Below are positions 1 to 64,000 of a DNA stretch of 64,000 nt, piece after piece. How positions within the stretch are numbered: the first letter of the stretch is position 1; the number at the start of each line of letters is the position of its first letter. The position numbers and the translations under genes are program-made. The notes under the pieces are model-generated. The model was not told the origin of the DNA. It saw only the letters and a program-made list of their open reading frames with translations, and did no database searches. Source of the stretch: Candidatus Woesearchaeota archaeon (GTDB lineage: Archaea; Nanobdellota; Nanobdellia; SCGC-AAA011-G17; ARS1403); the NCBI GenBank assembly GCA_016188065.1, contig JACPIN010000001.1, forward strand, positions 17,661-81,660. Direction: 5' to 3'.

Positions 1-57
1 AAAGACTTATAAAGTAATTACTGCGTATTATACTAAGCCAGAGAGGTATATTTAAAA

Positions 58-261
58 ATGAAAATAAATTTTGATCCAAAAAATGATATAATGCGTATAA
101 AATTCCAGGAAGGAAAGTATGAAATAAGTAAAGAGATAGATGAAAATATGATAATTGATATGACTAAAGACAATAAGATTATGGCTATTGAAATTATAAA
201 CGTATCTCAAAGGATTCCAATAAGAGAAATGAGGGAAATTACTGTAGGGGTCTCCAGTTAA
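58..261 (+). CDS. DUF2283-like small protein
   Basis: 67 aa. The pattern MKINFDPKNDIMRIKF...IMAIEII resembles the DUF2283 family (MKIxYDxEAD.L.I.F...G.EIL). Confidence 0.4.
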   Translation: MKINFDPKNDIMRIKFQEGKYEISKEIDENMIIDMTKDNKIMAIEIINVSQRIPIREMREITVGVSS

Positions 262-315
262 TATTGTTTCTCAAGTCTTCTTAAAGCATGTATGGTTAAA
301 TCCTCATCATTGGAG

Positions 316-654
316 TTATAATTTCATAAGCTCAGAAGTTTTATCAGGAAGATAGTCAATTCCATCAAATTCTTTTATTAGTATTGATTTAATTTTCTTT
401 TTAACTTTAGGTTTTACATGAGTAATTATAATCTTATCTATCCCACCAATGCTTTCGCAGTCATCTTCAACAAAAACATCAGGAATAATTCTTTCAACAA
501 TATCTTTATACAGTTCATTTTTTCTGCGAGACAATAATTGACCATGCGGAAATTTGTATTTTTTAAGGACATTTTGGATTTCTTGAATTTCCTCAGGTTT
601 TCTACGAGAAGTCAAATATAAAATTTCTACGCCCTTGCTCGCCCAGCTTTGCAA
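316..654 (-). CDS. hypothetical protein, possibly a fragment (non-ATG TTG start)
   Basis: 112-aa ORF beginning at TTG. The frame continues upstream with no ATG before a stop. Nothing recognisable; it could be a gene remnant. Confidence 0.2.
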   Translation of the reverse strand: MQSWASKGVEILYLTSRRKPEEIQEIQNVLKKYKFPHGQLLSRRKNELYKDIVERIIPDVFVEDDCESIGGIDKIIITHVKPKVKKKIKSILIKEFDGIDYLPDKTSELMKL

Positions 655-797
655 TTTTTTAACTGCATTATTGATGGGAACGTAGGTTCATAATCATGCA
701 CAGATTTTTCTTTTTCTTAAAGTACCAAAATTTTCTGCAAATTTAAAAATAAAATAAGAAAGAGCACCAGAAGATATAAGAAGTTGGAGAAAAAATT

Positions 798-1049
798 TCA
801 GTTCTCATAAATATTCTTTCTATGTCCTGCTTTCAAAATTATTAAAATTTTAGTAGAATCATCAACATCAATTATCAGTCTGTAATCCCCAACTCTTAAC
901 TTAAATCCTTCTATGTCTTCAAGATGCTCAAGAAAGTGAAAAGGATTTTCCTTGCATTGTTGGAGTTTATTCCAAATTCTTTCTTTATCCTTCCTCTCTA
1001 ATTTATTCAAGAAATCTATAGCTTTCCTATCAAATCTAAGCTCATACAT
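798..1049 (-). CDS. RelE/ParE-family type II toxin
   Basis: 83 aa with the motif ...FKLRVGDYRLIIDVDD...ILKAGHRK typical of RelE/ParE. It sits immediately downstream of a small antitoxin-like ORF. Confidence 0.6.
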   Translation of the reverse strand: MYELRFDRKAIDFLNKLERKDKERIWNKLQQCKENPFHFLEHLEDIEGFKLRVGDYRLIIDVDDSTKILIILKAGHRKNIYEN

Positions 1050-1051
1050 TT

Positions 1052-1294
1052 TTACAAGCCAAGAATCTTCTTAACTTCATCTTCTGTATAGAACTCACCT
1101 TTCTTAATTCGTTCCCTTGCTTCTTTTATCTCGAGAATAGTTTTTTGGCTGAGTCTTGGCTTTTTTTCAGTTAATTTAACTAAATAAATAAGTTTTCTAA
1201 CCAGCTCATCATAACTCTCACTCTTATATTGTTTGAATTGATCAAGTTCTGCTTTTGTTGTTTGATTTAGTCTTATTGTCGTTTCCATATACAA
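1052..1294 (-). CDS. putative antitoxin partner of the RelE/ParE toxin
   Basis: 80 aa, charged/helical, ends 3 nt before the toxin start. Position and size fit an antitoxin. Confidence 0.4.
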   Translation of the reverse strand: MYMETTIRLNQTTKAELDQFKQYKSESYDELVRKLIYLVKLTEKKPRLSQKTILEIKEARERIKKGEFYTEDEVKKILGL

Positions 1295-1451
1295 TCATAT
1301 ACAAATGTAGATTATATAAAACTTCTGGTTAGGCAAAATCTTTTAGGCGAACTAAATTTCCTGTATTAATTGAATATTAAAAAAATAATAAAAAGAAAGG
1401 GCACCAAAGCTATAGGGGGTTAAAGAAGCCAAGTAGGTGCCCTTGGAAACA

Positions 1452-2531
1452 TTAAACTATATCAATCCCTAATTCCTCGCTGAATTGGATCTTCCTGACA
1501 CGCTCGTTAGCTGCCCTATCAACCTTGCCTAGGATATACGGCGAAGTAACACCTGCAATTATTGTCATCACTCTTAATTTGCCTTTCATATCCTCATTGA
1601 TCCTTGCTCCCCAGATTACATTCGCATCTTTGTCCAAGCTCTCAGTTACAATGTCTCCGATCCTGCTTACGTCATCAAGTGTCAAGTCATTTCCGCCTTC
1701 AACATGTATCAAAGCTCCAGTAGCTCCTTTGTAACTTATGTCTAATAAAGGATTTGTTAATGCCCTTCTTGTAGCCTCTTCCACTTTGTGCTCTGTATTT
1801 GACTCTCCAACACCAATGCTGCATACTCCGCAGTCGCTCATTATTGCTTTTACATCTGCATAATCCAGGTTTACCAAGCTAGGAACAGCAATAGTTTCAA
1901 CAATGCCCCTTATCATAGTGCTTATCAGCTCATTAGCAACTGCAAAGGCCTGTTGAATAGGCAAATTTCCTGCAATTGATACTAATCTATTATTATCAAT
2001 TACAATTACAGAATCACTTACTTGTCTTAGCTCTTGCAGGCCAAATTCAGCTTTATCAATCCTTGCTCTCTCAAGAGAGAATGGCATTGTAACCGTCCCA
2101 ATAACAATAGCACCAGATTCCTTAGCTATTTTCGCACAAACAGGAGCAGCTCCAGTTCCAGTTCCTCCTCCCTCTCCAGCACAGACAAATACCATGTCAG
2201 CATCTTTCAAGGTTTCTTTTATCTCCTGCACACTTTCTCTTGCAGCCTCTAACCCCTTTTGGGGAAATCCTCCTGCACCAAGGCCCCTAGTAACATCCCT
2301 TCCAATCAATATCTTTCTATCAGCGTTATGCACGTCCAAGTGTTGCTTATCAGTATTAACTGCAATAATCTCAGCACCCTGAACACCCTTTTTGTAAAGC
2401 CAGTTGACCATATTGCCCCCAGCTCCTCCGACACCAATCACTTTTATGTTGGCTTGCCCAACAGTCACATCACTAGAGTATTTATTTTGTTTAGAACTCT
2501 CACTTATAGCATTCTGCACAATAAATTCCAT
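1452..2531 (-). CDS. ftsZ: cell division GTPase FtsZ
   Basis: 359 aa. Tubulin signature GGGTGTG (AGEGGGTGTGAAP), N-terminal GVGGAGGN, and a full-length FtsZ-like fold pattern. Confidence 0.95.
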   Translation of the reverse strand: MEFIVQNAISESSKQNKYSSDVTVGQANIKVIGVGGAGGNMVNWLYKKGVQGAEIIAVNTDKQHLDVHNADRKILIGRDVTRGLGAGGFPQKGLEAARESVQEIKETLKDADMVFVCAGEGGGTGTGAAPVCAKIAKESGAIVIGTVTMPFSLERARIDKAEFGLQELRQVSDSVIVIDNNRLVSIAGNLPIQQAFAVANELISTMIRGIVETIAVPSLVNLDYADVKAIMSDCGVCSIGVGESNTEHKVEEATRRALTNPLLDISYKGATGALIHVEGGNDLTLDDVSRIGDIVTESLDKDANVIWGARINEDMKGKLRVMTIIAGVTSPYILGKVDRAANERVRKIQFSEELGIDIV

Positions 2532-2632
2532 TTTTGTTCCCCCATCCTTTTTTTATTTTCGATTGTTATTCCCCGAAAGCCGAAAGCTTTATATATAACA
2601 TAGCCTCCATACTCTCTAAGTTTTTATAGAAA

Positions 2633-2717
2633 TCGCCAATACATCAAACCCTATAGAAATGCCAAATTCAGATTGTCTCGCCAAAGACAATTAAAATCGC
2701 CAATTTGAGTTCGCCAA
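2633..2717. repeat. four exact copies of TCGCCAA in the divergent ftsZ/gatD-like intergenic region
   Basis: TCGCCAA occurs at 2633, 2678, 2697 and 2711. AAATCGCCAAT occurs twice (2630 and 2693). Confidence 0.5.
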
Positions 2718-2881
2718 AACTCAAACTAATTCTTGTTTATTTTTAATTAAGGTCGATAAAAGGAACCGCCGATTTAAATAGACTGTCATCTCACAACATA
2801 TATATTATAAAAGAATATTCTATAAAGTATATTATTAACTATATAATAACGTTTTTATACAACAAAGCTTTTCATAGAGTT

Positions 2882-3970
2882 ATGAAGACAATTTCTATCC
2901 TGCACACAGGAGGGACAATCGCCTCAAAAGTAAGCAAAAAAGGGGGGGTAGAAGCACAGTATACTGCAAAAGAAATTCTAGATTTATATCCAGAGATAAA
3001 AGAACTGGCAAACATAAGATCCCGCTTAGTCGCAAATATCCTGTCAGAAAACATGAACTTCTCACATTATAATCTTATTGCAAAAGAAATAAAGAAAGAG
3101 ATAGCCGAGGGAGTTGACGGAATTATAATTACACATGGAACAGACACCCTGCATTATACATCCGCTGCATTATCTTTCATACTAGAAAATCTTCCAATTT
3201 CAGTCATACTTGTTGGAGCCCAAAGATCTTCAGACAGAGGCAGCACAGATGCATCATTAAATCTTGTATCTGCAGTAAACTTCATTAACAAGGCCGATTT
3301 CGCTGAAGTAGCCGTTTGCATGCATGCCACGATGGAAGATACTCATTGCTCTATACTTCCAGCTTCAAAAACAAAAAAGCTTCACACCTCAAGGAGAGAT
3401 GCATTCAAATCAATAAATGCAAAACCATATGCATTCGTTTATCACGACAAAGGCATAGACCTATTAAGAAAGGATTTTAGAAAAGTAAACAAGAAAGCAA
3501 AATTAAATCTAAAATTGTTCAATCCAAAAATAAAAGTCGGAATCTTAAAAACACACCCCAACATGTCAGCAGAAGAAATAAGTTTCTACAAAAATTTTCA
3601 CGGTTTGATATTGGAAGGTACTGGTATGGGGCATGCACCAATAGAAAAAATTGACAAGTTCACATCTGAAAATAAAAAAATTCTAAACGAGATAAAAAAA
3701 TTAGCAAAAAAAATTCCAGTGGTTATGGCTTCGCAATGTATTTTCGGCAGAATTAACATGAACGTGTATGCTCCAGGAAGAAAACTTCAGGAAATAGGAG
3801 TTCTCGGCAACCTCGCAGATATGACAGCAGAAACAGCATTTATAAAATTAGTATGGCTGTTGTCCAATTACAAAAAGCCGGATATTAAAGATTTAATGTC
3901 AGAAAATCTAAGAGGAGAGATTTCTGACAGAACTTCTGCTGAGTTTTTGGAAGATGATTTCAATAAATAA
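2882..3970 (+). CDS. gatD: L-asparaginase-family protein / GatD-like
   Basis: 362 aa. The asparaginase catalytic motifs TGGTIA and HGTDT are present. It lacks the long N-terminal domain of canonical GatD, but a gatE gene lies 2.5 kb downstream. Confidence 0.7.
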   Translation: MKTISILHTGGTIASKVSKKGGVEAQYTAKEILDLYPEIKELANIRSRLVANILSENMNFSHYNLIAKEIKKEIAEGVDGIIITHGTDTLHYTSAALSFILENLPISVILVGAQRSSDRGSTDASLNLVSAVNFINKADFAEVAVCMHATMEDTHCSILPASKTKKLHTSRRDAFKSINAKPYAFVYHDKGIDLLRKDFRKVNKKAKLNLKLFNPKIKVGILKTHPNMSAEEISFYKNFHGLILEGTGMGHAPIEKIDKFTSENKKILNEIKKLAKKIPVVMASQCIFGRINMNVYAPGRKLQEIGVLGNLADMTAETAFIKLVWLLSNYKKPDIKDLMSENLRGEISDRTSAEFLEDDFNK

Positions 3971-3994
3971 TTCAAAAAAGAAAGGAGGTTAAAA

Positions 3995-4156
3995 ATGGAT
4001 AAGATAACTGTGGGAGTTATGGTTGGGATATTAGGTTTGGTTTCATTTATACAATCCTTTGCCACTCAAGGAACAGCTCAATACATATACTTTGGAGTCG
4101 GAATAGTACTAGCCATAGGAGGCACCATTTATGCAGCAAAGCAAATTAGAGATTGA
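3995..4156 (+). CDS. small membrane protein (53 aa)
   Basis: A strong GGAGG lies 8 nt upstream of the ATG. The product, MDKITVGVMVGILGLVSF..., is hydrophobic. It is below the ORF-track size cutoff. Confidence 0.35.
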   Translation: MDKITVGVMVGILGLVSFIQSFATQGTAQYIYFGVGIVLAIGGTIYAAKQIRD

Positions 4157-4412
4157 AAAAAATATTAAAGATCTAGAACATAGAAAGCTTATTAGCGATT
4201 ACAATGCTTCATTAGCAGCAATTATTTCTGCAACAATCGGAATTACAGGAATCAGCTATCAAGTCTTTAAAAATTGGATAATCTCCCTTTTCATAGGAGC
4301 CTTCGTATTTTTAATGATCAACATGATAAGAAAAAATATAAACAGAAAACTAAAAGAAAAAATAATAGAAATAAAAAATCTTGCTAATGATAAAGATTCT
4401 CAATTTGCTTAA
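4131..4412 (+). CDS. hypothetical membrane protein
   Basis: 93 aa with two predicted TM helices. No recognisable family. Confidence 0.3.
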   Translation: MQQSKLEIEKNIKDLEHRKLISDYNASLAAIISATIGITGISYQVFKNWIISLFIGAFVFLMINMIRKNINRKLKEKIIEIKNLANDKDSQFA

Positions 4413-4521
4413 CGGTACCCTTAATCTTTTTCTTTAGTTTTTTTAGTAGATTTTCAACTAAGCCTTCGTGAAATTTATCCAGCCCATCTAACATTTGTTT
4501 ATCGAATCCGCATATTGGCAT
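4384..4521 (-). CDS. small MPxCGF-family paralog (45 aa)
   Basis: MPICGFDKQMLDGLDKFHEGLVE... shares its N-terminus with the 132-aa protein upstream. Its start immediately follows a GGAGG. Confidence 0.3.
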   Translation of the reverse strand: MPICGFDKQMLDGLDKFHEGLVENLLKKLKKKIKGTVKQIENLYH

Positions 4522-4522
4522 T

Positions 4523-4921
4523 TTAACCTCCTATCTTAATTTTATTAAGATGCTCAACTAATTTCTTCATGTCATCCTTTTTTCCTTCAAGCTCTTTGTA
4601 ATACTTTCTATCCATTTCAAAATAAATTTTGTTTAATGAACTAATTATCTCTTGATATTTATCCAAACCAATTTTATTGATTAATAAATAAAATGATCTT
4701 GCATATTTAGTTAGATTCCCTATAATTTCTCTAATTTCTGAATCTTTTATATTTTTAGTTTCCTTCAAGAATCTATCCATGTCTCTAATTTCATTTTCAA
4801 TAATATCACTAGCAGTTTTATTTTTCAATTTTGATCTATCTATGATTCCATGCTCTACTAAACCCTTATGGAAACCTTTTAATCCATCCAACATATTTTC
4901 ATTAAATCCGCATAATGGCAT
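4523..4921 (-). CDS. MPxCGF-family protein (132 aa)
   Basis: N-terminus MPLCGFNENMLDGLKGFHKGLVEHG..., followed by a helical, charged C-terminus. Confidence 0.4.
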   Translation of the reverse strand: MPLCGFNENMLDGLKGFHKGLVEHGIIDRSKLKNKTASDIIENEIRDMDRFLKETKNIKDSEIREIIGNLTKYARSFYLLINKIGLDKYQEIISSLNKIYFEMDRKYYKELEGKKDDMKKLVEHLNKIKIGG

Positions 4922-4932
4922 TTTGCTCCTTT

Positions 4933-5103
4933 CTAAAGTTTAAATTTAGCCAAGTGTTTGTTAATGTTATCTAATTCTTGTTTTATTGCTTCTCCTTCCG
5001 TTTTCTTTCCTTCTTTAATCTCCTTAAGCAAGTCTTCGTAACAAGCTCCTACAAACATTAACAATCCATTGATTGCTTTTTGACTAAATCCACTTGGTGG
5101 CAT
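4933..5103 (-). CDS. small MPxSGF-family paralog (56 aa)
   Basis: MPPSGFSQKAINGLLMFVGACYEDLLKEIK... This is a third member of the same N-terminal motif family. Confidence 0.3.
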   Translation of the reverse strand: MPPSGFSQKAINGLLMFVGACYEDLLKEIKEGKKTEGEAIKQELDNINKHLAKFKL

Positions 5104-5633
5104 ATTCTTTTACCTCTTAAATTTTTTATTTTATTAAAAACATTTTTTGTTTTACTCATCAAACTATTAACCCTAGGAGCAACTACTCCAGTAAAAGCGG
5201 AATAAACTATTCCAGAAGTAATCCCTGCTATTGCTCCGGTTAACATTGGAGACGCATTGGATCTAATTGCAAGTTCGCTAGATAATCCGTAAGTTCCAGC
5301 CCAAACTTTATTTCCAACACGATCAGAAACCATAACTGAACTAATTTCTTTACCATAATCTCCCCATTTTACTCTACCATTTTCAATCAGTCTGTCTCGA
5401 TTGATACATAAGTAAGAAGCAAAATAAGTGCCATAACCTCCAATATACTGTCCAATTAATCCAGCAGTTGTAAGTGCTTCTGGGTTTGAAGTATATTCGG
5501 AAGCTAATTCTTGTGAACCCATAGAAGCAACAGTCCCAACTATGACTGAAGGGATCATAGACTTATAGACTGAGCCGAAAGTCATATTATTCTCTTTTTC
5601 ATTAACTTTATTTTCAATTGTTTCTTGTTTCAT
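5058..5633 (-). CDS. hypothetical Gly-rich protein
   Basis: 191 aa with Gly/Ala/Ser/Thr-rich hydrophobic segments. No recognisable family. Confidence 0.3.
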   Translation of the reverse strand: MKQETIENKVNEKENNMTFGSVYKSMIPSVIVGTVASMGSQELASEYTSNPEALTTAGLIGQYIGGYGTYFASYLCINRDRLIENGRVKWGDYGKEISSVMVSDRVGNKVWAGTYGLSSELAIRSNASPMLTGAIAGITSGIVYSAFTGVVAPRVNSLMSKTKNVFNKIKNLRGKRICHQVDLVKKQSMDC

Positions 5634-5738
5634 TTTTATTATCTTTACTAAAATGTCGAAAAAACACTTTTTAAAGTTTATTACCCCTGTACAGGATATA
5701 TAATAGAAAGATTTAAAACCTCAAACTACAATGATTTA

Positions 5739-6464
5739 ATGATGAATAAAGATATTCTGATCAAATTAGGATTAACGGATGGAGAATCTAAAGTCTACTT
5801 ATCTTTACTAAAAATAGGATCATCTACAGTAGGACCAATAGTTAAAGAAGCAGATGTAGCATATTCCAATGTTTATGATATCCTAGCCAGATTATTAGAA
5901 AAAGGATTAATCTCATTTATAATTAAAGAAAAGACAAAACATTTTCAAGCAGTCCCACCTTCTAGATTAAATGAGTTTTTGAATAAAAAAGAAGAAAAAT
6001 TACAAGAAGAGAAACTGGCCTTAAAATCGTTAATTCCTGAATTAGAAAAAATACAGAATCCAGAATCAAAACAAGAGGCTGAAATTTTTATAGGGTTAAA
6101 AGGGATCAAAACTGCATATCACAAGATGATAGAAGAAAGTAACAAGAAAGAAGAATGGTTATTTTTTTATGTGGATGAGGGCCAAAAAACAGATGAGTTT
6201 TATGCAAGCATGTATCCAAAATTCAAAAAAATTCCTTCAAAAGGAATAGCAAATAAGGATTATAAAAAATCCAAATTTATCCAGAGAACCAATTTTAAGA
6301 TGAAATACGTAAACTTCCCATTTCCAGGAACAATAGATATTTATAACGATAAAATTTTATTTATTTCATGGAAACCGGTTCCAACAGGAATCTTAATAAC
6401 TTCAGAAGATATAACTCAAAAATTCAAAGATTATTTTTATTCAATATGGAATCAAAAAGTTTAA
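5739..6464 (+). CDS. TrmB-family transcriptional regulator
   Basis: N-terminal wHTH LGLTDGESKVYLSLLKIG...VYDILARLLEKGLI is typical of archaeal TrmB. Confidence 0.7.
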   Translation: MMNKDILIKLGLTDGESKVYLSLLKIGSSTVGPIVKEADVAYSNVYDILARLLEKGLISFIIKEKTKHFQAVPPSRLNEFLNKKEEKLQEEKLALKSLIPELEKIQNPESKQEAEIFIGLKGIKTAYHKMIEESNKKEEWLFFYVDEGQKTDEFYASMYPKFKKIPSKGIANKDYKKSKFIQRTNFKMKYVNFPFPGTIDIYNDKILFISWKPVPTGILITSEDITQKFKDYFYSIWNQKV

Positions 6465-6509
6465 TATAACCTAAATGATGATTATCATAACCATAATGCA
6501 GGTTACAAA

Positions 6510-7916
6510 ATGCTAAACTACAAAAGCCTCGGATTCAAAGCTGGACTAGAGATCCATCAGCAAATAGATTCCCACAAATTATTCTGCAAATGCCCGTCAA
6601 TAACAAACAAGCGGGAAGCTCCTGATCTAACAATAAAAAGAAAATTAAGAGCAGTGGCAGGTCTGTCAGGGCAAAAAGATATAGCAGCTCTGCATGAGCA
6701 GCAAAAAGATAGAACTTTCCATTACGAATTTTATAATGATTGCAATTGTCTGGTTGAACTGGACGAATCTCCTGCAGAAAAGCTGAATAAAGAAGCTTTA
6801 GAAATTGCATTGCAACTCTCTCTCTTGCTAAATGCAAAAATAGTTCCAAAAATAAAAGTCATGAGGAAAATAGTTATCGATGGCAGTAACGTTTCAGGCT
6901 TTCAAAGAACAGCATTAATTGCAAAAGATGGAAAAATAAAAACATCAAGAGGAATTGTCAAGATCCCAACAATTTTCCTGGAAGAAGAAGCAGCCAAAAA
7001 AATCAAAGTTTCAGGGAAAGAGGTAACATACAGGTTAGACCGGCTGGGAATTCCATTAGTTGAAATTGGAACTTCTCCAGACATACAAGACCCTGAACAT
7101 GCAAAGGAAACAGCAGAAATTATCGGAACAATATTGCGGGCTGCAAAAGTTAGGCGCGGTTTAGGCACAATACGGCAGGACGTAAATCTATCAATAAAAA
7201 ATTCTCCAAGAATGGAAATTAAAGGATTTCAGGATTTGAAATCAATACCAAAAATTATCGAATATGAAGTCTCTCGTCTACTAAAAGAAAAGACTAAGCA
7301 GCCGGAAGTAAGAAAAGCAGAGCCTAATTTGACTACTTCATTTCTAAGGCCGCTGCCAGGAGAAGCAAGAATTTATCCTGAGACCGATGTTTCAGAAATA
7401 GAAACAAAGCATTTGATGAAAAAGATCAAAATTCCTGAATTAATAACAGAAAGATCGCTTGTACTTGAAAAGCAATTCAATCTGCAGCCGGAATTAGCTA
7501 AAGAAATAATAGAAAAGAAAATTAATTTTGGATCATTGGTAAAAAAATATCCAAGAATCTCTCCAAAATTCATAGCCCAAATAATCATTGAAATGCCAAA
7601 AGAGCTTAAAACGAGGTTCAATATAAAATATAATTTCACATTAAGCGAATTTGAAAACGCCCTTGAGTTGGCAAACGATCATAACCTGCAAAAGGAAGCT
7701 GTGTCCGATATCCTGATAAAAATGGCAAATGGAAAGAAAATAAATCCAGAAGGCTACAGGCAGTTATCTTTCGCAGAGATAGAGCAAGAAATAAAAAAAA
7801 TATTTCAGAGCAATCCGTCTCTTACGCCAAATGCAGCCATGGGGATAATAATGAAAAAATACTCTGGAAAAATAAATCCTAAGGAGGTATACGATTTTAT
7901 TAAAAAAATGCAATGA
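6510..7916 (+). CDS. gatE: Glu-tRNA(Gln) amidotransferase subunit E-like (GatB/GatE family, short form)
   Basis: The N-terminus LGFKAGLEIHQQIDSHKLFCKCPS matches the GatE signature GLEIHQQL. There is a GatB/YqeY-like tail. At 468 aa it is shorter than canonical GatE (about 620 aa). Confidence 0.65.
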   Translation: MLNYKSLGFKAGLEIHQQIDSHKLFCKCPSITNKREAPDLTIKRKLRAVAGLSGQKDIAALHEQQKDRTFHYEFYNDCNCLVELDESPAEKLNKEALEIALQLSLLLNAKIVPKIKVMRKIVIDGSNVSGFQRTALIAKDGKIKTSRGIVKIPTIFLEEEAAKKIKVSGKEVTYRLDRLGIPLVEIGTSPDIQDPEHAKETAEIIGTILRAAKVRRGLGTIRQDVNLSIKNSPRMEIKGFQDLKSIPKIIEYEVSRLLKEKTKQPEVRKAEPNLTTSFLRPLPGEARIYPETDVSEIETKHLMKKIKIPELITERSLVLEKQFNLQPELAKEIIEKKINFGSLVKKYPRISPKFIAQIIIEMPKELKTRFNIKYNFTLSEFENALELANDHNLQKEAVSDILIKMANGKKINPEGYRQLSFAEIEQEIKKIFQSNPSLTPNAAMGIIMKKYSGKINPKEVYDFIKKMQ

Positions 7917-8773
7917 ACAAATTATTAGCAACAATAATGAAAAAAAGAAAGTTTCTTTCAGCAATAATTGTCATAGTCTTCATAGCAATTTTAAGCAGGG
8001 CAGTCAATGAGCTTGGAGTTAATTACGTCGCAAACCAGCAAGAAAGAAAAAACGGAATAATAGTAGGGGCAGAGCCGATTTTTATTCAAAAAAATAATGA
8101 CATCGGCATACTTCTTATACACGGTTTTACATCTTCGCCTGGAGATTTTCGTGAGCTCGCAAATTTCCTTGCAGAAAAAAACATAACAGTCTACGTCCCG
8201 CTTCTTCCTGGGCATGGCACCCACCCAAGAGATTTAAAAAAAATAGAATATCAAGACTGGATAAATTCAGCGCAGCAATCATTAAACCTGCTGGATACGA
8301 AAAAGAAATTTGTTTTAGGCTATTCAATGGGGGGAACATTGGCATTATCATTGGCAGCAGAAAATAATCTTGAGGGGGTAATATCAATAAACTCTGCGAT
8401 TTTCCTGGCAAACAGATATGTTCCGTTTATCCCTTTAATGAAGCTTGTGCAGGCTTACACTGCAAAGAGGGCAGAAGACATAATCCAATTTATCGACGAG
8501 AAAAGAGTTGTTTATGATTCCATGCCGTTGGGCAGTGTAACAGAGCTTCAGAAGCTGATCAACACAGTTCAACTGAGAAAAATATCAGAGCCGATTCTAA
8601 TCTTCCAATCTGATCATGATAAAATCATATCTCCGGAATCAGCAGATTATATTTACAATGAAGTAAGTTCAAAAGATAAGGCACTAATCTCTCTAGAAAA
8701 TTCAACGCACAGCAAGCTAAGCAATCAGGAGGAAGCTTTCAACACGGTATATGAATTCATCTTAGCGCATTAG
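7913..8773 (+). CDS. alpha/beta-hydrolase (esterase/lipase-like)
   Basis: Oxyanion-hole region HGFTSS and nucleophile elbow GYSMGG (GxSxG). A signal/TM segment lies at the N-terminus. Confidence 0.75.
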   Translation: MNKLLATIMKKRKFLSAIIVIVFIAILSRAVNELGVNYVANQQERKNGIIVGAEPIFIQKNNDIGILLIHGFTSSPGDFRELANFLAEKNITVYVPLLPGHGTHPRDLKKIEYQDWINSAQQSLNLLDTKKKFVLGYSMGGTLALSLAAENNLEGVISINSAIFLANRYVPFIPLMKLVQAYTAKRAEDIIQFIDEKRVVYDSMPLGSVTELQKLINTVQLRKISEPILIFQSDHDKIISPESADYIYNEVSSKDKALISLENSTHSKLSNQEEAFNTVYEFILAH

Positions 8774-8777
8774 ATCA

Positions 8778-9029
8778 TCAGCCCATCAGTAATCTCTTCA
8801 TCCGATCTTTTTCCTTCTTGCTTTTTTTAATTAAGTCGCTTACTAATTTTCTTCCTTCTTTTTCATTTAGCCTTCCTTTTCTTACAAGCTCCCTTGCTAT
8901 CTTCTCAGCATTCTCCTTTGCAATAGAAGCAATCCCTACACTCAGCAAGAATCCAGTATTCAAGGCTTTTTTCACGCTGGAAATGCTTTTAGATTTTTTC
9001 ATAGTTTTTCTGGCCATTTTAAACAACAA
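8778..9029 (-). CDS. small basic protein, phasin-like
   Basis: 83 aa. The segment ...ENAEKIARELVRKGRLNEKEGRKLVSDLIKK resembles phasin-family helical proteins. It overlaps the end of the UbiB gene by 11 nt. Confidence 0.3.
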   Translation of the reverse strand: MLFKMARKTMKKSKSISSVKKALNTGFLLSVGIASIAKENAEKIARELVRKGRLNEKEGRKLVSDLIKKSKKEKDRMKRLLMG

Positions 9030-10752
9030 TCCTCCTCTCTTTTATTGCAGATATAAATAAGTTTATAGTTAAAAATATTGCTATCAAAAAGCCGGCAACA
9101 GCAAGCCATTTTCCATTCCTGATTTGAAGAACAAGCGCGCTTGCAACAATCAATGCAGCTATAATTACCCCCAAGCTTACCCTGCTGCTGCTTCTATCAA
9201 TCTCTCTTTCAAGCTGCACAAGATCCTTTCTCTCAAAATGCACTCCAAGCTCTCCTCTTTTTAATTTAAACAGGATCTCATTGATCTGCCTAGGGACTAG
9301 CTTCACATTATCGCGGAAATTAGAAACATCATCGACAAAGGATTTAATTATATGGCTCGGCCTTAATTTCTTAGAGGTTAGATCATCAACGTACTCATGC
9401 AATGTAGATCCTAAATTAAAATCTGGATTCAGCTGTTGCCCGACGCCTTCAATGGTTACTATCGCTTTCGCTAAAAGGATGAAATCAACAGGAAGAGAAA
9501 GATTATACTTTCTTGCAACAAAAACCATGTCATAAAACAAGTGGGGGAAATTAATCTGGTCAATGTCAGAATCCGCATATTCTTCGACGATCGTCTCTAG
9601 CTCATTGACTAAGTTTGGATCTTTCTCTTCAGCAACGCCTATTCCCATGAATTCATCGGCTACGCGGTTAATTTTCCGATGGACTAGAGCAATAAGTATT
9701 CTATCAAGCCTGTCTTTCAAATCCTCGCTCAGATTCCCGCATATCCCGTAATCAAGCAGTGCAATTTTATTTTCAGGAAGAGCAAAAATATTCGCGGGAT
9801 GGGGATCAGCATGAAAAAATCCGTCTTCAAAAACCTGTTTCAAAAAGCAGTCTGCCAGGTTCTTGGAAATAGTTTTCTCATCGCAGTTCCAATCCCTCAA
9901 GCCATCTTTATCATCAATAGGTATGCCATCAACATAACTCATCACCAGCACTTTCTTCGTCGTGAAATCCCAATGCACCTTAGGAATTTTAACTGTTTTG
10001 CTTCCTAAAAAATTCTTGTAGAACCTGTCAATGTTTCTGCCTTCTTTCAGGTAATCCAGCTCATTTAGTGTATACCTCTTGAACTCGTCTATGATGCTCT
10101 TCAAGTTATAATCTTTCAGCTCTTCAACATGATTCTGTAATAATTCAGCAAGATGATAAAGAAGGTCAATATCTGTATCCATCAGCTCTTTCATATTCGG
10201 CCTTTGTACTTTCACAACAACCCTGGTTCCATTCATCAATCTAGCTTTATGCACCTGCCCGATACTGGCGCTGGCAATAGGCTCTTTTTCAAAATTAGAA
10301 AAAATATCTCTTATGCTCTGCTTTAATTCTGTCTCGACTATGTCTCTTACTTTTTCATAAGGGAATCCAGTCACATTGTCCTGCAGTCTGCTAAACTCGT
10401 CACAATACTCTTTAGGGATTAAGTCTGGTCTTAAGCTAAGCAGCTGCCCCAATTTGATAAATGTCCCTCCAAGCTCGTCCATTGCAATTCGAATTTTAAC
10501 AGGCAGTTCAGAAGGCTTCTCAGGACTAGCAGTTTTTTGATGCCAATGCAAATGCTGCCCTAACTCAAGTTTATAGATATAATATCCCAGCCCAGATTTC
10601 AACAAAGCAGCTGCAATTTGTTTTAATCTCTGCACATCTCTATAAGCATGCTTAATGCCAATCATGTTCAAATCTATCATAAACAGGTATAAATAACTTT
10701 TGAAACAAAACCCTTGTGCGATATCTAAGATGAGTATTCTATTCTGACCCAA
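9019..10752 (-). CDS. UbiB/ABC1-family atypical protein kinase
   Basis: ELGGTFIKLGQLLSLRPDLIPKEYCDEFSRLQD and FHADPHPANI are ABC1/AarF kinase motifs. Two C-terminal TM helices. Confidence 0.8.
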   Translation of the reverse strand: MGQNRILILDIAQGFCFKSYLYLFMIDLNMIGIKHAYRDVQRLKQIAAALLKSGLGYYIYKLELGQHLHWHQKTASPEKPSELPVKIRIAMDELGGTFIKLGQLLSLRPDLIPKEYCDEFSRLQDNVTGFPYEKVRDIVETELKQSIRDIFSNFEKEPIASASIGQVHKARLMNGTRVVVKVQRPNMKELMDTDIDLLYHLAELLQNHVEELKDYNLKSIIDEFKRYTLNELDYLKEGRNIDRFYKNFLGSKTVKIPKVHWDFTTKKVLVMSYVDGIPIDDKDGLRDWNCDEKTISKNLADCFLKQVFEDGFFHADPHPANIFALPENKIALLDYGICGNLSEDLKDRLDRILIALVHRKINRVADEFMGIGVAEEKDPNLVNELETIVEEYADSDIDQINFPHLFYDMVFVARKYNLSLPVDFILLAKAIVTIEGVGQQLNPDFNLGSTLHEYVDDLTSKKLRPSHIIKSFVDDVSNFRDNVKLVPRQINEILFKLKRGELGVHFERKDLVQLEREIDRSSSRVSLGVIIAALIVASALVLQIRNGKWLAVAGFLIAIFLTINLFISAIKERRIVV

Positions 10753-10774
10753 GACAGGAAGATTATTAAAATAT

Positions 10775-11242
10775 ATGCAGTCTAGTAGGTTAATAATGAA
10801 TTTGAATAATGCTTTGAAGATATTAGAAAAGTATAGGATTAATAAAAATTTATTAAGTGGAGATATTCTTTACAGTAGTCAGTATGTATACGAGAATATC
10901 CGTAGAATGGGTGATCCACTTTCTGAAGAAGAACATATTGTCTTATTCGACACTTTTTGGAATTTAGGGATTAGGGATAGAAGAATCAATGTTACCATTA
11001 CACTCCCTGAACACCTGAAAATAAAGATTATAAGAAATAGGGATAAGCTTATGGATTTCCTGCCGGGTAGCAATGACATGGTGTACGCCAGGGTTGCTTA
11101 TTGTCTATATAACCCCACATGTATGCCATATGTTATAAAAAACTGTCAATTAAATGGTTCAGAGGAAGCTGAACTTTGGAATATTTTTCAGAGAATGAAG
11201 CTCCCAATCGCAGCAAGCTGCGGGGTATCCGTTAATGGTTGA
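10775..11242 (+). CDS. hypothetical protein whose 3' end runs into the IS200-like element
   Basis: 155 aa. The last residues (AASCGVSVNG) are encoded by the IS end hairpin. Confidence 0.3.
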   Translation: MQSSRLIMNLNNALKILEKYRINKNLLSGDILYSSQYVYENIRRMGDPLSEEEHIVLFDTFWNLGIRDRRINVTITLPEHLKIKIIRNRDKLMDFLPGSNDMVYARVAYCLYNPTCMPYVIKNCQLNGSEEAELWNIFQRMKLPIAASCGVSVNG

Positions 11243-11730
11243 ACTCATATAATGTCAACTGATTAACGTCCCTCCCTTGCTTTCTGACATACTCCTTTAC
11301 TTCATCAAGTCCTCTTCCATCTCCAACAGTATCGATATGGCCTCCGTCAGTCCAGAACTCACCACCCCATAATTCTTCTCTTATTTCTGGAAATTGCTTG
11401 AAGGTTTGAATTGCTATGATGCTTTTACAGATTTGCATAATTCTCGATGGAGAATATCTTGGAGCACCCTCTATGACAAGATGAACGTGATCAGATTCAT
11501 ATCCCAAAGCATCAAAGTAAAGATAGTATCTCTCTTGTATTCCTTTGCAAATAGTTTTCATAAAAGAAAACATTTCAGGAGTGATCAAATCTTTCCTGTA
11601 CTTGATTACAAAAACCATATGATAACGAATCCTATAGCTGCAATGTGATGCTTTTCTTACTCTCATGAAAAGCATAGATTGGAATTACCTTATTAGCATT
11701 ACGCAGCAAGCTGCGGGGTAATCCCCAAGT
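11200..11730 (-). mobile_element. IS200/IS605-family insertion sequence (TnpA only)
   Basis: A Y1 (HUH) transposase ORF is bracketed by the identical hairpin motif CGCAGCAAGCTGCGGGG at 11209-11225 and 11702-11718. Confidence 0.75.
11232..11675 (-). CDS. tnpA: IS200-type transposase TnpA (HUH/Y1)
   Basis: 147 aa. HUH motif DHVHLVIE and the catalytic-Tyr region ...VKEYVRKQ. The size is typical of IS200 TnpA. Confidence 0.8.
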   Translation of the reverse strand: MLFMRVRKASHCSYRIRYHMVFVIKYRKDLITPEMFSFMKTICKGIQERYYLYFDALGYESDHVHLVIEGAPRYSPSRIMQICKSIIAIQTFKQFPEIREELWGGEFWTDGGHIDTVGDGRGLDEVKEYVRKQGRDVNQLTLYEFNH

Positions 11731-11772
11731 AGGAATATATTTTATATAAAGCCCGCCCACATCTCTTCGATA

Positions 11773-12381
11773 ATGGTAAGATTAGATCTCAGGCATATCA
11801 ACAGAGAAATGCAGTTGTTTGACCAGAGAAGAGATGAAATGCTTCAAAAATGCCATGAGGCAATTAGGTTTTCTAAGCGCGTTATTTACGCAGTTCATAG
11901 AGATGATAAAAAAGTAGATGAATTGGCAAAAGAGCTAAAAGAAAAGATACAGAAGCTAAGAACAAGAGGCGAGCTCCAATTCTCTCCGACCTACAAGGTG
12001 GCAATGCAGGAATATGTTGAAGCCATCTGTTTATACGAATTTATCTATAAGAATAAAGTGCCGACACAGGGAGAATTGTACGTATCCGCTCCGGATTATC
12101 TCTCAGGATTATGCGATTTGACAGGAGAGTTAATGAGAAAAGCCAATTATTTTGCAATTAACGGAAATATAAATGAAGCAATAAGAGTAAAAGAGCTGGT
12201 GGATAAGATATATGAGCAGTTCTTGCATCTGGATATAAGGGATAACGAGCTGAGGAAAAAATTCGACTCAGTAAAATACAACCTTCAAAAGTTGGAAGAC
12301 CTTCTTTTGCATATGGAAAGAAGAAAAAGGGCTACAACCAGAGCGCATCATTCATCAGCAACAGTACATCATCAGCAATAG
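11773..12381 (+). CDS. translin-family protein
   Basis: PDYLSGLCDLTGELMRKA matches the translin signature DYLLGLADLTGELMR. About 200 aa, as in archaeal translins. Confidence 0.55.
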   Translation: MVRLDLRHINREMQLFDQRRDEMLQKCHEAIRFSKRVIYAVHRDDKKVDELAKELKEKIQKLRTRGELQFSPTYKVAMQEYVEAICLYEFIYKNKVPTQGELYVSAPDYLSGLCDLTGELMRKANYFAINGNINEAIRVKELVDKIYEQFLHLDIRDNELRKKFDSVKYNLQKLEDLLLHMERRKRATTRAHHSSATVHHQQ

Positions 12382-13398
12382 TCAAACATCATATCTTATT
12401 ATCTTATTTTTCTCAACATCCACAAGTTTCTTCATAAAGAATAGATTATGCATGCTCATTAATCTTTTTGCAAGCGGCTCTTTAATTTTTATAAGATGGT
12501 GCAAGTAAGCCCTAGAAAAATTTTTGCAGGTTTCACATTTGCATTTATTATCAATTTTGCTAAAATCATTTCTAAAGATTTTCTTATCGAGCTCCAAATT
12601 TCTCTCATGAGTAAAAACTAATCCATGCCTTCCAACTCTAGTAGGATAAGCAGAGTCAAAAATATCAACTCCCAATTTCGCAGCCCTTTTAACATCTTCA
12701 GGGCTTCCAATTCCCATCAAATATATTGGCTTATTTTTCGGCAGTAATTTGATTACGTTCTCGACAGCACCAAACATCTTATCCCTGCCCTCGCCAATTC
12801 CAAGCCCTCCAATAGCAAATCCGTCAAAATCTAAATTAATAATTAACTCGGCACTTCTCTCCCTTAAGTCCTCAAAAGTTCCGCCTTGAATAATTCCAAA
12901 TAATTTTCCATCCCCTGTATAGCTTTCTTTGCATCTTTTAGCCCACTGATAAGTAAGCTCGACACTTCTCTCAATATCTTTTTTCTTATCTCCATATCTA
13001 GGCATATAATCCAAGCACATCACAGCATCGCTTCCTAATGCAGCTTGAATCTCCATGCTTTTTTCAGGCGTTATCAAATGTATTTTTTTATCATAAGGGC
13101 TCCTCAGTTTTAATCCCTTCTCGCTAATTTCATAAAGAAAAACATCAGAAATCATCTGAAATCCGCCGGAGTCAGAAAAGAAGTTCAAATCGGTGTTCGT
13201 AAATTTTCTCATGCCGCCAGATTTCTTAATCAGCTCAAGTCCAGGATCTAAATACAAAAGAAATGAATTGCAGATCACCGTAGAAAATCCAATATCCTCA
13301 ATCTCCTGCAGGCTAATCAGTTTCGCACTTAGTTTTGTAGCAACAGGCATAAATAAAGGCAGTCCAGCTTGTTTATTGTTTAATATTAGCCTTTTCAT
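12382..13398 (-). CDS. tgtA: tRNA-guanine transglycosylase (archaeosine type, no PUA domain)
   Basis: LFMPVATK, SDSGGFQ, and the C-terminal Zn site CKCETCKNF...H. The ORF track extends to 13506, but that N-terminal 36 aa is hydrophobic junk overlapping another gene. Confidence 0.8.
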   Translation of the reverse strand: MKRLILNNKQAGLPLFMPVATKLSAKLISLQEIEDIGFSTVICNSFLLYLDPGLELIKKSGGMRKFTNTDLNFFSDSGGFQMISDVFLYEISEKGLKLRSPYDKKIHLITPEKSMEIQAALGSDAVMCLDYMPRYGDKKKDIERSVELTYQWAKRCKESYTGDGKLFGIIQGGTFEDLRERSAELIINLDFDGFAIGGLGIGEGRDKMFGAVENVIKLLPKNKPIYLMGIGSPEDVKRAAKLGVDIFDSAYPTRVGRHGLVFTHERNLELDKKIFRNDFSKIDNKCKCETCKNFSRAYLHHLIKIKEPLAKRLMSMHNLFFMKKLVDVEKNKIIRYDV

Positions 13399-13456
13399 TA
13401 AGAAAAAAGAAAGAAAAAGAGGTTTTAAAGTTATTTGGAAAATAGCTAAATAAAAG

Positions 13457-13776
13457 CTAAGAAGGAATAATTTTAATCCCCTCTTTATCCTTGGCAATAA
13501 ATCCACGGGCTCCAGGTATTATGTTGTAATCCTCGACAACATCGCTAGGAATCCTTACAGCAATGCTATCCCCCATTTTGCAAAAGTTATTTCTTTAGCG
13601 CCACTCATCTTTCTATATCTGCCTGCTAATACTCTAAGCTGTTTCATATCCATAATCTCCTCGCTACAAGTTCTGCATTTAAACGCCTCAAATTCCACTC
13701 CGCCTTGCTTGATAGCATCCTTAATTTTTTCCATTTCCCCTTTGTTACATATCGGACACCCCATCTTAATTTTCAA
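13457..13776 (-). pseudogene. Zn-ribbon + AbrB/MazE-like DNA-binding protein, split by a 1-nt frameshift in a G5 run
   Basis: 13555-13776 encodes CPICN...CRTCSE...ITFAKWG and then stops. Frame +1 (13457-13576) continues ...GDSIAVRIPSDVVEDYNIIPG, which is the AbrB/MazE KWGxSxAVRIP motif. The junction is a GGGGG run at 13570-13574. Confidence 0.5.
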
Positions 13777-14161
13777 GAAATTTCTCTGGTTTAACTATTT
13801 TTACATCCTTATATTCCTTGATTTTCAGCAGATGTTTATCATAAGTCAAAATATATTCCGACTTAGATTCCAAAGCACATTCAATTATGTTATTGTCATC
13901 AAGATCTTCTTTAACTGCTTCGATTTTTATTTTTGGAATTATTAATTTAGAAAAAGATAAAACCAGCTCAACAAACTCCTCAATTTTTTCATCTTGATAT
14001 TTAAAATCCCTTTGAAGAACTTTAGAAAACTCTTCAAGAATAAAATCAGTAACAAAAATCTCTGCATTCTTCTTTATTAATTCATTTAATAACTTATGAC
14101 TAACGCTGTAATCCCATTGTGTAGCAGAAATAAGAAAGTTGGTATCAACGGTAATCTTCAT
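13766..14161 (-). CDS. vapC: PIN-domain (VapC-like) toxin
   Basis: 131 aa. MKITVDTNFLISA...FVTDFILEEF...ILTYD shows PIN acidic-residue spacing. Confidence 0.65.
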   Translation of the reverse strand: MKITVDTNFLISATQWDYSVSHKLLNELIKKNAEIFVTDFILEEFSKVLQRDFKYQDEKIEEFVELVLSFSKLIIPKIKIEAVKEDLDDNNIIECALESKSEYILTYDKHLLKIKEYKDVKIVKPEKFLEN

Positions 14162-14439
14162 TTAACTCCTCTATCCTTATGTATCAAGTCCTGAACATCA
14201 GTTTCTTTTATGCCAGACTTCTCAGCATTTTTCCTGCCATCCTTGGCCATAGTATCTAATCTCTTCAAGATTTCTTCCTTAGAAGGAGCCTGTATCTTTT
14301 TCAAGATAATCGTATCCTTGTTTCCGACAACAGCAAATATGCTTCCCTCACTAGAATGGGTAGTCTTCCTTATGTTCTGAGGAATTACTATCTGACCTTT
14401 TGAACTCATTTTAACAGTATCAATCATTTTAACCTCCAA
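14158..14439 (-). CDS. vapB: AbrB/SpoVT-family antitoxin (VapB-like)
   Basis: SSKGQIVIPQNIRK is a swapped-hairpin AbrB motif. It overlaps the vapC start by 4 nt. Confidence 0.65.
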   Translation of the reverse strand: MEVKMIDTVKMSSKGQIVIPQNIRKTTHSSEGSIFAVVGNKDTIILKKIQAPSKEEILKRLDTMAKDGRKNAEKSGIKETDVQDLIHKDRGVK

Positions 14440-14554
14440 ATCTTACTTTCTTACAATAAGAATTTCTTACTTATAAATGTTTCGCTCTTAATCAACGATG
14501 AGAAAACATTTAAAAGACATGCTATCTATCAATTTCATAATGTTAAAAACATCA

Positions 14555-16309
14555 ATGAGAACGCATACTTGCGAGCAGTTAAGAAAAGGAGATGTAAACA
14601 AAGAGGTGACATTATGCGGATGGGTAAATAGCCGACGCGACCACGGTGGGATAATTTTCATAGATTTAAGGGATAGATATGGATTTACACAAATAGTATT
14701 CGATCCGGATTTTAACAAAGAAACGCACAAACTAGCTGATTCTTTAAAGCGTGAGTTTTGTATACAAGTTTCAGGAAAGGTAAAAGAAAGAAAGAAGGGA
14801 ATGGAAAATAAAAACCTGCCCACTGGAGATACAGAAGTTTTCGTCTCAAAATTAAACATTCTTGCAAAAGCAAAAACCCCGCCTTTTGAGATAGATGATC
14901 GAATCATTCCATCAGAAGAATTGAGGTTGAAATATCGTTATCTAGATTTGCGCAGGCCAATAATGCAGCATAATCTATTATTTAGGCAGAAAGTTACACA
15001 AGCAGCCCGCGAGTTCATGGAGCAGGAGCATTTCTTGGAAATTCAAACCCCAATGTTCGTAAAGCCGACACCGGAAGGGGCAAGGGATTATTTAGTGCCT
15101 TCACGTGTCAACCCTGGAAAATTCTACGCCCTTCCTCAGTCCCCTCAATTATACAAGCAGATATTAATGATAGCAGGAATAGACCGCTATTTTCAGCTGC
15201 CTGCAATCTGCATGAGAGATGAAGATTTAAGGAGTGACCGGCAGCCAGAGCACTCTCAGCTGGATTTAGAAATGTGTTTTGTAGACGAGCAGGACATAAT
15301 GAATTTGGTAGAAAGATTAATGAAGCACATTGTGAAAAAAAACTTAGGAAAAGAAATCAAGGAAGAGTTTAAAGTTCTAGATTACGAAGAGTCCATGGAA
15401 AGATTCGGCACAGAGAAGCCAGATCTGAGATATGGTTTAGAACTAGCCACCATAACAGATATCGTAAAGAAAGCAGACTTTGAAGTTTTCAAGAAAGCCG
15501 AAGTCGTAAAATCATTAGTAGTGGAAAAGGCGCTAGGAAGAAAAGAGATAGACTCATTAATAGATTTTTCGCAAAAAGAATTAGGCGCTAAAGGCCTGGC
15601 ATATATGAAATACGACGGAAAAATCCTGGAATCCTCAATAGTGAAGTATTTCCCTGAAAAAGTGCAAAAAGAATTATTAAGCGTATTAAAGCCAAAAAAT
15701 GATTCAACAATTTTCTTTATAGCCGACAAGAAGAAGAAAGCAAATGAAATTCTCTCAGGGTTAAGAAGAGAATTAGCAAAGAGATTAGATCTTATAAACA
15801 AAGACGAATTAAAATTCTGCTGGATTGCTCGCTTTCCGTTATTTGAATGGAATGAAGAGGAAAATAAATGGGAGGCAATGCATCACATTTTCTCTCGCCC
15901 GACAAAAGACACAGAAAAATTCATAGAAAAAGATCCTTCAAAAGTCTATGGTAATCTATTCGATTTGGTCTTGAACGGAACTGAATTAGCATCAGGCTCA
16001 ATAAGGATCTCTAATCCTGACCTGCAGGAAAAAATGCTGAAGATAGTTGGGATAAAAAAAGAAGAAGCAATGGAAAAGTTTGGATTTTTATTAGATGCAT
16101 ATCACTATGGAAGTGGAGACCATGGGGGGATGGGAATTGGTTTTGATAGAGTTGTAGCAATGCTTCTAGGCATAACAGACATAAGAGAAGTAATTGCATT
16201 CCCGAAAAACAAAGCTGCGCAGAATCCAATGGACGGCTCTCCGTCAGAGGCAACACCTCAACAGCTTTCAGATTTACATATAAAAATAGATATAGCAAAA
16301 AAGAGGTAA
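14555..16309 (+). CDS. aspS: aspartyl-tRNA synthetase, bacterial type (likely non-discriminating)
   Basis: MRTHTCEQLRKGDVNKEVTLCGWVNSRRDHGGIIFIDLRDRYG is a bacterial AspRS N-terminus. About 585 aa with a GAD insertion, and followed directly by gatC. The ORF track starts at an upstream in-frame M (14498). Confidence 0.9.
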   Translation: MRTHTCEQLRKGDVNKEVTLCGWVNSRRDHGGIIFIDLRDRYGFTQIVFDPDFNKETHKLADSLKREFCIQVSGKVKERKKGMENKNLPTGDTEVFVSKLNILAKAKTPPFEIDDRIIPSEELRLKYRYLDLRRPIMQHNLLFRQKVTQAAREFMEQEHFLEIQTPMFVKPTPEGARDYLVPSRVNPGKFYALPQSPQLYKQILMIAGIDRYFQLPAICMRDEDLRSDRQPEHSQLDLEMCFVDEQDIMNLVERLMKHIVKKNLGKEIKEEFKVLDYEESMERFGTEKPDLRYGLELATITDIVKKADFEVFKKAEVVKSLVVEKALGRKEIDSLIDFSQKELGAKGLAYMKYDGKILESSIVKYFPEKVQKELLSVLKPKNDSTIFFIADKKKKANEILSGLRRELAKRLDLINKDELKFCWIARFPLFEWNEEENKWEAMHHIFSRPTKDTEKFIEKDPSKVYGNLFDLVLNGTELASGSIRISNPDLQEKMLKIVGIKKEEAMEKFGFLLDAYHYGSGDHGGMGIGFDRVVAMLLGITDIREVIAFPKNKAAQNPMDGSPSEATPQQLSDLHIKIDIAKKR

Positions 16310-16316
16310 AAAATCA

Positions 16317-16601
16317 ATGCAGATAGACCGGCAATTAATAGAAAAAGTAGCAAAAAATGCAAGATTGAAGTTGACAGAGCAGGAAATAAAAGAATTTCTT
16401 CCAGAACTAAAAGATATCATAGCTTATTTCTCTGAAATAGAAAAAGCACCAACAAGCAATTTGCTTCCGTCATTCCATCCGATAGAAATCAAAAATATAA
16501 CTAGAGAAGATATTCCAAAAGAAGGTTTAAAGCAGGAAGAAGCATTACAAAATACAAAGCATAAGCAAGATGGTTACTTCAAAGGCCCAAAAACAATATG
16601 A
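16317..16601 (+). CDS. gatC: Asp/Glu-tRNA amidotransferase subunit C
   Basis: 94 aa. LTEQEIKEFLPELKDIIAYFSEI is a GatC pattern. Located between aspS and gatA. Confidence 0.8.
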   Translation: MQIDRQLIEKVAKNARLKLTEQEIKEFLPELKDIIAYFSEIEKAPTSNLLPSFHPIEIKNITREDIPKEGLKQEEALQNTKHKQDGYFKGPKTI

Positions 16602-16951
16602 AAGAAAAACAAAAGTTTATCCTAGTATTTTTATTGACTATCTTAATAACAAGGATGATTATCTTTTTTATCCCTAGAACAAATTTTATATACACAGATC
16701 AATTTCATCATTCATTTATAGGTATAATTCTGTTAATCATTTATATTTTCATAAGAAATCAGCATCTATTAGCCATTTTATTAGGATTAATAGTAGACCA
16801 GATAACCTCTGCTCCATTTTATATTACAAGTTTATTTAATTATAATTTCGTAGAAAAATCATTCTGGAGTTATTGGTCAAACTATTCAGTTATCTCAACA
16901 GTGTTCGCAATAATAGTCTCAATCTACTTGATTAAAAAGTTACACAGGTGA
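16598..16951 (+). CDS. hypothetical membrane protein
   Basis: 117 aa, 3-4 TM helices. It overlaps gatC by ATGA. Confidence 0.3.
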   Translation: MKEKQKFILVFLLTILITRMIIFFIPRTNFIYTDQFHHSFIGIILLIIYIFIRNQHLLAILLGLIVDQITSAPFYITSLFNYNFVEKSFWSYWSNYSVISTVFAIIVSIYLIKKLHR

Positions 16952-16954
16952 TAT

Positions 16955-17752
16955 ATGTATCTATCAAAAAAGAAAAAAATTTCCTACAATTATATAAACA
17001 AAGATTCAAAAAAGCCAGTATTAGTTTTCTTGCATGGGCTTGGAGCAAATTCAACAACGTGGAAAGGGGTTATAAGCAACCTGAAAAATAAAAACTTGCC
17101 AATACTATATCAGGATTTAAGAGGTCATGGTAAAAGCGAAATCTTTAGTAATTATGAACTTGAAGAATTTGCAAAGGATTTAAATGAAATTTTAAAAAAA
17201 GAAAAAATAAAAAAAATTATTTTGATAGGTCACAGCTTAGGGGGTATGATCTCACTAGTTTTTTATAAATTATTTAAAAATAAAGTAAGAAAAATAATTT
17301 TAATAGATACAACCTATAAAAATCCCGTACCTGTATGGTATCGTTATTTTTTTTATGTGATTGACAAGTCAATGACGAAAATAATCAACAAAATACATCT
17401 TCTAAAAAAGTCCCTAAATAAATACAGAGATTTTTATCAATTAAAAAACCAGCCAAATTTTTCAATTGTGCTAAAAACGATGTTTTACAGAAGAGATAAA
17501 GTCCAATTAAAGTGTATAAAAAACTTAACAAATTTTGATGCCACAAATATAATCAAATCCATTGAGATTCCAACATTAATCATAGGAAGCAAATATGATG
17601 AATTATTCCCTCCAAAAATACAAAAAGAAATGCATAAATACATAAAAGCAAGCAAATTAGAAATAATGAAAGGGACCCATGCAATTATTATAAAAAATCC
17701 AGATATAATTTCAAGAGAAATTTCGAGCTTCATAAAAGATGAAAATCAATGA
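16955..17752 (+). CDS. alpha/beta-hydrolase
   Basis: VLVFLHGLGAN, GHSLGG (GxSxG), and a C-terminal H region. Confidence 0.7.
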   Translation: MYLSKKKKISYNYINKDSKKPVLVFLHGLGANSTTWKGVISNLKNKNLPILYQDLRGHGKSEIFSNYELEEFAKDLNEILKKEKIKKIILIGHSLGGMISLVFYKLFKNKVRKIILIDTTYKNPVPVWYRYFFYVIDKSMTKIINKIHLLKKSLNKYRDFYQLKNQPNFSIVLKTMFYRRDKVQLKCIKNLTNFDATNIIKSIEIPTLIIGSKYDELFPPKIQKEMHKYIKASKLEIMKGTHAIIIKNPDIISREISSFIKDENQ

Positions 17753-19085
17753 ATATCTAGAAAAAGTAAAATCAAAAGAAATCTCCGTAGTTAAGACAGT
17801 AGAAAAAATTCTTCAGGAAGCAAAAAACTCGCCAAACCATTTTACAGCAATCTCAAGATCATATGCATTAGAGCAGGCAGAAAAAATAGAAAAAAATCCA
17901 GAAGGAAGATTAGCAGGCCTTCCAATTTCAGTTAAAGACGGTGTTTGTGTAAAAAATATAGAATCATCAGCAGGCTCGGAAATATTGAAAAACTACAGGC
18001 CTCCGTTTTCAGCTACTGTAATCAACAAATTAGAAAAAGAAGGGGCAATCATCATAGGAAAAACATCCCAGGATGAATTTGGTTTTGGAGGATTCTCAGT
18101 GAACACAAAAAAGATTCCAAAAAACCCTCATGATTTAGCAAGATCCTGTGGAGGAAGCTCAGGTGGAGCAGCAGGTTTTACATCATTCGCAACGCAGCCG
18201 CATATCGCATTGGGAGAATCTACAGGGGGAAGCATAGCAAATCCAGCATCTTTCTGCGGAGTGGCAGGATTAACTCCAACTTATGGCTTAGTTTCAAGAT
18301 ATGGTTTAATTGATTACGCTAATTCTCTAGATAAGATAGGGACTATTGCAAAAACCGTATCAGATGCTTTCCTAGGTTTATATCATATAGCAGGCTACGA
18401 CGAAAAAGATTCAACTTCATTGCCTCAAAAAATGCTTCAAGAAAAAAAAGTAAAAAAAATAGCAGTCATAAAAGAATCATTAAATGTAGATAAAGAAATA
18501 AAAGATATTATTTTAAGTAAATTAAAAAACTATGATACGATCTCGCTTCCATCGATAAAAAAGTATTCTCTTCCAGCATATTATCTAATAGCCTTGTCAG
18601 AAGCATCAACAAATCTGGCAAAGTATTGTGGCTTAAGATATGGTCAGACTCTTCCATTACAAGGAGGTTATAATGAATTTTTCACAGAAGTCAGAAGCAA
18701 GTATTTCTCAAAAGAGGCAAAGCGCAGAATTATCCTAGGAACTTTCGCAAGAATGTCGGGTTTCAGGGATGCCTATTATCTTAAAGCTTTAAAGGCAAGA
18801 ACACTAATAATTAAGGAATACAAGAAAGCATTCAAGAAATATGATATTCTAGTTTCCCCAACTATGCCAGTCACAGCTCCAAAGTTTTCAGAAATAGAAA
18901 AATTATCTCCATTAGAAAATTATATGATGGATATTTTAACAGTGGGTCCAAATCTAGCAGGTCTTCCCCACTTATCTCTAAATGCGGGCTTCAAAAACAA
19001 GCTTCCAGTTGGAATCATGCTAACAGCAAACCATTTAGAAGAGGAAAAATTAAGGGCTTTAGGTGAGGAAGTTGAGAATGACTGA
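17739..19085 (+). CDS. gatA: Asp/Glu-tRNA amidotransferase subunit A (amidase)
   Basis: Amidase signature GGSSGGAAG, a Ser-cisSer-Lys region, 448 aa. Confidence 0.9.
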   Translation: MKINEYLEKVKSKEISVVKTVEKILQEAKNSPNHFTAISRSYALEQAEKIEKNPEGRLAGLPISVKDGVCVKNIESSAGSEILKNYRPPFSATVINKLEKEGAIIIGKTSQDEFGFGGFSVNTKKIPKNPHDLARSCGGSSGGAAGFTSFATQPHIALGESTGGSIANPASFCGVAGLTPTYGLVSRYGLIDYANSLDKIGTIAKTVSDAFLGLYHIAGYDEKDSTSLPQKMLQEKKVKKIAVIKESLNVDKEIKDIILSKLKNYDTISLPSIKKYSLPAYYLIALSEASTNLAKYCGLRYGQTLPLQGGYNEFFTEVRSKYFSKEAKRRIILGTFARMSGFRDAYYLKALKARTLIIKEYKKAFKKYDILVSPTMPVTAPKFSEIEKLSPLENYMMDILTVGPNLAGLPHLSLNAGFKNKLPVGIMLTANHLEEEKLRALGEEVEND

Positions 19086-19515
19086 TCACATAGCAATAAT
19101 GAAAAAATCCTGGAATTTAACAGAAAAAATACTAACAAGAGAAAAAACCATAGAATCGAGATGGTACAAAAACAAATATCCTCCCTGGAATAAAATCAAA
19201 CCTGGAGAAACAATTTACTTCAAAAATTCTGGAGAACCTGTTACAATAAAGACTGAAGTAGAAAAAGTTTTACAATTTTCAGATTTAAACAAAAACAAAG
19301 TCGAAGAAATATTAGAAAAGTATGGAGCAGAAGATGGAATTAAAAAAGAAAAGATTCAAGAATTTTTTAGTTTATTCAAAGATAAAAAATATTGTATTCT
19401 AATATATTTAAGAAATCCAGAAAAGATAATCCCTTTTGGAATAAACAAGAAAGGTTTCGGATTAATGTCCGCATGGTTGTGCGTAGATAATATTGAGAGG
19501 TTAAAAATAAATTAA
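19078..19515 (+). CDS. hypothetical small protein, possibly ASCH/PUA-like
   Basis: The start overlaps the gatA stop (ATGA). KTIESRW...KPGETIYFK weakly resembles an ASCH beta-barrel. Confidence 0.3.
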   Translation: MTDHIAIMKKSWNLTEKILTREKTIESRWYKNKYPPWNKIKPGETIYFKNSGEPVTIKTEVEKVLQFSDLNKNKVEEILEKYGAEDGIKKEKIQEFFSLFKDKKYCILIYLRNPEKIIPFGINKKGFGLMSAWLCVDNIERLKIN

Positions 19516-19519
19516 TAAA

Positions 19520-19568
19520 ATTTCAACTGACATACTTGCCATATACCCGCACAGGGTTTATAAACAAA
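19520..19568 (+). promoter_or_regulatory. conserved ~49-bp upstream element plus TATA (copy 1)
   Basis: ATTTCAACTGACATACTTGCCATATACCCGCACAGGGTTTATAAACAAAA is about 88% identical to 28997-29045. The TTTATAAA box sits about 25 nt upstream of the ATG at 19587. Confidence 0.55.
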
Positions 19569-19586
19569 AAATAATCAAAATTTAGC

Positions 19587-21629
19587 ATGAAATCGACAGA
19601 ATATATTACAGAAATAGACATAGGGGATATGCCTTACTTATCCAGGGGAATAAGAACTTATTTAGGATATGGACTTTTAGACACTAAAAAAATAGGGTTA
19701 TATCATGGTTTGGTTGGAAATTGGGAGTGCGGATCAAACCTTCCAAATAAAGAGAATTGGAATAGAATTAAACAATTGGTAAAATCCTCTGGAAAGTCTT
19801 ATGATGAGCTAATAGGATTAGGGAAGAAGAATTTTGGAGATTTGATAGGAGAGCTGTCAACAAAATCCAAAATACCAGAACAAATTTTTCTGAGATATGT
19901 AATATCAAAATGTCTCCATTTGAATTCGTCAAAAAAATTGGAAGACATTAAAAAAGGTAAGAGTAACTTATCAAAGAAAACAAAAAAGAAAGTATTAGAG
20001 ATATGGAAATATATTGAAGAGAATCAAGATAAAGATCCTAGGAGGATTATTATAGATTTACAAAGGAGATCAATTTTCTCGGATAGAAATCTTTTCTTAA
20101 AGATATTATTTTCAGGGTATATAAAGAGTCAAAAAAAAATCCTCGAAGATATCGGTATAAACTTCAGTAGTGGGTACATTAGTTCAATGTTTCATGATAG
20201 AAGACCCGTACCAAACATATTAATAAAAAAATTAAAAATGAATAATCCAAAAACAATATCAGAGATAGAAGAAAAAATAAATAGTAAAGATTCAAGAATT
20301 CATCAACAATGGCAGAGAGTGTCAAGATATAATTCAGTAATAGATTTACATTATAAGAACGAGGAATTTGAAGAAAAAGTTTTCAATATCATAGACAAGA
20401 TAGGGAAATACACAGTCAAAAATGGAATTGTTTCAGATAATGGTTTTAACTATATTGGAGAAGTGGATATAATCAGTAAAATAAATGGAAAAACAATTTT
20501 CTTTCTTTGCAAAAATACTAATAGTAGAAAATTAATTAACATAAAAAGGGATATAGTTAAGAAATCAATATTATTGCAGAAATACATTAATCCATATAAA
20601 ATTATTTTGGTTACCTCTTGCCTAGTAAGCAAAAAGGATTATTTTGAAAGAAACAAACTCTTAGTAATAGATAAGAAGAAACTATATAAGATACAAAATA
20701 ATCTAGAAGGCTTAGTTGAATTTGTTAAAAACAAAGGAAACTATCGCAGAACTAAAGAAAAAATAGATTTTGGAAGAGAAATCCCCACTATACTAAAAAA
20801 ATACAAATTATCCAAATACCAATTAGGCTCATTATTAAACATGAATGGAGGATATCTATCAAAAATTATCAAGACCGGCACAGAATTAAATAAAACAAGC
20901 AAACTAAAAAAGAGACTAGAAAAATTCCTTAAAGAATCAAAAAACAAAACAATAAGAGAGGTGCATCTATTATCAAACAGAAAGATACACCTAAAAAAGG
21001 AGGAATTTATTCTAAAGTATGTAAGGAAGAAACTAGGATTAAGTCAACAAAAGGTTTCAAAAGATCTAAAAACAAACCCTTCCAATATTGGAAATCTAGA
21101 AAGGGGCTTAGTAAAGAGAATAAAATTCAAACATACATATATACAATATTTAAAGTCGTTTAATAGTTATAATAAACTCAAAAAACAAGGAGAAAAAGAA
21201 TTTGTAAATTATAAGAAAAAATGGAATCACTTACCGAAATCTGGAAAAATAACAAAGATAAGGGACGAGCCAGTAAGAGGAAGAGAATTAGAAGAATTTA
21301 CAACAAAAATATTAGAAAATAACGGATTTTTTGTAATTAGGAACGTAGTTGTTACAAATAAAGACTTAACACTAAAACAAGAAATAGATATTTATGCAAA
21401 AAGAAAAAATAGGGAAATCGTTATAGAATGCAAAGATACTAAGATGTCAACAAAATGGCAAGATATTTCATATATCCTTAAAGATATAAAAACAGAAGTT
21501 CCTATTGATGAGGTAATATATTTGTCTCCACACATAACAAAACTAGGAAAAGATATACTTAAAGAGATAGGAATCATAGGATTAACCACGAAAGAATTAA
21601 AGAACTATTTGTGTGGTGGATCGTCATGA
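19587..21629 (+). CDS. large Lys-rich protein with HTH motifs and a C-terminal PD-(D/E)xK nuclease-like domain
   Basis: 680 aa. XRE-like HTH segments (LSKYQLGSLLNMNGGYLSKII; LGLSQQKVSKDLKTNPSNIGNLERG). The C-terminal ...EEFTTKILENNGFFV...QEIDIYAK...IVIECKD is a D...ExK core of restriction-endonuclease-like fold. Confidence 0.45.
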   Translation: MKSTEYITEIDIGDMPYLSRGIRTYLGYGLLDTKKIGLYHGLVGNWECGSNLPNKENWNRIKQLVKSSGKSYDELIGLGKKNFGDLIGELSTKSKIPEQIFLRYVISKCLHLNSSKKLEDIKKGKSNLSKKTKKKVLEIWKYIEENQDKDPRRIIIDLQRRSIFSDRNLFLKILFSGYIKSQKKILEDIGINFSSGYISSMFHDRRPVPNILIKKLKMNNPKTISEIEEKINSKDSRIHQQWQRVSRYNSVIDLHYKNEEFEEKVFNIIDKIGKYTVKNGIVSDNGFNYIGEVDIISKINGKTIFFLCKNTNSRKLINIKRDIVKKSILLQKYINPYKIILVTSCLVSKKDYFERNKLLVIDKKKLYKIQNNLEGLVEFVKNKGNYRRTKEKIDFGREIPTILKKYKLSKYQLGSLLNMNGGYLSKIIKTGTELNKTSKLKKRLEKFLKESKNKTIREVHLLSNRKIHLKKEEFILKYVRKKLGLSQQKVSKDLKTNPSNIGNLERGLVKRIKFKHTYIQYLKSFNSYNKLKKQGEKEFVNYKKKWNHLPKSGKITKIRDEPVRGRELEEFTTKILENNGFFVIRNVVVTNKDLTLKQEIDIYAKRKNREIVIECKDTKMSTKWQDISYILKDIKTEVPIDEVIYLSPHITKLGKDILKEIGIIGLTTKELKNYLCGGSS

Positions 21630-22987
21630 AGATAGGAATAGAGGCGCATATCCAGCTCTCAACTCTCAGTAAAATCTTTTGTTCTTGTCCAACATCTGGC
21701 TCAGAAAATCCAAATACTCTCACTTGTCCTACATGTTTGGGATTACCAGGTTCAAAGCCAGTTTTAAATAAAGAAGCGCTACATCAAGCAATAAAAGTAG
21801 CTCTCGCTTTAAATTGCTCAATGCCAACAGAAACTTTTTTCTCTCGTAAGAACTACTTTTTCCCAGATTTACCAAAGTCATATCAAATCTCCCAGTATGA
21901 AATCCCGATAGGGATAAATGGAAAATTAGAGAATATAAGAATGAGAAGGATTCATTTAGAAGAAGATCCAGGAGCATTAATTCATAAAGGCAACACAACT
22001 TTAATCGACTATAACAGATCAGGGATTCCTTTAATAGAAATTGTAACAGAGCCAGATTTTAAATCTCCCAATGAAGTTCGTTTGTTTCTAAGAAAATTAA
22101 TCACAATTCTAGAATATTTAAGCATCTACACCAGAAAGTCAGAAGCCACTATGAAAGCAGATGCAAATATCTCGACAACAGGAGAAAAAGTAGAAATAAA
22201 AAACATAACAGGGCTAAAGGAAATTGAACGCGCTTTGGAATATGAAGCAGCAAGGCAGAAAAAAGAGCCAGCTGAACAGCAAGAAACTCGCGGCTGGAAT
22301 TCAGAAAAAGGAATCACTTTTCTACAAAGAACAAAAGAGGAAGAAAGTGATTATGGGTATATCTTCGATTCTGATTTGCCAAAGATAGAAATTTCAAAAA
22401 GTCTACAAGAAGAAATTAAGAAACAAATTCCAGAATTATTTTTAGAAAAAGTTTCAAGATTCAAAACGCAATATAAGCTGCAGGCAGAGGATGCAGAAAC
22501 ATTGGCAGCAGAAAAAGAACTAGCAGAATTATTCGAGCAAGTAGCAACAAATATAGATCCTTTATTAGCAGCAAAATGGCTTAGAAGAGATTTGATGAAA
22601 GTTCTGCATTACAATAAAAAAGAATTGAAAGAAATAAAAATAGATGCCATGCACATTATCGAATTATTAACATTAGTAAAAGAAAGAAAAATAAATGATG
22701 CAACCGCAAAAGAGCTTCTAATAAAATTAATTGAAAAGCCATTCTCTCCAAGAGAGCAGGTAAAAAAACATAGTTTAGAAATGCTTTCTTCAGAAACAGA
22801 AATAGAAGATATGTGTAAAGAAGTAATAAAAAATAATAAAAGTGTTGTAGAAGATTACAAAAAAGGAAAGCAGGAAGCACTGCATTATTTAATCGGACAG
22901 GTTATGCGCTTGTCAAAAGGAAAGGCAGATCCAAAAGAAACAGAAAAAATATTGAAGAGATTATTGCAAAAAACTGTAGTATCCTAA
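21611..22987 (+). CDS. gatB: Asp/Glu-tRNA amidotransferase subunit B
   Basis: MKIGIEAHIQLSTLSKIFCSCPT is a GatB N-terminus, followed by the cradle domain and a YqeY-like tail. 458 aa. Confidence 0.9.
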   Translation: MWWIVMKIGIEAHIQLSTLSKIFCSCPTSGSENPNTLTCPTCLGLPGSKPVLNKEALHQAIKVALALNCSMPTETFFSRKNYFFPDLPKSYQISQYEIPIGINGKLENIRMRRIHLEEDPGALIHKGNTTLIDYNRSGIPLIEIVTEPDFKSPNEVRLFLRKLITILEYLSIYTRKSEATMKADANISTTGEKVEIKNITGLKEIERALEYEAARQKKEPAEQQETRGWNSEKGITFLQRTKEEESDYGYIFDSDLPKIEISKSLQEEIKKQIPELFLEKVSRFKTQYKLQAEDAETLAAEKELAELFEQVATNIDPLLAAKWLRRDLMKVLHYNKKELKEIKIDAMHIIELLTLVKERKINDATAKELLIKLIEKPFSPREQVKKHSLEMLSSETEIEDMCKEVIKNNKSVVEDYKKGKQEALHYLIGQVMRLSKGKADPKETEKILKRLLQKTVVS

Positions 22988-22989
22988 AT

Positions 22990-23433
22990 TCATTTATATT
23001 TGGGCTTTAATTCATTTAACAGCCTTTTAACTCTTTGAATGAATTCTTCTGCAATTGATAAATTATGCTCAGCAATGTCTTTAGAGTATACGTAGTGATA
23101 ATCTGCATCTTCTCTTGATGACATCGCCGCATTAAAGTCATTAATAAATCTCATCTCAAGTTTTCCTTTTTTATTTAATTCTTCTAAAACAACCCTCACA
23201 GCAAAATGCCTTTTTTCTCTATAGCCGAGTTCAAATAAAACCGCCCTTGCAGCATGAAAAAGGGAATAATAAGATTTGACAATGCCCCACTTAAAGTCCC
23301 CTTCTTCAAATGCCTTTTTTGCACTTTCCAGGTCATAATAGGCTTCATTTATCTCTTTCTGAACAAGTTTCTCATCGACATTAATCTTTTGCAGGATCCC
23401 TTTCTCCAAACAATCATTTATGTCCATCAGCAC
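22990..23433 (-). CDS. HEPN-domain protein (partner of the upstream nucleotidyltransferase)
   Basis: 147 aa helical protein with the ...ELGYREKRHFA region (R-x-H-like HEPN motif). It overlaps the MNT gene. Confidence 0.5.
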   Translation of the reverse strand: MLMDINDCLEKGILQKINVDEKLVQKEINEAYYDLESAKKAFEEGDFKWGIVKSYYSLFHAARAVLFELGYREKRHFAVRVVLEELNKKGKLEMRFINDFNAAMSSREDADYHYVYSKDIAEHNLSIAEEFIQRVKRLLNELKPKYK

Positions 23434-23975
23434 AGCCTTATTTTATCTTTTTCAACCCTTTCATAAAAAGCGGCATCCTTTTTTGAGAACTGAGACCATT
23501 CCAGTGGTGTAAAAGAAATAAATTTTATTTCTCTCCCTATTTGCCTCGATATCCTATCAAGATCAGGAAAAATTTGCTCCTTTTTTATTTTCCCGATTAT
23601 TAACAAGTCGATATCACTGCTTTCCACATCATCTCCTCTTGACGAGCTTCCATAGAGATAAATCTCAATGCCATATTTATTTCCCAAGAGATTAATCTTA
23701 TTCAGAATTAACAGGTTATCCAGAACTTTAAACTGTTTAACTATAGAATTATTTTTATTAAGCTGATAAATCTTATTTAATCCTATTTTCTCCATTGTTA
23801 TTAAATTTTCCTTCAAAAGAAACCTCAGATATTTTGTCAGAGTGGCTTTGGCTATTTTAACACTCTTCTTCAAATTTGTATATGAAATCTGGCTTCTCGG
23901 ATTCCTAATAAAGTATTTCAGAACCCTAAGTAACGCTCTATTTCCAAGTTCATCTAATTGAACCATATGTATCAA
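23427..23975 (-). CDS. wHTH-fused minimal nucleotidyltransferase (MNT)
   Basis: An N-terminal winged helix is followed by the NTase motif YLYGSSSRGDDVESSDIDLLI (GS...DxD). Confidence 0.65.
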   Translation of the reverse strand: MIHMVQLDELGNRALLRVLKYFIRNPRSQISYTNLKKSVKIAKATLTKYLRFLLKENLITMEKIGLNKIYQLNKNNSIVKQFKVLDNLLILNKINLLGNKYGIEIYLYGSSSRGDDVESSDIDLLIIGKIKKEQIFPDLDRISRQIGREIKFISFTPLEWSQFSKKDAAFYERVEKDKIRLC

Positions 23976-24060
23976 TTAGTTGATAATAGGGATACTTATT
24001 TAAACCTTTTGGTTCAAATTATTAGAACAAGATTTAACTTAATAATATAAGTTTTACAAA

Positions 24061-26952
24061 TCACTCTAATCTTTTCAATTCCTCTTTTAATCTCTCTTTC
24101 TCTTCTCCTTTAGCATTTAAATATTTCTGCGCCAGCTCCAAAAATTTATTATAAGAATTCTTCTCAAGTATAACAACTATCTCATCTCTAACGCATTTAT
24201 TCGGATCTTGGCTAGAAGTTCTAAATCCGAATGGGCAACAAATCTCAGGCTTGTTTACTAAAACACAATTAAATCTGCTTGAGCTTCCAGTAGTAGTATC
24301 TTGAACAACATTCCCTGTAACATCTGTGAAACCAACATCCCAAACTGTGCTTCCAGTAACAGCAGGAATTTCAGAACTGCTTTTAACACCTGAAACAGCC
24401 AACACAGAATCCTTGCTAATCTTTTTTCCTTTATATTCAAACACAACAGGAAGATTAACACCGCTTCCCTTTCCAGCATTTACCTTAACATTAAATTCAA
24501 CCTCGCATTTCTCTCCATACCCCAAATTCTTGCAAGCTTTACTTTTCTCTTTAGCATCCAAGCATTTCTTACAATCCTTCCCGCCACAATCGACATATTC
24601 TTCATCCTTATTTTGTGTTCCATCCTCGCAATGATTAGGCTCAGTAAAAATATTCTTAACAGTTTCTACTATTCTCTCAACAGCAGTTTTCTCCTCTGGC
24701 TTTTTATCGCCGCAAGTTTGCCCCTGCTCAATATTTCCGTAGACACAATTGTTCAAGCAATTACACCCGTCAACATCATCGCATTTTACATTGCAGTTAT
24801 TTAAGCTGCTTTTTGCACCATCGCCTAGAACCTCACTACATACATCTCTTCCAAATTCAAGTGCAAACATAAAGAAATCCTCTAAGTCTATTTTTCCACT
24901 ACCATCCAAATCAAATTTCTCAGTTTCATTATTTATTCCCTTGCCAAATTCATTTGCAAACAAGAAATAATCATCCATATCCACCTTCCTGTTTTTGCTA
25001 AAGTCTACTCTCTTATTCGGTGTACATTCAAGAACATCAGAAGTCTTGGCTAAAGCTCCAGAAGTAACTTTAGTGGCTCTACATTTACTTCCCTTGCCAA
25101 ATTCGTCTGTAAAAATAAAAAAATCATTAAAGTTAATCTCATTGTTGGAATCCATATCATACTTTTTTGTCTCTGCAACAGTAGGTTTCCCAAAATTTTC
25201 TTTAAACAAATTAAAGTCGCCCATATCAAAACAATCGTTATTATCAAAGTCACCTTTTAAAGTTGGGCGAGGAGGTTCTGCAGGTTTTGTAGGCTGCTCT
25301 ACTCGTTTAACTGAACTGCATTTAACTATCAACCTTCCTTTCTTATCAATTCCAGGACAAGGATCTGGTTTGCAGACATTGTTATCGAAATAATATTCAA
25401 CTTCTTTCTCTCCTACCCCCCCATCTATAATTCCGCTTCCTGCTCTTTGAATCTTCTCAACTGAACAAGAAGATTTTCTGACATTATCAGCAGGATCCTG
25501 AGGACAATAATAATAAGACTGAATTTTTTCAATTACACTGCCTGCAGGGCAATTAAATTTTGCACGTCTGTTTCCTTCCATAGCATCTTTAGCCGAAAGA
25601 AACCCACCATCAGGAGTTGTTTCTATCTTTTCATTTACACCTAGATAAAGACCAGCGAAAATAAAAAAATCTTCAAAATCAATATCCCTATCTCTATCCA
25701 AATCAAACTTAGCATTTTCCTGCACTACTTGCTTTGCAAAATTCTGAGAAAATAATTTAAAATCTTCAACATTAACCACATTATTATTGTCAAAATCAGC
25801 ACCGACTTTCGGATATTCAATCCCGCACTTTGCAATTAACTTTCCCTTCTTCACAAATCCTGGACAAGGATCTCCGCATATTTCATTGCTAAAGGTATAT
25901 CTTACTGAGAGACTTCCTTTTCCACCGACATTTAACCCCAACCCGCCATAAGTGTTAAGGGGGCAAAATTTAGATTTCCCCAATAAAGCAGCATTGTTAT
26001 CTCCACTTTTATCCCTATCAGATCTATCTTCAACATTCAAACAGTAATAATAGGCTTGCAATTCAGTAATAATTTTCCCAGAAGGACAAAAAACATCAGC
26101 ATCATAATTTCTATCAGCAATACCACTTTCAACGACGTCACCCCCAGTTAGCAGAACAATAGGTTCATCCTTTTTAGGCAGAGGAAGAGTTTCAATAGTT
26201 GGACATACTTGATATTTAATTTCCTCAAGGTTAAAGGGGTTGCATTTATTCACATCTTTACAGCTTCTAGATTGGACAATTCCTGGTTTACATTCACTCC
26301 ATACCCCACAATCTGTAAATTTGGGAACGCAACATCCAGTCACTGTGCATATACCAGACAAAAGACAAGGATCACTACCGGTTTTCCAACATTTCTTATC
26401 CTGTCCAAGTTGAGAGCAAGCAAGATCACCGCCTGTTTCTCTAACAGGATAATTACAAACTCCTCTTCCAAAATCCATGCTTGGAGACACTAATCCAATG
26501 CTACTTCCAGTACACCAACCACCAAAATCACCACAACTTGGAATCTTAGATGGAACAGGTTTAGTAGAAGATAGTGATTCCTGCGAAGGGAGGGTTGGCG
26601 GAGGAGAAGTTGTTTGAGTGCTTTCAGATTTTACACATCCAGTAGCAGTACATTTTTCATTTTCTCCACATGGTCTTCCCACTGTAGCCCAACATCTTCT
26701 TTGATCATTCTTAGGAATAGTTCTTTTTGCACAGGCCTCAGAGTCATCTTTGACTTCTTGTTTATAATAACAATATCCTCCTCGAAGATAAAGTTGTGTC
26801 TGCCCGCCATTGTCATGTATAGAACAATATTCGTCCTCTTCAAACTCGCAATTAGTTCCAGCTCCTACATTAACAGAAAAATACACACTAACTAAAAACA
26901 AAATAATTAGACTAAAACAAATTCTCTTTCCATAAAATTTTCTATTTATCAT
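24061..26952 (-). CDS. secreted Cys-rich protein with at least 3 dockerin-like double-repeat modules
   Basis: 963 aa with a signal peptide. Repeated modules of the form DFDNNNVVNVEDFKLF...FDLDRDRDIDFEDFFIF (dockerin Ca-binding loops). Repeated GDPCPG...KCG motifs. Confidence 0.6.
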   Translation of the reverse strand: MINRKFYGKRICFSLIILFLVSVYFSVNVGAGTNCEFEEDEYCSIHDNGGQTQLYLRGGYCYYKQEVKDDSEACAKRTIPKNDQRRCWATVGRPCGENEKCTATGCVKSESTQTTSPPPTLPSQESLSSTKPVPSKIPSCGDFGGWCTGSSIGLVSPSMDFGRGVCNYPVRETGGDLACSQLGQDKKCWKTGSDPCLLSGICTVTGCCVPKFTDCGVWSECKPGIVQSRSCKDVNKCNPFNLEEIKYQVCPTIETLPLPKKDEPIVLLTGGDVVESGIADRNYDADVFCPSGKIITELQAYYYCLNVEDRSDRDKSGDNNAALLGKSKFCPLNTYGGLGLNVGGKGSLSVRYTFSNEICGDPCPGFVKKGKLIAKCGIEYPKVGADFDNNNVVNVEDFKLFSQNFAKQVVQENAKFDLDRDRDIDFEDFFIFAGLYLGVNEKIETTPDGGFLSAKDAMEGNRRAKFNCPAGSVIEKIQSYYYCPQDPADNVRKSSCSVEKIQRAGSGIIDGGVGEKEVEYYFDNNVCKPDPCPGIDKKGRLIVKCSSVKRVEQPTKPAEPPRPTLKGDFDNNDCFDMGDFNLFKENFGKPTVAETKKYDMDSNNEINFNDFFIFTDEFGKGSKCRATKVTSGALAKTSDVLECTPNKRVDFSKNRKVDMDDYFLFANEFGKGINNETEKFDLDGSGKIDLEDFFMFALEFGRDVCSEVLGDGAKSSLNNCNVKCDDVDGCNCLNNCVYGNIEQGQTCGDKKPEEKTAVERIVETVKNIFTEPNHCEDGTQNKDEEYVDCGGKDCKKCLDAKEKSKACKNLGYGEKCEVEFNVKVNAGKGSGVNLPVVFEYKGKKISKDSVLAVSGVKSSSEIPAVTGSTVWDVGFTDVTGNVVQDTTTGSSSRFNCVLVNKPEICCPFGFRTSSQDPNKCVRDEIVVILEKNSYNKFLELAQKYLNAKGEEKERLKEELKRLE

Positions 26953-28439
26953 CCTAAACTTACCTTAACATCTCCGCATCCATCTTTCTCAGAGCAAATA
27001 AAGCTAGCTTTAACAGTAACTTCCTCATTGCTATTAACATTTATCGCGCCTTCCGCATTATTTACAAAAACACTAGGCTCGCAAGAGCTGCTTGGAATTC
27101 TCTGCTTCTCCCAAACATTTCCACTCACACAAGCCTCTCTGCCATCACCGCATAACCCAGTTCTTCTAACCTCTCCAGGGATACAGCTGCATATGCTTTC
27201 ATCTATTTCACCATTGCAATTATCATCTATTTTATTAGCACAAAATTCGCCGCTATTTTTCAGCAAAGTTACCTGCTCAACTTGCTTTCCTGTACAAGCA
27301 CATCCCTGTAAATTTTCATCGATAACACCATTGCAGTTATTATCAACCCCATCGCAAATTTCTTTAGCATTAGGATTTATCTTTCCATTGAAATCATTGC
27401 AGTCATCCCCTCCAATTAATTTGCAGAAAGCCCTTTTATTATCTCTAAACCCATCTCCATCAGCATCGCAGGTTGCAGTGCAGTCCAAATCTTTCCCATC
27501 GCAGTTCTCATCTATCCCATTATTATTATTAACATCAGGATTGCATCTCTCAGTAGCACTAGGATTTATCAAAGCATTATTATCATTGCAGTCAGTTCCG
27601 CCTTGAAAAGCATTTGAATCATATCCGTCTCTATCATTATCTAATTCTTGCCCAGTTTTTAAGCTGCATTCACAATATCCTGCAAAGAAAGTGCTTTTCA
27701 AATCCCCAAGCAATCCGGGAACTGCCATGTTAGCGCATATTTTATCAGGAATTATTTGAGAAGCACCGGCAAAAACACATCCTATTTTTTCAATAACGGT
27801 TTTTTCCTTAGGAATTTCACCGACAGGCTTTTCAGTTACCTTAACATCTTTCTGCAATTTCTCAGCTCCAGGCTTTACACACTCTCCTAATCTCCCTTTG
27901 CACTCAGCTAAATTTTCATTGGTGCAGCATATCTGCTCACTGCTCGGGCATCCGCAAAATCCAGGACCGGCACATCTTGGAACAATCTTTTGATTGCTGC
28001 AGAACAAGGGCTTGTCATTCGCATTATTCGTAAATTTAGAAACACATTCATTATTTTTAATAGCAGTCCCTTTATAATCACAGCTCAATAAATTCTCAAA
28101 GTTTAACACGAAATCTATCCGGTTAGGATTCTGGTTCACATCTCTAACAACAAAGTAATAATCTCCAGGCTCATGTATCTTCAGCGAATCAAAAGAAACT
28201 GGATCACAAACACCATTAGAATTACAGCTCAACAAAGAAGATGCTTTAAATTTTTCTATAGGATCAGCCCCGCCTTGATATTTCCCCTTGTAGAATTCAG
28301 CAGTTTTAGAAAAATCTCCTTTAATTGTAATTTGAATATTTCCTTTAGCAAGAACATATTGAATATTCAAAGTAGACTGGCTAAATGATGAAGAAGCTAT
28401 CAAGAGAAAAATTAAAATTAAAATTAACTTGCTGAGCAA
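26949..28439 (-). CDS. secreted Cys-rich protein with MopE-like putative metal-binding repeats
   Basis: 496 aa with a signal peptide. Repeats of DCNDxNxxINPxAxExCDGxDNxCxGxIDE type. Confidence 0.5.
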   Translation of the reverse strand: MLSKLILILIFLLIASSSFSQSTLNIQYVLAKGNIQITIKGDFSKTAEFYKGKYQGGADPIEKFKASSLLSCNSNGVCDPVSFDSLKIHEPGDYYFVVRDVNQNPNRIDFVLNFENLLSCDYKGTAIKNNECVSKFTNNANDKPLFCSNQKIVPRCAGPGFCGCPSSEQICCTNENLAECKGRLGECVKPGAEKLQKDVKVTEKPVGEIPKEKTVIEKIGCVFAGASQIIPDKICANMAVPGLLGDLKSTFFAGYCECSLKTGQELDNDRDGYDSNAFQGGTDCNDNNALINPSATERCNPDVNNNNGIDENCDGKDLDCTATCDADGDGFRDNKRAFCKLIGGDDCNDFNGKINPNAKEICDGVDNNCNGVIDENLQGCACTGKQVEQVTLLKNSGEFCANKIDDNCNGEIDESICSCIPGEVRRTGLCGDGREACVSGNVWEKQRIPSSSCEPSVFVNNAEGAINVNSNEEVTVKASFICSEKDGCGDVKVSLG

Positions 28440-28936
28440 TTTCTCACCTCTATTTTTTTCTTTTTGTCAACGCAAAATTGAAATCCCTCTCCAGATTTTA
28501 CTCTCGGAACAACTTCCAAAAATTGTATTGCTTTATATTTTGTAATATCCTCGCCTAATAAGCCTTTTGCTTCATAAGTCGGTCTTGATATGCCTATAGC
28601 CTTCACCTCATAAGCATTTAACCGAGTATCATATAAAAAACTTCCTACGCCCCAATCATTTTCATTGGGATGAAAAAACCTGACAGCAAACCCATCTTTG
28701 AAATCAATCTTTTTCTCATTCTTAACTTTTACAATTACTAATCCCCCTTCACAATAAGCATCTTCAATAAAGAACTTCACCTCATCGCAATTAGAAAACC
28801 CCTCAAAGACCTTTTGTCCTTTTTCAAATCCAGATTCAACTGTTTCTCTAGTTAAATTAAAAATAACAACAAGCATAGTAACAACAAACACAATTAATAA
28901 AACAGAAGCTATTAACGGAGAGATACCTCTTTTCAT
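28424..28936 (-). CDS. archaeal type IV pilin-like protein (class III signal peptide)
   Basis: The N-terminus MKRGISPLIASVLLIVFVV is a canonical (K/R)G(I)SP prepilin motif followed by a hydrophobic helix. 170 aa. Confidence 0.6.
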   Translation of the reverse strand: MKRGISPLIASVLLIVFVVTMLVVIFNLTRETVESGFEKGQKVFEGFSNCDEVKFFIEDAYCEGGLVIVKVKNEKKIDFKDGFAVRFFHPNENDWGVGSFLYDTRLNAYEVKAIGISRPTYEAKGLLGEDITKYKAIQFLEVVPRVKSGEGFQFCVDKKKKIEVRNCSAS

Positions 28937-28996
28937 ACAAACCTTTAAAAGATTAAAATATATAAAACTTTACAAGGGCCTATAGTACATAGTGCA

Positions 28997-29045
28997 ATTT
29001 CAACTGACACACTTGCCATATACCCAGACAGCATTTATAAACAAA
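28997..29045 (+). promoter_or_regulatory. conserved ~49-bp upstream element plus TATA (copy 2)
   Basis: ATTTCAACTGACACACTTGCCATATACCCAGACAGCATTTATAAACAAAAG has the same architecture as 19520-19568. TTTATAAA sits about 25 nt upstream of the ATG at 29064. Confidence 0.55.
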
Positions 29046-29063
29046 AGAAAATAGTTCTTAATT

Positions 29064-29792
29064 ATGAAAATCACGCCAGAATTATCAGAAATAAGTGGGA
29101 TCCATAGTGGAGATGGACACTTAAGGAGGGATAAAGAACTCGAAATTAGCGGGAGCTTTGAAGAAAAAGAATATTATGACACGAGGGTCATTCCTTTATT
29201 TAATAATTTCTTTAATTTATCTATAAAGGGAAGGTTTTTTACAAGTAAAGGAACATATGGTTTTTGGGTAGTCAACAAAGAAATAGGAAATACATTAAAG
29301 GAAATAGGATTCCCTTCAGGTAACAAAACCAAAACTGTAAAAGTCCCTAACATCATATTGAAGTCTAACAACAGTTCTATTAGAAGATCCTTCCTAAGAG
29401 GTTTATTTGACACAGATGGTTGCATGAGTTTTAATAAAAGAATTTATAATAAAAATCATTTCAAAAAAACCAAAAATTTCTATCCTACCATACTAATCGT
29501 GAGTATATCCAAAAATCTGATTAAGGGAGTAGATTTATTATGTAAAAAAGAAGGTTTTGAATCAAAAGTATACCTCCACATACCAAAAAAGAAAACAGAA
29601 AACATCCGTTATATAATGCAAATATCTGGGGAAAAATCTCTTCTAGATTGGATGGAAAAAATCTCCCCTAAAAATCAAATAAAAGTTTCTAGATTTAAGG
29701 TCTGGGAAAAATTTGGGCACTGTCCATCAAAAGCAACCTATAAAGAAAGACTAGAAATACTTAAAAGCCAGCAAATTAAAGATTTCTTGTAG
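29064..29792 (+). CDS. double-motif LAGLIDADG homing endonuclease-like protein (free-standing)
   Basis: Two LAGLIDADG motifs: ISGIHSGDGHL and FLRGLFDTDGCM. 242 aa. The stop codon overlaps the first nt of the tRNA. Confidence 0.7.
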   Translation: MKITPELSEISGIHSGDGHLRRDKELEISGSFEEKEYYDTRVIPLFNNFFNLSIKGRFFTSKGTYGFWVVNKEIGNTLKEIGFPSGNKTKTVKVPNIILKSNNSSIRRSFLRGLFDTDGCMSFNKRIYNKNHFKKTKNFYPTILIVSISKNLIKGVDLLCKKEGFESKVYLHIPKKKTENIRYIMQISGEKSLLDWMEKISPKNQIKVSRFKVWEKFGHCPSKATYKERLEILKSQQIKDFL

Positions 29793-29894
29793 GGCCTGTA
29801 GTATAACCTGGATAGTATATTCGGCTTCAAAGATTAACACTTTGTTAACTTGGCCAAGGACCGAAAGATCTCGGTTCAAATCCGGGCAGGCCCG
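29792..29894 (+). tRNA. tRNA-Arg(TCG) with a 29-nt intron at non-canonical position 35/36 (anticodon assignment tentative)
   Basis: Acceptor GGGCCTG/CAGGCCC, D-stem GTAT/GTAT (two G.U pairs), anticodon stem TTCGG/CCGAA, T-arm CTCGG-TTCAAAT-CCGGG. The insert 29829-29857 forms a relaxed BHB (H = GGCT/GGCC, plus a TTAACA/TGTTAA hairpin), giving loop CTTCGGA. Confidence 0.65.
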
Positions 29895-29901
29895 AAACAA
29901 A

Positions 29902-30143
29902 TGAATCACGATATATTTTTATACAATAAAAACAACCAATGCAAGATGCAACCAGAAAGAATAACCGCATTATCAACAGCAATAATAGCCTTTGTAACGA
30001 TAATCGGTTTAATGTTCGGATTTTATTATAATTTAAAATTATCAGGATTTGAATCAAGGGAAATATTTTTATTTGAAATAATTTTTATCGTGTCTGTATG
30101 GATATTTTTAATATGGCTAAGGAGGAAAATAAAAAATGAATAA
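29902..30143 (+). CDS. small membrane protein
   Basis: The ORF-track start (29850) lies inside the tRNA. The first ATG after the tRNA is at 29902. Two TM helices. Confidence 0.25.
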
Positions 30144-30314
30144 AATTATATCCTGGATAAAAGAGAATTGGCTAATAATCCTTGTATTAATTATAATCTT
30201 ATTCTTAATTTCAAGAATACAGGTTAGATAAAAAGTATAAAAATGCCAAAGGAAACTCAAGAAGAAATAACAGCAAGAACAAATTTTATAAAGAGGAACA
30301 TGCCCATATAAACT

Positions 30315-30512
30315 ATGACCTTCCAAATCCAAGAATATAAAGAGAATCTAGAAATATTTCAAAAAAGGATAGAATTATTAATTGGAAATCGATTAAGATT
30401 AAATGACAAAATCAGAAATGCGGTTGCTATACAAGATGCTGCTAGATCAAAAATAAAAGGATGGGATGGAACAAAAGAAATCAGAAAATGGAGAGAAAGA
30501 AGAGCAAGTTAG
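30315..30512 (+). CDS. putative antitoxin upstream of the PIN toxin
   Basis: 65-aa charged helical protein overlapping the start of the PIN gene. Confidence 0.3.
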   Translation: MTFQIQEYKENLEIFQKRIELLIGNRLRLNDKIRNAVAIQDAARSKIKGWDGTKEIRKWRERRAS

Positions 30513-30930
30513 AAACCGTGTCATTGATAGTTCTGTTGTAATTAAATGGTTTTCTGAAGAAGAAAGTACAGAAAAGGCATTGAAAATAAGAGAAGATTTC
30601 ATTAAGGGAAAAAACATAATTGCAGTGCCAGATATACAAATTTATGAGATAGCAAATGCACTGAGATACAACAAGAAACTTTCAAAAGAAGAGGTTATAA
30701 ATTACACAAAAAGTTTAATTGATATTGGAATAATCATAATGATTCCGACAGAAGATACGATTAGGTCAGCTGTAGAAACAGCATTTCAGCATGATATTAC
30801 AATTTATGATGCATATTTTGTATCATTAGCCAAAGAATTAGATTTCGATTTTATAACAGCCGATGAAAAGTTTTATAGAAAAATAGAAAAGTTAAAATCT
30901 ATAAACTTACTTAAGAATTTGAGGATATAA
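30466..30930 (+). CDS. PIN-domain (VapC-like) toxin
   Basis: VIDSSVVIKWF...IYDAYFVSLAKELDFDFITADEKF shows PIN acidic residues. Confidence 0.6.
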   Translation: MEQKKSENGEKEEQVRNRVIDSSVVIKWFSEEESTEKALKIREDFIKGKNIIAVPDIQIYEIANALRYNKKLSKEEVINYTKSLIDIGIIIMIPTEDTIRSAVETAFQHDITIYDAYFVSLAKELDFDFITADEKFYRKIEKLKSINLLKNLRI

Positions 30931-30932
30931 GC

Positions 30933-32366
30933 ATGTCAAAAGAAACGCAAGAAGGGATCACAGTAAAGAAAGAAGAGAATTTCTCAGAGTGGTACACTCA
31001 AATAATTCAGAAAGCGGATCTGGCAGATTATTCAAAAGTAAAAGGATGCATGGTAATCAAGCCAAATGCTTATTTCATATGGGAGCAGATACAGGATTAT
31101 TTCAATAAAAGGTTAAAACTATTAAAAGTGAGAAACGCATATTTCCCATTATTCATTCCAGAATCATTTTTCCAAAAAGAAGCAGAGCATGCCCAAGGAT
31201 TTAAGCCGGAAGTTGCATGGATTGAAAAAGAGGAAGAGGGAGAAAGATTAGCAGTAAGGCCAACATCAGAGACGGTAATATATGATTCATATTCAAAGTG
31301 GATTCGTTCTCATAGAGACTTGCCATTAAGAATTAATCAGTGGGCAAACATCGTTAGATGGGAAACGAAGGCAACAAGGTTATTTATCAGAACAAGAGAA
31401 TTTCTTTGGCAGGAAGGCCATTGTGTGTATGAAACAGAAGAGGAGTGTGATAAAGAGGCTGTGCAGTTTCTTAATGAATATAAAAAACTCTGCGAGGATC
31501 TTTTAGCGATTCCAGTAATAACGGGAAAGAAGTCAGAAAAAGAAAAATTTGCAGGAGCATACTACACATTAAGTATAGAATCAATAATGCCTGACGGCAG
31601 AGCCTTGCAGATGGGAACCTCTCATAATCTTGCTCAAAATTTTTCGAAATCATTTAATATAAAATTCCTGGATCAATCTGGAAAAGAAAAGTTGCCTTGG
31701 CAGAATTCGTGGGGGATCTCAACAAGATTAATAGGGGCATTGGCAATGTTCCATGGAGACGATAAAGGGCTTGTTTTGCCGCCTAAAGTAGCATTTTCAA
31801 AAATAGTCATCATCCCAATATTATTCAAAGAAACAGAAGAAAAAGTTTTGAAAAAAGCAAAGGAAATTGAAAATAAATTAAAAAAATATAACCCTATTTT
31901 AGATGATCGTAATTATTCTCCAGGCTGGAAATTCAACGAATGGGAATTAAAAGGCACCCCTATAAGATTAGAAATCGGGCCAAAAGAGATTGATAAAAAA
32001 CAGGTTGTTTTAGTAAGAAGGGACAATAACAAAAAAGAATTTGTAAAAATCTCTTCAATAACGAAAAAAATAGAAGAATCATTGGAAGATATGCAGAAGA
32101 ATATGCTGGAAAAGGCGCGAAAAGAAATGCAGTCTAAAGTAGTAAAAGTCAGCTCATTTGCAGAATTCCAAAAAGCAATCAAAGGTAAAAAAGCAGTTCT
32201 AGTTCCTTGGTGTGGATTAAGAAAATGTGAAGAGGAAATTCGAGAGAAATCAGATGGAGCAAAATCAATTAATATGCCATTTGACCAGCCAAAAGATCTC
32301 AAGGAAAAATGTTTCAATTGTAATGATATGTCATTAGGGTTGTGGTATTTTGCTAAATCATACTAA
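30933..32366 (+). CDS. proS: prolyl-tRNA synthetase (archaeal/eukaryotic type)
   Basis: Class II motifs, VRPTSETVIY, and a C-terminal Zn-binding domain ending ...GLWYFAKSY. 477 aa. Confidence 0.9.
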   Translation: MSKETQEGITVKKEENFSEWYTQIIQKADLADYSKVKGCMVIKPNAYFIWEQIQDYFNKRLKLLKVRNAYFPLFIPESFFQKEAEHAQGFKPEVAWIEKEEEGERLAVRPTSETVIYDSYSKWIRSHRDLPLRINQWANIVRWETKATRLFIRTREFLWQEGHCVYETEEECDKEAVQFLNEYKKLCEDLLAIPVITGKKSEKEKFAGAYYTLSIESIMPDGRALQMGTSHNLAQNFSKSFNIKFLDQSGKEKLPWQNSWGISTRLIGALAMFHGDDKGLVLPPKVAFSKIVIIPILFKETEEKVLKKAKEIENKLKKYNPILDDRNYSPGWKFNEWELKGTPIRLEIGPKEIDKKQVVLVRRDNNKKEFVKISSITKKIEESLEDMQKNMLEKARKEMQSKVVKVSSFAEFQKAIKGKKAVLVPWCGLRKCEEEIREKSDGAKSINMPFDQPKDLKEKCFNCNDMSLGLWYFAKSY

Positions 32367-32451
32367 ACAATAAAAGCATTATTCTCTTTCTCTTCTTTAA
32401 CAGTTGTAGTAGGGCCATGTCCTGGAAAAATAAAATAATCATCTAGAAATT

Positions 32452-33093
32452 TTAAGATTTTATTAGCTGATTCCAATAGTTTACTATAAGAATAATTACC
32501 ACTTCCAGGCTTCCAGCAAAAATCAAATCACCAACGAATAAAAACATTCCAATAGAATAAGTTACAGAATCTTTACTATGTCCTGGAGTTTTAACAGCTT
32601 TTATTTTTCTATCATCAAGTTTTAATTCTTGATTATTCTTCAAATCATCTCCAGAATAAATTCCGATTCCGAATTCTTTCACGATTTTTTCTTTTCCATA
32701 AACATGATCGCCGTCTCCATGAGTCAGCAAAATAAATCTAGGGTTTAATTTTCTTTCTTTAATTTCTTTTATTATTCTTTCAGGAGATTGTGCAGTATCA
32801 ACAATGGCACAATTTTTGTCTTCATCAAAAACAACATACGCATTAACATGTCTACCATAAAATTCATTTCTAATATTGACAACCTTTAATCCGTCGTAGT
32901 TTTTTCCATAATCAAATGCTTTTGGTTTGTATTTTCCATCCTTAATTTTCTTCAAAGCCCTAACATTCAAATTCAGTTCTCTTGCAACTTCATCAATATC
33001 GCTGCTATCAATTTTCTTGTTCAAGCCTCTTTCAGCTTTCCTTATTATATCCTCGTAATTATCCTCTAAATCCATATCAAAATAAATTATCAA
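32452..33093 (-). CDS. metallo-beta-lactamase-fold hydrolase
   Basis: LLTHGDGDH (a variant of HxHxDH) and TPGHSKDS are MBL motifs. Confidence 0.6.
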   Translation of the reverse strand: MIIYFDMDLEDNYEDIIRKAERGLNKKIDSSDIDEVARELNLNVRALKKIKDGKYKPKAFDYGKNYDGLKVVNIRNEFYGRHVNAYVVFDEDKNCAIVDTAQSPERIIKEIKERKLNPRFILLTHGDGDHVYGKEKIVKEFGIGIYSGDDLKNNQELKLDDRKIKAVKTPGHSKDSVTYSIGMFLFVGDLIFAGSLEVVIILIVNYWNQLIKS

Positions 33094-34498
33094 GAAGCAT
33101 TAAAATCTTTCTGAATACTCCAATCTCTTCTCTATCCTCAGCATTTTCATCTTCTACCTTAACAAAAGAAATTTCATTTTCATATTTTTCAGTGATATTA
33201 GTTTTATTCTCGCTCAACATTTTTTCAGCCTCGTCTTTATCGCGAAATTCAAATTTATCATCAATTAGAATCTCATCTTTGCTTTCGCTTCCAAAGCTTT
33301 CAGAAACCTTGATTTCAGATTTATAGGTAAAATCTCCATTCAATTGCGGAACAGTTAAAATCCAATTAATCTTCTTTTCCTCATACGGCTTGAGTAAAAC
33401 AGCTTTGCTATTATCTCCTACAACTCCAGGAGCGCTTGTTACATAAACTAAAGTTGATAAATAATAATTCTGCAAATTTTTCACACTAACTTCGAAAGGT
33501 ACAAAGCTCCCTCCTTTAATTTTATCAAAAATAGCATCAGCTTTCAGCTCGACAAGAGGCAAAACTCTGTCCCCTTTTTCAACTATGCTTGTATTTAATT
33601 CTAAATTCTTCTCCTTTAAGCCGACTTTAATCGCCTTCCAAGAATATTCAACGCTTGGATCATTTGCACTTACCCCCTCGCTTAATTTCACATGCCCGGT
33701 ATCAACCCATCCATATTGCCCAAAAGTTACGTCAAAAGGAACCCAGCCATATCCTTGAAAATAAACTTCAGCCCATGCATGTGGAGCCCATCCTTCAGCA
33801 ACAGCGTCGCTATAGGCAATTCCGACAACGTATCTCACAGGAATATTCATGCTCCTCAAAAAGCTCACAAATAAATTAGTAATTTCATCGCAAACCCCCT
33901 GCCTGTTTTCCAAAACCCAGCTGCTCTTCTGTGTAGCATCTTCAGTTAAAGTGTTCAAGTCATATTTCACATTTATTCTAACCCATTCTGCAAGTTTGAA
34001 AGCTGCATCGTACAAGCTATCACTTCCTCTAGTTATCTCAATTGCCTTTTCTCTTATTTCATTGTTAATGTCGACTAGTTCAGTCTCTCTCACATAATTC
34101 TTGTGCTCTCTTATCAAAACAAGATTAGCAAATGGAACATCAGCAGGAATCTTAAATATCCTGTTCCACACTTTAACCTTGCTAGTGTACCCGAAATTTA
34201 TTCTTTCAGAGTCATCATCCCATTTGTATTCAATGTTATTTTTCATAACAACGCTGGCGCTTGGGTTATGAACCAAATTAAATTCAATCACATCCTGCCT
34301 GTAAGAGCTCTTTGGAAAAAGTCTTAAGTCAGCTGAAAAATAATCAAGCCTCGAGTTGGAAGTCCAGTAATCCAGAAGCACATCTCCATCAAGCCTCACT
34401 TCGATTACTTGGTGATCTAATTCGCTTTGGGCATAAACAGAAGGAAGAATTAATACATGCAATACAAGCAAAACTAAAATAGCTTTTTTTTCAAGCAT
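33077..34498 (-). CDS. secreted transglutaminase-like cysteine protease superfamily protein
   Basis: Signal peptide. A Cys-His-Asp triad context: GVCDEITNLF, HAWAEVY, PFDVT. Confidence 0.65.
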   Translation of the reverse strand: MLEKKAILVLLVLHVLILPSVYAQSELDHQVIEVRLDGDVLLDYWTSNSRLDYFSADLRLFPKSSYRQDVIEFNLVHNPSASVVMKNNIEYKWDDDSERINFGYTSKVKVWNRIFKIPADVPFANLVLIREHKNYVRETELVDINNEIREKAIEITRGSDSLYDAAFKLAEWVRINVKYDLNTLTEDATQKSSWVLENRQGVCDEITNLFVSFLRSMNIPVRYVVGIAYSDAVAEGWAPHAWAEVYFQGYGWVPFDVTFGQYGWVDTGHVKLSEGVSANDPSVEYSWKAIKVGLKEKNLELNTSIVEKGDRVLPLVELKADAIFDKIKGGSFVPFEVSVKNLQNYYLSTLVYVTSAPGVVGDNSKAVLLKPYEEKKINWILTVPQLNGDFTYKSEIKVSESFGSESKDEILIDDKFEFRDKDEAEKMLSENKTNITEKYENEISFVKVEDENAEDREEIGVFRKILMLLDNLF

Positions 34499-35543
34499 AT
34501 TTCCTCAGCAAATTGATAAATTTCTTATAATCATCTTTATGTATTTCAACAGCAGCAGCATGCTCATGCCCTCCTCCGCTTCCTTTCATCTCACTAAAAA
34601 TTTTCTCAATAATCTTAGGCAGCTCAACATCATTTAGAGAGCTTCTCAAGCTAATTCTCATCATCTCTTCTTTTATTCTGCCAACAGCAATTATCTTTAC
34701 AGGAAATTTATGAATCATCTCATTCGCCAAATCACTTGTAAAGCTTATATCATCAGCTATGTATGAAAAGGCAATAATCCTTCCTCTTGTTCTCTTGCCT
34801 GTACTAATAGCCTTCTTCAGAAATAGATTGTATTTGTTTTTTATTTTTTCAGCGCCTTCAAAGAGAATTTTTCCATTCTCACTTTCCTTGTTTAGTATCT
34901 CATAAGGATCATCGATTTTCAAAAGCATCTCGATATTCTTTTTCACGTCTTTCGTCCTGCCTTTTAATATGAAAGAAAAAATCCTGACAAGCTCTCCAAG
35001 TTTAGTATTATACAAAACATCATCAGCTTTAATATTTTTAAAATTTTTAACATCCCCAACCAAATCACCATATCTTTTTTTAAAGCTATTAAATAAAACC
35101 AAGCTCCAATCAGCAACAGAACCCACTGTACCGAGCCATAAATCTTTTTTAGTTATTTTATAGCAGAGATAGCTGGTTGGTTTATTATTTTTCTTATTTC
35201 GCATCCGGGGATTATAATAATAGACTCCTTTCACATCAACAACATCATGATGGTCTATCCAGATTTTCTTGACATTGATTTTATCAAAAACATCTTGGTT
35301 TAAAGTGGGCTTGTCCAAGAACACAACCAAGTCAGGATTATACTCTTCAATCTTCCTAAGATATAATTCCTCCTCATTCAAGGAAGTTCCCCTGACCCTT
35401 ATGATAATTCCATTTCCTTTTCCAAATCCCTTCCTTAGCAAGAGGTAGCTGACTAAGCCATCAGGATCATCGTCGTAAAAATACAGCGGGTTACTGCTTT
35501 CCTTCAGCAACTTCCTGATCATCTCCAGGGTTGTCATCTCCAT
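34491..35543 (-). CDS. DHH/DHHA1-family phosphoesterase (NrnA/RecJ-like)
   Basis: DHH motif (IWIDHHDVV) and a DHHA1 GGGH motif (KGSGGGHEHAAA). Confidence 0.6.
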   Translation of the reverse strand: MEMTTLEMIRKLLKESSNPLYFYDDDPDGLVSYLLLRKGFGKGNGIIIRVRGTSLNEEELYLRKIEEYNPDLVVFLDKPTLNQDVFDKINVKKIWIDHHDVVDVKGVYYYNPRMRNKKNNKPTSYLCYKITKKDLWLGTVGSVADWSLVLFNSFKKRYGDLVGDVKNFKNIKADDVLYNTKLGELVRIFSFILKGRTKDVKKNIEMLLKIDDPYEILNKESENGKILFEGAEKIKNKYNLFLKKAISTGKRTRGRIIAFSYIADDISFTSDLANEMIHKFPVKIIAVGRIKEEMMRISLRSSLNDVELPKIIEKIFSEMKGSGGGHEHAAAVEIHKDDYKKFINLLRKYA

Positions 35544-36618
35544 CTCCTATTTTGCCGAGTGCATTATCAACCTGCTCCTGGGTCCATCCCTGCTGCAGCG
35601 CTTGTTTCACAAGGTCTTCTTTTTTATATCTCCCAAGATTGTTCTTGAAATAAACAACAAGTGGATTCAAGTCAACTTCTTCTATTTTTTCAGCTCTCTC
35701 TTCTTCAATTTTAATTTCTTCTATTTTTTCTTTTTTAAAAAATGATTTAATTTTATCAAAAGCTCCAGCCCCAATGTTTTTTTTCTTCAGCAAGATGATG
35801 CCCATTACAATAAACACAATAGAAACTGCGAGTACACCAAGCCACAAAATCAATTTACTTTTCTGCTTGGCAGGAACGCAAATCCCATTTAAGCATTTAG
35901 TATTGGTGCTGCACTTAACATCGCTGGCGCAATTGCTGCAGTTCTCCCCAGTTTCTCTTACATTGTTTCCGCAAACAGGGCCTTGCTGCTCCACTTCCTC
36001 AAGCACAACAGGAGGGGGGGATGTAACAGCACTCGACAAAACAGAAACATTCCAAGTTTTCTCCTCGCCATCAACAGCAGCTTTAACAGTATGCAGTCCA
36101 ACTTCTCCACTAAAATCGTAAACATTCGCAGTATGATTCAATTTCACGTTGTCAACATGCCACTCAACGCTTTTGTTTCCAGAGACAGCAAATACCTGGC
36201 TTTTATTTTCTTCTATCTGCACACTGTCAGTATTGGGGGAAAAGCTTGTTTTAGCAATCGCCTCTCCAGTTATTTTTATCTTCGCATCATTGCTCTCCGC
36301 AGCAGTTATATCATCATCAGCAACAAATATGGCAGACCTGCTTCCAGGGTCATTTGCCTCGATATTAACTCTCCCCTCGCTGCTTATCTCAATAACAAGC
36401 CCCTCAATGCCGTCACTTCCAGATTTATATTTATAAGTAAGGGTATTATTGCTCGAAAAATATTCGCTCAAATTCAAAATATTTCTATTAAACCCTGTTT
36501 TTATTGTCAGCTCAGGAATTGTCCCGTTGAAAGTAACAGTATTTTCCTGGGCATAAACTGAAGCACTAGCAAAAAATAACAGCAATAGAAAAACTAAATT
36601 CCAAAAACCTCTTTTCAT
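35491..36618 (-). CDS. type-I membrane surface protein (signal peptide, Cys-rich stalk, TM, charged tail)
   Basis: N-terminal signal peptide, a CGNN...CSNC...CLNGIC module, the TM helix LILWLGVLAVSIVFIVMGIILL, and a coiled-coil tail. Confidence 0.35.
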   Translation of the reverse strand: MKRGFWNLVFLLLLFFASASVYAQENTVTFNGTIPELTIKTGFNRNILNLSEYFSSNNTLTYKYKSGSDGIEGLVIEISSEGRVNIEANDPGSRSAIFVADDDITAAESNDAKIKITGEAIAKTSFSPNTDSVQIEENKSQVFAVSGNKSVEWHVDNVKLNHTANVYDFSGEVGLHTVKAAVDGEEKTWNVSVLSSAVTSPPPVVLEEVEQQGPVCGNNVRETGENCSNCASDVKCSTNTKCLNGICVPAKQKSKLILWLGVLAVSIVFIVMGIILLKKKNIGAGAFDKIKSFFKKEKIEEIKIEEERAEKIEEVDLNPLVVYFKNNLGRYKKEDLVKQALQQGWTQEQVDNALGKIGDGDDNPGDDQEVAEGKQ

Positions 36619-36658
36619 ATATTAACACAAAAGAAAATTTCTATATAAAATTACCTAT

Positions 36659-37222
36659 TTATTTCCCTCTTTCTCTATGCGCCCTAATGCTTGGTCTTAT
36701 CTTTTCAGCGCCTTTCCCTTTATTTCGCAACCCTCTTGATTTCCTTCCCTGGCTTGTCAATCCTCTAAAAACCCTTCCTCTTTGTGCAGCCACATTCCTC
36801 AAAATAGAATCGCTCAAAACACTTGGATGATTTCTGTCAATTAATATTACCTCGGCCCAAAAATATCTCCCGTCTTTCAGCAAAGGATAGCTTCCAAGAA
36901 CCTCGCAATTCTTATATTTTCTATTCGCTCTTTGTTCACAGATCCACAGATAGCTCATCTTCACTACTTTCCTTGATGTGGCTCTCCTGCTTCTCCTCCC
37001 TGCTTTAGTTGGCCTTTCTCTTTTTCTTCCGCCGCGTGGCACTCTTACTCTAACAACCAAAACTCCTTGTTTAGCCCTATACCCTAAGCTTCTTGCCCTG
37101 TCTAATCTTGTAGGTCGTTCAATTCTGACAATGCTATTCTCTCTCCTCCAAGAAATCAGTCTCTCAAGCCTTAGTCCGCTGCTTAAATTTCCCCAATTTT
37201 CCTTGACTCTCTGATAGAACAT
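36659..37222 (-). CDS. rpl15e: 50S ribosomal protein L15e
   Basis: ...GYRAKQGVLVVRVRVPRGGRKRERP...YLWICEQRANRKYKNCEVLGSY... is the L15e signature (archaeal/eukaryal only). Confidence 0.85.
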   Translation of the reverse strand: MFYQRVKENWGNLSSGLRLERLISWRRENSIVRIERPTRLDRARSLGYRAKQGVLVVRVRVPRGGRKRERPTKAGRRSRRATSRKVVKMSYLWICEQRANRKYKNCEVLGSYPLLKDGRYFWAEVILIDRNHPSVLSDSILRNVAAQRGRVFRGLTSQGRKSRGLRNKGKGAEKIRPSIRAHRERGK

Positions 37223-37270
37223 TGTTTGATTTCCAGAATTTCAACTTTTAAATCTTTCTCTTTCTATTTT

Positions 37271-38392
37271 CTATAAGAGCATATACAGCAGGCTAAACAA
37301 ACTGGCAAGCAGGAAGCTGCTTTTCAGGCTCCCAATCCATAGAACAAGAAGCAGGATCACTATCCTTCCAAGTGAGAAATAAAACCCCCTCATTATAAAA
37401 TACTCCCCCCTATTTTTAGATTTGTCATACATCAATGCAGAAAATGGAAGCTCGGCAGTCATGGAGCTAAATCCTCCAAACAGGTACAAGCCAACTAGCT
37501 GGAATAAATTTTTGATGAAGATTTTCAAAATCCATGAAATGCAGTTAAATGCTGTTCCGATTTTCACAATCATTCTTCTGCTATAGCCGTCAGTTAATTT
37601 CCCTATTAATATAGTGAATAGCAAAGTGAACAGAGAAATAATTGTAGCCAAACTCCCTAACTTAAGATATCCCTGTAAAAATGAAAAAACAAATATCGGC
37701 CAAAAAACTCCTGCAACAATTCCAGCTCCCCCATTTCCAAAATACGCAATCCCGTCTCTTAAGAATTTAATGCTGAAAATTTCTCTCAGTTTAACTTCCA
37801 TCCTTTTATTTTTATACTTGCAGAAAAACATCGGAACAGCGCTCCCAAATATTAATACAGAAACAATGAAGAATAGCAGATCAAATCCGGAAGCCAGCAG
37901 CAAGCTTCCTCCCATCAATGGGCCGACAAGGCCGGAAAACAAGCTTAAGTTAAACCAGTTGCCAATTTCTTTCCCCCTATCTTTATAGTCGCTTGCTCCG
38001 GCAAACTCAAAGTGAAACCCGAGCCAAAAGAAAGAATCAGCAACGCCAAGTAAAAAAGGAACTAGATAAAACAGCCACGAATATGATGGGATAAAATCCA
38101 GCAGTACAAAATAGGAGATATACAGCGGGCAAGATATTAGTGTGATATACTTAAAAGAAAACAAGTCAACTAGTTTCGAGCTGGGAAAGATAAACAATAA
38201 GTATGCCAGGCTATAAATCACATAAAACAGGATCACATTGCTCAAGCTGTATTTCAATTCTATTAAGAGGTAAAGCGGGACGAAAATGCCAACCATGCTA
38301 AAAGCAAGATCCCGAAGAACAATGGACGTATATAAAGCATTCAGCTCTTTCTTCAAAAAAAACCTCATGTAGTGTATTGGATGTTCAAGCAT
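37271..38392 (-). CDS. polytopic membrane protein, MFS-like transporter
   Basis: 373 aa, about 10-12 TM helices. No diagnostic motif. Confidence 0.35.
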   Translation of the reverse strand: MLEHPIHYMRFFLKKELNALYTSIVLRDLAFSMVGIFVPLYLLIELKYSLSNVILFYVIYSLAYLLFIFPSSKLVDLFSFKYITLISCPLYISYFVLLDFIPSYSWLFYLVPFLLGVADSFFWLGFHFEFAGASDYKDRGKEIGNWFNLSLFSGLVGPLMGGSLLLASGFDLLFFIVSVLIFGSAVPMFFCKYKNKRMEVKLREIFSIKFLRDGIAYFGNGGAGIVAGVFWPIFVFSFLQGYLKLGSLATIISLFTLLFTILIGKLTDGYSRRMIVKIGTAFNCISWILKIFIKNLFQLVGLYLFGGFSSMTAELPFSALMYDKSKNRGEYFIMRGFYFSLGRIVILLLVLWIGSLKSSFLLASLFSLLYMLL

Positions 38393-38399
38393 CTTCTAT

Positions 38400-39230
38400 T
38401 CAAATCTCCATCAGTCTTCCAGCTATCAAGCCGCTTACATCAATGCAGTTGCTCTCATGCTCTACTGTATTGCAGCTGACAATTCTTTCAGTATAATTTT
38501 TCAATTTTGAATAAGAGTCGCCGTTAAATAATCCATGTACAGTCAAAATATTAATCTTGTCAGCTTTCAAGTTGCTTAAATTGGCCATCATGCTGTTGCC
38601 GCTGGAGATTATATCATCGACAACCAATACATTATCATCGTATTTAACCCTCTCTCCTTTATCATACAAGGCAGAGTTCTTATCAATATGCCTGGCCAAT
38701 TTCCATGCCCTCTCGCCAAATCCGATAATTTTGCATCCGGAAAATTTTTCTTTGGCATACTTTCTCAGAATCTCATTGCACTCCAGCCTATAAAACGGCA
38801 CAGAAAACAGCTTGCTGGCAAGATTATGCTGATGAAGGTGCGGCTCAACGCTGACAACCGCATCAACATTTCTGCTCAATAGATCGGCAACAATGTTTTG
38901 CTGGACGCATTCCCCTTTAATTTTCCTGCTATCCTCCCTGAAGAAAGCAAGATAAGGAGCAACATATATTATCTCTTTCGCTCCAAGGTCTCTGGCAGCG
39001 GATGAAGCATACATCACCTCAAACAAAGAGTGGTTCGGATTTGGGTACAGGCTCTGAACAAGAACAACTTTTTTTCCCTTTACATCAGAATTAAAATTGG
39101 CATGCAGTTCGCCATCAGGAGAATCTCTCAAAAGCAAATCGTCATAGTCTACGTTTAGTCTTCTCGCAATTTTCTCGGATAAATATTTGCTATTGCCAAT
39201 TCCAACAATTATCATAGCCTTAAGTAACAA
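38400..39230 (-). CDS. prs: ribose-phosphate pyrophosphokinase
   Basis: PRPP-binding loop VLVVDDIISSGNSM plus the N-terminal Prs fold pattern. Confidence 0.85.
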   Translation of the reverse strand: MLLKAMIIVGIGNSKYLSEKIARRLNVDYDDLLLRDSPDGELHANFNSDVKGKKVVLVQSLYPNPNHSLFEVMYASSAARDLGAKEIIYVAPYLAFFREDSRKIKGECVQQNIVADLLSRNVDAVVSVEPHLHQHNLASKLFSVPFYRLECNEILRKYAKEKFSGCKIIGFGERAWKLARHIDKNSALYDKGERVKYDDNVLVVDDIISSGNSMMANLSNLKADKINILTVHGLFNGDSYSKLKNYTERIVSCNTVEHESNCIDVSGLIAGRLMEI

Positions 39231-39604
39231 CTATGAGCTATTTAAATTTAATCTGCCAAGTTTCACCAAATAGTTTAAATAATCCAAGATCGTAATCTGC
39301 GCTATGGCAGAAAAGCTAACAGAAGTTGATAAGATAATAAGGGTTATCATATCCTTGCTAATCCTTTTCATAATTATGAAATTATTTCAAATAATATGAG
39401 CGAAAGTCATTTGATTATAATAGCAAAATTACTTTCAGAAGGTTTACTTTTTGTTATAATAACAATAATATTATTTAACGAATTCACACAATTATTAAAA
39501 ACTATGAATCTTTTCACAGAGAAAAGTATTAATCTAATTGGTATAATCTCGCTCCCTAGCCACAGATAATCTATTATCAAAAAGGTTTCTGAGCATCGAC
39601 ATCT

Positions 39605-40870
39605 TCAAATGAACTCAATCAACTTTCTCTGAGTTTTCAATTTTCTCAGCAAAAGACTCTGATTGTAAACTCTTTCAATGTTGAAATTAAATTTCCTGAT
39701 AATTAATTGCTTGATATGTTCCAGCATTTGCTCTCTATTTTCAAATTCAAGAGGTTTATTTTCCAAAGCCTTTCTTGCACATTGGCGAACCACCCACACT
39801 CCAAGACTGTCCGTGTATTCGGGAGTTTCAAATCTTATTACTAGCACAGAAGCCTGTCTTCTAATTTTAGATAAATATTCCGTTACTGGCAGCCTTGCTG
39901 CGTAGTATCCTCCAGAACAATTTTCTGCATAACTTTTCCTTCCATCATACCACTCATTATCCGTTGCAAATTCAATTTTCCCGGAAAAATTCCAAACAGC
40001 CCCAGGCAAATAGCCTTCAAATAATTCATAGCTCCAGACTTCAGGAAATAGCATAATATAATAATAATTTCCAAAAAAGCTTCCAACAAAAAGCTGAAAT
40101 TTATCAACAGTCTGAAAATCTTTTATCGTATCAATTAATCTTTTTCCGATTGTATCGTCGACAGCTGTTATGCTCCATCTCGTGCTCACAAGTTTTCTAT
40201 TTTTCTTCAACCCAAGAGTGCCGACACTCAGCAGCTTGGTCAAAAAATTCTCGTCGGTGTTTTCAGAATACAAATAAGTTATAGCATCAGCAGCTTTCAA
40301 GTCTGTGTCCTCAAAAACTTTCTCGATGCTGCTTAGCACTTTTACATTGTCAGCTATCTTGATATTTCTCAATGCTGCAGAGGGGCCGGCAGGCATGGTT
40401 ATCCTATCCTTGTAGTCTTGCAGGTTCGGCTTCTTCTTCAAGTAAATCTCGACGTCAACAGGCTTATACCCCATAGCAATCTCTTTTGCAATGTCCAAAA
40501 ATTTATTCTCCTTTCTGGCGTCTTTAACGCTGCTCTTGAACCTGGAATTAATCAGGCTCCCTCTGTAATTGACAACGTCTTTTATTGTAGTTTCAGAACT
40601 AGCCCAGTATCTGGGGCTATCCAGTATCCATGAATCCTCGTCGTAAACAGGCGGGCTTAAAATCCCAACGTTTACATTCGGATACTTCAATTTGCTCCCG
40701 ACAAAAACGCTTGGCGGGCTGCTTCCAAAGAAATTATCTTTCCCAAATTCAGAAATAGAGCTGAACATGCTTTTCACTTTCAGCTGCAGTTCAACATCCT
40801 TCCATTTTGGCCTAGAAACAAACATAAATCTATAATAAGATAAAAAGTTATATATCTCTTGCGTATCCAT
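39605..40870 (-). CDS. hypothetical protein, possibly Nre-family DNA-repair protein with a C-terminal PIP-like motif
   Basis: 421 aa. The C-terminus QRKLIEFI fits QxxLxxF(F/I). The size is that of archaeal NreA. The family assignment is an inference. Confidence 0.3.
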   Translation of the reverse strand: MDTQEIYNFLSYYRFMFVSRPKWKDVELQLKVKSMFSSISEFGKDNFFGSSPPSVFVGSKLKYPNVNVGILSPPVYDEDSWILDSPRYWASSETTIKDVVNYRGSLINSRFKSSVKDARKENKFLDIAKEIAMGYKPVDVEIYLKKKPNLQDYKDRITMPAGPSAALRNIKIADNVKVLSSIEKVFEDTDLKAADAITYLYSENTDENFLTKLLSVGTLGLKKNRKLVSTRWSITAVDDTIGKRLIDTIKDFQTVDKFQLFVGSFFGNYYYIMLFPEVWSYELFEGYLPGAVWNFSGKIEFATDNEWYDGRKSYAENCSGGYYAARLPVTEYLSKIRRQASVLVIRFETPEYTDSLGVWVVRQCARKALENKPLEFENREQMLEHIKQLIIRKFNFNIERVYNQSLLLRKLKTQRKLIEFI

Positions 40871-41034
40871 GTCACATGAATGAAGTCATGTTATCATTTT
40901 TCTTTGGACACGATTTCTTTTTTCTAAAAAGAAAGTGTGAGAGGAAAGGCAAATGGAAAACGCAGTTGTTCATAAGAGCAAAGCGTTTTAAAAAACAAAA
41001 AACTATTTATACTAAATAGCAAATTTCAATAAAA

Positions 41035-41484
41035 ATGAACGGGCTTGGAAAATATACAAGAGCACTGCACTACATAAACGCATTGGAAGAATCTTCAAAG
41101 ATAAATATAGAAGACTTCAAGAAGGTGCAAGAGCTAAAGGAAAGATTAAAGCACACCGGGTTGAAGCTGAGATCATTTGAAACGACAAGAATAATCTTCT
41201 TCATAATTTTATATTCATCAGTCGTGTCTGCATTTGCATCAGCAATCCCCGGACTAGAAATCATAGCAGGAAAATTAGTAAAATTTGGATCTGTAATAGG
41301 ATCGACGATTAGCCTGATAATAATAGCAATATCATCAAAAGCAATCTCGACTTACTCGCTAGATTTAAATATTATAAGCTCGCATTTAATTTCAATATAC
41401 ACAAAAAATGGCGCAAGAACCCAGCTACGAAAAAAGAAAAAGCAAAAGAGACAAGAAGGCAAAAAGGCGGTTCAGAGTATATAA
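41035..41484 (+). CDS. hypothetical membrane protein with a Lys-rich tail
   Basis: 149 aa, two TM helices, and a C-terminus RKKKKQKRQEGKK. Confidence 0.25.
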   Translation: MNGLGKYTRALHYINALEESSKINIEDFKKVQELKERLKHTGLKLRSFETTRIIFFIILYSSVVSAFASAIPGLEIIAGKLVKFGSVIGSTISLIIIAISSKAISTYSLDLNIISSHLISIYTKNGARTQLRKKKKQKRQEGKKAVQSI

Positions 41485-41515
41485 GAGAGGCGGCAAATTT
41501 AGGTCAGAAAAATAG

Positions 41516-42175
41516 TTATTTTTTCAGCTTCTTTTTCGCAGCATTCTTGTTTCTATTAATTTTATTTCTAGGCTTAGGTTTTTTAGCAGTATCAGTTTTT
41601 TTTGGTTTGTTCTTTTCTTCCTTCTTGGGTTTTTTCACACGTTTTTCCTTTCTCTCAACAACAATGCCCTTTCCGTTTTTAACCTCTTCTTCAAGCTCAC
41701 TTATAGTCTTAGTTATCCTCTGTATCTTCCTCGCATTATTATCCTGTACTAGCACTTTATCGCATTCAGGGCACTTAAATCCATGCTCAATAGCCTGCTC
41801 AAACCCAAGCCTTACATCATTATCAGGGCAGCTGAAGTATTGTCCAGTTTCTTCTTTTTTCAATAAATCCTTCAGCACTTCCAGCCTTTTCTCCTTATGG
41901 GCCATTGCAGCATCAAACGCCCTTTTTAAATAAAAGTCCCAATAATAAATATACCATCCCTTTTTCTTGTCCTTTTTTCTCGTAAAATCTACCAAGCTAT
42001 GGGCATACAGCCTATACAGCATATTCCTGATCTGGTTCACAGTCAAGTTGAAATGCTCAGCTATCTTAAACTCGCTCACGTTTTGCTTTTTCCTCAGATA
42101 ATGGACAAGCTCAAGAACATCCTTCCCTATCTCTTCAGAAATGAAGTCATCTACTATTTTATCTAAAATGTCCAT
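41516..42175 (-). CDS. tfe: transcription factor E (TFIIE-alpha homolog) with a Lys-rich C-terminal extension
   Basis: N-terminal winged helix plus the Zn ribbon FSCPDN...FKCPECD. The length and architecture are those of archaeal TFE. Confidence 0.65.
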   Translation of the reverse strand: MDILDKIVDDFISEEIGKDVLELVHYLRKKQNVSEFKIAEHFNLTVNQIRNMLYRLYAHSLVDFTRKKDKKKGWYIYYWDFYLKRAFDAAMAHKEKRLEVLKDLLKKEETGQYFSCPDNDVRLGFEQAIEHGFKCPECDKVLVQDNNARKIQRITKTISELEEEVKNGKGIVVERKEKRVKKPKKEEKNKPKKTDTAKKPKPRNKINRNKNAAKKKLKK

Positions 42176-42302
42176 AAATAAAGATAAACCCCAAAGAGCA
42201 ATTTAAATAATTTTCGCTATGCTTTTGTGTTCACTACAGATTAATAATAAGAAAAGTTTAATAAAGAATGAAATTTTCAGTAATCATTAGGAGGTTACAC
42301 TA

Positions 42303-42704
42303 ATGGCATTATTCAAAAAGAAAAGAGATGATATGAAGCAAAAGATTAAGCCCCCGACGTTTCCAGGTCTTCCAGAGCATAATTTTCCAACATATGAGCC
42401 GGCTTTTCCTTCATCATTAGATAATATTAAAAGGGCTGTGCAGGACATACCAGATTTTGAGCGCGAGGAAAGACCATTGGCGATTCCAGAAGAAAAGGCG
42501 ATTTTTGTAAAAATTGACAAATACAAGGAAGCAATTGACACGCTAGAAATAATAAAAGAAAAATTAAAGACAGCTCAGGCAGTTCTGAATGAATTAAAAG
42601 AGTTAAAAAGAAAAGAAGAAGCAGAGCTTGAAGAATGGCAGGGCAGCATCAATGATATAAAAGAAAAGCTGACGCTAGTCGACAACAACCTGTTCGAAAT
42701 ATAA
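42303..42704 (+). CDS. coiled-coil protein, hypothetical
   Basis: 133 aa, heptad-rich. Confidence 0.25.
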   Translation: MALFKKKRDDMKQKIKPPTFPGLPEHNFPTYEPAFPSSLDNIKRAVQDIPDFEREERPLAIPEEKAIFVKIDKYKEAIDTLEIIKEKLKTAQAVLNELKELKRKEEAELEEWQGSINDIKEKLTLVDNNLFEI

Positions 42705-42705
42705 C

Positions 42706-43095
42706 ATGATGCAGAAGAAATTATTGCACGCGCAGATAAAGAACCCTCTTCTTGTTAGAAAAACTCTGCTGGAGTCAGCAATATCGACGGCAGAAATTCT
42801 TAGGTCAATGCAGGTTCTAAGAAAAATCAAGGCAGAAGAAAACAGGAAAAAAGCAGAATTAAAAGGATTATTCGAGGAAGTGAGGATTTTAAGGGCAAAA
42901 TTAGAGGAAAAAGAGCTCCCCCCATTAGGAGAGATAAAACACGAAAAAATAAATAAGAATGTTCCTAAGAAAATTCTGATAAGGGAAGAAGTCAGGAAGC
43001 AGAGAAATCAAGAAAGGATATTAGGAAAAGAAACAGAAAAATCAGGAATAGATTTAGAGATCGATAATTTAAGAGAAAAAATAAGGAATTTATAA
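42706..43095 (+). CDS. coiled-coil protein, hypothetical
   Basis: 129 aa, charged heptads, adjacent to the previous ORF. Confidence 0.25.
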   Translation: MMQKKLLHAQIKNPLLVRKTLLESAISTAEILRSMQVLRKIKAEENRKKAELKGLFEEVRILRAKLEEKELPPLGEIKHEKINKNVPKKILIREEVRKQRNQERILGKETEKSGIDLEIDNLREKIRNL

Positions 43096-43202
43096 TAGAG
43101 AAGATTCTAAGTGGTCATACAGTTTATTTTAAATATTTTCCTGTGACTAATCACATAAATTATGCTACGCAACACATAATAGAAATGTTTCTCATTATGA
43201 GT

Positions 43203-45302
43203 TTATTCAAGCACAGCCTTTATCCTTCTCACACCAGAGCTAGAGCTTTCCTCTTTAATTATCTTAAATCTTCCAATTTCCTTAGTATTAGAAACATGAG
43301 GCCCACCACATAATTCCTTGCTATAGTCGCCAATGAAATAAACTTTTACAATATCGCCGTATTTGTGTTCAAAAACTCCGGTAATTCCTTTCTTCTTAGC
43401 GTCATCAAGTTTCATCTCTTCACATCTCACATTCAATTTTTTCTTTATCTGCACATTCACTTCATTTTCGATTTTTTTTAATTCCGCTTCAGTTATTTTT
43501 CTGGGAAGGTTAAAATCAAATCTCAGCCTCTCATGAGTTATGTTGCTCCCTCTTTGAGTTATATTTTTATCCTTCAAGACATTTTTCAAAGCCTGCAGTA
43601 ATAAATGCGTCGCTGTATGCAGCCTTGTGGTTTCCTCAGAATGATCGGCAAGCCCGGATTTAAATTTTCCTTCAGTGGCGGTTCTGCTCAGTTCTTTGTG
43701 TTTCTCAAATTCTTTTTCATAGCCTTTAATATCGACTTTCATTTTCTTTTCATTCGCCAGTTCCCGAGTCATCTCAATGGGAAACCCATAGCTGGTAAAC
43801 AAAATAAAAGCAACTCTTCCAGGCAATACTTTTTTTTTCAATTTTTTGGTCTCTTTTTCAAACACCTGCAATCCAATATTCAAGCTTCTATCAAATTTTT
43901 CCTCTTCTTTAGCAGTTTCATTTAAGATAAAATCTTCTCTGAAGAAATAATTCCATTTATAAGTAATAAAAACTTCCTTGATAATATCTGAGCAGAACCT
44001 GTGTTGAATTCCTAATAGCCTTCCATGCCTTATCGCTCTTCTTATTAATCTTCTCAGCACATATCCTCTCTCAAGATTGCTAGGAGCAACCCCCTCATTC
44101 AAAATAAAAGCTGCAGCCCTTAAATGATCAACAACTATCCTTTTGCTTCTGATATCATTTTTCTTTGCAAGCTTATTGACGCATTCCATTAAAGGCTTCA
44201 AAGTATCTATTTCATAAACATCAGAAAATCCATTCAGCGCAGCAAGAGTTCTCTCTACACCCATTCCAGTATCGACGTTTTTCTGTTTAAGCGTGTCATA
44301 ATATTCCAAATTATTTTTTATAAATTCCTCAATTTTCTTGATCTTGCCGTCATATAATAAGGCATTTTTTATCCCCATTTTTTCAGCTGCTTCAAGATTG
44401 CTCCCATCATGGTCAAAATATATTATCTCATCCTTGCCTAGATGATATTTCTCCATAAGTTTCCCAAAAAAAGCTTCATTATTTTTCAAAATCTTTCCAT
44501 TAAAAGAAAAGATCTCGTAATTATATCCTTTTAGTAATTCCTCAGCCTTCTCCTTAAAATTATTTACTACCAAAATTTTTTTAGCGTTAATGGATTGTAA
44601 TACATCAAATAACTTCCTATTAATGTTAAAACCATCATCATACAAACAGTGCATGCCGTCTATTAATAGGATTCTTTTTTTCTTGTTATATTCCATAAAC
44701 ACATCATTCCAGATCTCAATCCAATTCTTGTCTTTAGGATCAAATTTTCCTGGAATCTTCTTTCCAACATAATAGAACATTTCTGTGTCTGGTCCGCATG
44801 GTCCAGTGTTTCCAGCAGGCCCCCACCAGTTATCGTCTCTGCCTAAAAAAAATATCCTCTCTTTAGGAATTCCAATTCTCTCCCAAATCTCAGCAGAAAC
44901 AGAATCTCTTTCAGCAGTTTTATCTCCAGAAAAACAAGTAATTCCAATCCTATCTTTATTTAATCCCAAAGCCTCAGTCAAAAACTCAAAGCTCATCTCA
45001 ATTGCTTCCTCCTTAAAATAATCGCCCAGGCTCCAGTTGCCAAGCATCTCAAAAAGTGTCAGATGAAAATTATCTCCAACTTCCTCAATGTCCCCGGTTC
45101 TAATGCATTTCTGCACATTTACTAATCTCCTTCCAGCAGGATGCCTCTCTCCCAATAAAAATGGAACCAGTGGATGCATGCCGGCAGTTGTAAATAGGAT
45201 AGTAGGATCATTCTCAGGAATCAAGCTCGCATTCATAATCTCTCTATGTCCTTTTTTCCTGAAGAATTCAATATATTTTTTCTTTAAATCAATTGACTTC
45301 AT
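43203..45302 (-). CDS. alaS: alanyl-tRNA synthetase (compact, with a ~130-aa insertion)
   Basis: AlaRS motifs: N-terminal ...FTTAGM..., WNDVFMEYN, DTGMGVER, the editing HTATHLL region and GGPHVSNT. 699 aa. An extra segment lies between FMEYN and DTGMG. Confidence 0.85.
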   Translation of the reverse strand: MKSIDLKKKYIEFFRKKGHREIMNASLIPENDPTILFTTAGMHPLVPFLLGERHPAGRRLVNVQKCIRTGDIEEVGDNFHLTLFEMLGNWSLGDYFKEEAIEMSFEFLTEALGLNKDRIGITCFSGDKTAERDSVSAEIWERIGIPKERIFFLGRDDNWWGPAGNTGPCGPDTEMFYYVGKKIPGKFDPKDKNWIEIWNDVFMEYNKKKRILLIDGMHCLYDDGFNINRKLFDVLQSINAKKILVVNNFKEKAEELLKGYNYEIFSFNGKILKNNEAFFGKLMEKYHLGKDEIIYFDHDGSNLEAAEKMGIKNALLYDGKIKKIEEFIKNNLEYYDTLKQKNVDTGMGVERTLAALNGFSDVYEIDTLKPLMECVNKLAKKNDIRSKRIVVDHLRAAAFILNEGVAPSNLERGYVLRRLIRRAIRHGRLLGIQHRFCSDIIKEVFITYKWNYFFREDFILNETAKEEEKFDRSLNIGLQVFEKETKKLKKKVLPGRVAFILFTSYGFPIEMTRELANEKKMKVDIKGYEKEFEKHKELSRTATEGKFKSGLADHSEETTRLHTATHLLLQALKNVLKDKNITQRGSNITHERLRFDFNLPRKITEAELKKIENEVNVQIKKKLNVRCEEMKLDDAKKKGITGVFEHKYGDIVKVYFIGDYSKELCGGPHVSNTKEIGRFKIIKEESSSSGVRRIKAVLE

Positions 45303-45369
45303 TTTAAAAATAATTAAAGAGGAAGTTTAAAAACATTATGCTAAAAAATTATTTTAACTTTTTCAGATT

Positions 45370-45957
45370 TTATTCCCAGAAATACGTCTTCTCAGCATCC
45401 TGTAAGAAATTTCTTCCGCCTTCCTCACTCAAACACTCATTGCTGATGCATAAATTGCTTTTACATTCATAACTGTTCTCACAGCTTCCTTCTTTCTGAA
45501 CTCTTAAAGCCTGGGTAAAGTCACAATATCTTCCAGCAACCCTCATGCCTACAGGCAGGCATTCTCCATTATAGCTGCATCCCTGGCTGCATTTTAGCCC
45601 CTCGCTCTTTTCTTTCATTTTGCAAACACCAAAGCCCCCCTCGTCAACGCATCCAAACTCGCAAAAGATTTCCTCAATCTTGCCATCGCTCCTAGTAGCA
45701 TCGCAATAATACTCTCCAAGCGTAGTCGAATTAACGCAAAAATCCCTTCTTGCTTTAGTTGGATCAAAGCTTCCAATGACATTGCCTCCAACCTCTGCTT
45801 GTACACCGGCATCAGTATCAACACAATCTACAATGTTGGAAGATGCCCTTCCAGTAAACATGCTGCTAAAACTTCCAGTTAGTCCAAGAATAAGTATAAT
45901 TGCAAAAACAAGAACAGAAATACCAATTAATTTCCCCTTCTCCATAATTTTAAGCAA
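45370..45957 (-). CDS. secreted Cys-rich protein
   Basis: Signal/TM N-terminus and 14 Cys residues in 195 aa. Confidence 0.35.
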   Translation of the reverse strand: MLKIMEKGKLIGISVLVFAIILILGLTGSFSSMFTGRASSNIVDCVDTDAGVQAEVGGNVIGSFDPTKARRDFCVNSTTLGEYYCDATRSDGKIEEIFCEFGCVDEGGFGVCKMKEKSEGLKCSQGCSYNGECLPVGMRVAGRYCDFTQALRVQKEGSCENSYECKSNLCISNECLSEEGGRNFLQDAEKTYFWE

Positions 45958-45992
45958 AATAAATATCTATAAATATGTTTCGTTTTATTTTT

Positions 45993-46073
45993 TTCAGCAG
46001 CAGGCTTTTATGATGCAGAAAGACAATTCCAGATGAGAAGGGGGATTTATTTTCTTATAGCTTTCTCTAACAT
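45993..46073. repeat. degenerate copy of the 3' end of the giant gene (direct repeat A)
   Basis: About 85% identical to 47902-47982. It would encode SYKKIN..., but is frameshifted. Confidence 0.7.
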
Positions 46074-46214
46074 TTGTCTATTTCGCTTAATATTTCCAAT
46101 ATTTTAGAAATACAATCATTTATTTATAAATAAATTAGCTTATTTTCAATATTTTATAAATAGAAAGATTTATATAAGTAATATAATATCCATTTCCATT
46201 ATTTTAGAAATAAA

Positions 46215-46853
46215 ATGTTTATAGAAAATTTAATAGGCTCAAAGGCAAAAGTAAAGATATTAAGGGTTTTGTCAGAAACAAGAACAGCTTATAATCTTAA
46301 TAATCTCAAAGCCGAGACAGAATTAAGTTTAGGCATCGTCCATAAAGCATCTGAGGAGTTAACAGAAGAAGGTTTATTGCTAAAAATTAAAGGTAATAGA
46401 AAAGAAAGGCTTTACAAATTCAATACAGACAGTCCTTTTGCATCTTCAATATTTGAATTATTTAAAGTTGAAAAAACAAGACAGAGAAAGGAAATAATTT
46501 TTATGCATACATGGTCGATCCTAGAAGATATAGTATCAAAAATAAAGAGTAAATCAATTTTGATAATTCTTTTTGGCAGTCAGGCGAGGGGAGATGCCAC
46601 GTTAAATAGCGATATAGATCTGCTCATCATGTCAAAAAATTCCAAAGAGGAAATCCTGGATTTAATAAGGGAAATAAAGGTAAAAAACAAAATAAATCCT
46701 ACGCTGCTTAGCCAAGCTGAATTTAACGAAGAAATTAAAAATAATACCCTGTTTTACAGAAATATAAAAAAAGATTCTGTAATATTATATATAAATTCTA
46801 AAATTAAAAAAACCATATCTGAATTTTTGGAAGATATACAATACAAAGGGTAA
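46215..46853 (+). CDS. wHTH-fused minimal nucleotidyltransferase (MNT)
   Basis: Winged helix plus LFGSQARGDATLNSDIDLLI. It is a paralog of 23427-23975. Confidence 0.65.
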   Translation: MFIENLIGSKAKVKILRVLSETRTAYNLNNLKAETELSLGIVHKASEELTEEGLLLKIKGNRKERLYKFNTDSPFASSIFELFKVEKTRQRKEIIFMHTWSILEDIVSKIKSKSILIILFGSQARGDATLNSDIDLLIMSKNSKEEILDLIREIKVKNKINPTLLSQAEFNEEIKNNTLFYRNIKKDSVILYINSKIKKTISEFLEDIQYKG

Positions 46854-46859
46854 TCGAAA

Positions 46860-47348
46860 ATGGAGATAGATAAAGAATTCAAAGAAAAATGTTTAAGTAA
46901 GAGAACAATAACTCAAGAGCCGAATGTAAGCCTTATAGCAGAAAAAGGATTAAGGAAAACGATAGCAGAACAGCATAAGAGCAATGCAGAATATTTTCTT
47001 GAAGCTGCCAAAAATCTGCTGAAAGGCCCGACCCCATTGCTTTCTATTCTAATAGGGCATTTTGCGATGGAGCATAAAGCTAATCAATTGCTTGCTCTGC
47101 ATGGCTATAAAGTCGAAAGCCATATCTGCACACAGATCGGTTTAAGCAGAATAGTGGAAAGGAAAGATTTAGCAAAAAAACTTAGTGACATTTTTGCTTT
47201 AAGGCAAAGCATTGGATACAGAATGACCCTTAAACAGAGTGAGGAAAGCAGAAAAGAAACTGAAAAAGCCATCAACGAAACAATAATCCCTTTCTTTGAA
47301 CAGATTGACAAACTAGCAAATGAGATTAAAGTTCTTTATATTCTTTAA
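46860..47348 (+). CDS. HEPN-domain protein
   Basis: 162 aa, helical. It lies downstream of the MNT in the usual HEPN/MNT arrangement. Confidence 0.5.
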   Translation: MEIDKEFKEKCLSKRTITQEPNVSLIAEKGLRKTIAEQHKSNAEYFLEAAKNLLKGPTPLLSILIGHFAMEHKANQLLALHGYKVESHICTQIGLSRIVERKDLAKKLSDIFALRQSIGYRMTLKQSEESRKETEKAINETIIPFFEQIDKLANEIKVLYIL

Positions 47349-47607
47349 GATAAATTTTATCGTGATGATCATAGTCTAAAAATTGTATAAATTCTTCTTG
47401 CTTATTATATCTAAAAACTAACACAAAGGATTTTCTGATATGAACTCTTTTCAAATTTTTCAAATCATACCTTAAAGGCTTATAGTGCTCAGGGTCAGAA
47501 TTAACGATATCTTTAACTTTATTGATGATTGCTTTAAAAGTTTCATGATCTTTTTTCTTAAGCTTTTCTAATATTTTCTTAAGGTCATCAGAGAAATCAT
47601 ATCTCAT
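47326..47607 (-). CDS. RelE/ParE (YoeB-like) toxin
   Basis: ...YKPLRYDLKNLKRVHIRKSFVLVFRY...FIQFLDYDHHDKIY. Confidence 0.6.
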   Translation of the reverse strand: MRYDFSDDLKKILEKLKKKDHETFKAIINKVKDIVNSDPEHYKPLRYDLKNLKRVHIRKSFVLVFRYNKQEEFIQFLDYDHHDKIYLKEYKEL

Positions 47608-47809
47608 TGTCTAGAAATTCAATGAATTTCTCCTTAGAATCAAAGCTATGAAATTTTCCTTGCTGTATTTTCTCTAGTTTTTTAAGATACTCTGGCCTGA
47701 CTATATGCAGATCTTTGCTTATATCCTCAAGCTCATTATCCATAACAATAACTTTCTGCTTGATAAATTCTAAATCCTCATGAATTCTAAGTAAAACTTT
47801 ATTTTCCAT
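47597..47809 (-). CDS. putative antitoxin
   Basis: 70 aa. It overlaps the toxin start by 11 nt. Confidence 0.4.
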   Translation of the reverse strand: MENKVLLRIHEDLEFIKQKVIVMDNELEDISKDLHIVRPEYLKKLEKIQQGKFHSFDSKEKFIEFLDNEI

Positions 47810-47861
47810 TTTCTTGCAAAAGAGATATTAAGGTTTATATACGTATCGATGAGTTAATTCA

Positions 47862-50800
47862 TCAATTATCATTTTCTCCCACAACATCATTAACAAATAC
47901 ATTCAGCAGCAGGCTTTTATGATGAGGAAATACAATTCCAGACGGGAAAGGAGAATTTATTTTCTTATAGCTATCTATTACATCCTGCTCGACTTCGCTC
48001 CATAATATTTTGTCTTGCTTGCTTTTCTGTGCTATGCTTCTCATGATGTAAAATAAAACTCTATCATTAACATCTCCCTGCCCAATATTCTCATCACTCA
48101 CAAAGTAAGCTTTAGGAATTGTTCTTTGAACAGTGCAAACTCTTCCGAAGCCGCCACAGCCTCCCAAAAATATTAATTTCTTTTGCTGGCTTTGAACATC
48201 TGACGAAAATACCCTCAGCTCGCTAAAGCTATGTCCTCTATGAGAAACAATGTCTATATTAGGATCATTAACTGCTTCTTGCACATCATTCAAATCTTCA
48301 GTTAAAATAACCCTTAATTCAATTCCGTTATATCTTCCATTGCTCCTTCCATCAGTCAAGGTGCTATCGGGATTAACAGATATTACGGAAGTTTTTTCTT
48401 TCCGCTCAACAACTTTGAACTCAAATGACTTATCAAAGTTCCCCCGGGTTCTATCAATTTGCCCTTCTTGTGTAAAGTAAAGTTTTGCGGTCAACCGATT
48501 GTCCGAAAGCCATTCTTTAGGAACTACCGGCTCAAGAATTTCTGGCAACCTGCTTGAAATTTCAATTGCTCTCTGTTTATTCTTCTCGCTAAATTTATCT
48601 TTGTTTAGTTTTATGTGATAGCCAAAAACCGCTTTTTTTATTTTATCTGGAGGCAATTCTACAGTGTATTTAGCTGGATCATCAACACTAAGGTAGCCAT
48701 TCAATAAAAATTCCTCTATCTCTGGTTTGTATTGGGATAAATAAGGCTCATTAAATATAGCTTGGACAGTACTTACTAAAAGAACTCCATTATTTCTTAA
48801 TTTATCGATATCATCTTCTTGCAATGCTTTCTTTATAGAGCCAATCAAAAATTCAGGGTCTTTGTTAATAATGTCCTTCAGCTTGTTATAGTTAGCTAAA
48901 GTTAATGTGAATCCCAGAGCGTATTTCTGTTCAGGGTCAACTTCTTTTTTTATTTTGCTAATAAAGTCAGGATATCTTGGAGCAGGATAGTTTTGGCATT
49001 GCATAAGATTGTAACAATAAAGTTTTTCAAAACTGCTTGTATACAAATCTGCCCCGCCAAATGCCAATAAATAATAAACAGACCCTAAATCTAAATTCTG
49101 GCTTGTTGTAGTCCGGACAACATCGCTTCCATACTGTCCATCTTCCCTATTATGGAAACGATTAAGATTCACTGCCATATGTTTAAAAAACAAATCGTCT
49201 GGAACCTTTTTTCTATTAATTGCAGATGCCAGTGCTTCGCCTATCTGCTTAGAATACTGCGGGAGGGTATACCACGCTGAAAGTCGGGTTATGATAAGAC
49301 CAAGAATTTCATCTGTTTTTTCGTTTTTCAAGCCAGTAAGCAACACAGAGGTAACTTTGTCACTCCTTATGCCCTCCTCACCATGCAATGTCCTTCCCGT
49401 TAATAAAACTGCCATAGCCCTAACATTTGGGTCCTCACTCCTGATATCTTTATCCAAAGTATCATAGGTTATACGCTCCCCGGAGTAATATAATCTAATG
49501 TAAGCTAAAAGGTCAAGGATTACCTCTTTACTAATAGTTGGAAATTCAAAGCCCTCTTTTAGAATATTGGTCAATGCTGGATACGATTTATTAGACCAGA
49601 CCAGAGGAAGTAAGTTATTAAGAATGGAAGCTCTTACAGAATCCTCTTCTTTCTTGTCTTCCAAAAGTCTTAAGGCTATGCTTTCAATTTTTTCTCCTTG
49701 CAAAAATCCAGCAAAATTGTCTTCCTCTTCCTTTACGATATAGTGCGATAGAGGGATTACCCCATTAATTCTAATCTGTGAATCTTCATCTCGTAAATCG
49801 TGAAGAGACTTCAAAATTCCCTCATTATTTTGTAAATTTTTGCTCCACTTTATCTCCTCAAACTTCACACATTTATTAGTAACGCATAAGCTGTCCTCAT
49901 CCCAGCAATCCCTCTCTCCATTTTCAGTAACCAAAATAAAATCATCTTTGCAGTAAGGCAGGCAGACATTTTCTGTTTTAGCTAAACCAGCAACAGGCTT
50001 TCCCGCTCTCTTCTCAGTATTATATGGAACACAGCTTTCAGTTTCCTTTCCCAACAATCCATTCCAAATCTCCTTATTTATCATAACTAAAGAAACATAT
50101 TTTTTAGTTCCAAGAGGCAAATGGCATTTATTATTTGAATCTGGATTTGTAGTTATCTTTATTCTCTTATCAGCTAAAATCTCTTGCCATCCAGCATTTT
50201 CATTTCCAACACACTTCCTCCATCCCCCTACTCTCTTAGGCCCGGCATTGTAAGCGGCTAACGCTAACTCCTCACTTCCAAAAGCGTCTAATTGTTGTTT
50301 CAAATACAAAGAGCCAGCATGCAGTAAATTCATCCATTTAGCAGGTTTTTTATGGTGCTTGCCATCAAATAATTTGGCAGTATCGGGCAGGGTCTGCATT
50401 AAGCCATCAGCTCCAAATCCTCCTTTCGCATATTTTCTCCCGCTTGACTCTTTTGTAATAACAGCTAAAAGCAAAGATAAATCAATGTTCTCAATCTCAG
50501 ATACCTCTTTTATTTCATTAAATACTTCATTGTCTTTTTTTTCTAAATTCTTCTTGGTTTCTTCAACAATTCTCTGGCAGAACTCTTTTGGATTTCCGAA
50601 CACTTTAGCAAGACCTTTTACTGCTTTTCTTGCAAATGTAGGATTGTTTACATCGCATCCTATTTCATCTTTTCCATAATCAATAATAGCATTATAATCC
50701 TCCTCTGTTATCCATCTATGTTTTAAAGCTAAATCCAAATTCTCATTGTATAATTCAGCATTCCCATATTCTCCATTAATGGAATTATAAGCAATTTCAG

Positions 50801-53309
50801 GTTTGTATTTAATATGCTCTAATAAATAGGCAGCAAATTCCTCAATGTCTATGCACTGCGCAGGCCTGTAAGCTCCATTCATAGGGTTATCTTGGTTATT
50901 CTTCCATAAAGTAAAGCCTTCATAATCATTAAAAATATGCTCACTGCAAAAGTCTAGCGTCTCAAAAAATTCCTTATACTCCGGAATAAAATCAAATCTT
51001 AAACGTTCTCTGCTAACAAAATCCCTGATCAATTTATCCTTTATAAAAACATCAAATAAATCATTGCTTACAATAACATCAAACGCCTCTTCAGAGCTCA
51101 TTCCCTCTCTGTAAAAAGGCCTATACCGCAATACTTCTTTAAGAAACATCTTAGCAAGATTCTTTTCAATGGCAATTTGCTTAACCCTCTCATACACACC
51201 ATGGACATATTTTCCTTCTTCATCATAAATTATCTTATCATATTTCTCCCTCAGTTGATTTTGATAGGCATGAACATATTCGTGATATAGATCAGACTCT
51301 GGATTATAAGGATAGGTGCGCTCAGGATGCAGCAATGCATCTGACTCATAAAAGTCAACATATAATGTATTTTTACGAGGAATATAAAATGCCGCTACCG
51401 CCCCTCCTCTATCAACCGAGGATTTAGTCTCAAGCCTATAAAACATAGGCATCTCATCTTTAGTAACTAAATAAATCTTTAAGTTTTCAACCTTCAGCGG
51501 CTTGAACTTATTTTGGATAAGATAAAGAATGTCATCATTGAGCTGCTCAAGAACCTCTTTTTTAGCATCGTCTCTTGATACTCCATTAAGCACTATTCTT
51601 CTTTCAATATATCCCTCAGAATATCCGAGTTTAATAGAACATTTATTATCTTCAACAGTGCTTCCAGTAATCAAATCAGAATTTTTGTCATCGTAGCTGG
51701 CGCATAAAACATCAGTGGTTTTTATTTTGCTGGTATCTATCTCAGGCTCAAGAATTTTTCTTAATGATTCTAAATCGAGCTCGGCTTTTCTTTTATCGCT
51801 TTCAGGTTCAATGATTTCAAAAGTTTCAGGATCATAATAAATTCTGTCATAAATTTCAAAGGGTTTTCCAAAAAGACCCTCTTTTCCTTCTATACCAAAA
51901 GATTCTCCTTCCAGATTAAAAATATCATAATAAGAAATATACGAACCATTTTCATTTTGACTTTTAGACAATTTATATGTTCCCATAATCCCTACACTTC
52001 CTACAATCCCAAGTTCTTCTACAATCCCAAGTTCTTCTTCAATCCCACGTGCATCATAGAATCTAGCTTCACCACCGTATTTATCAATATAGTTAATTAG
52101 ATCCTGTAAAGATAGGTTTGTTCGAGTTTTATAATCGGGAATGTTTGCTTTAAATTGTGATATAAAATCATTTATTTTGTAATAATAGATTTCGTCTTTG
52201 CTATCACTTGGTCTATAATCAGATATACCGAAAGTATTATGCTGCTGTGGTAAACCTAAATAAAATCTCCATGCATCTTCACGTCGATTATTCGATAATT
52301 TCCTCTCTTTCAAAAGGTTAAAAACAAATTCTCTTAGTTTCTCATCTCTTCCTATTCCATACCCATAAGGTACAATTCCTTTATAAAGCAATTCGCTAAC
52401 ACATGGTAAATAAGCCTCTCTCTGCTCTCGAGTAATCCCCTTTTCAGCAAGTTCCTTCCTTGCACGTTCCTTCATCTCCTCAAAAGAATATTCAGAAGGT
52501 TTAAGATCAGAAAATACTCGTGTATTATCCACTTCAACAGGGCATGTCTCAACTAAAACTCCTTCCAAAGTTTTCCTCGGCTTCGCAATTCTCACAACCC
52601 CAGGAACAATCTCTTTCTGCGCAGGAATTAAAGAAACAGGTTTTCCTTCATTTCTATTATCAAAGAAAACCCTTATCTTAATTCCATAATCATTGTAGTC
52701 AGTATAGCTTCCTCTTTCATATCTTAAAATTCTCTTCTCATTCCTAGTTCCAGTTCCAAAAGGCAATGTATAAATTACTTCGGTATTGTCGTAAACTTCA
52801 ACAGACTCATCTTGCTTAGTAAACACACTTCTGTAAATTATCTTATCAGGAGTATGCACATAATATTTAGGATTGTTAGGAAATACAAATTTAGAATTAT
52901 CTTTAATCGTGATAGAGTAAGCATTTATGTTTTCAGCTCTCTCGCCAACAGGAACAGGCTGCGGAATTGCAATTGGTTTCATATTAATCGGATCAAGAAC
53001 TTGTTGAAATGATACAGTTACCTCAGTATTATGCTCATATGTCTCATACCATACAATAGAAAACTGTAAAATCTGTTTTCCTAAAGGTGGATTTATAAAA
53101 ATATATTGTCCGTTAGAATCTGTTACAGTTTTTTTATCAGTACCTTTAATAGCAACTTGAACTCCTTTTAGAGGTTGGTCATTCTCATCCAAAACTGTTC
53201 CACCAACAGCATGAGAGATCCCCTCAGGACTCTCTCCTACAATCTGGCTTTCGCTTAAAGGAATAAAAAATAACATCCCAAGAATTAAAATAAAAACTAA
53301 TTTATTCAT
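47862..53309 (-). CDS. giant secreted multidomain protein (CarboxypepD_reg-like, HExxH metalloprotease motif, lytic transglycosylase, HEAT-like repeats, C-terminal His/Cys module)
   Basis: 1815 aa. Signal peptide; GTVLDENDQPLKGVQVAIKG...DSNGQYIF; LYHEYVHAYQ; the SLT domain LLLAVITKESSGRKYAKGGFGADGLMQTLPD...AAYNAGP; and the C-terminal ...SHRGHSF...FLGGCGGFGRVC. Confidence 0.7.
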   Translation of the reverse strand: MNKLVFILILGMLFFIPLSESQIVGESPEGISHAVGGTVLDENDQPLKGVQVAIKGTDKKTVTDSNGQYIFINPPLGKQILQFSIVWYETYEHNTEVTVSFQQVLDPINMKPIAIPQPVPVGERAENINAYSITIKDNSKFVFPNNPKYYVHTPDKIIYRSVFTKQDESVEVYDNTEVIYTLPFGTGTRNEKRILRYERGSYTDYNDYGIKIRVFFDNRNEGKPVSLIPAQKEIVPGVVRIAKPRKTLEGVLVETCPVEVDNTRVFSDLKPSEYSFEEMKERARKELAEKGITREQREAYLPCVSELLYKGIVPYGYGIGRDEKLREFVFNLLKERKLSNNRREDAWRFYLGLPQQHNTFGISDYRPSDSKDEIYYYKINDFISQFKANIPDYKTRTNLSLQDLINYIDKYGGEARFYDARGIEEELGIVEELGIVGSVGIMGTYKLSKSQNENGSYISYYDIFNLEGESFGIEGKEGLFGKPFEIYDRIYYDPETFEIIEPESDKRKAELDLESLRKILEPEIDTSKIKTTDVLCASYDDKNSDLITGSTVEDNKCSIKLGYSEGYIERRIVLNGVSRDDAKKEVLEQLNDDILYLIQNKFKPLKVENLKIYLVTKDEMPMFYRLETKSSVDRGGAVAAFYIPRKNTLYVDFYESDALLHPERTYPYNPESDLYHEYVHAYQNQLREKYDKIIYDEEGKYVHGVYERVKQIAIEKNLAKMFLKEVLRYRPFYREGMSSEEAFDVIVSNDLFDVFIKDKLIRDFVSRERLRFDFIPEYKEFFETLDFCSEHIFNDYEGFTLWKNNQDNPMNGAYRPAQCIDIEEFAAYLLEHIKYKPEIAYNSINGEYGNAELYNENLDLALKHRWITEEDYNAIIDYGKDEIGCDVNNPTFARKAVKGLAKVFGNPKEFCQRIVEETKKNLEKKDNEVFNEIKEVSEIENIDLSLLLAVITKESSGRKYAKGGFGADGLMQTLPDTAKLFDGKHHKKPAKWMNLLHAGSLYLKQQLDAFGSEELALAAYNAGPKRVGGWRKCVGNENAGWQEILADKRIKITTNPDSNNKCHLPLGTKKYVSLVMINKEIWNGLLGKETESCVPYNTEKRAGKPVAGLAKTENVCLPYCKDDFILVTENGERDCWDEDSLCVTNKCVKFEEIKWSKNLQNNEGILKSLHDLRDEDSQIRINGVIPLSHYIVKEEEDNFAGFLQGEKIESIALRLLEDKKEEDSVRASILNNLLPLVWSNKSYPALTNILKEGFEFPTISKEVILDLLAYIRLYYSGERITYDTLDKDIRSEDPNVRAMAVLLTGRTLHGEEGIRSDKVTSVLLTGLKNEKTDEILGLIITRLSAWYTLPQYSKQIGEALASAINRKKVPDDLFFKHMAVNLNRFHNREDGQYGSDVVRTTTSQNLDLGSVYYLLAFGGADLYTSSFEKLYCYNLMQCQNYPAPRYPDFISKIKKEVDPEQKYALGFTLTLANYNKLKDIINKDPEFLIGSIKKALQEDDIDKLRNNGVLLVSTVQAIFNEPYLSQYKPEIEEFLLNGYLSVDDPAKYTVELPPDKIKKAVFGYHIKLNKDKFSEKNKQRAIEISSRLPEILEPVVPKEWLSDNRLTAKLYFTQEGQIDRTRGNFDKSFEFKVVERKEKTSVISVNPDSTLTDGRSNGRYNGIELRVILTEDLNDVQEAVNDPNIDIVSHRGHSFSELRVFSSDVQSQQKKLIFLGGCGGFGRVCTVQRTIPKAYFVSDENIGQGDVNDRVLFYIMRSIAQKSKQDKILWSEVEQDVIDSYKKINSPFPSGIVFPHHKSLLLNVFVNDVVGENDN
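47902..47982. repeat. direct repeat B (authentic 3' end of the giant gene)
   Basis: Partner of 45993-46073. Confidence 0.7.
51990..52050. repeat. in-frame 18-bp tandem repeat (about 3 copies) inside the giant gene
   Basis: ACAATCCCAAGTTCTTCT x2 plus partial copies. It encodes EELGIVEELGIV. Confidence 0.6.
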
Positions 53310-54658
53310 CTGCCGCCCCTTTCAACTATTTTCCAGTAGCCGCCTTTTGCAGGGCCAATTCTTTTTAACAGGCCTTTTTTCTTTAATTTTGAAATATTCT
53401 TATCAATTGCCGTAGTGCTGATTCCTATCCTCTCAGATAATTCTTGTTTTGAAATTTTTTGATTCTTTGAAATTAGGGATAAGATTTTTCTTTGAGTTTC
53501 TACCAACCCTTCTACCAACCCTTCTACCAACCCTTCTACTGCATCTATTTTTGGTCTATAAAAAATAATCCTGAAAAAATCATTAGTTTCAAATTTAACT
53601 TTTATTCCTCTTTGCTTAACAAGATTTTTGATTCTATTGATGCCAGAACCAACCTTTTCAATTAAATTCAACCTATGGAATATATCAAACAATAGGGGGT
53701 TTCTGGGAATGCTAATTTTGCCTAACTCTTTCCTATCAAAAAGAAGTTTTCCTTTATTTGTAATTTCAACCCTATCATCAAATATTTCCACAAATATACC
53801 AAACCTGTCTTCAAAATAATCCCTATGGATTATAGAGTTGATTATCGCTTCTCTTAAAGCCTCATAAGGTATTTCTGGAATTTCTTTTCTTGGGCCATAT
53901 CCCTTTATCTCATATTCCAATCTTAAATGCTGTTTTAAAAAAGCAAATGCATCTTCATAATTTCTTAGTAAATCATTTTTGAAATCTTTTCTATCAATAA
54001 TGTCTACCTTTTCTTCGCCTTTGAATAAAACACAAGTAATGAAATTTTGCCTAAAAAACTTTTCCGGATTCTTAGCAAACAATAAAACTCCCGAATTATT
54101 CAACATAAACCTTTTATTGAAAGACTCTCCAAAGGAAAGATTGATTAAAATCTCCTTGATAGGAATTACTTTAGAAATATTACTTCTTCTTAGAAACTCT
54201 TTGAATTTATTCTTATCAAAATCTTTTGGGAAATTGAACTCTTTATTTAGCTGCTCATCGAATTTAACTTTTCCAACCTCGCGAATTAGCTCAACAATTT
54301 CATCCCTCTTCATCTTCTGGGAATTTGGACCTTGCCTCAAGTAAAATCCTTCTTTGCATTTGTATGGTTTGTCTTTTCCTTCTTCAACATGGATTATCAA
54401 GATGTTTTCAAGTTCTTCCAATTTAATTTTTATCTTCGGATCGCAATTATTTGCTATATCCTGAATTTCCGATTTTATCTTATTTGTTGTTTTTATACCT
54501 TTTATGTTTCCATTATCTGTCACTCCCAAAAATATTCTTCCTCCTTCTGAGTTTGCAAAAGCAACAAGCTCTTTATCTAACTTATTTATCGATTCTTTGA
54601 ATTCTAACTTCAATCCTTCTCCTTCCTGCAGTATAAAATTTAATTCTTTTTTATCCAT
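53306..54658 (-). CDS. AlbA_2 (Schlafen-like) domain / HATPase / wHTH putative transcriptional regulator
   Basis: LKLEFKESINKLDKELVAFANSEGGRIFLGVTDNGNIKGI is the AlbA_2 signature. The C-terminal wHTH is ISKQELSERIGISTTAIDKNISKLKKKGLL. Confidence 0.6.
   Translation of the reverse strand: MDKKELNFILQEGEGLKLEFKESINKLDKELVAFANSEGGRIFLGVTDNGNIKGIKTTNKIKSEIQDIANNCDPKIKIKLEELENILIIHVEEGKDKPYKCKEGFYLRQGPNSQKMKRDEIVELIREVGKVKFDEQLNKEFNFPKDFDKNKFKEFLRRSNISKVIPIKEILINLSFGESFNKRFMLNNSGVLLFAKNPEKFFRQNFITCVLFKGEEKVDIIDRKDFKNDLLRNYEDAFAFLKQHLRLEYEIKGYGPRKEIPEIPYEALREAIINSIIHRDYFEDRFGIFVEIFDDRVEITNKGKLLFDRKELGKISIPRNPLLFDIFHRLNLIEKVGSGINRIKNLVKQRGIKVKFETNDFFRIIFYRPKIDAVEGLVEGLVEGLVETQRKILSLISKNQKISKQELSERIGISTTAIDKNISKLKKKGLLKRIGPAKGGYWKIVERGGR
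53501..53539. repeat. in-frame 12-bp tandem repeat (TACCAACCCTTC x3.25)
   Basis: It encodes (EGLV)4 in the linker before the C-terminal wHTH. Confidence 0.6.
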
Positions 54659-55663
54659 CTACACAACTCCTATCCTGTCAATATAGTAATAATACTGGCT
54701 TGCAGGCCAAGTACTTGTTCCAGAGCCAGCTATCAAGTATGCTTTTCCATTTTCAACAGGTACTTTAACCTCGCCGCTTCCAGCGCCGTATCCATTGAAA
54801 TTTATTCTAGTTTCTCCAATTTTGTATGCATAAGTATCAAATCCGTCTTTTAATTTGGGCCATAAACCAGCACCATATCCAACATTATGTCCAGATTTAA
54901 AAAGATAAGAAACAGTTATCTCTTTTGCACCATCAGGAGCTTGAAACACAAACAGCTCAGTATTGCTTCCTAAACTTTGAGCAACGAAACCATCTTCTCT
55001 AGCAATGGCCTCATATTCCTCATCGCTGAATTCAAATGTTTCATCATCTTTAATAACTTCATCAGCAGTTACCCTTAACCTATCTTTCTTCTGATCCCAC
55101 TTATCCCTGAATTTATCATAATTAAAGTGATATGCTCTTAATAACTTGAAGTCAGTTGGCTTAGTAGCCTCATCGCCCAAGCTGTAAATGCTTTTAGATT
55201 CCTCAGGTAGTTTACATCCCTCTCCAAAATAACTCCTTAAAACTTCTTTATCTTTTTCACTCCAAAATAATTTATCATTATCAAAATCATATTTTTTCAG
55301 CATATTTGCATAAGTTGAAGCAGACAATTTTCCAGCATTATATTGTTTTCTTAATTCTTCAATATCCGCATCAGCTTTTTCAAAATCCTTTTCATCTACG
55401 CATCCATTATTATCAAAGTCACCAATTAATTTTCCTTTATCAAAATCTTCAGCAAAAATAAAAAAGTCCTCAACATCTATTTTTCTGTTTTTATCCAGGT
55501 CAAATTTTTCATTATCTTTATTTACATTTTTCTGATAGTTATCGGCAAACAAAAAGAAATCATCAAAATCAACTTTCCCATCATTATTGAAATCGGAGTT
55601 TAAAGCAAAGGCTGCACTGATTAAAATTAAAAATATAAATATTAAAGCACCTTTTTTTAACAT
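54659..55663 (-). CDS. secreted dockerin-domain protein
   Basis: A signal peptide is followed by DFNNDGKVDFDDFFLFA...FDLDKNRKIDVEDFFIFA (a dockerin pair), a third DFDNNGCVDEKDF repeat, and a ~200-aa C-terminal domain. Confidence 0.55.
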   Translation of the reverse strand: MLKKGALIFIFLILISAAFALNSDFNNDGKVDFDDFFLFADNYQKNVNKDNEKFDLDKNRKIDVEDFFIFAEDFDKGKLIGDFDNNGCVDEKDFEKADADIEELRKQYNAGKLSASTYANMLKKYDFDNDKLFWSEKDKEVLRSYFGEGCKLPEESKSIYSLGDEATKPTDFKLLRAYHFNYDKFRDKWDQKKDRLRVTADEVIKDDETFEFSDEEYEAIAREDGFVAQSLGSNTELFVFQAPDGAKEITVSYLFKSGHNVGYGAGLWPKLKDGFDTYAYKIGETRINFNGYGAGSGEVKVPVENGKAYLIAGSGTSTWPASQYYYYIDRIGVV

Positions 55664-56263
55664 TCAACCAAACACCTCTATAGTTTTAGCTTTAACCTTA
55701 TACTTCTCCAGTAATTTAAAGATTTCTTTTCTGTATTGGACAGGCAGCATAATACAACTCTTGCCAAGCTTTTTGCCATCATACTTATTCAATATACCCT
55801 CATAAGATTTATTTCCGACTCTAAAGCCATAAAGCTTATTAAGAAAAGCCCCTCTATTTTTTCCTACCTCGTCCCAAAAAATAATAATAAATTTCTTTAC
55901 ATCAGAAGTTTTTTCTCTTAGTTCGTATGCTCCGTATAAAACAATGCCTGTAGAAGCAATTGAGGTATGAAGATCCTTCCATTCTTTCAAATCTCCTATT
56001 TTAATATCAAAATCATTGCTAATCCCCTTTAATTTAAACAGGGATGCCTCTCTGCTTTCATAAAATTTTTCCGAAACATCTCTTATCTCATTTTCAAATT
56101 TTTTGGTTTTCTTTTTCACCTCGATAAATAAATCAATATCGCTTTCCTTTGTCCCTTCATCTCTTGCAACAGAGCCGTAAAGGATTACTTTTTCTACATT
56201 GCCTACACTCTTTAGATTACTCAAAAGATAGGATACAAAATAACTAGCATATTGTTTCAGCAT
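55664..56263 (-). CDS. nucleotidyltransferase (MNT-like) with C-terminal extension
   Basis: VILYGSVARDEGTKESDIDLFI is the NTase GS...DxD motif. Confidence 0.6.
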   Translation of the reverse strand: MLKQYASYFVSYLLSNLKSVGNVEKVILYGSVARDEGTKESDIDLFIEVKKKTKKFENEIRDVSEKFYESREASLFKLKGISNDFDIKIGDLKEWKDLHTSIASTGIVLYGAYELREKTSDVKKFIIIFWDEVGKNRGAFLNKLYGFRVGNKSYEGILNKYDGKKLGKSCIMLPVQYRKEIFKLLEKYKVKAKTIEVFG

Positions 56264-56667
56264 TTCACAATCTCCTTCAATTTGAAAAATAAATTAATTT
56301 TGTCTTGTAAAACCGTCTCGCTTGCAGGAGCTCCATAAGCCAAATCATCTCTTTTTAGTTCAATTCTGCAGATGATCTCAACAACTTCGTCGATTTTTTC
56401 AAGCGACTTTATAGGAGAAGTTATCTGTTTTTGCAAGATCTCCAAAACCCTTTCTTTCTTTCTTTTAAACCATGTATGATCTATTTTAGATCCTTCTTTC
56501 ATCACATCCAGCTTATGAAAATACAACTCTAGAAGATTAACTGCTCCTAAAGAAAGGGAAAAAGCAAGCCTTCTCTGATGCATGAGCAATCCATTTTTAT
56601 CATTCAAGGCAACTTCTATTTCATCTAATACCTCTTTCAAAGCTTCTTCATGCCTTTCTCTCCTCAT
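56257..56667 (-). CDS. helical partner protein of the NTase (HEPN-like?)
   Basis: 136 aa, overlapping the NTase start. No clean Rx4-6H motif is visible. Confidence 0.3.
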   Translation of the reverse strand: MRRERHEEALKEVLDEIEVALNDKNGLLMHQRRLAFSLSLGAVNLLELYFHKLDVMKEGSKIDHTWFKRKKERVLEILQKQITSPIKSLEKIDEVVEIICRIELKRDDLAYGAPASETVLQDKINLFFKLKEIVKC

Positions 56668-56767
56668 TTTAAGTCATTTGTCTTAATAAGTTTAAGACAC
56701 TTGTCTTTATAAATTTTTCTGAAATTTTAAGTCATTTGTCTTAATAAGTTTAAGACACTTGTCTTTA
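56667..56767. repeat. two copies of a 43-bp unit (58-bp period) with internal dyad symmetry
   Basis: TTTTAAGTCATTTGTCTTAATAAGTTTAAGACACTTGTCTTTA x2. Each unit contains TGTCTTAA-N5-TTAAGACA and AAGACA-CT-TGTCTT. Confidence 0.6.
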
Positions 56768-56781
56768 AGAATTTTGGATAA

Positions 56782-59262
56782 TTATTCTAAATATATCGCA
56801 GGTTTCCCAGCTTTTGCTTTCGCAGCTTTCTTCTCAGGATCATATTTATTCTTGTCATTTACAGAAAATATTTTAATTTCAAGATTCGTTTTCATGGAAA
56901 TAGTTTCAATATTGTCCTTGTAAATTTTTTCTTCTTTCGGCAAAGTGTAAACAAAGCATTTCTTGACATCTTTCTTAATTAATTTAACAACATGGTTGAT
57001 GTCCTCGATAATTTTCTCAGTCTGCTCTTCCTCTTTCTCCAGGCTTTCATCAATCTTGCTTTCATCAACATCAGGCCATTCAGCGAGGCATACATACCCC
57101 TCTCCTTTCCATAGCTCCTCTGCAAGATGGGGAGCAAAACAGCTTAGCATAATCAAAATTTTTCCAAAGCTGGTTTCAAAAACTTTCAGGGATACATTTT
57201 CCTTATTGTTGTAAATAAAATTAGTAAGCTGCATTAATCTGCTGATAGCCAAATTGAATTTAAATTCTTCTATATCTAAAGCTACCTCCTTAATAGTTCT
57301 ATTTAATTTGCTTTCAAGTAATTTGTCTTTAATGCTTGATTTAACTTTTACTCTCTCTTTAAATGAATAAATTTTTCTTAAAAATCTGTAAACACCATCT
57401 ATAGCCTCATCATCCCATTCTTTATCCTTATCAGGGGCAGATAAAAACAGCAAATAAGTGCGCAGTGTGTCAGCGCCATAGTTATCAACAATGCTCATAG
57501 GATCCACTATGTTTCCCCGGCTCTTGCTCATTTTCTCCCCGCCTTTGTTTATCATGCCCTGATTAAAGAGATTTATCACAGGCTCATCAATCTTCAGCAA
57601 TCCCAAATCTCTCAAAGCCTTGGTAAAGAATCTGCAGTACAGCAAATGCATAACCGCATGCTCAGCGCCGCCAATATAATAATCAAGAGGAACCCAGTAA
57701 TCTACTTTTTTAGAATCAAAAATTTTTTTATCGTTTTTATTGTCGCAATATCTTAAGAAATACCAGCTAGAATCAATGAAGCTGTCCATTGTGTCTGTTT
57801 CTCTTCTCGCCTTTCCACTGCATTTACTGCATCGAGCATTCACAAACTTCTCATTTCTAGCCAACGGGTTCCCTTTCCCAGAAAATTTCACATCCTCAGG
57901 AAGTAAGACTGGAATCTCAGCAGGAACAGCACCGCATTTTTCACAGTAAATAATAGGTATTGGAGTGCCCCAGTATCTCTGTCTAGAAATAAGCCAATCT
58001 CTCAATTTATATTGTACCATTTTTCTTCCCAATTTTTTCTCTTCCAAGTATTTGGAAATCTCAGTAGAAGCTTCAAGGTTTTTCTTGCCGTTAAACTTTT
58101 TATCAGAGTTGACAATTATCCCTGGTTCAATATAAGCCTTCATCATTTTTTCAGGGTCTAAATCATGGTTTTCGGGTTTAATCACGATCTTTATCGGCAG
58201 CTTGTATTTCTTAGCAAATTCAAAATCTCTTTGGTCATGAGCAGGAACCGCCATCACTGCACCTGTCCCATATTCAAGTAAAACAAAATTAGCAATATAA
58301 ATAGGGACATCATCTCTATTAACAGGATTGATGGCATATTTTCCAATAAATAAGCCTTCTTTCTCTTTATCCTCGGCAGTTCTCTCAAACTTCTCTTCTA
58401 ATACAACTTTATCAATAAAGTCCTTAGTTTTTTTCTCATACATAGTTCCCTTAACAAGCTCAGTTACCAGGGGATTTTCAGGGGCTAAAACCATAAAAGT
58501 AACCCCCCATAAAGTATCAGGCCTAGTGGTAAATACTTTTAATTTTTCATTGCTTCCTTTTAGCTTGAAATCAATTTCAGTTCCCTGGCTTCTGCCGATC
58601 CAATTCTCTTGCATGAGCTTAATTCTATGTGGCCATCCATCTAATTTCTTCAAATCACTTAATAGCTCATCAGCATATTTTGTTATGCGCAAAAACCACT
58701 GCTCTAATTGCTTTATCTCGACTTTACTACGGCATCTCCAACACTCGCCGTCTTCAACCTGCTCATTGGCAAGCACAGTTCCGCAGCTATCACACCAGTT
58801 GGCAGGAGCTTTTGTTCTATAAGCCAGGCCTTTTTCAAAAAATTTCAAAAATAGCCATTGATTCCATTTGTAATATTTGACATCGCAAGTTTTAATCAGC
58901 CTATTCCAATCATAACTCAGCCCAAGCCTCTTCTGTTGATAAAGAAAATTTTGGATGCTTTTTTCAGTATATTTTCTAGGATGCACTCCTTCTTTTATCG
59001 CAGCATTTTCAGCAGGCAGGCCAAATGCATCATAGCCCATAGGATATAAAACAGAAAACCCTTTCAATCTTTTATACCTTGCAAAAACATCGCCTATAGA
59101 ATAATTAATAGCATGGCCCATATGTAAGCCGTAAGATGAAGGGTATGGAAAAAACTCAACTATGTAGCATTTTTCTTTCTTTCTATTTTCTTCAGCCTCA
59201 AATACTTTGTCTTTCTCCCATTTTTTCTGCCACTTCAATTCAATATCCCGAAACTCTTTCAT
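56782..59262 (-). CDS. leuS: leucyl-tRNA synthetase, bacterial type
   Basis: HMGH (PYPSSYGLHMGHAINYSIGD) and KMSKS (GGEKMSKSRGN). The N-terminal ~230 aa are near-collinear with bacterial LeuRS. 826 aa. Confidence 0.9.
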   Translation of the reverse strand: MKEFRDIELKWQKKWEKDKVFEAEENRKKEKCYIVEFFPYPSSYGLHMGHAINYSIGDVFARYKRLKGFSVLYPMGYDAFGLPAENAAIKEGVHPRKYTEKSIQNFLYQQKRLGLSYDWNRLIKTCDVKYYKWNQWLFLKFFEKGLAYRTKAPANWCDSCGTVLANEQVEDGECWRCRSKVEIKQLEQWFLRITKYADELLSDLKKLDGWPHRIKLMQENWIGRSQGTEIDFKLKGSNEKLKVFTTRPDTLWGVTFMVLAPENPLVTELVKGTMYEKKTKDFIDKVVLEEKFERTAEDKEKEGLFIGKYAINPVNRDDVPIYIANFVLLEYGTGAVMAVPAHDQRDFEFAKKYKLPIKIVIKPENHDLDPEKMMKAYIEPGIIVNSDKKFNGKKNLEASTEISKYLEEKKLGRKMVQYKLRDWLISRQRYWGTPIPIIYCEKCGAVPAEIPVLLPEDVKFSGKGNPLARNEKFVNARCSKCSGKARRETDTMDSFIDSSWYFLRYCDNKNDKKIFDSKKVDYWVPLDYYIGGAEHAVMHLLYCRFFTKALRDLGLLKIDEPVINLFNQGMINKGGEKMSKSRGNIVDPMSIVDNYGADTLRTYLLFLSAPDKDKEWDDEAIDGVYRFLRKIYSFKERVKVKSSIKDKLLESKLNRTIKEVALDIEEFKFNLAISRLMQLTNFIYNNKENVSLKVFETSFGKILIMLSCFAPHLAEELWKGEGYVCLAEWPDVDESKIDESLEKEEEQTEKIIEDINHVVKLIKKDVKKCFVYTLPKEEKIYKDNIETISMKTNLEIKIFSVNDKNKYDPEKKAAKAKAGKPAIYLE

Positions 59263-59337
59263 ATAATATTTCTATAAAAGATGTAATTTAAAAACTTTCG
59301 GTAATTTTAAAAACGAAATAAACAGCAGAATAAGCAT

Positions 59338-59425
59338 GGGCCCGTAGCTCAGTTTGGATAGAGCACTAGCCTTCTAAAGGTTTGATGAAAGCTAGGGGTC
59401 GCGCGTTCAAATCGCGTCGGGCCCG
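59338..59425 (+). tRNA. tRNA-Arg(TCT) with a 13-nt intron at canonical 37/38
   Basis: Acceptor GGGCCCG/CGGGCCC, D-arm GCTC-AGTTTGGATA-GAGC, anticodon stem CTAGC/GCTAG, T-arm GCGCG-TTCAAAT-CGCGT. The insert 59377-59389 has a BHB with a 3/4-bp central helix. Mature loop CTTCTAA. Confidence 0.7.
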
Positions 59426-59821
59426 AACATAAAAAGCTCAACGACTCTGAAGAAGATACCAAATTAAGATAGCTATCAAAATTATTATTATTACAAGTAC
59501 CAATGGAGTAATCCCTCTTTTATTCATAAAATTGTCTCCTCTCTAATTTCTGAATTCTTTTATCGAAATAATATATAGTAATAACTAACGCTAATATAAA
59601 TGTTATGGCCATCAACTGTTGTGACTCCTTAAATCAAATGAAATAAAATATCGAATCAGCCGCAGCAATAAAGCCTGTGCCTGTAGCCAAAGGGAGGTTT
59701 ATCAAATAGTTTCTTTCCATTAGCCATAATAGATTTAATCAGGTAATATATTTAAGGTTTCTTTTAGCAAAAACTTGCAAACAAAATTCTTTTAAACTGC
59801 TGTTGATATACTTTTTTTATA

Positions 59822-59895
59822 AGGGCAGATGCCGGAGTGGTCTAACGGGACCGCCTGCAGAGCGGTTATCCGGGGGTTCGAATCCCTCTCTGCCC
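59822..59895 (+). tRNA. tRNA-Cys(GCA)
   Basis: Acceptor GGGCAGA/TCTGCCC, anticodon stem ACCGC/GCGGT with loop CTGCAGA, T-arm GGGGG-TTCGAAT-CCCTC, and a 5-nt variable loop. Confidence 0.8.
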
Positions 59896-59907
59896 TCTCT
59901 CCTCAAT

Positions 59908-60411
59908 ATGAAAATCAAATCACTTTCAACAGCAACAATTAAACAAGCATCAGCATTAACATTAAAACTCTTCGAGCCTTCTCCAAAAGATGAAGATTAT
60001 CCGCCAAGATGGTTTTCAGCAAGCATTGATCCAAAAAAGCATTTGAATCTTTTTGAAGAATTTAAAGTGAAAAAGCTAAAATATTATGTCGCAATAGATG
60101 AAAAAACCAAGAAGATAATTGGAACAACTGGATTCTATACTTCAAGCCAAGATGAAAAGGAAGCTTATTGGTTAGGTTGGTGGTGTGTTGATGAAAAGTA
60201 CAGGAACAAAGGGGTAGGTACAAAACTGCTTGAGTTCATTATAAATAAAGCAAGGAAAGCAAAGAAAAAATTTCTCAGGGCATATACTTCAACAGATCCC
60301 CATGAATATGAAGCCCAAAAAATATATGAAAAACATGGTTTTAAAGTTTTCAAAGAAGAATCAATCCCTGAAAAGCCTTACAAAAAGTTATATCGGGAAT
60401 TAAAATTATAA
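59908..60411 (+). CDS. GNAT-family N-acetyltransferase
   Basis: Acetyl-CoA-binding region WWCVDEKYRNKGVGTKLLEF. The ORF-track start (59803) overlaps tRNA-Cys, so the M at 59908 is used here. Confidence 0.6.
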   Translation: MKIKSLSTATIKQASALTLKLFEPSPKDEDYPPRWFSASIDPKKHLNLFEEFKVKKLKYYVAIDEKTKKIIGTTGFYTSSQDEKEAYWLGWWCVDEKYRNKGVGTKLLEFIINKARKAKKKFLRAYTSTDPHEYEAQKIYEKHGFKVFKEESIPEKPYKKLYRELKL

Positions 60412-60530
60412 AAGAAAAAAATAAAAAGAAAAATAATCTAAAGCGATTATTCAAAAATTATTCGGGAATTAAAATTATAAAAGAAAAAAATAAAAAGAAA
60501 AATAATCTAAAGCGATTATTCAAAAATTAT
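60393..60530. repeat. 69-bp tandem duplication x2 spanning the GNAT stop codon
   Basis: TCGGGAATTAAAATTATAAAAGAAAAAAATAAAAAGAAAAATAATCTAAAGCGATTATTCAAAAATTAT is repeated exactly. Confidence 0.7.
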
Positions 60531-60663
60531 TTCTTTCTCTTTTTTTTAGCTGCCATGGCAACACACCTCTTTTTTAAGTTTTAAAAACTGGAAAGCATTT
60601 GATGTTTATTAAGCTTTCTAAGAAAATAAGATAATAAAAAAAAGAAAAGGAAAGAATTTATCT

Positions 60664-62679
60664 TTATTTCTTCCTGAACAAAACAGATTTTATTACAAGC
60701 AAAGCAACTACAACTAAGATAACGTCGACGATAACCCAAAAGACAGTAGTTGAGCCGTTGCCATTAAGCAAACTTCCCAGCCCAAATCCTTCCTGCTTTC
60801 CTTTGACATCGAAGTTCAATGAAGTTGTCTTTGCATCAAAATCATTTCCAGCAGCAGGTCTTACAGTGACACTTGCTGAGTATGTTCCTTCCTCAATATC
60901 TTTCAGCTTCAAGTTAAAGTAGAGGTTGTTGTCGCCAGGATGCAAGCTAACAGTCTGTGCAGTCACAGGCTCAGCCCAGTCGCCGATGGTTTTTATATCG
61001 ACAACTGCAGTCAAATCCTTATTCTCGTTGTTTGTAAATAAGATATGCAGGTTCGCACTTCCCTTTGCAGCATCAATCTCTTTTGTCTGGCTGGCAATAT
61101 TCAGGTTGGCGCTTTTTCCAGTTCCAGTAGTTGTTGTCGTTCCTTCGCTCTTAACAGTCAAAGTAACAAAGCTCTGCCCGTTGTCATAAGTGTCATCATC
61201 CTCGTCGACAGCAGCTATGTCTATCAAGTAGTCTTTTTCAGCTGCATTCGCAGGAATGTTCAGGCTGAATCTCCTTGACAAATCATCGTCAGCATCTCCT
61301 GATTTATCCAGGTCAAATTCATTTGATCTTAGATTAATTCCAAGCTCGCTGCTGCTTACCTGAATATATAAATCTCTTTGATCATTTGAGCCGGTGTTTT
61401 CAACCTCGACAGTTAGTTCAACTATTTCTCCAGGTTTGGCAATAGTAGGATTCAAAGTTGCTTTTCTGACAATGACATCATCCTTCTCTCTTTTGAAGTC
61501 AAGTGTCTTGCTCTCGAAATTGCAATTCTGATCTTCGTCGCCGTCTTCAACAGCTTTCAAAAACAGGATATACCTATCATCTTCATCACCGTCAAAGTCT
61601 CTCGGCACTTCCAAATCAAATTCAAAAGTCTCGTCGTTTCCGTCCTTGATCTCTTGAGTGTCAGATTCAAAAGTAACGATTTCCTCGTCCTCGTCTAGAT
61701 TATAGAGGATTGCTTCAAGTGCTACATCTAAATTATCATCAGCATCGTTTTCAACATCAACCTCGATTTTAATTTCATCTCCTGGCTTGAAGTCATCTCC
61801 GTTGTCAGGCTCCTTAACATTTAATTGCAAAAATGCAGTTCCTCTTGAAGCCTTATCCCCATCTTTCACAATGCCATCCTCGCAAATCTCAGGGAAAACC
61901 TTCAAGTCTAATTTGAATGAGTCTAGTGTAGTGCTCCCAAATTTAACATTCACAGTTCCGCCATAAGTGTCTAAGTCAATGCTCTCTCCATAGTTAGCAG
62001 TTGCAGTGACCGTCTTTGTCTCTCCAGCATTCACAGTTCCAGGATCGCTAAAAGTTAAAGTAATAACATGATTGCCGCTATCACTTAAATCTAAAGCAGT
62101 AGTATCAAAAACCAATGAAGATAATGCCTGGTTTCCTATATTCTTTATTTGGAAAGTCCCAGTCAAGTTAGTTTCTCCTTCTTCTCCAATTATCTCCAAA
62201 GCAGTTGCATTATCATAAGCTAAAACATCCAAAGCAGTAAGCGAATTGACTACAACGCTTAAAGTAAATGTCTTAGATACAGAAGCTCCACCTTCAGTGC
62301 CGCTGATAGTAACTGTCCCCTGATAAGTTTGGGCAGTTTGGCTGGCAGGGATTGCAACACTATTTACAATTGCTGAACTTGTAGTGCCATCAGCCAGGCT
62401 TGATATACTGGAAGGGTTGAATGAAACAGCGCTTCCAAGAATTGTTTTTGTAGCATCAGTCACACCAGTTAAAGTGCCCATAGAGAAGCTGATACCCGTA
62501 ACTGCGTCTGTATCTGCTCCAGAATCTGTATCCTGTACAGTGAAGCTCCCAGTTACCGTAGTGCCTGGATTTCCAGCAGTTGGATTCGTATTTGCCTCTT
62601 GCATTGAAGCCAAAGCACCATTAATACTCAGTAAAAGTAATGCTAATATAATACCTATAAAACTTATTTTTTTGTACAT
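60664..62679 (-). CDS. Thr/Asp-rich surface (S-layer-like) protein with C-terminal TM anchor
   Basis: Signal peptide (MYKKISFIGIILALLLLSING), long T/S/D/G-rich beta-type ectodomain, a C-terminal TM helix, then RKK. Confidence 0.4.
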   Translation of the reverse strand: MYKKISFIGIILALLLLSINGALASMQEANTNPTAGNPGTTVTGSFTVQDTDSGADTDAVTGISFSMGTLTGVTDATKTILGSAVSFNPSSISSLADGTTSSAIVNSVAIPASQTAQTYQGTVTISGTEGGASVSKTFTLSVVVNSLTALDVLAYDNATALEIIGEEGETNLTGTFQIKNIGNQALSSLVFDTTALDLSDSGNHVITLTFSDPGTVNAGETKTVTATANYGESIDLDTYGGTVNVKFGSTTLDSFKLDLKVFPEICEDGIVKDGDKASRGTAFLQLNVKEPDNGDDFKPGDEIKIEVDVENDADDNLDVALEAILYNLDEDEEIVTFESDTQEIKDGNDETFEFDLEVPRDFDGDEDDRYILFLKAVEDGDEDQNCNFESKTLDFKREKDDVIVRKATLNPTIAKPGEIVELTVEVENTGSNDQRDLYIQVSSSELGINLRSNEFDLDKSGDADDDLSRRFSLNIPANAAEKDYLIDIAAVDEDDDTYDNGQSFVTLTVKSEGTTTTTGTGKSANLNIASQTKEIDAAKGSANLHILFTNNENKDLTAVVDIKTIGDWAEPVTAQTVSLHPGDNNLYFNLKLKDIEEGTYSASVTVRPAAGNDFDAKTTSLNFDVKGKQEGFGLGSLLNGNGSTTVFWVIVDVILVVVALLVIKSVLFRKK

Positions 62680-62770
62680 TTTAAACCCCCTTAAAACTAA
62701 GTAATTATCCAAAAACTATGTTTATAAAGCTTTCGATTATACTCACTTTAAAATAACAACACTAAAACTT

Positions 62771-63337
62771 CTAAAATAAGCTCATTATCACCCCAGCAGC
62801 AACAGGTATAAGCAGATTGTCGTCGATTTTTCCATTGAATATGCTCAATTCTATTCCCTCAATCATCATAGCAATCAAGCTTCCAAAAAAAGCAACTTGC
62901 CATGAAACAAACAGGCTAGCTCCAAGTGTTCCGGCAATTACTCCAAAAAAAGTCCCTTCTAAAAACTTCTTATTGTTAAAGGGATTTTTTATTTTCCCGA
63001 AGCTTCCAAAGTGAGAAAAGCTGTCGCCAAGGGCAAGCACCATAATAGAGGCAAGTGCAATCTCTTTCCTGAACAAGCTAGCAGCAATTATGCTTCCAAG
63101 AAGATAAGTCAATACACCATAACCTAGAATGCTTTCATCTTTCCTGTCAAAATTCTTCAGCATCCAGCTTATCACAACAAGTTTATATTTTTTAGATAAA
63201 AATGAGATCCCAAACCCAATCAGCAGCAAAGCAAACATGAGCTGAATGTTTAATAAATTTTCATAGAGCAGATACACTAAAATTATTCCAAACACAGCAT
63301 GAAAAATCTGCCTTTTTAATTCTAAATACTCGCCCAT
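62771..63337 (-). CDS. CTP-dependent polyprenol (dolichol) kinase family membrane protein
   Basis: LGDSFSHFGSFGK...NKKFLEGTFFG fits the CTP_transf_1 motif GDxxAxxxGxxxGK...KTxEGxxxG of dolichol/phytol kinases. Confidence 0.45.
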   Translation of the reverse strand: MGEYLELKRQIFHAVFGIILVYLLYENLLNIQLMFALLLIGFGISFLSKKYKLVVISWMLKNFDRKDESILGYGVLTYLLGSIIAASLFRKEIALASIMVLALGDSFSHFGSFGKIKNPFNNKKFLEGTFFGVIAGTLGASLFVSWQVAFFGSLIAMMIEGIELSIFNGKIDDNLLIPVAAGVIMSLF

Positions 63338-63855
63338 CTTCTCAAAAGCAAATATAATCCAACTCCCAATAACCCCCCGCCAATAACGTCGCTTAAATAA
63401 TGAAGCCCAAGGTAAACTCTTGATAGCGCAACTAGAGCGGCAAGTGCAAAAAGCAGATATTTATATTTTTCAGATTGATCCGCAATGAATGCAAAAATAA
63501 AAAAATACACTGTCGCATGGCTGCTCGGAAAGCCGAAGCTGCTCAGCCCGCTTTCAATCGGCCTCACTTTTTGAACTAAAAACTTTAAGATAAAACTAAT
63601 AATATAGCTCAACCCCACCCCGCTGAATAGATACAAAATCTTTTTCTTATCTCTTAAGGCATAGCTGCAAGCAAGCAAGGTAATAAAAAAAAGAATCATG
63701 CTGCTTAGGGCAGTTGCAATAAAGCCTAGATTCCCATTCTCAATTCCAGAAGCAAGATTCAAAACATCCCTGTCAAAAAAGAAACTAAGAAGCATCAGCA
63801 CAAAAAATAAAGTCAGCAGCACATTACTCATCATAGCCATGGCATGAAAGAACAA
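63322..63855 (-). CDS. PAP2-family (polyprenyl-diphosphate) phosphatase
   Basis: The three PAP2 motifs are present: KFLVQKVRP, FPSSHA and SRVYLGLHYLSDV. Confidence 0.7.
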   Translation of the reverse strand: MFFHAMAMMSNVLLTLFFVLMLLSFFFDRDVLNLASGIENGNLGFIATALSSMILFFITLLACSYALRDKKKILYLFSGVGLSYIISFILKFLVQKVRPIESGLSSFGFPSSHATVYFFIFAFIADQSEKYKYLLFALAALVALSRVYLGLHYLSDVIGGGLLGVGLYLLLRRWASI

Positions 63856-64000
63856 GTACGTATTTAAATAAATGATGGTGAATAATTTCTCATGTATTAC
63901 ATTCAGTTAATCATCAGATTGCTAATTCCATTCATAGTCTCCTATAATTTCCTAGGAAAAATTTTCTATCCGTTAACAATACATTTTCCATATTATCTGT

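Follow-up and report, generated by a model that had tools for sequence, protein, structure and literature searches.

The window analysed here, a 64,000-nt stretch of DNA from a DPANN archaeon (Woesearchaeota), contains a giant gene that codes for an archaeal surface protein, followed downstream by small toxin-antitoxin (TA) modules, a partial copy of the giant gene's own 3' end, and a gene for a Cys-rich protein (Table 1). Pfam returned only two domains for the giant protein, an N-terminal CarboxypepD_reg domain and an SLT lytic transglycosylase domain at residues 933–1037; Rhs/YD, CdiA/FHA and haemagglutinin repeats were not found. The middle of the protein is hypervariable, and its conserved C-terminal module (HRGHS...GGCGG) also occurs as stand-alone proteins of 755–782 aa. 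Compared with its counterpart in a related contig, L011, the gene shows 95% identity over the 5' part and 70–80% over the C-terminal module, where one patch reaches 97%; the middle is without a match at the DNA level. The giant gene is a recombination mosaic.

Table 1. Features of the locus, with positions in the window
Feature	Position	Strand	Description or evidence
Cys-rich membrane-anchored or secreted protein gene	45370..45945	-	backbone leuS – Cys-rich – alaS
Native promoter block of Cys-rich gene	45946..45992	-	TTTATAGA ~27 nt upstream of ATG
Relic	45993..46095	-	non-coding copy, with a frameshift, of 109 nt near the giant gene's end (codons KILWSEV...HHKSLLL)
Insertion of 10,789 bp by comparison with L027/L028/L029 and L031	45993..56781	.	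tblastx colinearity, junction sequences, gene content
Cassette B: wHTH-MNT, HEPN and promoter region	46096..47335	+	domains, comparison
wHTH + NTP_transf_2 (wHTH-MNT)	46215-46853	+	NTP_transf_2 47.7 bits; PADLOC PDC-M05A 72.8 bits
HEPN	46860-47348	+	PF05168 23.4 bits, cutoff 22
ParE/RelE/YafQ-like putative toxin	47326-47607	-	PF05016 23.0 bits; TIGR00053 65.6 bits, below cutoff
Cassette A: TATA-like box, DUF2683-like + ParE/RelE/YafQ-like pair	47336..47861	-	domains, comparison
DUF2683-like putative antitoxin	47597-47809	-	22.3 bits, below cutoff 27
Giant gene, 1815 aa	47862..53309	-	ORF; Pfam
True tail of giant gene, (N)VFVNDVVGENDN + stop	47862..47901	-	single copy in window
Matching segment in active giant gene	47902..48010	-	alignment, translation
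leuS, left backbone flank of insertion	56782..59262	-	colinearity

An earlier note on this DNA had described direct repeats of about 80 bp on either side of the TA genes. These repeats are real and somewhat longer than described: a gapped local alignment matches 45993–46095 to 47902–48010, with 90 of 109 columns identical, 13 mismatches and four indel events. A repeat search reports the same similarity as two ungapped matches offset by a 1-nt indel, 45993–46053 against 47902–47962 (84%) and 46038–46073 against 47948–47983 (86%). When the relic was compared with the whole window by blastn, this match had an E-value of 1.7e-23 and the next best one 0.002. The shared 23-mer CATCATAAAAGCCTGCTGCTGAA, with up to three mismatches allowed, occurs exactly twice in the window and not once in 100 shuffles.

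The copy at 47902–48010 lies inside the giant ORF and codes for ...KILWSEVEQDVIDSYKKINSPFPSGIVFPHHKSLLLN. It had been taken for the very 3' end of the gene; it does belong to the gene, but a further 12 codons and the stop (47862–47900) lie past the repeat. This tail fits the family pattern N-x-F-[IV]-[NE]-x-[VI], as seen in a protein alignment with P0001–P0004 and a DNA alignment with L011 and L015, and the relic is without it. The relic can be read as SYKKINPP/SPFSSGIVFLHHKSLLL only through a frameshift, and in-frame stops lie upstream; it is therefore non-coding, as the earlier note had held, and it does adjoin the Cys-rich gene, which begins 36–48 nt past it depending on the start chosen (45945 or 45957). 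Mismatches between the relic and the active copy are distributed 3:2:8 over the three codon positions, which indicates that much of the difference arose under coding constraint. The window relic and its ortholog in L015 (relic4) are 72% identical, a value close to the 59–70% identity of the flanking genes at 4-fold sites, which fits neutral decay since before the window and L015 lineages split. DNA folding of both repeat copies, on both strands, predicted no secondary structure beyond that of shuffled sequences (z = -0.24 to +0.96).

Genomes without a giant gene at this position (L027–L029 and L031) have leuS, a promoter block of ~45 nt, and then the Cys-rich gene. In tblastx comparisons, 45993–56781 is the one part of the window that breaks colinearity with L027 and L031, the match jumping from 56782 to 45945, and in L027, L028 and L029 the promoter block directly follows the leuS stop codon. 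This order identifies 45993–56781 as an insertion and the relic as its right-hand edge. In minus-strand order the insertion holds a gene for a 136-aa protein with an MNT-like pair, a gene for a 334-aa protein, one for a Schlafen/AlbA_2-HATPase_c_4-wHTH protein, the giant gene, cassettes A and B, and the relic. L015 matches the window at 96% over the 47 nt that separate the relic from the Cys-rich ATG. Searches for integrase, transposase and recombinase domains found none in the 10.8-kb insertion and its 10-kb flanks, and recombinase domains were likewise absent from 39605 to 62712. The empty site predicted earlier, with the giant gene directly before the Cys-rich gene, was not found; in the empty sites that do exist, leuS takes that place. 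Among relatives, the same gene order lacking the repeat was also looked for, and no case was seen. No genome was found in which the giant gene adjoins the Cys-rich promoter without TA genes, the intermediate that a displacement of the gene end would pass through, and this speaks against such a displacement.

Domain searches agree with the earlier description of the genes between the repeats, a wHTH-MNT/HEPN pair and a RelE-like/putative antitoxin pair. The MNT protein carries a GSx(n)DxD-type motif, GSQARGDATLNSDIDLL, and the HEPN gene lies 6 nt away; judged by that motif and the adjoining HEPN, the two genes form a predicted MNT-HEPN (type VII-like) TA module. The NCBIfam MntA model matches at 35 bits, below its cutoff of 60, and in the C-terminal half of the HEPN protein, where an Rx4-6H site is expected, the sequence reads RQSIGY, with Y replacing H, while the sole R-x6-H lies near the N-terminus. 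The promoter region of this module (46096–46214) is very AT-rich, with 13% GC. The DUF2683-like and RelE-like genes overlap by 11 nt, an architecture that fits a type II TA of the RelE/ParE superfamily, with borderline scores (PF05016 23.0, cutoff 23; TIGR00053 YafQ 65.6, cutoff 87; TIGR02385 26.8, cutoff 27.9). Cassette A and the HEPN gene join at a microhomology, AGAATA, on the HEPN stop codon, and HEPN gains five residues. Cassette A is ~90% identical in L015 and absent from L011. The window HEPN is 98% identical in L011, where it occurs without the DUF2683/RelE pair, and L015 has the DUF2683/RelE pair together with an MNT/HEPN pair unrelated to that of the window. Since the modules occur separately in the two relatives, what had been described as one 1.8-kb TA cassette is at least two independent modules.

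Relatives carry further versions of the same arrangement, the TA modules after gene ends being of the DUF2683+RelE-like, MazE+ParE and MNT+HEPN kinds. All of this evidence comes from metagenome contigs, some of them short, and L011 is chimeric at its end. L015, which shares the synteny of the window at ~80% nucleotide identity, has the order active end, A, relic1 (59 nt), the unrelated MNT'/HEPN', relic2 (229 nt), a MazE/ParE pair (C), relic3 (~85–110 nt), relic4 (~100 nt, in the same position as the window relic) and the Cys-rich gene. Here four 5'-truncated copies of the gene end separate three TA modules; relic2 is an intact 61-codon ORF, and relic3 and relic4 stand head-to-tail without cargo, joined at a microhomology, TGGAG. 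The 5' boundaries of the relics all differ (2894, 2984, 3026 and 3039 in L015 gene coordinates), relics whose far end is not a junction each continue to the gene tail, and the repeats, 0 to 229 nt in extent, share no core boundary. In L011 the active end is followed by C, an 89-nt relic with tail and stop, and the HEPN gene. The tail of that relic is identical to the window's active tail at 20 of 20 positions and only 66% identical to L011's own, so the incoming end was a diverged allele and not a self-duplication.

An independent replicate is found in L013/L021 (37% amino acid identity), L013 being a distant Woesearchaeote: here the last 68 nt of their own gene recur in two further copies, 91% and 83% identical, placed around MNT/HEPN modules and a UPF0175 pair. 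The L013 duplication extends across the intergenic spacer into the next gene, of which it includes 11 nt at the start, and it looks more like a duplication flanking an insertion than a displaced end. The window and L011 thus have one gene-end copy each, L013 two and L015 four, all in the same orientation downstream of a full-length gene, and all retain the core ...PSGIVFPHHKSLLL. Distal to the repeat the tails are only 10–13 aa (NVFVNDVVGENDN, NGFINEIAGDS, NGFINEIVGE) and contain no domain. The repeat is no widespread terminator or regulatory signal: the window has just two copies, and every copy found elsewhere is homologous to the giant-gene end of its own genome.

The arrays also differ in how modules and ends are combined. 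The block of gene end, C and relic is colinear between L011 and L015 (82.8% over 949 nt), with a different downstream context in each; the relic after C has the same 5' boundary in both, which fits a cassette moving with its flanking repeats better than it fits displacement. Cassette order varies, C preceding B in L011 and following B' in L015. The window and L015 agree at ~90% over cassette A but at only 62–73% over the gene tail and spacer immediately upstream of it, and A is joined to different tail types in the two; this mismatch means that joint travel of gene end and cassette as one block does not simply hold for A. Its downstream junctions differ as well, with no relic in the window and the 59-nt relic in L015. 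Integrases, transposases and recombinases were absent from the L015 and L011 arrays and from the L013 array downstream of the gene end. IMG/VR contigs gave no match for the repeat core, for relatives of the giant-gene C-terminal module, or for relatives of the MNT protein, and Logan contigs, all at least 99.9% identical to the window, contained neither a circular junction nor a cassette-less variant.

We think it probable, with some reservation, that the repeat is a recombination scar left by serial displacement of the giant gene's 3' end, and not a functional element. On a starting backbone of leuS, promoter, Cys-rich gene and alaS, a block ending in the giant gene would have entered between leuS and the promoter, its right end cut within the last ~40 nt of the gene. 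Later recombination with DNA of a related strain would have brought in the distal part of a giant gene, its complete end and the TA modules downstream. We infer that homology was used on one side only, with a homologous left crossover within the giant gene and a right join, illegitimate or by microhomology, that fell on the end of the resident gene or shortly before it. The resident end (KILWSEV...LLL) would have been shifted downstream, untranslated and decaying, and repeated rounds would build up a gene end followed by alternating TA modules and relics; differing relic 5' boundaries are what variable illegitimate right-hand joins would be expected to leave. TA modules may be the main cargo as plausibly the most mobile small units in these genomes, and their addiction would counter-select loss by recombination between the flanking repeats. 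The comparative data thus support the earlier proposal that TA genes entered by recombination and left a dead giant-gene end beside the Cys-rich gene. Its further suggestion, that this recombination duplicated the gene end, is upheld as to recombination but not as to simple duplication: a displaced former end better accounts for the varied 5' truncations and the L011 tail.

Another account makes the repeat-flanked TA cassettes themselves the mobile unit, a circle or linear piece of cassette plus one repeat, set free by recombination between two gene-end copies, inserting into the single gene end of another genome by Campbell-type homologous recombination and regenerating the direct repeats, so that the relic would be a by-product of cassette movement and not of 3' replacement. 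We regard this as rather unlikely but worth keeping in view, as the colinear end-C-relic block with its shared boundary in different contexts, the span of the L013 duplication over gene end, spacer and 11 nt of the next gene, the variable order of C and B/B', and the stronger conservation of A than of the adjoining tail all favour it, and such a circular intermediate has been proposed for Rhs tips (Jackson et al., PMC2935791). The differing downstream junctions of A argue against it, as does the long divergent tract in the L011 gene, which points to an import much larger than a small circle, and the Logan contigs hold no trace of a circle or an emptied site. A local origin, in which the relic survives from a second, tandem giant-gene paralog or from a local tandem duplication of the end, since mostly deleted, with TA genes inserted independently, was the alternative offered in the earlier note. 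The window relic taken singly is compatible with it, as are the cargo-free relic3 and relic4 of L015, but L015 (four times), L011 and L013 would have had to undergo repeated, independent and near-complete deletions that spared nothing but the 3' end. Self-duplication is at odds with the L011 relic, whose tail is unlike the active one of that genome, and the third-position bias indicates diverged alleles. Given the arrays of short 5'-truncated ends in relatives, this alternative is less parsimonious, and we give it little credence.

The repeats might instead be att sites of integrase-driven elements that targeted the 3' end of the giant gene, carried a replacement end, and have since decayed to TA modules, which are typical survivors of decayed integrative elements. 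A displaced gene end downstream of an intact active one is indeed what such sites look like. However, searches of the insertion, its 10-kb flanks, the L015 and L011 arrays and the L013 array downstream of the gene end turned up no integrase, transposase or recombinase domain, the repeat extents have no constant core boundary, the cassettes are only 0.5–1.3 kb, and IMG/VR yielded no match; we consider the idea very improbable, and weakly refuted already. Least credible of all, in our judgement, is that the repeated end is functional, as a regulatory or terminator element, an attC-like site, or a silent store of 3' cassettes for switching the C-terminus. In its favour, two deeply separated lineages have the arrangement behind members of this one gene family, the core is preserved in every copy, and relic2 is an open frame, but core retention is automatic where relics are 5'-truncated ends, the relics have suffered frameshifts and deletions and change about as fast as synonymous sites, their boundaries vary, the variable tail is only ~10–13 aa, and no structure beyond shuffled controls is predicted on either strand.

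Several known systems invite comparison with serial displacement. Integron and superintegron arrays, built by the IntI tyrosine-recombinase integrase at attC sites, imperfect palindromes that fold as single-strand hairpins, can contain TA cassettes. Here too small modules, many of them TA pairs, stand in an array between direct repeats of ~60–230 bp, and the TA modules plausibly stabilise the array against deletion, but there is no IntI, the repeats are pieces of coding sequence without an attC-like hairpin, boundaries vary, and the cassettes bring promoters of their own and lie in both orientations. Integrative elements that insert at the 3' end of a gene and supply a replacement for it, such as tRNA-gene islands or e14 and phage 21 at E. 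coli icd, likewise leave the active gene intact and a displaced pseudo-3'-end beyond the insert as a direct repeat; the present case differs in its serial stacking, in its very small cargo and in lacking both an integrase and a constant att core. In homology-facilitated illegitimate recombination, shown experimentally in naturally transformable bacteria, one-sided homology anchors foreign DNA. The process proposed here matches it in combining a homologous crossover at one end with an illegitimate or microhomology-based join at the other, and in letting adjacent foreign genes enter; it is read from scars in uncultivated archaea and recurs at one gene.

Serial displacement resembles, by analogy, the C-terminal displacement of Rhs and CdiA with its arrays of 'orphan' tips (Jackson et al. 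2009, PMC2935791; Poole et al. 2011, PMC3150448), but without a toxin tip. In both, a large recombining gene for a surface or secreted protein is followed by same-orientation, 5'-truncated copies of its own 3' region, each a former end displaced when incoming DNA recombined through homology with the gene's conserved part, with small accessory genes between the copies. Here, however, no polymorphic toxin tip is present and only 10–13 aa lie distal to the repeat, the giant gene has no Rhs/YD or CdiA/FHA repeats by Pfam, the accessory genes are not cognate immunity genes but form complete TA modules of two genes, each self-contained and with its own promoter and some of them read from the opposite strand, and the host is a DPANN archaeon. 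A more far-reaching interpretation, which we hold to be improbable, is that the 3' end of this gene family is a dedicated, integrase-independent platform by which Woesearchaeota capture TA and defence cassettes. If so, the gene-end repeats would serve as portable homology for excision of cassettes, their circulation in the population and their re-insertion; recurrence in two lineages at 37% protein identity would reflect a selected system and not repeated accidents; and the locus would be an archaeal, homologous-recombination analogue of the integron.

The ~80-bp direct repeat proposed in the earlier note is present where it had been placed. A repeat search of the window gave 45993-46053 against 47902-47962 (84% identity) and a second block, 46038-46073 against 47948-47983 (86%), one base out of register with the first. 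Gapped alignment lengthened the match to the two copies in the table, with 13 mismatches and 4 indel events over 109 columns. The non-coding copy matched its partner by blastn against the window at E=1.7e-23 (runner-up, E=0.002), and a 23-mer common to both occurs twice in the window at up to 3 mismatches, against 0 occurrences expected. The other copy had been taken for the 3' coding end of the giant gene; it does lie inside that ORF, where it encodes KILWSEVEQDVIDSYKKINSPFPSGIVFPHHKSLLLN, but it is near-terminal, with 12 codons and the stop still beyond it. Since the tail past the repeat (NVFVNDVV...) fits the tails of the family (NPFINQV, KGFIENV), this active end is authentic and complete. 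The distal copy is indeed a relic, being frameshifted with stops ahead of it; it differs from the active copy by mismatches distributed 3:2:8 over the codon positions and has no evident function. A folding test of the repeat predicted no hairpin, attC-like or terminator-like.

How the relic came to lie there is clarified by relatives without the giant gene. Three contigs from Hainich groundwater (L027, L028 and L029) and L031 encode homologs of the Cys-rich protein at 70-76% identity, in the order leuS, ~40-48 nt, Cys-rich gene, alaS. In tblastx comparisons, colinearity with the window holds on either side, and the alignment skips everything between the leuS stop (56782) and the Cys-rich gene. 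The 47 nt immediately 5' of the window Cys-rich ATG, AAAAAATAAAACGAAACATATTTATAGATATTTATTTTGCTTAAAATT, are homologous to the sequence straight after the L027 leuS stop, are 96% identical in L015, and include a TATA-like box some 27 nt ahead of the start codon. It follows that window 45993-56781 (10,789 bp) is an insertion with the relic as its right-hand terminus, which explains why the relic ends abruptly after ...LLL with its tail missing. The idea that the sequence that follows, KKIKR-NIFIDI-YFA*, is a gene tail that had degenerated and gained a 15-nt insertion was rejected: genomes that lack the giant gene have this sequence too, after their leuS stop, and it is therefore the native promoter of the Cys-rich gene. 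In L027, the left-hand insertion genes have homologs downstream of alaS, which places this content elsewhere in that genome. NCBI lists the Cys-rich protein itself as hypothetical, from a Candidatus Woesearchaeota archaeon.

Searches of the insertion and of 10 kb on either side found no integrase or transposase, and neither the repeat core, the giant C-terminal module nor the MNT protein had an IMG/VR match that would indicate a viral or plasmid vector. On the features tested, the arrangement is not an integron, nor is it an att-site duplication. The insertion looks like a small defence/accessory island. At the leuS/Cys-rich junction, a third state is seen in L034, a YkuD (L,D-transpeptidase) gene, making this intergenic spot a recurrent insertion site. 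At the left edge of the insertion, two tandem 52-nt copies (96% identical) separate the leuS stop from a gene pair encoding a 136-aa and an MNT-like protein. Each copy includes a palindrome (AAGACA...TGTCTT), and the two may serve as an operator for that pair.

Domain searches identified the genes between the two copies as those named in the earlier note: an overlapping minus-strand pair, DUF2683-like and ParE/RelE/YafQ-like (cassette A), and a plus-strand pair, wHTH-nucleotidyltransferase and HEPN (cassette B). Two relatives that carry the giant gene show how these modules vary. L015, a JGI metagenome contig about 80% identical to the window at the nucleotide level, keeps the same synteny through the Cys-rich gene and alaS, and reads active end, cassette A, relic1, an MNT'/HEPN' pair that shares no sequence relationship with that of the window, relic2 (229 nt), cassette C (a MazE/ParE pair), relic3, relic4, Cys-rich gene. 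L011, from a Woesearchaeota MAG, reads active end, cassette C, a relic of 89 nt that includes tail and stop, 10 nt, and a HEPN gene 98% identical to that of the window; it has no cassette A. The window 'cassette' is therefore two independent modules, and A is joined to B at the stop codon of HEPN, with AGAATA microhomology. A ~10-bp target-site duplication around cassette A (TTAACTCAT / TTAATCTCAT) was rejected: the left copy belongs to the cassette in L015 too, and on the right the AGAATA microhomology explains the junction better. In the HEPN proteins of the window and of L015, R-x4-Y (RQSIGY, REQYQY) stands where the canonical RNase motif R-x4-6-H is expected.

The relics of L015 all have different 5' boundaries (gene coordinates 2894, 2984, 3026 and 3039) and otherwise extend to the gene end; relic3 and relic4 are joined at a TGGAG microhomology. 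The window relic has its colinear counterpart in relic4 (L015 5987-8336 corresponds to window 46073-43681). These two are 72% identical to each other and 83-85% identical to their own active ends, and four-fold-site identity between the flanking genes of the two contigs is 59-70%. These values fit neutral decay since before the window and L015 lineages split. In L011, the relic tail is identical to the active tail of the window (20/20) and unlike L011's own, so the incoming end was a diverged allele. The pattern recurs in the distant Woesearchaeota L013 and L021 (37% amino acid identity), where a UPF0175 pair and MNT/HEPN modules, which precede a secreted protein gene, are bracketed by the last 68 nt of their own gene, repeated twice at 91% and 83%; the 403-aa secreted protein of L013 has no significant similarity to the window Cys-rich protein. 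No relics were found downstream of homologs more distant than these, and among the relatives compared, which are represented by short metagenome contigs, no intermediate with the giant gene abutting the Cys-rich promoter was found.

Serial 3'-end displacement fits these observations best. Incoming DNA would recombine through homology within the giant gene and attach by an illegitimate join close to the end of the resident gene, supplying a fresh end together with downstream TA modules and leaving the old end stranded. A close competitor is Campbell-type movement, in which homologous recombination would transfer each cassette as a unit with its flanking repeats. For such movement speak the conservation of the end-C-relic block in both L011 and L015, the L013 duplication, which runs into the next gene, and the ~90% conservation of cassette A against 62-73% for the adjacent tail. 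Displacement and Campbell-type movement may both be at work. The nearest described process is the C-terminal displacement of Rhs/CdiA genes with orphan tips (PMC2935791), from which the window system differs in its archaeal host and in having no toxin tip, immunity gene or Rhs/CdiA repeats. Literature searches returned nothing relevant on SRP269290, on Woesearchaeota TA systems, or on TA modules and homology-facilitated illegitimate recombination.

The giant protein has a CarboxypepD_reg domain at its N-terminus and also an SLT domain, and the C-terminal ~550-780 aa make up a module that is also found as a stand-alone protein of 755-782 aa in other DPANN archaea. Along the gene, the window is 95% identical to L011 in the 5' part, then has no match, and then 70-80% identity with a 97% patch; the giant gene is a recombination mosaic with a hypervariable segment. 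When the window, L011 and L015 are compared, DNA similarity is undetectable in the middle of the gene, although the flanks are 80-95% identical. The AlphaFold2 model of the protein end is confident and predicts a helical part followed by an α/β domain with invariant HRGHS and GGCGG motifs; this modelled domain had no significant PDB match by sequence or fold. The Schlafen/AlbA_2 protein encoded next to the giant gene partially matches a PADLOC pAgo-associated model (69 bits). In L013, the giant-gene homolog is interrupted by an IS element with a Zn-ribbon InsA-like ORF and an IS240/IS6-type DDE transposase.

At least six SRA runs yielded Logan contigs with ≥99.9% identity to the window. Those carrying the Cys-rich gene, from four runs, all end at exactly the same base inside the relic, and 3 of 5 carrying the giant gene (three runs) share an end 212 nt (19.8% GC) away. 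As to population heterogeneity, no retrieved Logan contig, all being ≥99.9% identical, bridges 46026-46239 or has an alternative junction. The recurrent break could reflect a coverage drop, or a graph branch or population variant.

Coordinates of the features discussed (window positions unless a contig is named)
Feature	Position	Strand	Remark
Relic	45993-46095		dead copy of giant-gene end
Active copy	47902-48010		within giant gene
Giant gene	47862-53309	-	1815 aa
Modelled protein end	47865-48884	-	last 340 aa; pLDDT 86.6
97% patch, window vs L011	48655-48835		within 70-80% region
Giant-gene middle	~49060-49860		
Schlafen/AlbA_2 + HATPase_c_4 + winged-helix gene	53306-54658	-	450 aa; 4-nt overlap with giant-gene start
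HEPN gene	46860-47348	+	
HEPN gene, L015	3870-4382	-	
Cys-rich gene	45370-45945/45957	-	
alaS	43203-45302	-	699 aa
MNT-like gene	55664-56263		
136-aa gene	56257-56667		
Tandem 52-nt copies	56666-56775		
Logan contig ends	46026 / 46239		L001-L004, L005, L023, L026
YkuD gene, L034	1002-1637		
IS element, L013	10427-11372		
Contig switch, L011	4257-4501		CAZDKM010000061.1
~98-nt direct repeat	19519-19616 / 28996-29093		73% overall
tRNA match	29792-29894		103 nt; Rfam only
tRNA match	59338-59425		88 nt; tRNA-Pyl(cta) by ARAGORN
GNAT acetyltransferase ORF	59803-60411		
69-bp tandem duplication	60393-60530		perfect

Several further features were seen. In the alanyl-tRNA synthetase, the catalytic domain appears to be interrupted by an inserted HAD-hydrolase-like stretch of ~120 aa: Pfam divides tRNA-synt_2c into two stretches, with a weak PF00702 match between them in the L027 ortholog, and the orthologs in L031 and L032 have just 574-578 aa. 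The 69-bp duplication takes in the last 19 nt of the GNAT ORF and might be another case of gene-end duplication, of very recent date, or else an artefact of assembly. The first ~50 nt of the ~98-nt repeat are nearly identical and include TTTATAAA; it lies just upstream of two unrelated ORFs and resembles a promoter or leader element common to both. Both over-long tRNA matches probably contain introns. The L011 contig turns mid-HEPN gene into unrelated high-GC sequence, and its end is probably a chimeric assembly.

The movement of chromosomal TA modules without transposases is poorly documented, in archaea especially, and how accessory genes are gained and kept in tiny DPANN genomes is largely unknown. 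This locus is a readable fossil record with base-level junctions and a 10.8-kb insertion with exact borders, in which at least four different TA modules are stacked behind one mosaic surface-protein gene, each round leaving a displaced gene end. Its practical value is modest, as a strain-typing marker and a test of recombination models in metagenomic populations. As an unusually legible record of TA-module build-up in a DPANN genome, it suggests that homologous recombination anchored in a fast-recombining surface gene is one way in which these organisms acquire TA modules. It also suggests that the modules, for which we infer a stabilising role, may shield repeat-flanked DNA from deletion.

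Follow-up and report, generated by a model that had tools for sequence, protein, structure and literature searches.

Small-genome Woese- and Pacearchaeota are characterised by large extracellular SLT proteins, according to the parts of two reports that deal with these proteins (Castelle 2021, PMC8204110; Vigneron 2022, PMC9723730), and earlier mentions of large SLT proteins are attributed there to Rinke 2013 and Castelle 2015 (as cited in PMC8204110). As the SLT-related part of that report describes them, these proteins (fam00969) are DPANN-encoded, very large, predicted to be extracellular and equipped with an SLT/GH23 domain, and their proposed role is to bind and degrade bacterial cell walls. 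That archaeal peptidoglycan hydrolases can kill bacteria has been demonstrated (Strock et al., PMC12352652). Two other kinds of protein are built on a comparable plan: the giant ‘Archaeovorin’ proteins of Omnitrophota (West-Roberts et al. 2023 preprint), which are secreted multi-enzyme giants of ultra-small host-dependent organisms, some of them with SLT; and the virion-associated peptidoglycan hydrolases and polyvalent proteins of phages (Iyer et al. 2017, PMC5512222), in which wall-degrading and other enzyme modules are likewise joined in one very long polypeptide.

The gene described here lies in a 64-kb window (the whole stretch of DNA that was analysed, to which all nucleotide positions refer). 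It resembles the fam00969 type by description, being Woesearchaeota-encoded and 1815 aa long, with a signal-like N-terminus, no further hydrophobic span and an SLT domain, and the same role is proposed for it. Whereas the published Woese- and Pacearchaeota proteins are described, in the relevant parts of both reports, by their SLT domain only, the map given here also has the domain shared with phages, the HExxH region of orphan sequence and the conserved C-terminal His/Cys unit. Unlike the archaeal giant protein, Archaeovorins are bacterial, at least ten times longer, and carry many transmembrane segments and SecA-like domains; the Archaeovorin paper makes no mention of a caspase, CHAT or separase-like module. 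In contrast to the phage proteins, the archaeal gene is chromosomal and its product has a putative signal peptide, with no sign of particle packaging. The core finding is already of a known type, because large extracellular SLT proteins of Woese- and Pacearchaeota have been published; unlike this general protein type, the C-terminal protease-like tail module is previously undescribed.

Results

A resident archaeal gene for a large, predicted secreted protein

The giant open reading frame starts with ATG, and an independent Logan contig (SRR12113422_519609) encodes a product identical to the 1815-aa protein. The reading frame proposed in the initial annotation is real, and its motifs and coordinates were all correct when compared with the ORF list, the translation, the Pfam matches and the motif positions. 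The features of the locus are as follows:

47862..53309, minus strand: whole gene, 1815 aa plus stop codon (ORF list and translation)
53244..53309, minus strand: signal peptide or N-terminal anchor, aa 1-22 (MNKLVFILILGMLFFIPLSESQ; hydropathy)
53010..53207, minus strand: CarboxypepD_reg-like beta-sandwich, Ig-like, aa 35-100 (PF13715, E 1.1e-13; PF13620, E 5.6e-10)
52518..53009, minus strand: unannotated N-terminal region, aa 101-264 (BLASTP map; without Pfam match)
51750..52517, minus strand: domain common to giant phage virion-module proteins, aa 265-520 (BLASTP, phmmer, tblastn)
50514..51749, minus strand: orphan region with HEYVH, aa 521-932 (a single homolog, P0001)
50199..50513, minus strand: SLT/GH23 lytic transglycosylase domain, aa 933-1037 (PF01464, E 1.6e-17)
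50448-50450, minus strand: codon of catalytic Glu954 (TKE954S motif)
49953..50198, minus strand: Cys-containing linker, aa 1038-1119 (Cys positions; without family match)
48498..49952, minus strand: alpha-helical repeat region of the conserved C-terminal unit, aa 1120-1604
47865..48497, minus strand: alpha/beta domain with invariant His1693 and Cys1718, proposed to be a separase/CHAT-like (clan CD-like) Cys protease
48231-48233 and 48156-48158, minus strand: codons of His1693 and Cys1718, respectively
53306..54658, minus strand: upstream gene, 450 aa, AlbA_2 (Schlafen-like) plus HATPase_c_4 plus winged HTH (Pfam)
54659..55663, minus strand: next upstream gene, secreted 334-aa protein with dockerin/EF-hand-like Ca-binding repeats (translation, Pfam)

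Across the whole 1815-aa protein, strongly hydrophobic 19-mers (Kyte-Doolittle > 1.6) occur only at the N-terminus (aa 1-25), in a segment that we infer to be a Sec signal, and the same hydropathy scan gave no second membrane span beyond it. The CarboxypepD_reg-like domain that had been read from the sequence near the N-terminus was confirmed, with both the PF13715 and the PF13620 matches exceeding their cut-offs. A 1669-aa NCBI protein (P0002) is 56% identical to the giant protein over aa 4-312 (BLASTP). The linker holds Cys 1062, 1093 and 1116, and further Cys residues (1120, 1135, 1142, 1147) lie directly downstream of it. Searches of the whole protein and of six sub-regions against Pfam, NCBIfam and PHROGs found nothing beyond CarboxypepD_reg and SLT. 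Two of the units listed above, the phage-shared domain at aa 265-520 and the conserved C-terminal unit that begins at about aa 1120, did not figure in the initial annotation.

Both upstream genes are as first reported, an AlbA_2/winged-HTH gene and a dockerin protein. The 450-aa gene runs 4 nt into the giant gene, so that its stop codon and the start codon of the latter overlap (ORF coordinates), and the product of the 450-aa gene gave PADLOC matches to pAgo-associated and CARF/Csa3-like HTH models; the translated 334-aa protein has a signal-like N-terminus as well as three repeats of the DxDxDG type, and Pfam gave it a weak EF-hand match. The giant gene is located between the LeuRS and AlaRS genes; on its flanks are NTase/HEPN pairs and a Schlafen-like gene, of the sort typical of variable islands. 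That the contig is archaeal is shown by the TFE, GatD/E, NreA and intron-bearing tRNA genes of the window and by a Woesearchaeota MAG that carries a 95%-identical fragment; a PACE-CTERM S-layer protein is a further archaeal marker within the window. A bacterial (CPR) contig was considered, as LeuRS and AspRS are bacterial-type, but was rejected on the same TFE, GatD/E, NreA, tRNA and MAG evidence. A ‘tRNA-Pyl’ called by ARAGORN was rejected, since by eye it reads as an intron-bearing tRNA-Arg(UCU).

The giant gene has a GC content of 0.353 (mean of the window, 0.356), and its codon usage is also typical of the window; it is therefore a resident gene, and for the horizontal acquisition initially suggested a recent date is not supported. 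A related giant protein (P0001) contains the same modules in another order. Its locus also has the HEPN-like/NTase pair, in which the 136-aa protein is 71% identical; conserved synteny between the two loci was rejected, as the gene order is different and the upstream gene unrelated. Among the window ORFs scanned, no capsid, terminase or integrase gene was seen, and no Mur-ligase-like gene.

An intact SLT domain and a domain shared with phage proteins

The PF01464 match (63.6 bits vs. a cut-off of 21.3) covers profile positions 3-111 of 117 and contains the motifs TKE954S, GLMQ (969-972) and AYNAGP (1019-1024). TKE954S aligns with QES of P. aeruginosa Slt, with GLMQ and AYNAGP likewise aligned, and the PDB matches for the domain were Slt70 and P. 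aeruginosa Slt; there were NCBIfam and PHROG lysin matches too. The initial annotation had placed an SLT signature at about 50150-50520 and had singled out the Glu of TKES; the Pfam domain falls in that interval, and Glu954 is present and aligned with the Slt structures. Slt70 and Slt (GH23; PDB 1QSA, 5OHU, 6FBT) thus have ES (Glu954), GLMQ and AYNAGP in common with the archaeal domain, whereas the archaeal protein lacks the superhelical part of Slt70 (domains U and L) and the archaeal domain, unlike that of Slt70 or Slt, sits mid-protein within 1815 aa.

The domain at aa 265-520 is marked by the motifs RxDAwRfYLGLPQ, GxYISYYDxWDL and GKPFEIYDRIYYDP. BLASTP and phmmer matched it to a series of proteins (P0001, P0003-P0016, P0018), some of which carry ART-PolyVal or LPD38 domains, and tblastn matched it to six IMG/VR viral loci (L005, L034, L038, L052, L053, L013). 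One of these, from an uncultivated phage (L005), encodes the domain and an SLT-like lysin domain in one ORF beside virion structural genes, and in phage proteins the domain adjoins SLT, lysozyme or PG_binding modules. The phage loci come from IMG/VR contigs only, with no tblastn match in 50,697 deposited phage genomes. Neither Pfam nor PHROGs gave a match to this domain, and Foldseek with a partly confident AF2 model gave none in the PDB.

HEYVH: an HExxH motif without support for a zincin

A single HExxH motif is present in the 1815-aa protein, HEYVH at aa 676-680 (51270-51284), and at least one such motif occurs in 2.8% of composition-preserving shuffles of the protein. The sole homolog of aa 521-932 is P0001 (37% identity), which reads HEFVY, with the second His replaced by Tyr, in a block that is otherwise conserved (LYHEφVxAYQNQ); a separate search for homologs, with aa 520-935 as the query, came back empty. 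Pfam, NCBIfam and PHROGs gave no metallopeptidase match to the region even at E up to 10, and hhalign against the HExxH regions of phage giant proteins aligned the 14-residue motif only, with a probability of 0.5%. In a model with pLDDT mostly 30-60, HEYVH falls in a helix after a beta-sheet and is followed by a conserved Glu-containing helix, IEEFAAYL (aa 822-829); Foldseek with this model, at that pLDDT, found no zincin in the PDB. The alignment behind a second structural model was almost without depth over aa 520-800, because MAFFT misplaced the pieces of P0001 from this region. The motif of the initial annotation is thus present, but a zincin is not supported, given that no profile or fold match was found, that the sole homolog reads HEFVY and that the model is poor; a zinc protease is unlikely here.

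A conserved C-terminal His/Cys unit

The C-terminal ~690 residues belong to a widespread, uncharacterised family with 217 cluster representatives in archaea and bacteria. In the giant protein, aa 1689-1694 read SHRGHS and aa 1715-1720 read LGGCGG, and both His1693 and Cys1718 are kept in all 145 representatives that cover the two positions (Gly1692 in 129/145). Members with a named organism come from DPANN archaea, Omnitrophota (in proteins of 2739 and 5611 aa), Myxococcota and Bacteroidota; since the family is also found in free-living Chitinophagaceae, it is not specific to episymbionts or predators.

In clan CD peptidases, His and Cys stand at the C-terminal ends of beta3 and beta4, with a Gly adjoining the His (PMC4357240). 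The clan CD sheet has six strands in the order 2-1-3-4-5-6, on which the side chains of His and Cys are juxtaposed. The placement of the two residues at strand ends is also predicted here: in the DSSP string of a pLDDT-94 model, a strand at 318-322 precedes the His (model residue 324) and a strand at 343-346 precedes the Cys (349), so that the two residues would lie at the C-terminal ends of successive strands, with a Gly beside the His. Searches with 55 + 40 family members and a consensus, at permissive E-values, gave no match to clan CD families (Pfam CHAT, Peptidase_C14, C25, C50 and others). When PDB sequences and Pfam were searched with profiles and with the consensus, the only matches were sub-threshold or spurious ones to helical repeats, neither model had a significant Foldseek match in the PDB, and PADLOC found nothing in the module. 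Clan CD reference motifs have the form GHG ... GCSS, and CHAT proteins have motifs of their own, both unlike the HRGHS ... GSCGG signature of this module. Compared with separase (MEROPS C50) and with TPR-CHAT/CHAT proteins (Csx29 ‘Craspase’, SAVED-CHAT, DdvA), to which sequence-profile similarity is absent and Foldseek similarity not significant, the archaeal module is moreover predicted to be extracellular. For the caspase/CHAT-like dyad first suggested for this region, the motifs, the conservation of His and Cys and their predicted placement at strand ends agree with clan CD, while a sequence-profile match to clan CD was not found.

Discussion

We propose, with a probability of roughly 0.6, that the gene is part of the chromosome of a Woesearchaeote, a tiny symbiotic DPANN archaeon, and that its product is an effector of several modules which is exported by the Sec route and, once outside, acts on the envelope of a bacterium serving as partner or prey. 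An attack on the wall of a bacterial host or prey is a reasonable reading of the sequence, and the idea has already been published for such proteins in the relevant parts of PMC8204110 and PMC9723730. In such an attack, the SLT domain would cut the MurNAc-beta-1,4-GlcNAc bonds of murein, leaving 1,6-anhydro-MurNAc ends, and would therefore open the sacculus locally, while the domain at aa 265-520, as in the phage SLT-like lysin ORF, would probably aid wall binding or penetration. The C-terminal helical-repeat and caspase-like unit would act as a Cys protease, which may cut the precursor into working pieces, like clan CD autoprocessing domains, or may act on the target by cleaving its envelope proteins or peptide stems. 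The interpretation first offered for this gene is thus upheld in part, the zincin metalloprotease and a recent horizontal acquisition being the elements that find no support.

More tentatively, and at somewhat less than even odds, the C-terminal ~430-690 residues may constitute an undescribed separase/CHAT-like (clan CD-like) Cys protease family that would supply the processing or killing function of effectors directed at envelopes, and that the archaeon would have joined to a phage-type wall-breaching pair (SLT plus aa 265-520). On such a reading the family would have the signature HRGHS-(about 20 aa)-GSCGG, with the module always placed C-terminally, or nearly so, in long proteins of variable make-up, many of them predicted to be secreted.

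Use of the protein as a released scavenging exoenzyme, which would degrade free murein and protein debris (necromass) and let a metabolically poor archaeon take up amino sugars and peptides, is in our judgement unlikely. DPANN recycling of cell compounds is proposed in the part of Vigneron et al. that treats it (PMC9723730). The combination of glycan-cutting and protease-like domains would suit nutrient uptake equally, and no surface anchor was found by hydropathy, the sole hydrophobic segment being N-terminal. Yet one module is common to a phage virion-module lysin, and such lysins act locally on intact walls; a lytic transglycosylase would also yield anhydro-muropeptides that need dedicated recycling enzymes, none of which was seen within the 64 kb of the window. 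We think it distinctly improbable that the target is instead an archaeal wall polymer (pseudomurein or another glycan), whether of an archaeal host or of the cell’s own envelope in division or cell-cell contact. Known DPANN hosts are archaea, according to the part of PMC8204110 concerned with hosts, and West-Roberts et al. speculate that SLT-like domains in giant Omnitrophota proteins could act on pseudomurein (bioRxiv 10.1101/2023.11.21.568195). However, the SLT domain retains the complete murein-type motif set, and the window encodes an S-layer protein of the PACE-CTERM type while its scanned ORFs include nothing like a Mur ligase. Pseudomurein, in which the bonds to N-acetyltalosaminuronic acid are beta-1,3, is resistant to enzymes of the lysozyme type. 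Archaeal peptidoglycan hydrolases occurred almost entirely in lineages that do not make pseudomurein (Strock et al.).

The mosaic of SLT, HExxH motif and phage-shared domain also resembles the ‘polyvalent proteins’ that are packaged and delivered with DNA (PMC5512222), which would make the gene a remnant of a virus or mobile element and its product no cellular effector. The ART-PolyVal or LPD38 domains in some matches, the variable-island character of the flanks and the reordered modules of P0001 all agree with such an origin, but we consider it very improbable: the protein opens with a putative signal peptide followed by a CarboxypepD_reg domain, the gene sits in the chromosome with LeuRS on one side and AlaRS on the other and without viral hallmark genes among the ORFs scanned, its composition equals that of the window, and the deposited phage genomes searched held no match.

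The giant protein bears on the ways in which DPANN archaea attach to other cells and feed on them, and on whether some of these archaea live on bacteria. To the big secreted SLT proteins already published from small-genome Woese- and Pacearchaeota the giant protein adds little as a type, and its interest lies in three leads: an SLT domain whose catalytic motifs appear intact in the sequence and which could be expressed for sacculus assays; a His/Cys module with a good model but no sequence match to known families, which may represent a new protease family; and a domain common to phage virion-module lysins, which suggests that wall-breaching parts have been exchanged between phages and these archaea.

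The giant protein and its lytic transglycosylase domain

The giant gene is a single open frame at 47862..53309 (-) with an ATG start and a product of 1815 aa (ORF list and translation), and an independently assembled contig (Logan SRR12113422) encodes an identical product. Its N-terminus, MNKLVFILILGMLFFIPLSESQ, is the only strongly hydrophobic stretch, which fits a predicted Sec signal peptide on an otherwise soluble, exported protein. Over aa 4-312, the sole other similar protein is P0002, a database relative with 56% identity.

Features of the giant protein
aa 35-100 (-), CarboxypepD_reg-like domain (Pfam E 1e-13)
aa 676-680, HEYVH
aa 933-1037 (-), SLT domain (Pfam 63.6 bits vs. a cut-off of 21.3, E 1.6e-17)
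aa 1038-1119, Cys-containing linker
aa 1689-1694, SHRGHS
aa 1715-1720, LGGCGG

The initial annotation had described a lytic transglycosylase and proposed looking for its catalytic Glu. The Pfam match bears this out, and in an alignment to solved soluble lytic transglycosylases TKE954S falls on their ES motif, the site of the catalytic Glu, with GLMQ and AYNAGP also kept. The HEYVH, SHRGHS and LGGCGG motifs lie where that annotation had placed them; taken as a whole, its observation is confirmed and its interpretation partly supported.

Genomic neighbourhood and host

The gene is located between LeuRS and AlaRS and forms part of a small variable island of conflict-type genes (window 45370-47607 and 53306-56667) that holds two nucleotidyltransferase/HEPN-type pairs and a Schlafen-like gene. 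Both genes previously reported upstream, an AlbA_2/wHTH regulator and a dockerin protein, are as described, and the former matches PADLOC pAgo-associated models.

Neighbouring genes
46215-47348, NTase + HEPN pair
Upstream of the giant gene, its stop overlapping the giant-gene start by 4 nt, AlbA_2 + HATPase_c_4 + winged-HTH (Schlafen-like) gene
54659-55663, upstream of the giant gene, secreted 334-aa protein with dockerin/EF-hand-like repeats
55664-56667, HEPN-like 136-aa gene + NTase 199-aa gene
Within 24061-28439 (-), 963-aa protein with a Dockerin_1 match
Within 24061-28439 (-), 496-aa protein with a MopE-type metal-binding motif

A closely related HEPN-like/NTase pair occurs at the locus of P0001, a related giant protein: a copy with 71% identity to the 136-aa gene, with a similar NTase gene after it, is found ~1 kb from the P0001 gene (contig L004). 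The 963-aa and 496-aa proteins, both large and secreted-looking, together with the dockerin-like 334-aa protein suggest, from their motifs, a putative cohesin/dockerin-style extracellular assembly. Elsewhere, window 33077-34498 (-) encodes a 473-aa transglutaminase-core protein, a fold class to which pseudomurein endoisopeptidases belong and which might have a bearing on wall biology.

The window encodes TFE (TFIIE-alpha), a GatD/GatE pair, NreA and a PACE-CTERM S-layer protein, two of its tRNAs carry introns in the anticodon arm (reading by eye), and a giant-gene fragment of 95% identity lies on a MAG contig titled ‘Candidatus Woesearchaeota archaeon’. The source organism is therefore an archaeon, as the initial annotation had held, and one of the DPANN, with the mixture of bacterial-type genes that is usual for them. 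Encoded here are bacterial-type AspRS (14498-16309), LeuRS (56782-59262) and queuine tRNA-ribosyltransferase (TGT; 12382-13506) in an otherwise archaeal window, in agreement with the published theme of bacterial systems in DPANN, queuosine synthesis included. One of the two tRNAs read as intron-bearing, at 59338-59425 (+), was miscalled by ARAGORN as a 90-nt ‘tRNA-Pyl (CTA)’ (Rfam tRNA score 56 bits); by eye it has the anticodon stem CTAGC/GCTAG and the loop CTTCTAA followed by a ~13-nt intron, so that it looks like a tRNA-Arg(UCU) and is probably not an amber suppressor. The end of a LAGLIDADG_3 homing-endonuclease-like ORF (29064-29792, +) coincides exactly with the start of a 103-nt tRNA (29792-29894); this tRNA, found by Rfam and missed by ARAGORN, would contain an intron, judging from its length.

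An orphan family with an invariant His/Cys pair

Residues ~1120-1815 are conserved as a single unit, with 44% identity to the related protein P0027 over aa 1120-1809. Searched in full with HMMER, 1.84 billion cluster representatives yielded 217 relatives at E<=0.001 (40 at E<=1e-30), nearly all of which have the matching part C-terminal or close to the C-terminus. Their lengths are mostly 500-1300 aa, with a few of 2739, 4269 or 5611 aa; many have N-terminal signal peptides and some have EF-hands. Named sources are Pacearchaeota, Nanoarchaeota/Nanoarchaeia, Omnitrophota, Myxococcota and Chitinophagaceae, and nearly all relatives with a named organism are annotated ‘hypothetical protein’. The His/Cys module singled out by the initial annotation proved to be real: His1693 and Cys1718 are present in 145/145 representatives covering both positions, Arg1691 in 143 of these, and Gly1716, Pro1795, Trp1770 and Asn1748 are nearly invariant. 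The AlphaFold model is confident (40-sequence alignment; pLDDT 94.1, pTM 0.92) and shows an all-helical repeat region in front of an alpha/beta domain; within the latter, His1693 lies two residues past one strand and Cys1718 three residues past the next.

The earlier guess of a caspase/CHAT-like dyad was a sound one. The clan CD features (His and Cys ending successive strands, Gly beside the His; PMC4357240) are present here; Pfam matched this region in 0/55 members and in 0/40 of a second, partly overlapping set, the family consensus matched no Pfam entry, and the family profile matched no PDB sequence. In a Foldseek ranking against the PDB, where no hit was significant, clan CD members took 10 of the top 13 places, the remaining three going to two helical-repeat proteins and a periplasmic binding protein. 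His and Cys stand 25 residues apart, close to C. elegans separase, where the interval is 26 (H1014/C1040; PMC4626109), and the layout of helical repeats before a protease domain recalls separase and TPR-CHAT. We therefore rate a clan CD-like cysteine protease as likely (probability roughly 0.65). Within the literature and libraries searched, the family and its separase/CHAT-like model appear to be new.

The zincin-like region

The metalloprotease proposed around HEYVH (aa 521-932) is not supported: no profile, homolog or fold speaks for a zincin. P0001 (1794 aa; the same modules in another order, without SLT) is the only homolog of this region and reads LYHEFVYAYQNQ, with Tyr replacing the second His, and HExxH arises by chance in 2.8% of shuffles. 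A low-confidence model has HEYVH on a helix that follows a beta-sheet, and a later helix bears a conserved Glu, so a divergent zincin is improbable but conceivable. A close relative on a Woesearchaeota MAG contig (CAZDKM010000061.1, 1890-3920) shows ~93-95% identity in the zincin-like and SLT regions and only ~80% in the C-terminal module, and its extreme C-terminus recurs downstream as a second copy of 30 residues; faster divergence or rearrangement of the module could account for this.

A domain shared with phages

Residues 265-520 contain the strongly conserved blocks RxDAwRfYLGLPQ, GxYISYYDxWDL and GKPFEIYDRIYYDP, and are common to ~17 giant proteins of 1000-2700 aa, some of which have SLT, phage lysozyme, PG_binding_1, ART-PolyVal or LPD38 domains as well. 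Close relatives of one, P0007, lie on IMG/VR viral contigs of ~100 kb, and by tblastn the archaeal domain matches six IMG/VR viral loci. At locus L005, one 989-aa ORF joins the domain to an SLT-like ‘endolysin / lytic tail / internal virion protein’ domain and directly adjoins virion structural genes. No Pfam or PHROG model matched the domain, nor did any of 50,697 deposited phage genomes; Foldseek returned no solved relative for the AlphaFold model, which is only partly confident. The domains that accompany it in phages suggest, by analogy, that it may help to bind or cross the wall. That the giant protein shares a domain with phage virion-module lysins appears to be new within the searched literature and libraries.

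On a 65-kb Logan contig (SRR22868765, 10001-28133), the domain also occurs close to the C-terminal end of a 2710-aa protein resembling, by eye, a tape measure protein; next in the same one-directional gene block, which has no precomputed Pfam hits, come a 2705-aa protein and an ORF of 1379 aa or more.

Proposed mechanism and significance

The giant protein has a predicted export signal and an SLT domain whose active-site motifs are intact; its His/Cys module is conserved and confidently modelled. We propose that, after Sec export, the SLT domain would cut the murein glycan strands of a neighbouring bacterium, with help from the phage-type domain. The putative C-terminal protease could process the precursor into active pieces, or could cleave target-envelope proteins or peptide stems, and the CarboxypepD_reg domain and adjacent dockerin-like protein may serve in attachment.

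Other readings were weighed beside this attack on a neighbour. That the protein is a plain scavenger of wall debris seems to us unlikely, and that it is aimed at an archaeal (pseudomurein) wall or at self is a still more doubtful proposition. We give very little credence to a mobile-element relic. As for the horizontal acquisition raised by the initial annotation, nothing points to a recent event, the gene having a GC content of 0.353 vs. a window mean of 0.356 and window-typical codon usage.

A large secreted SLT protein in such archaea is already known. Castelle et al. (PMC8204110) describe such proteins of up to 3,000 aa (fam00969), which earlier work had noted in three genomes and which are proposed to bind and degrade bacterial walls. 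In five Woesearchaeota MAGs, Vigneron et al., 2022 (PMC9723730) found genes for a ‘large lytic murein transglycosylase’, and they suggest a lifestyle of predation, termed ‘vampiristic’. Experiments have shown that peptidoglycan hydrolases of archaea are able to kill bacteria, and these enzymes are especially frequent in Nanoarchaeota (Strock et al., 2025; PMC12352652); SLT domains also occur in giant Omnitrophota proteins (West-Roberts et al., 2023; bioRxiv 10.1101/2023.11.21.568195). Our headline finding is therefore not new, and the SLT protein itself would not surprise a specialist; the orphan protease-like family and the link to phages offer specific leads that lend themselves to testing.
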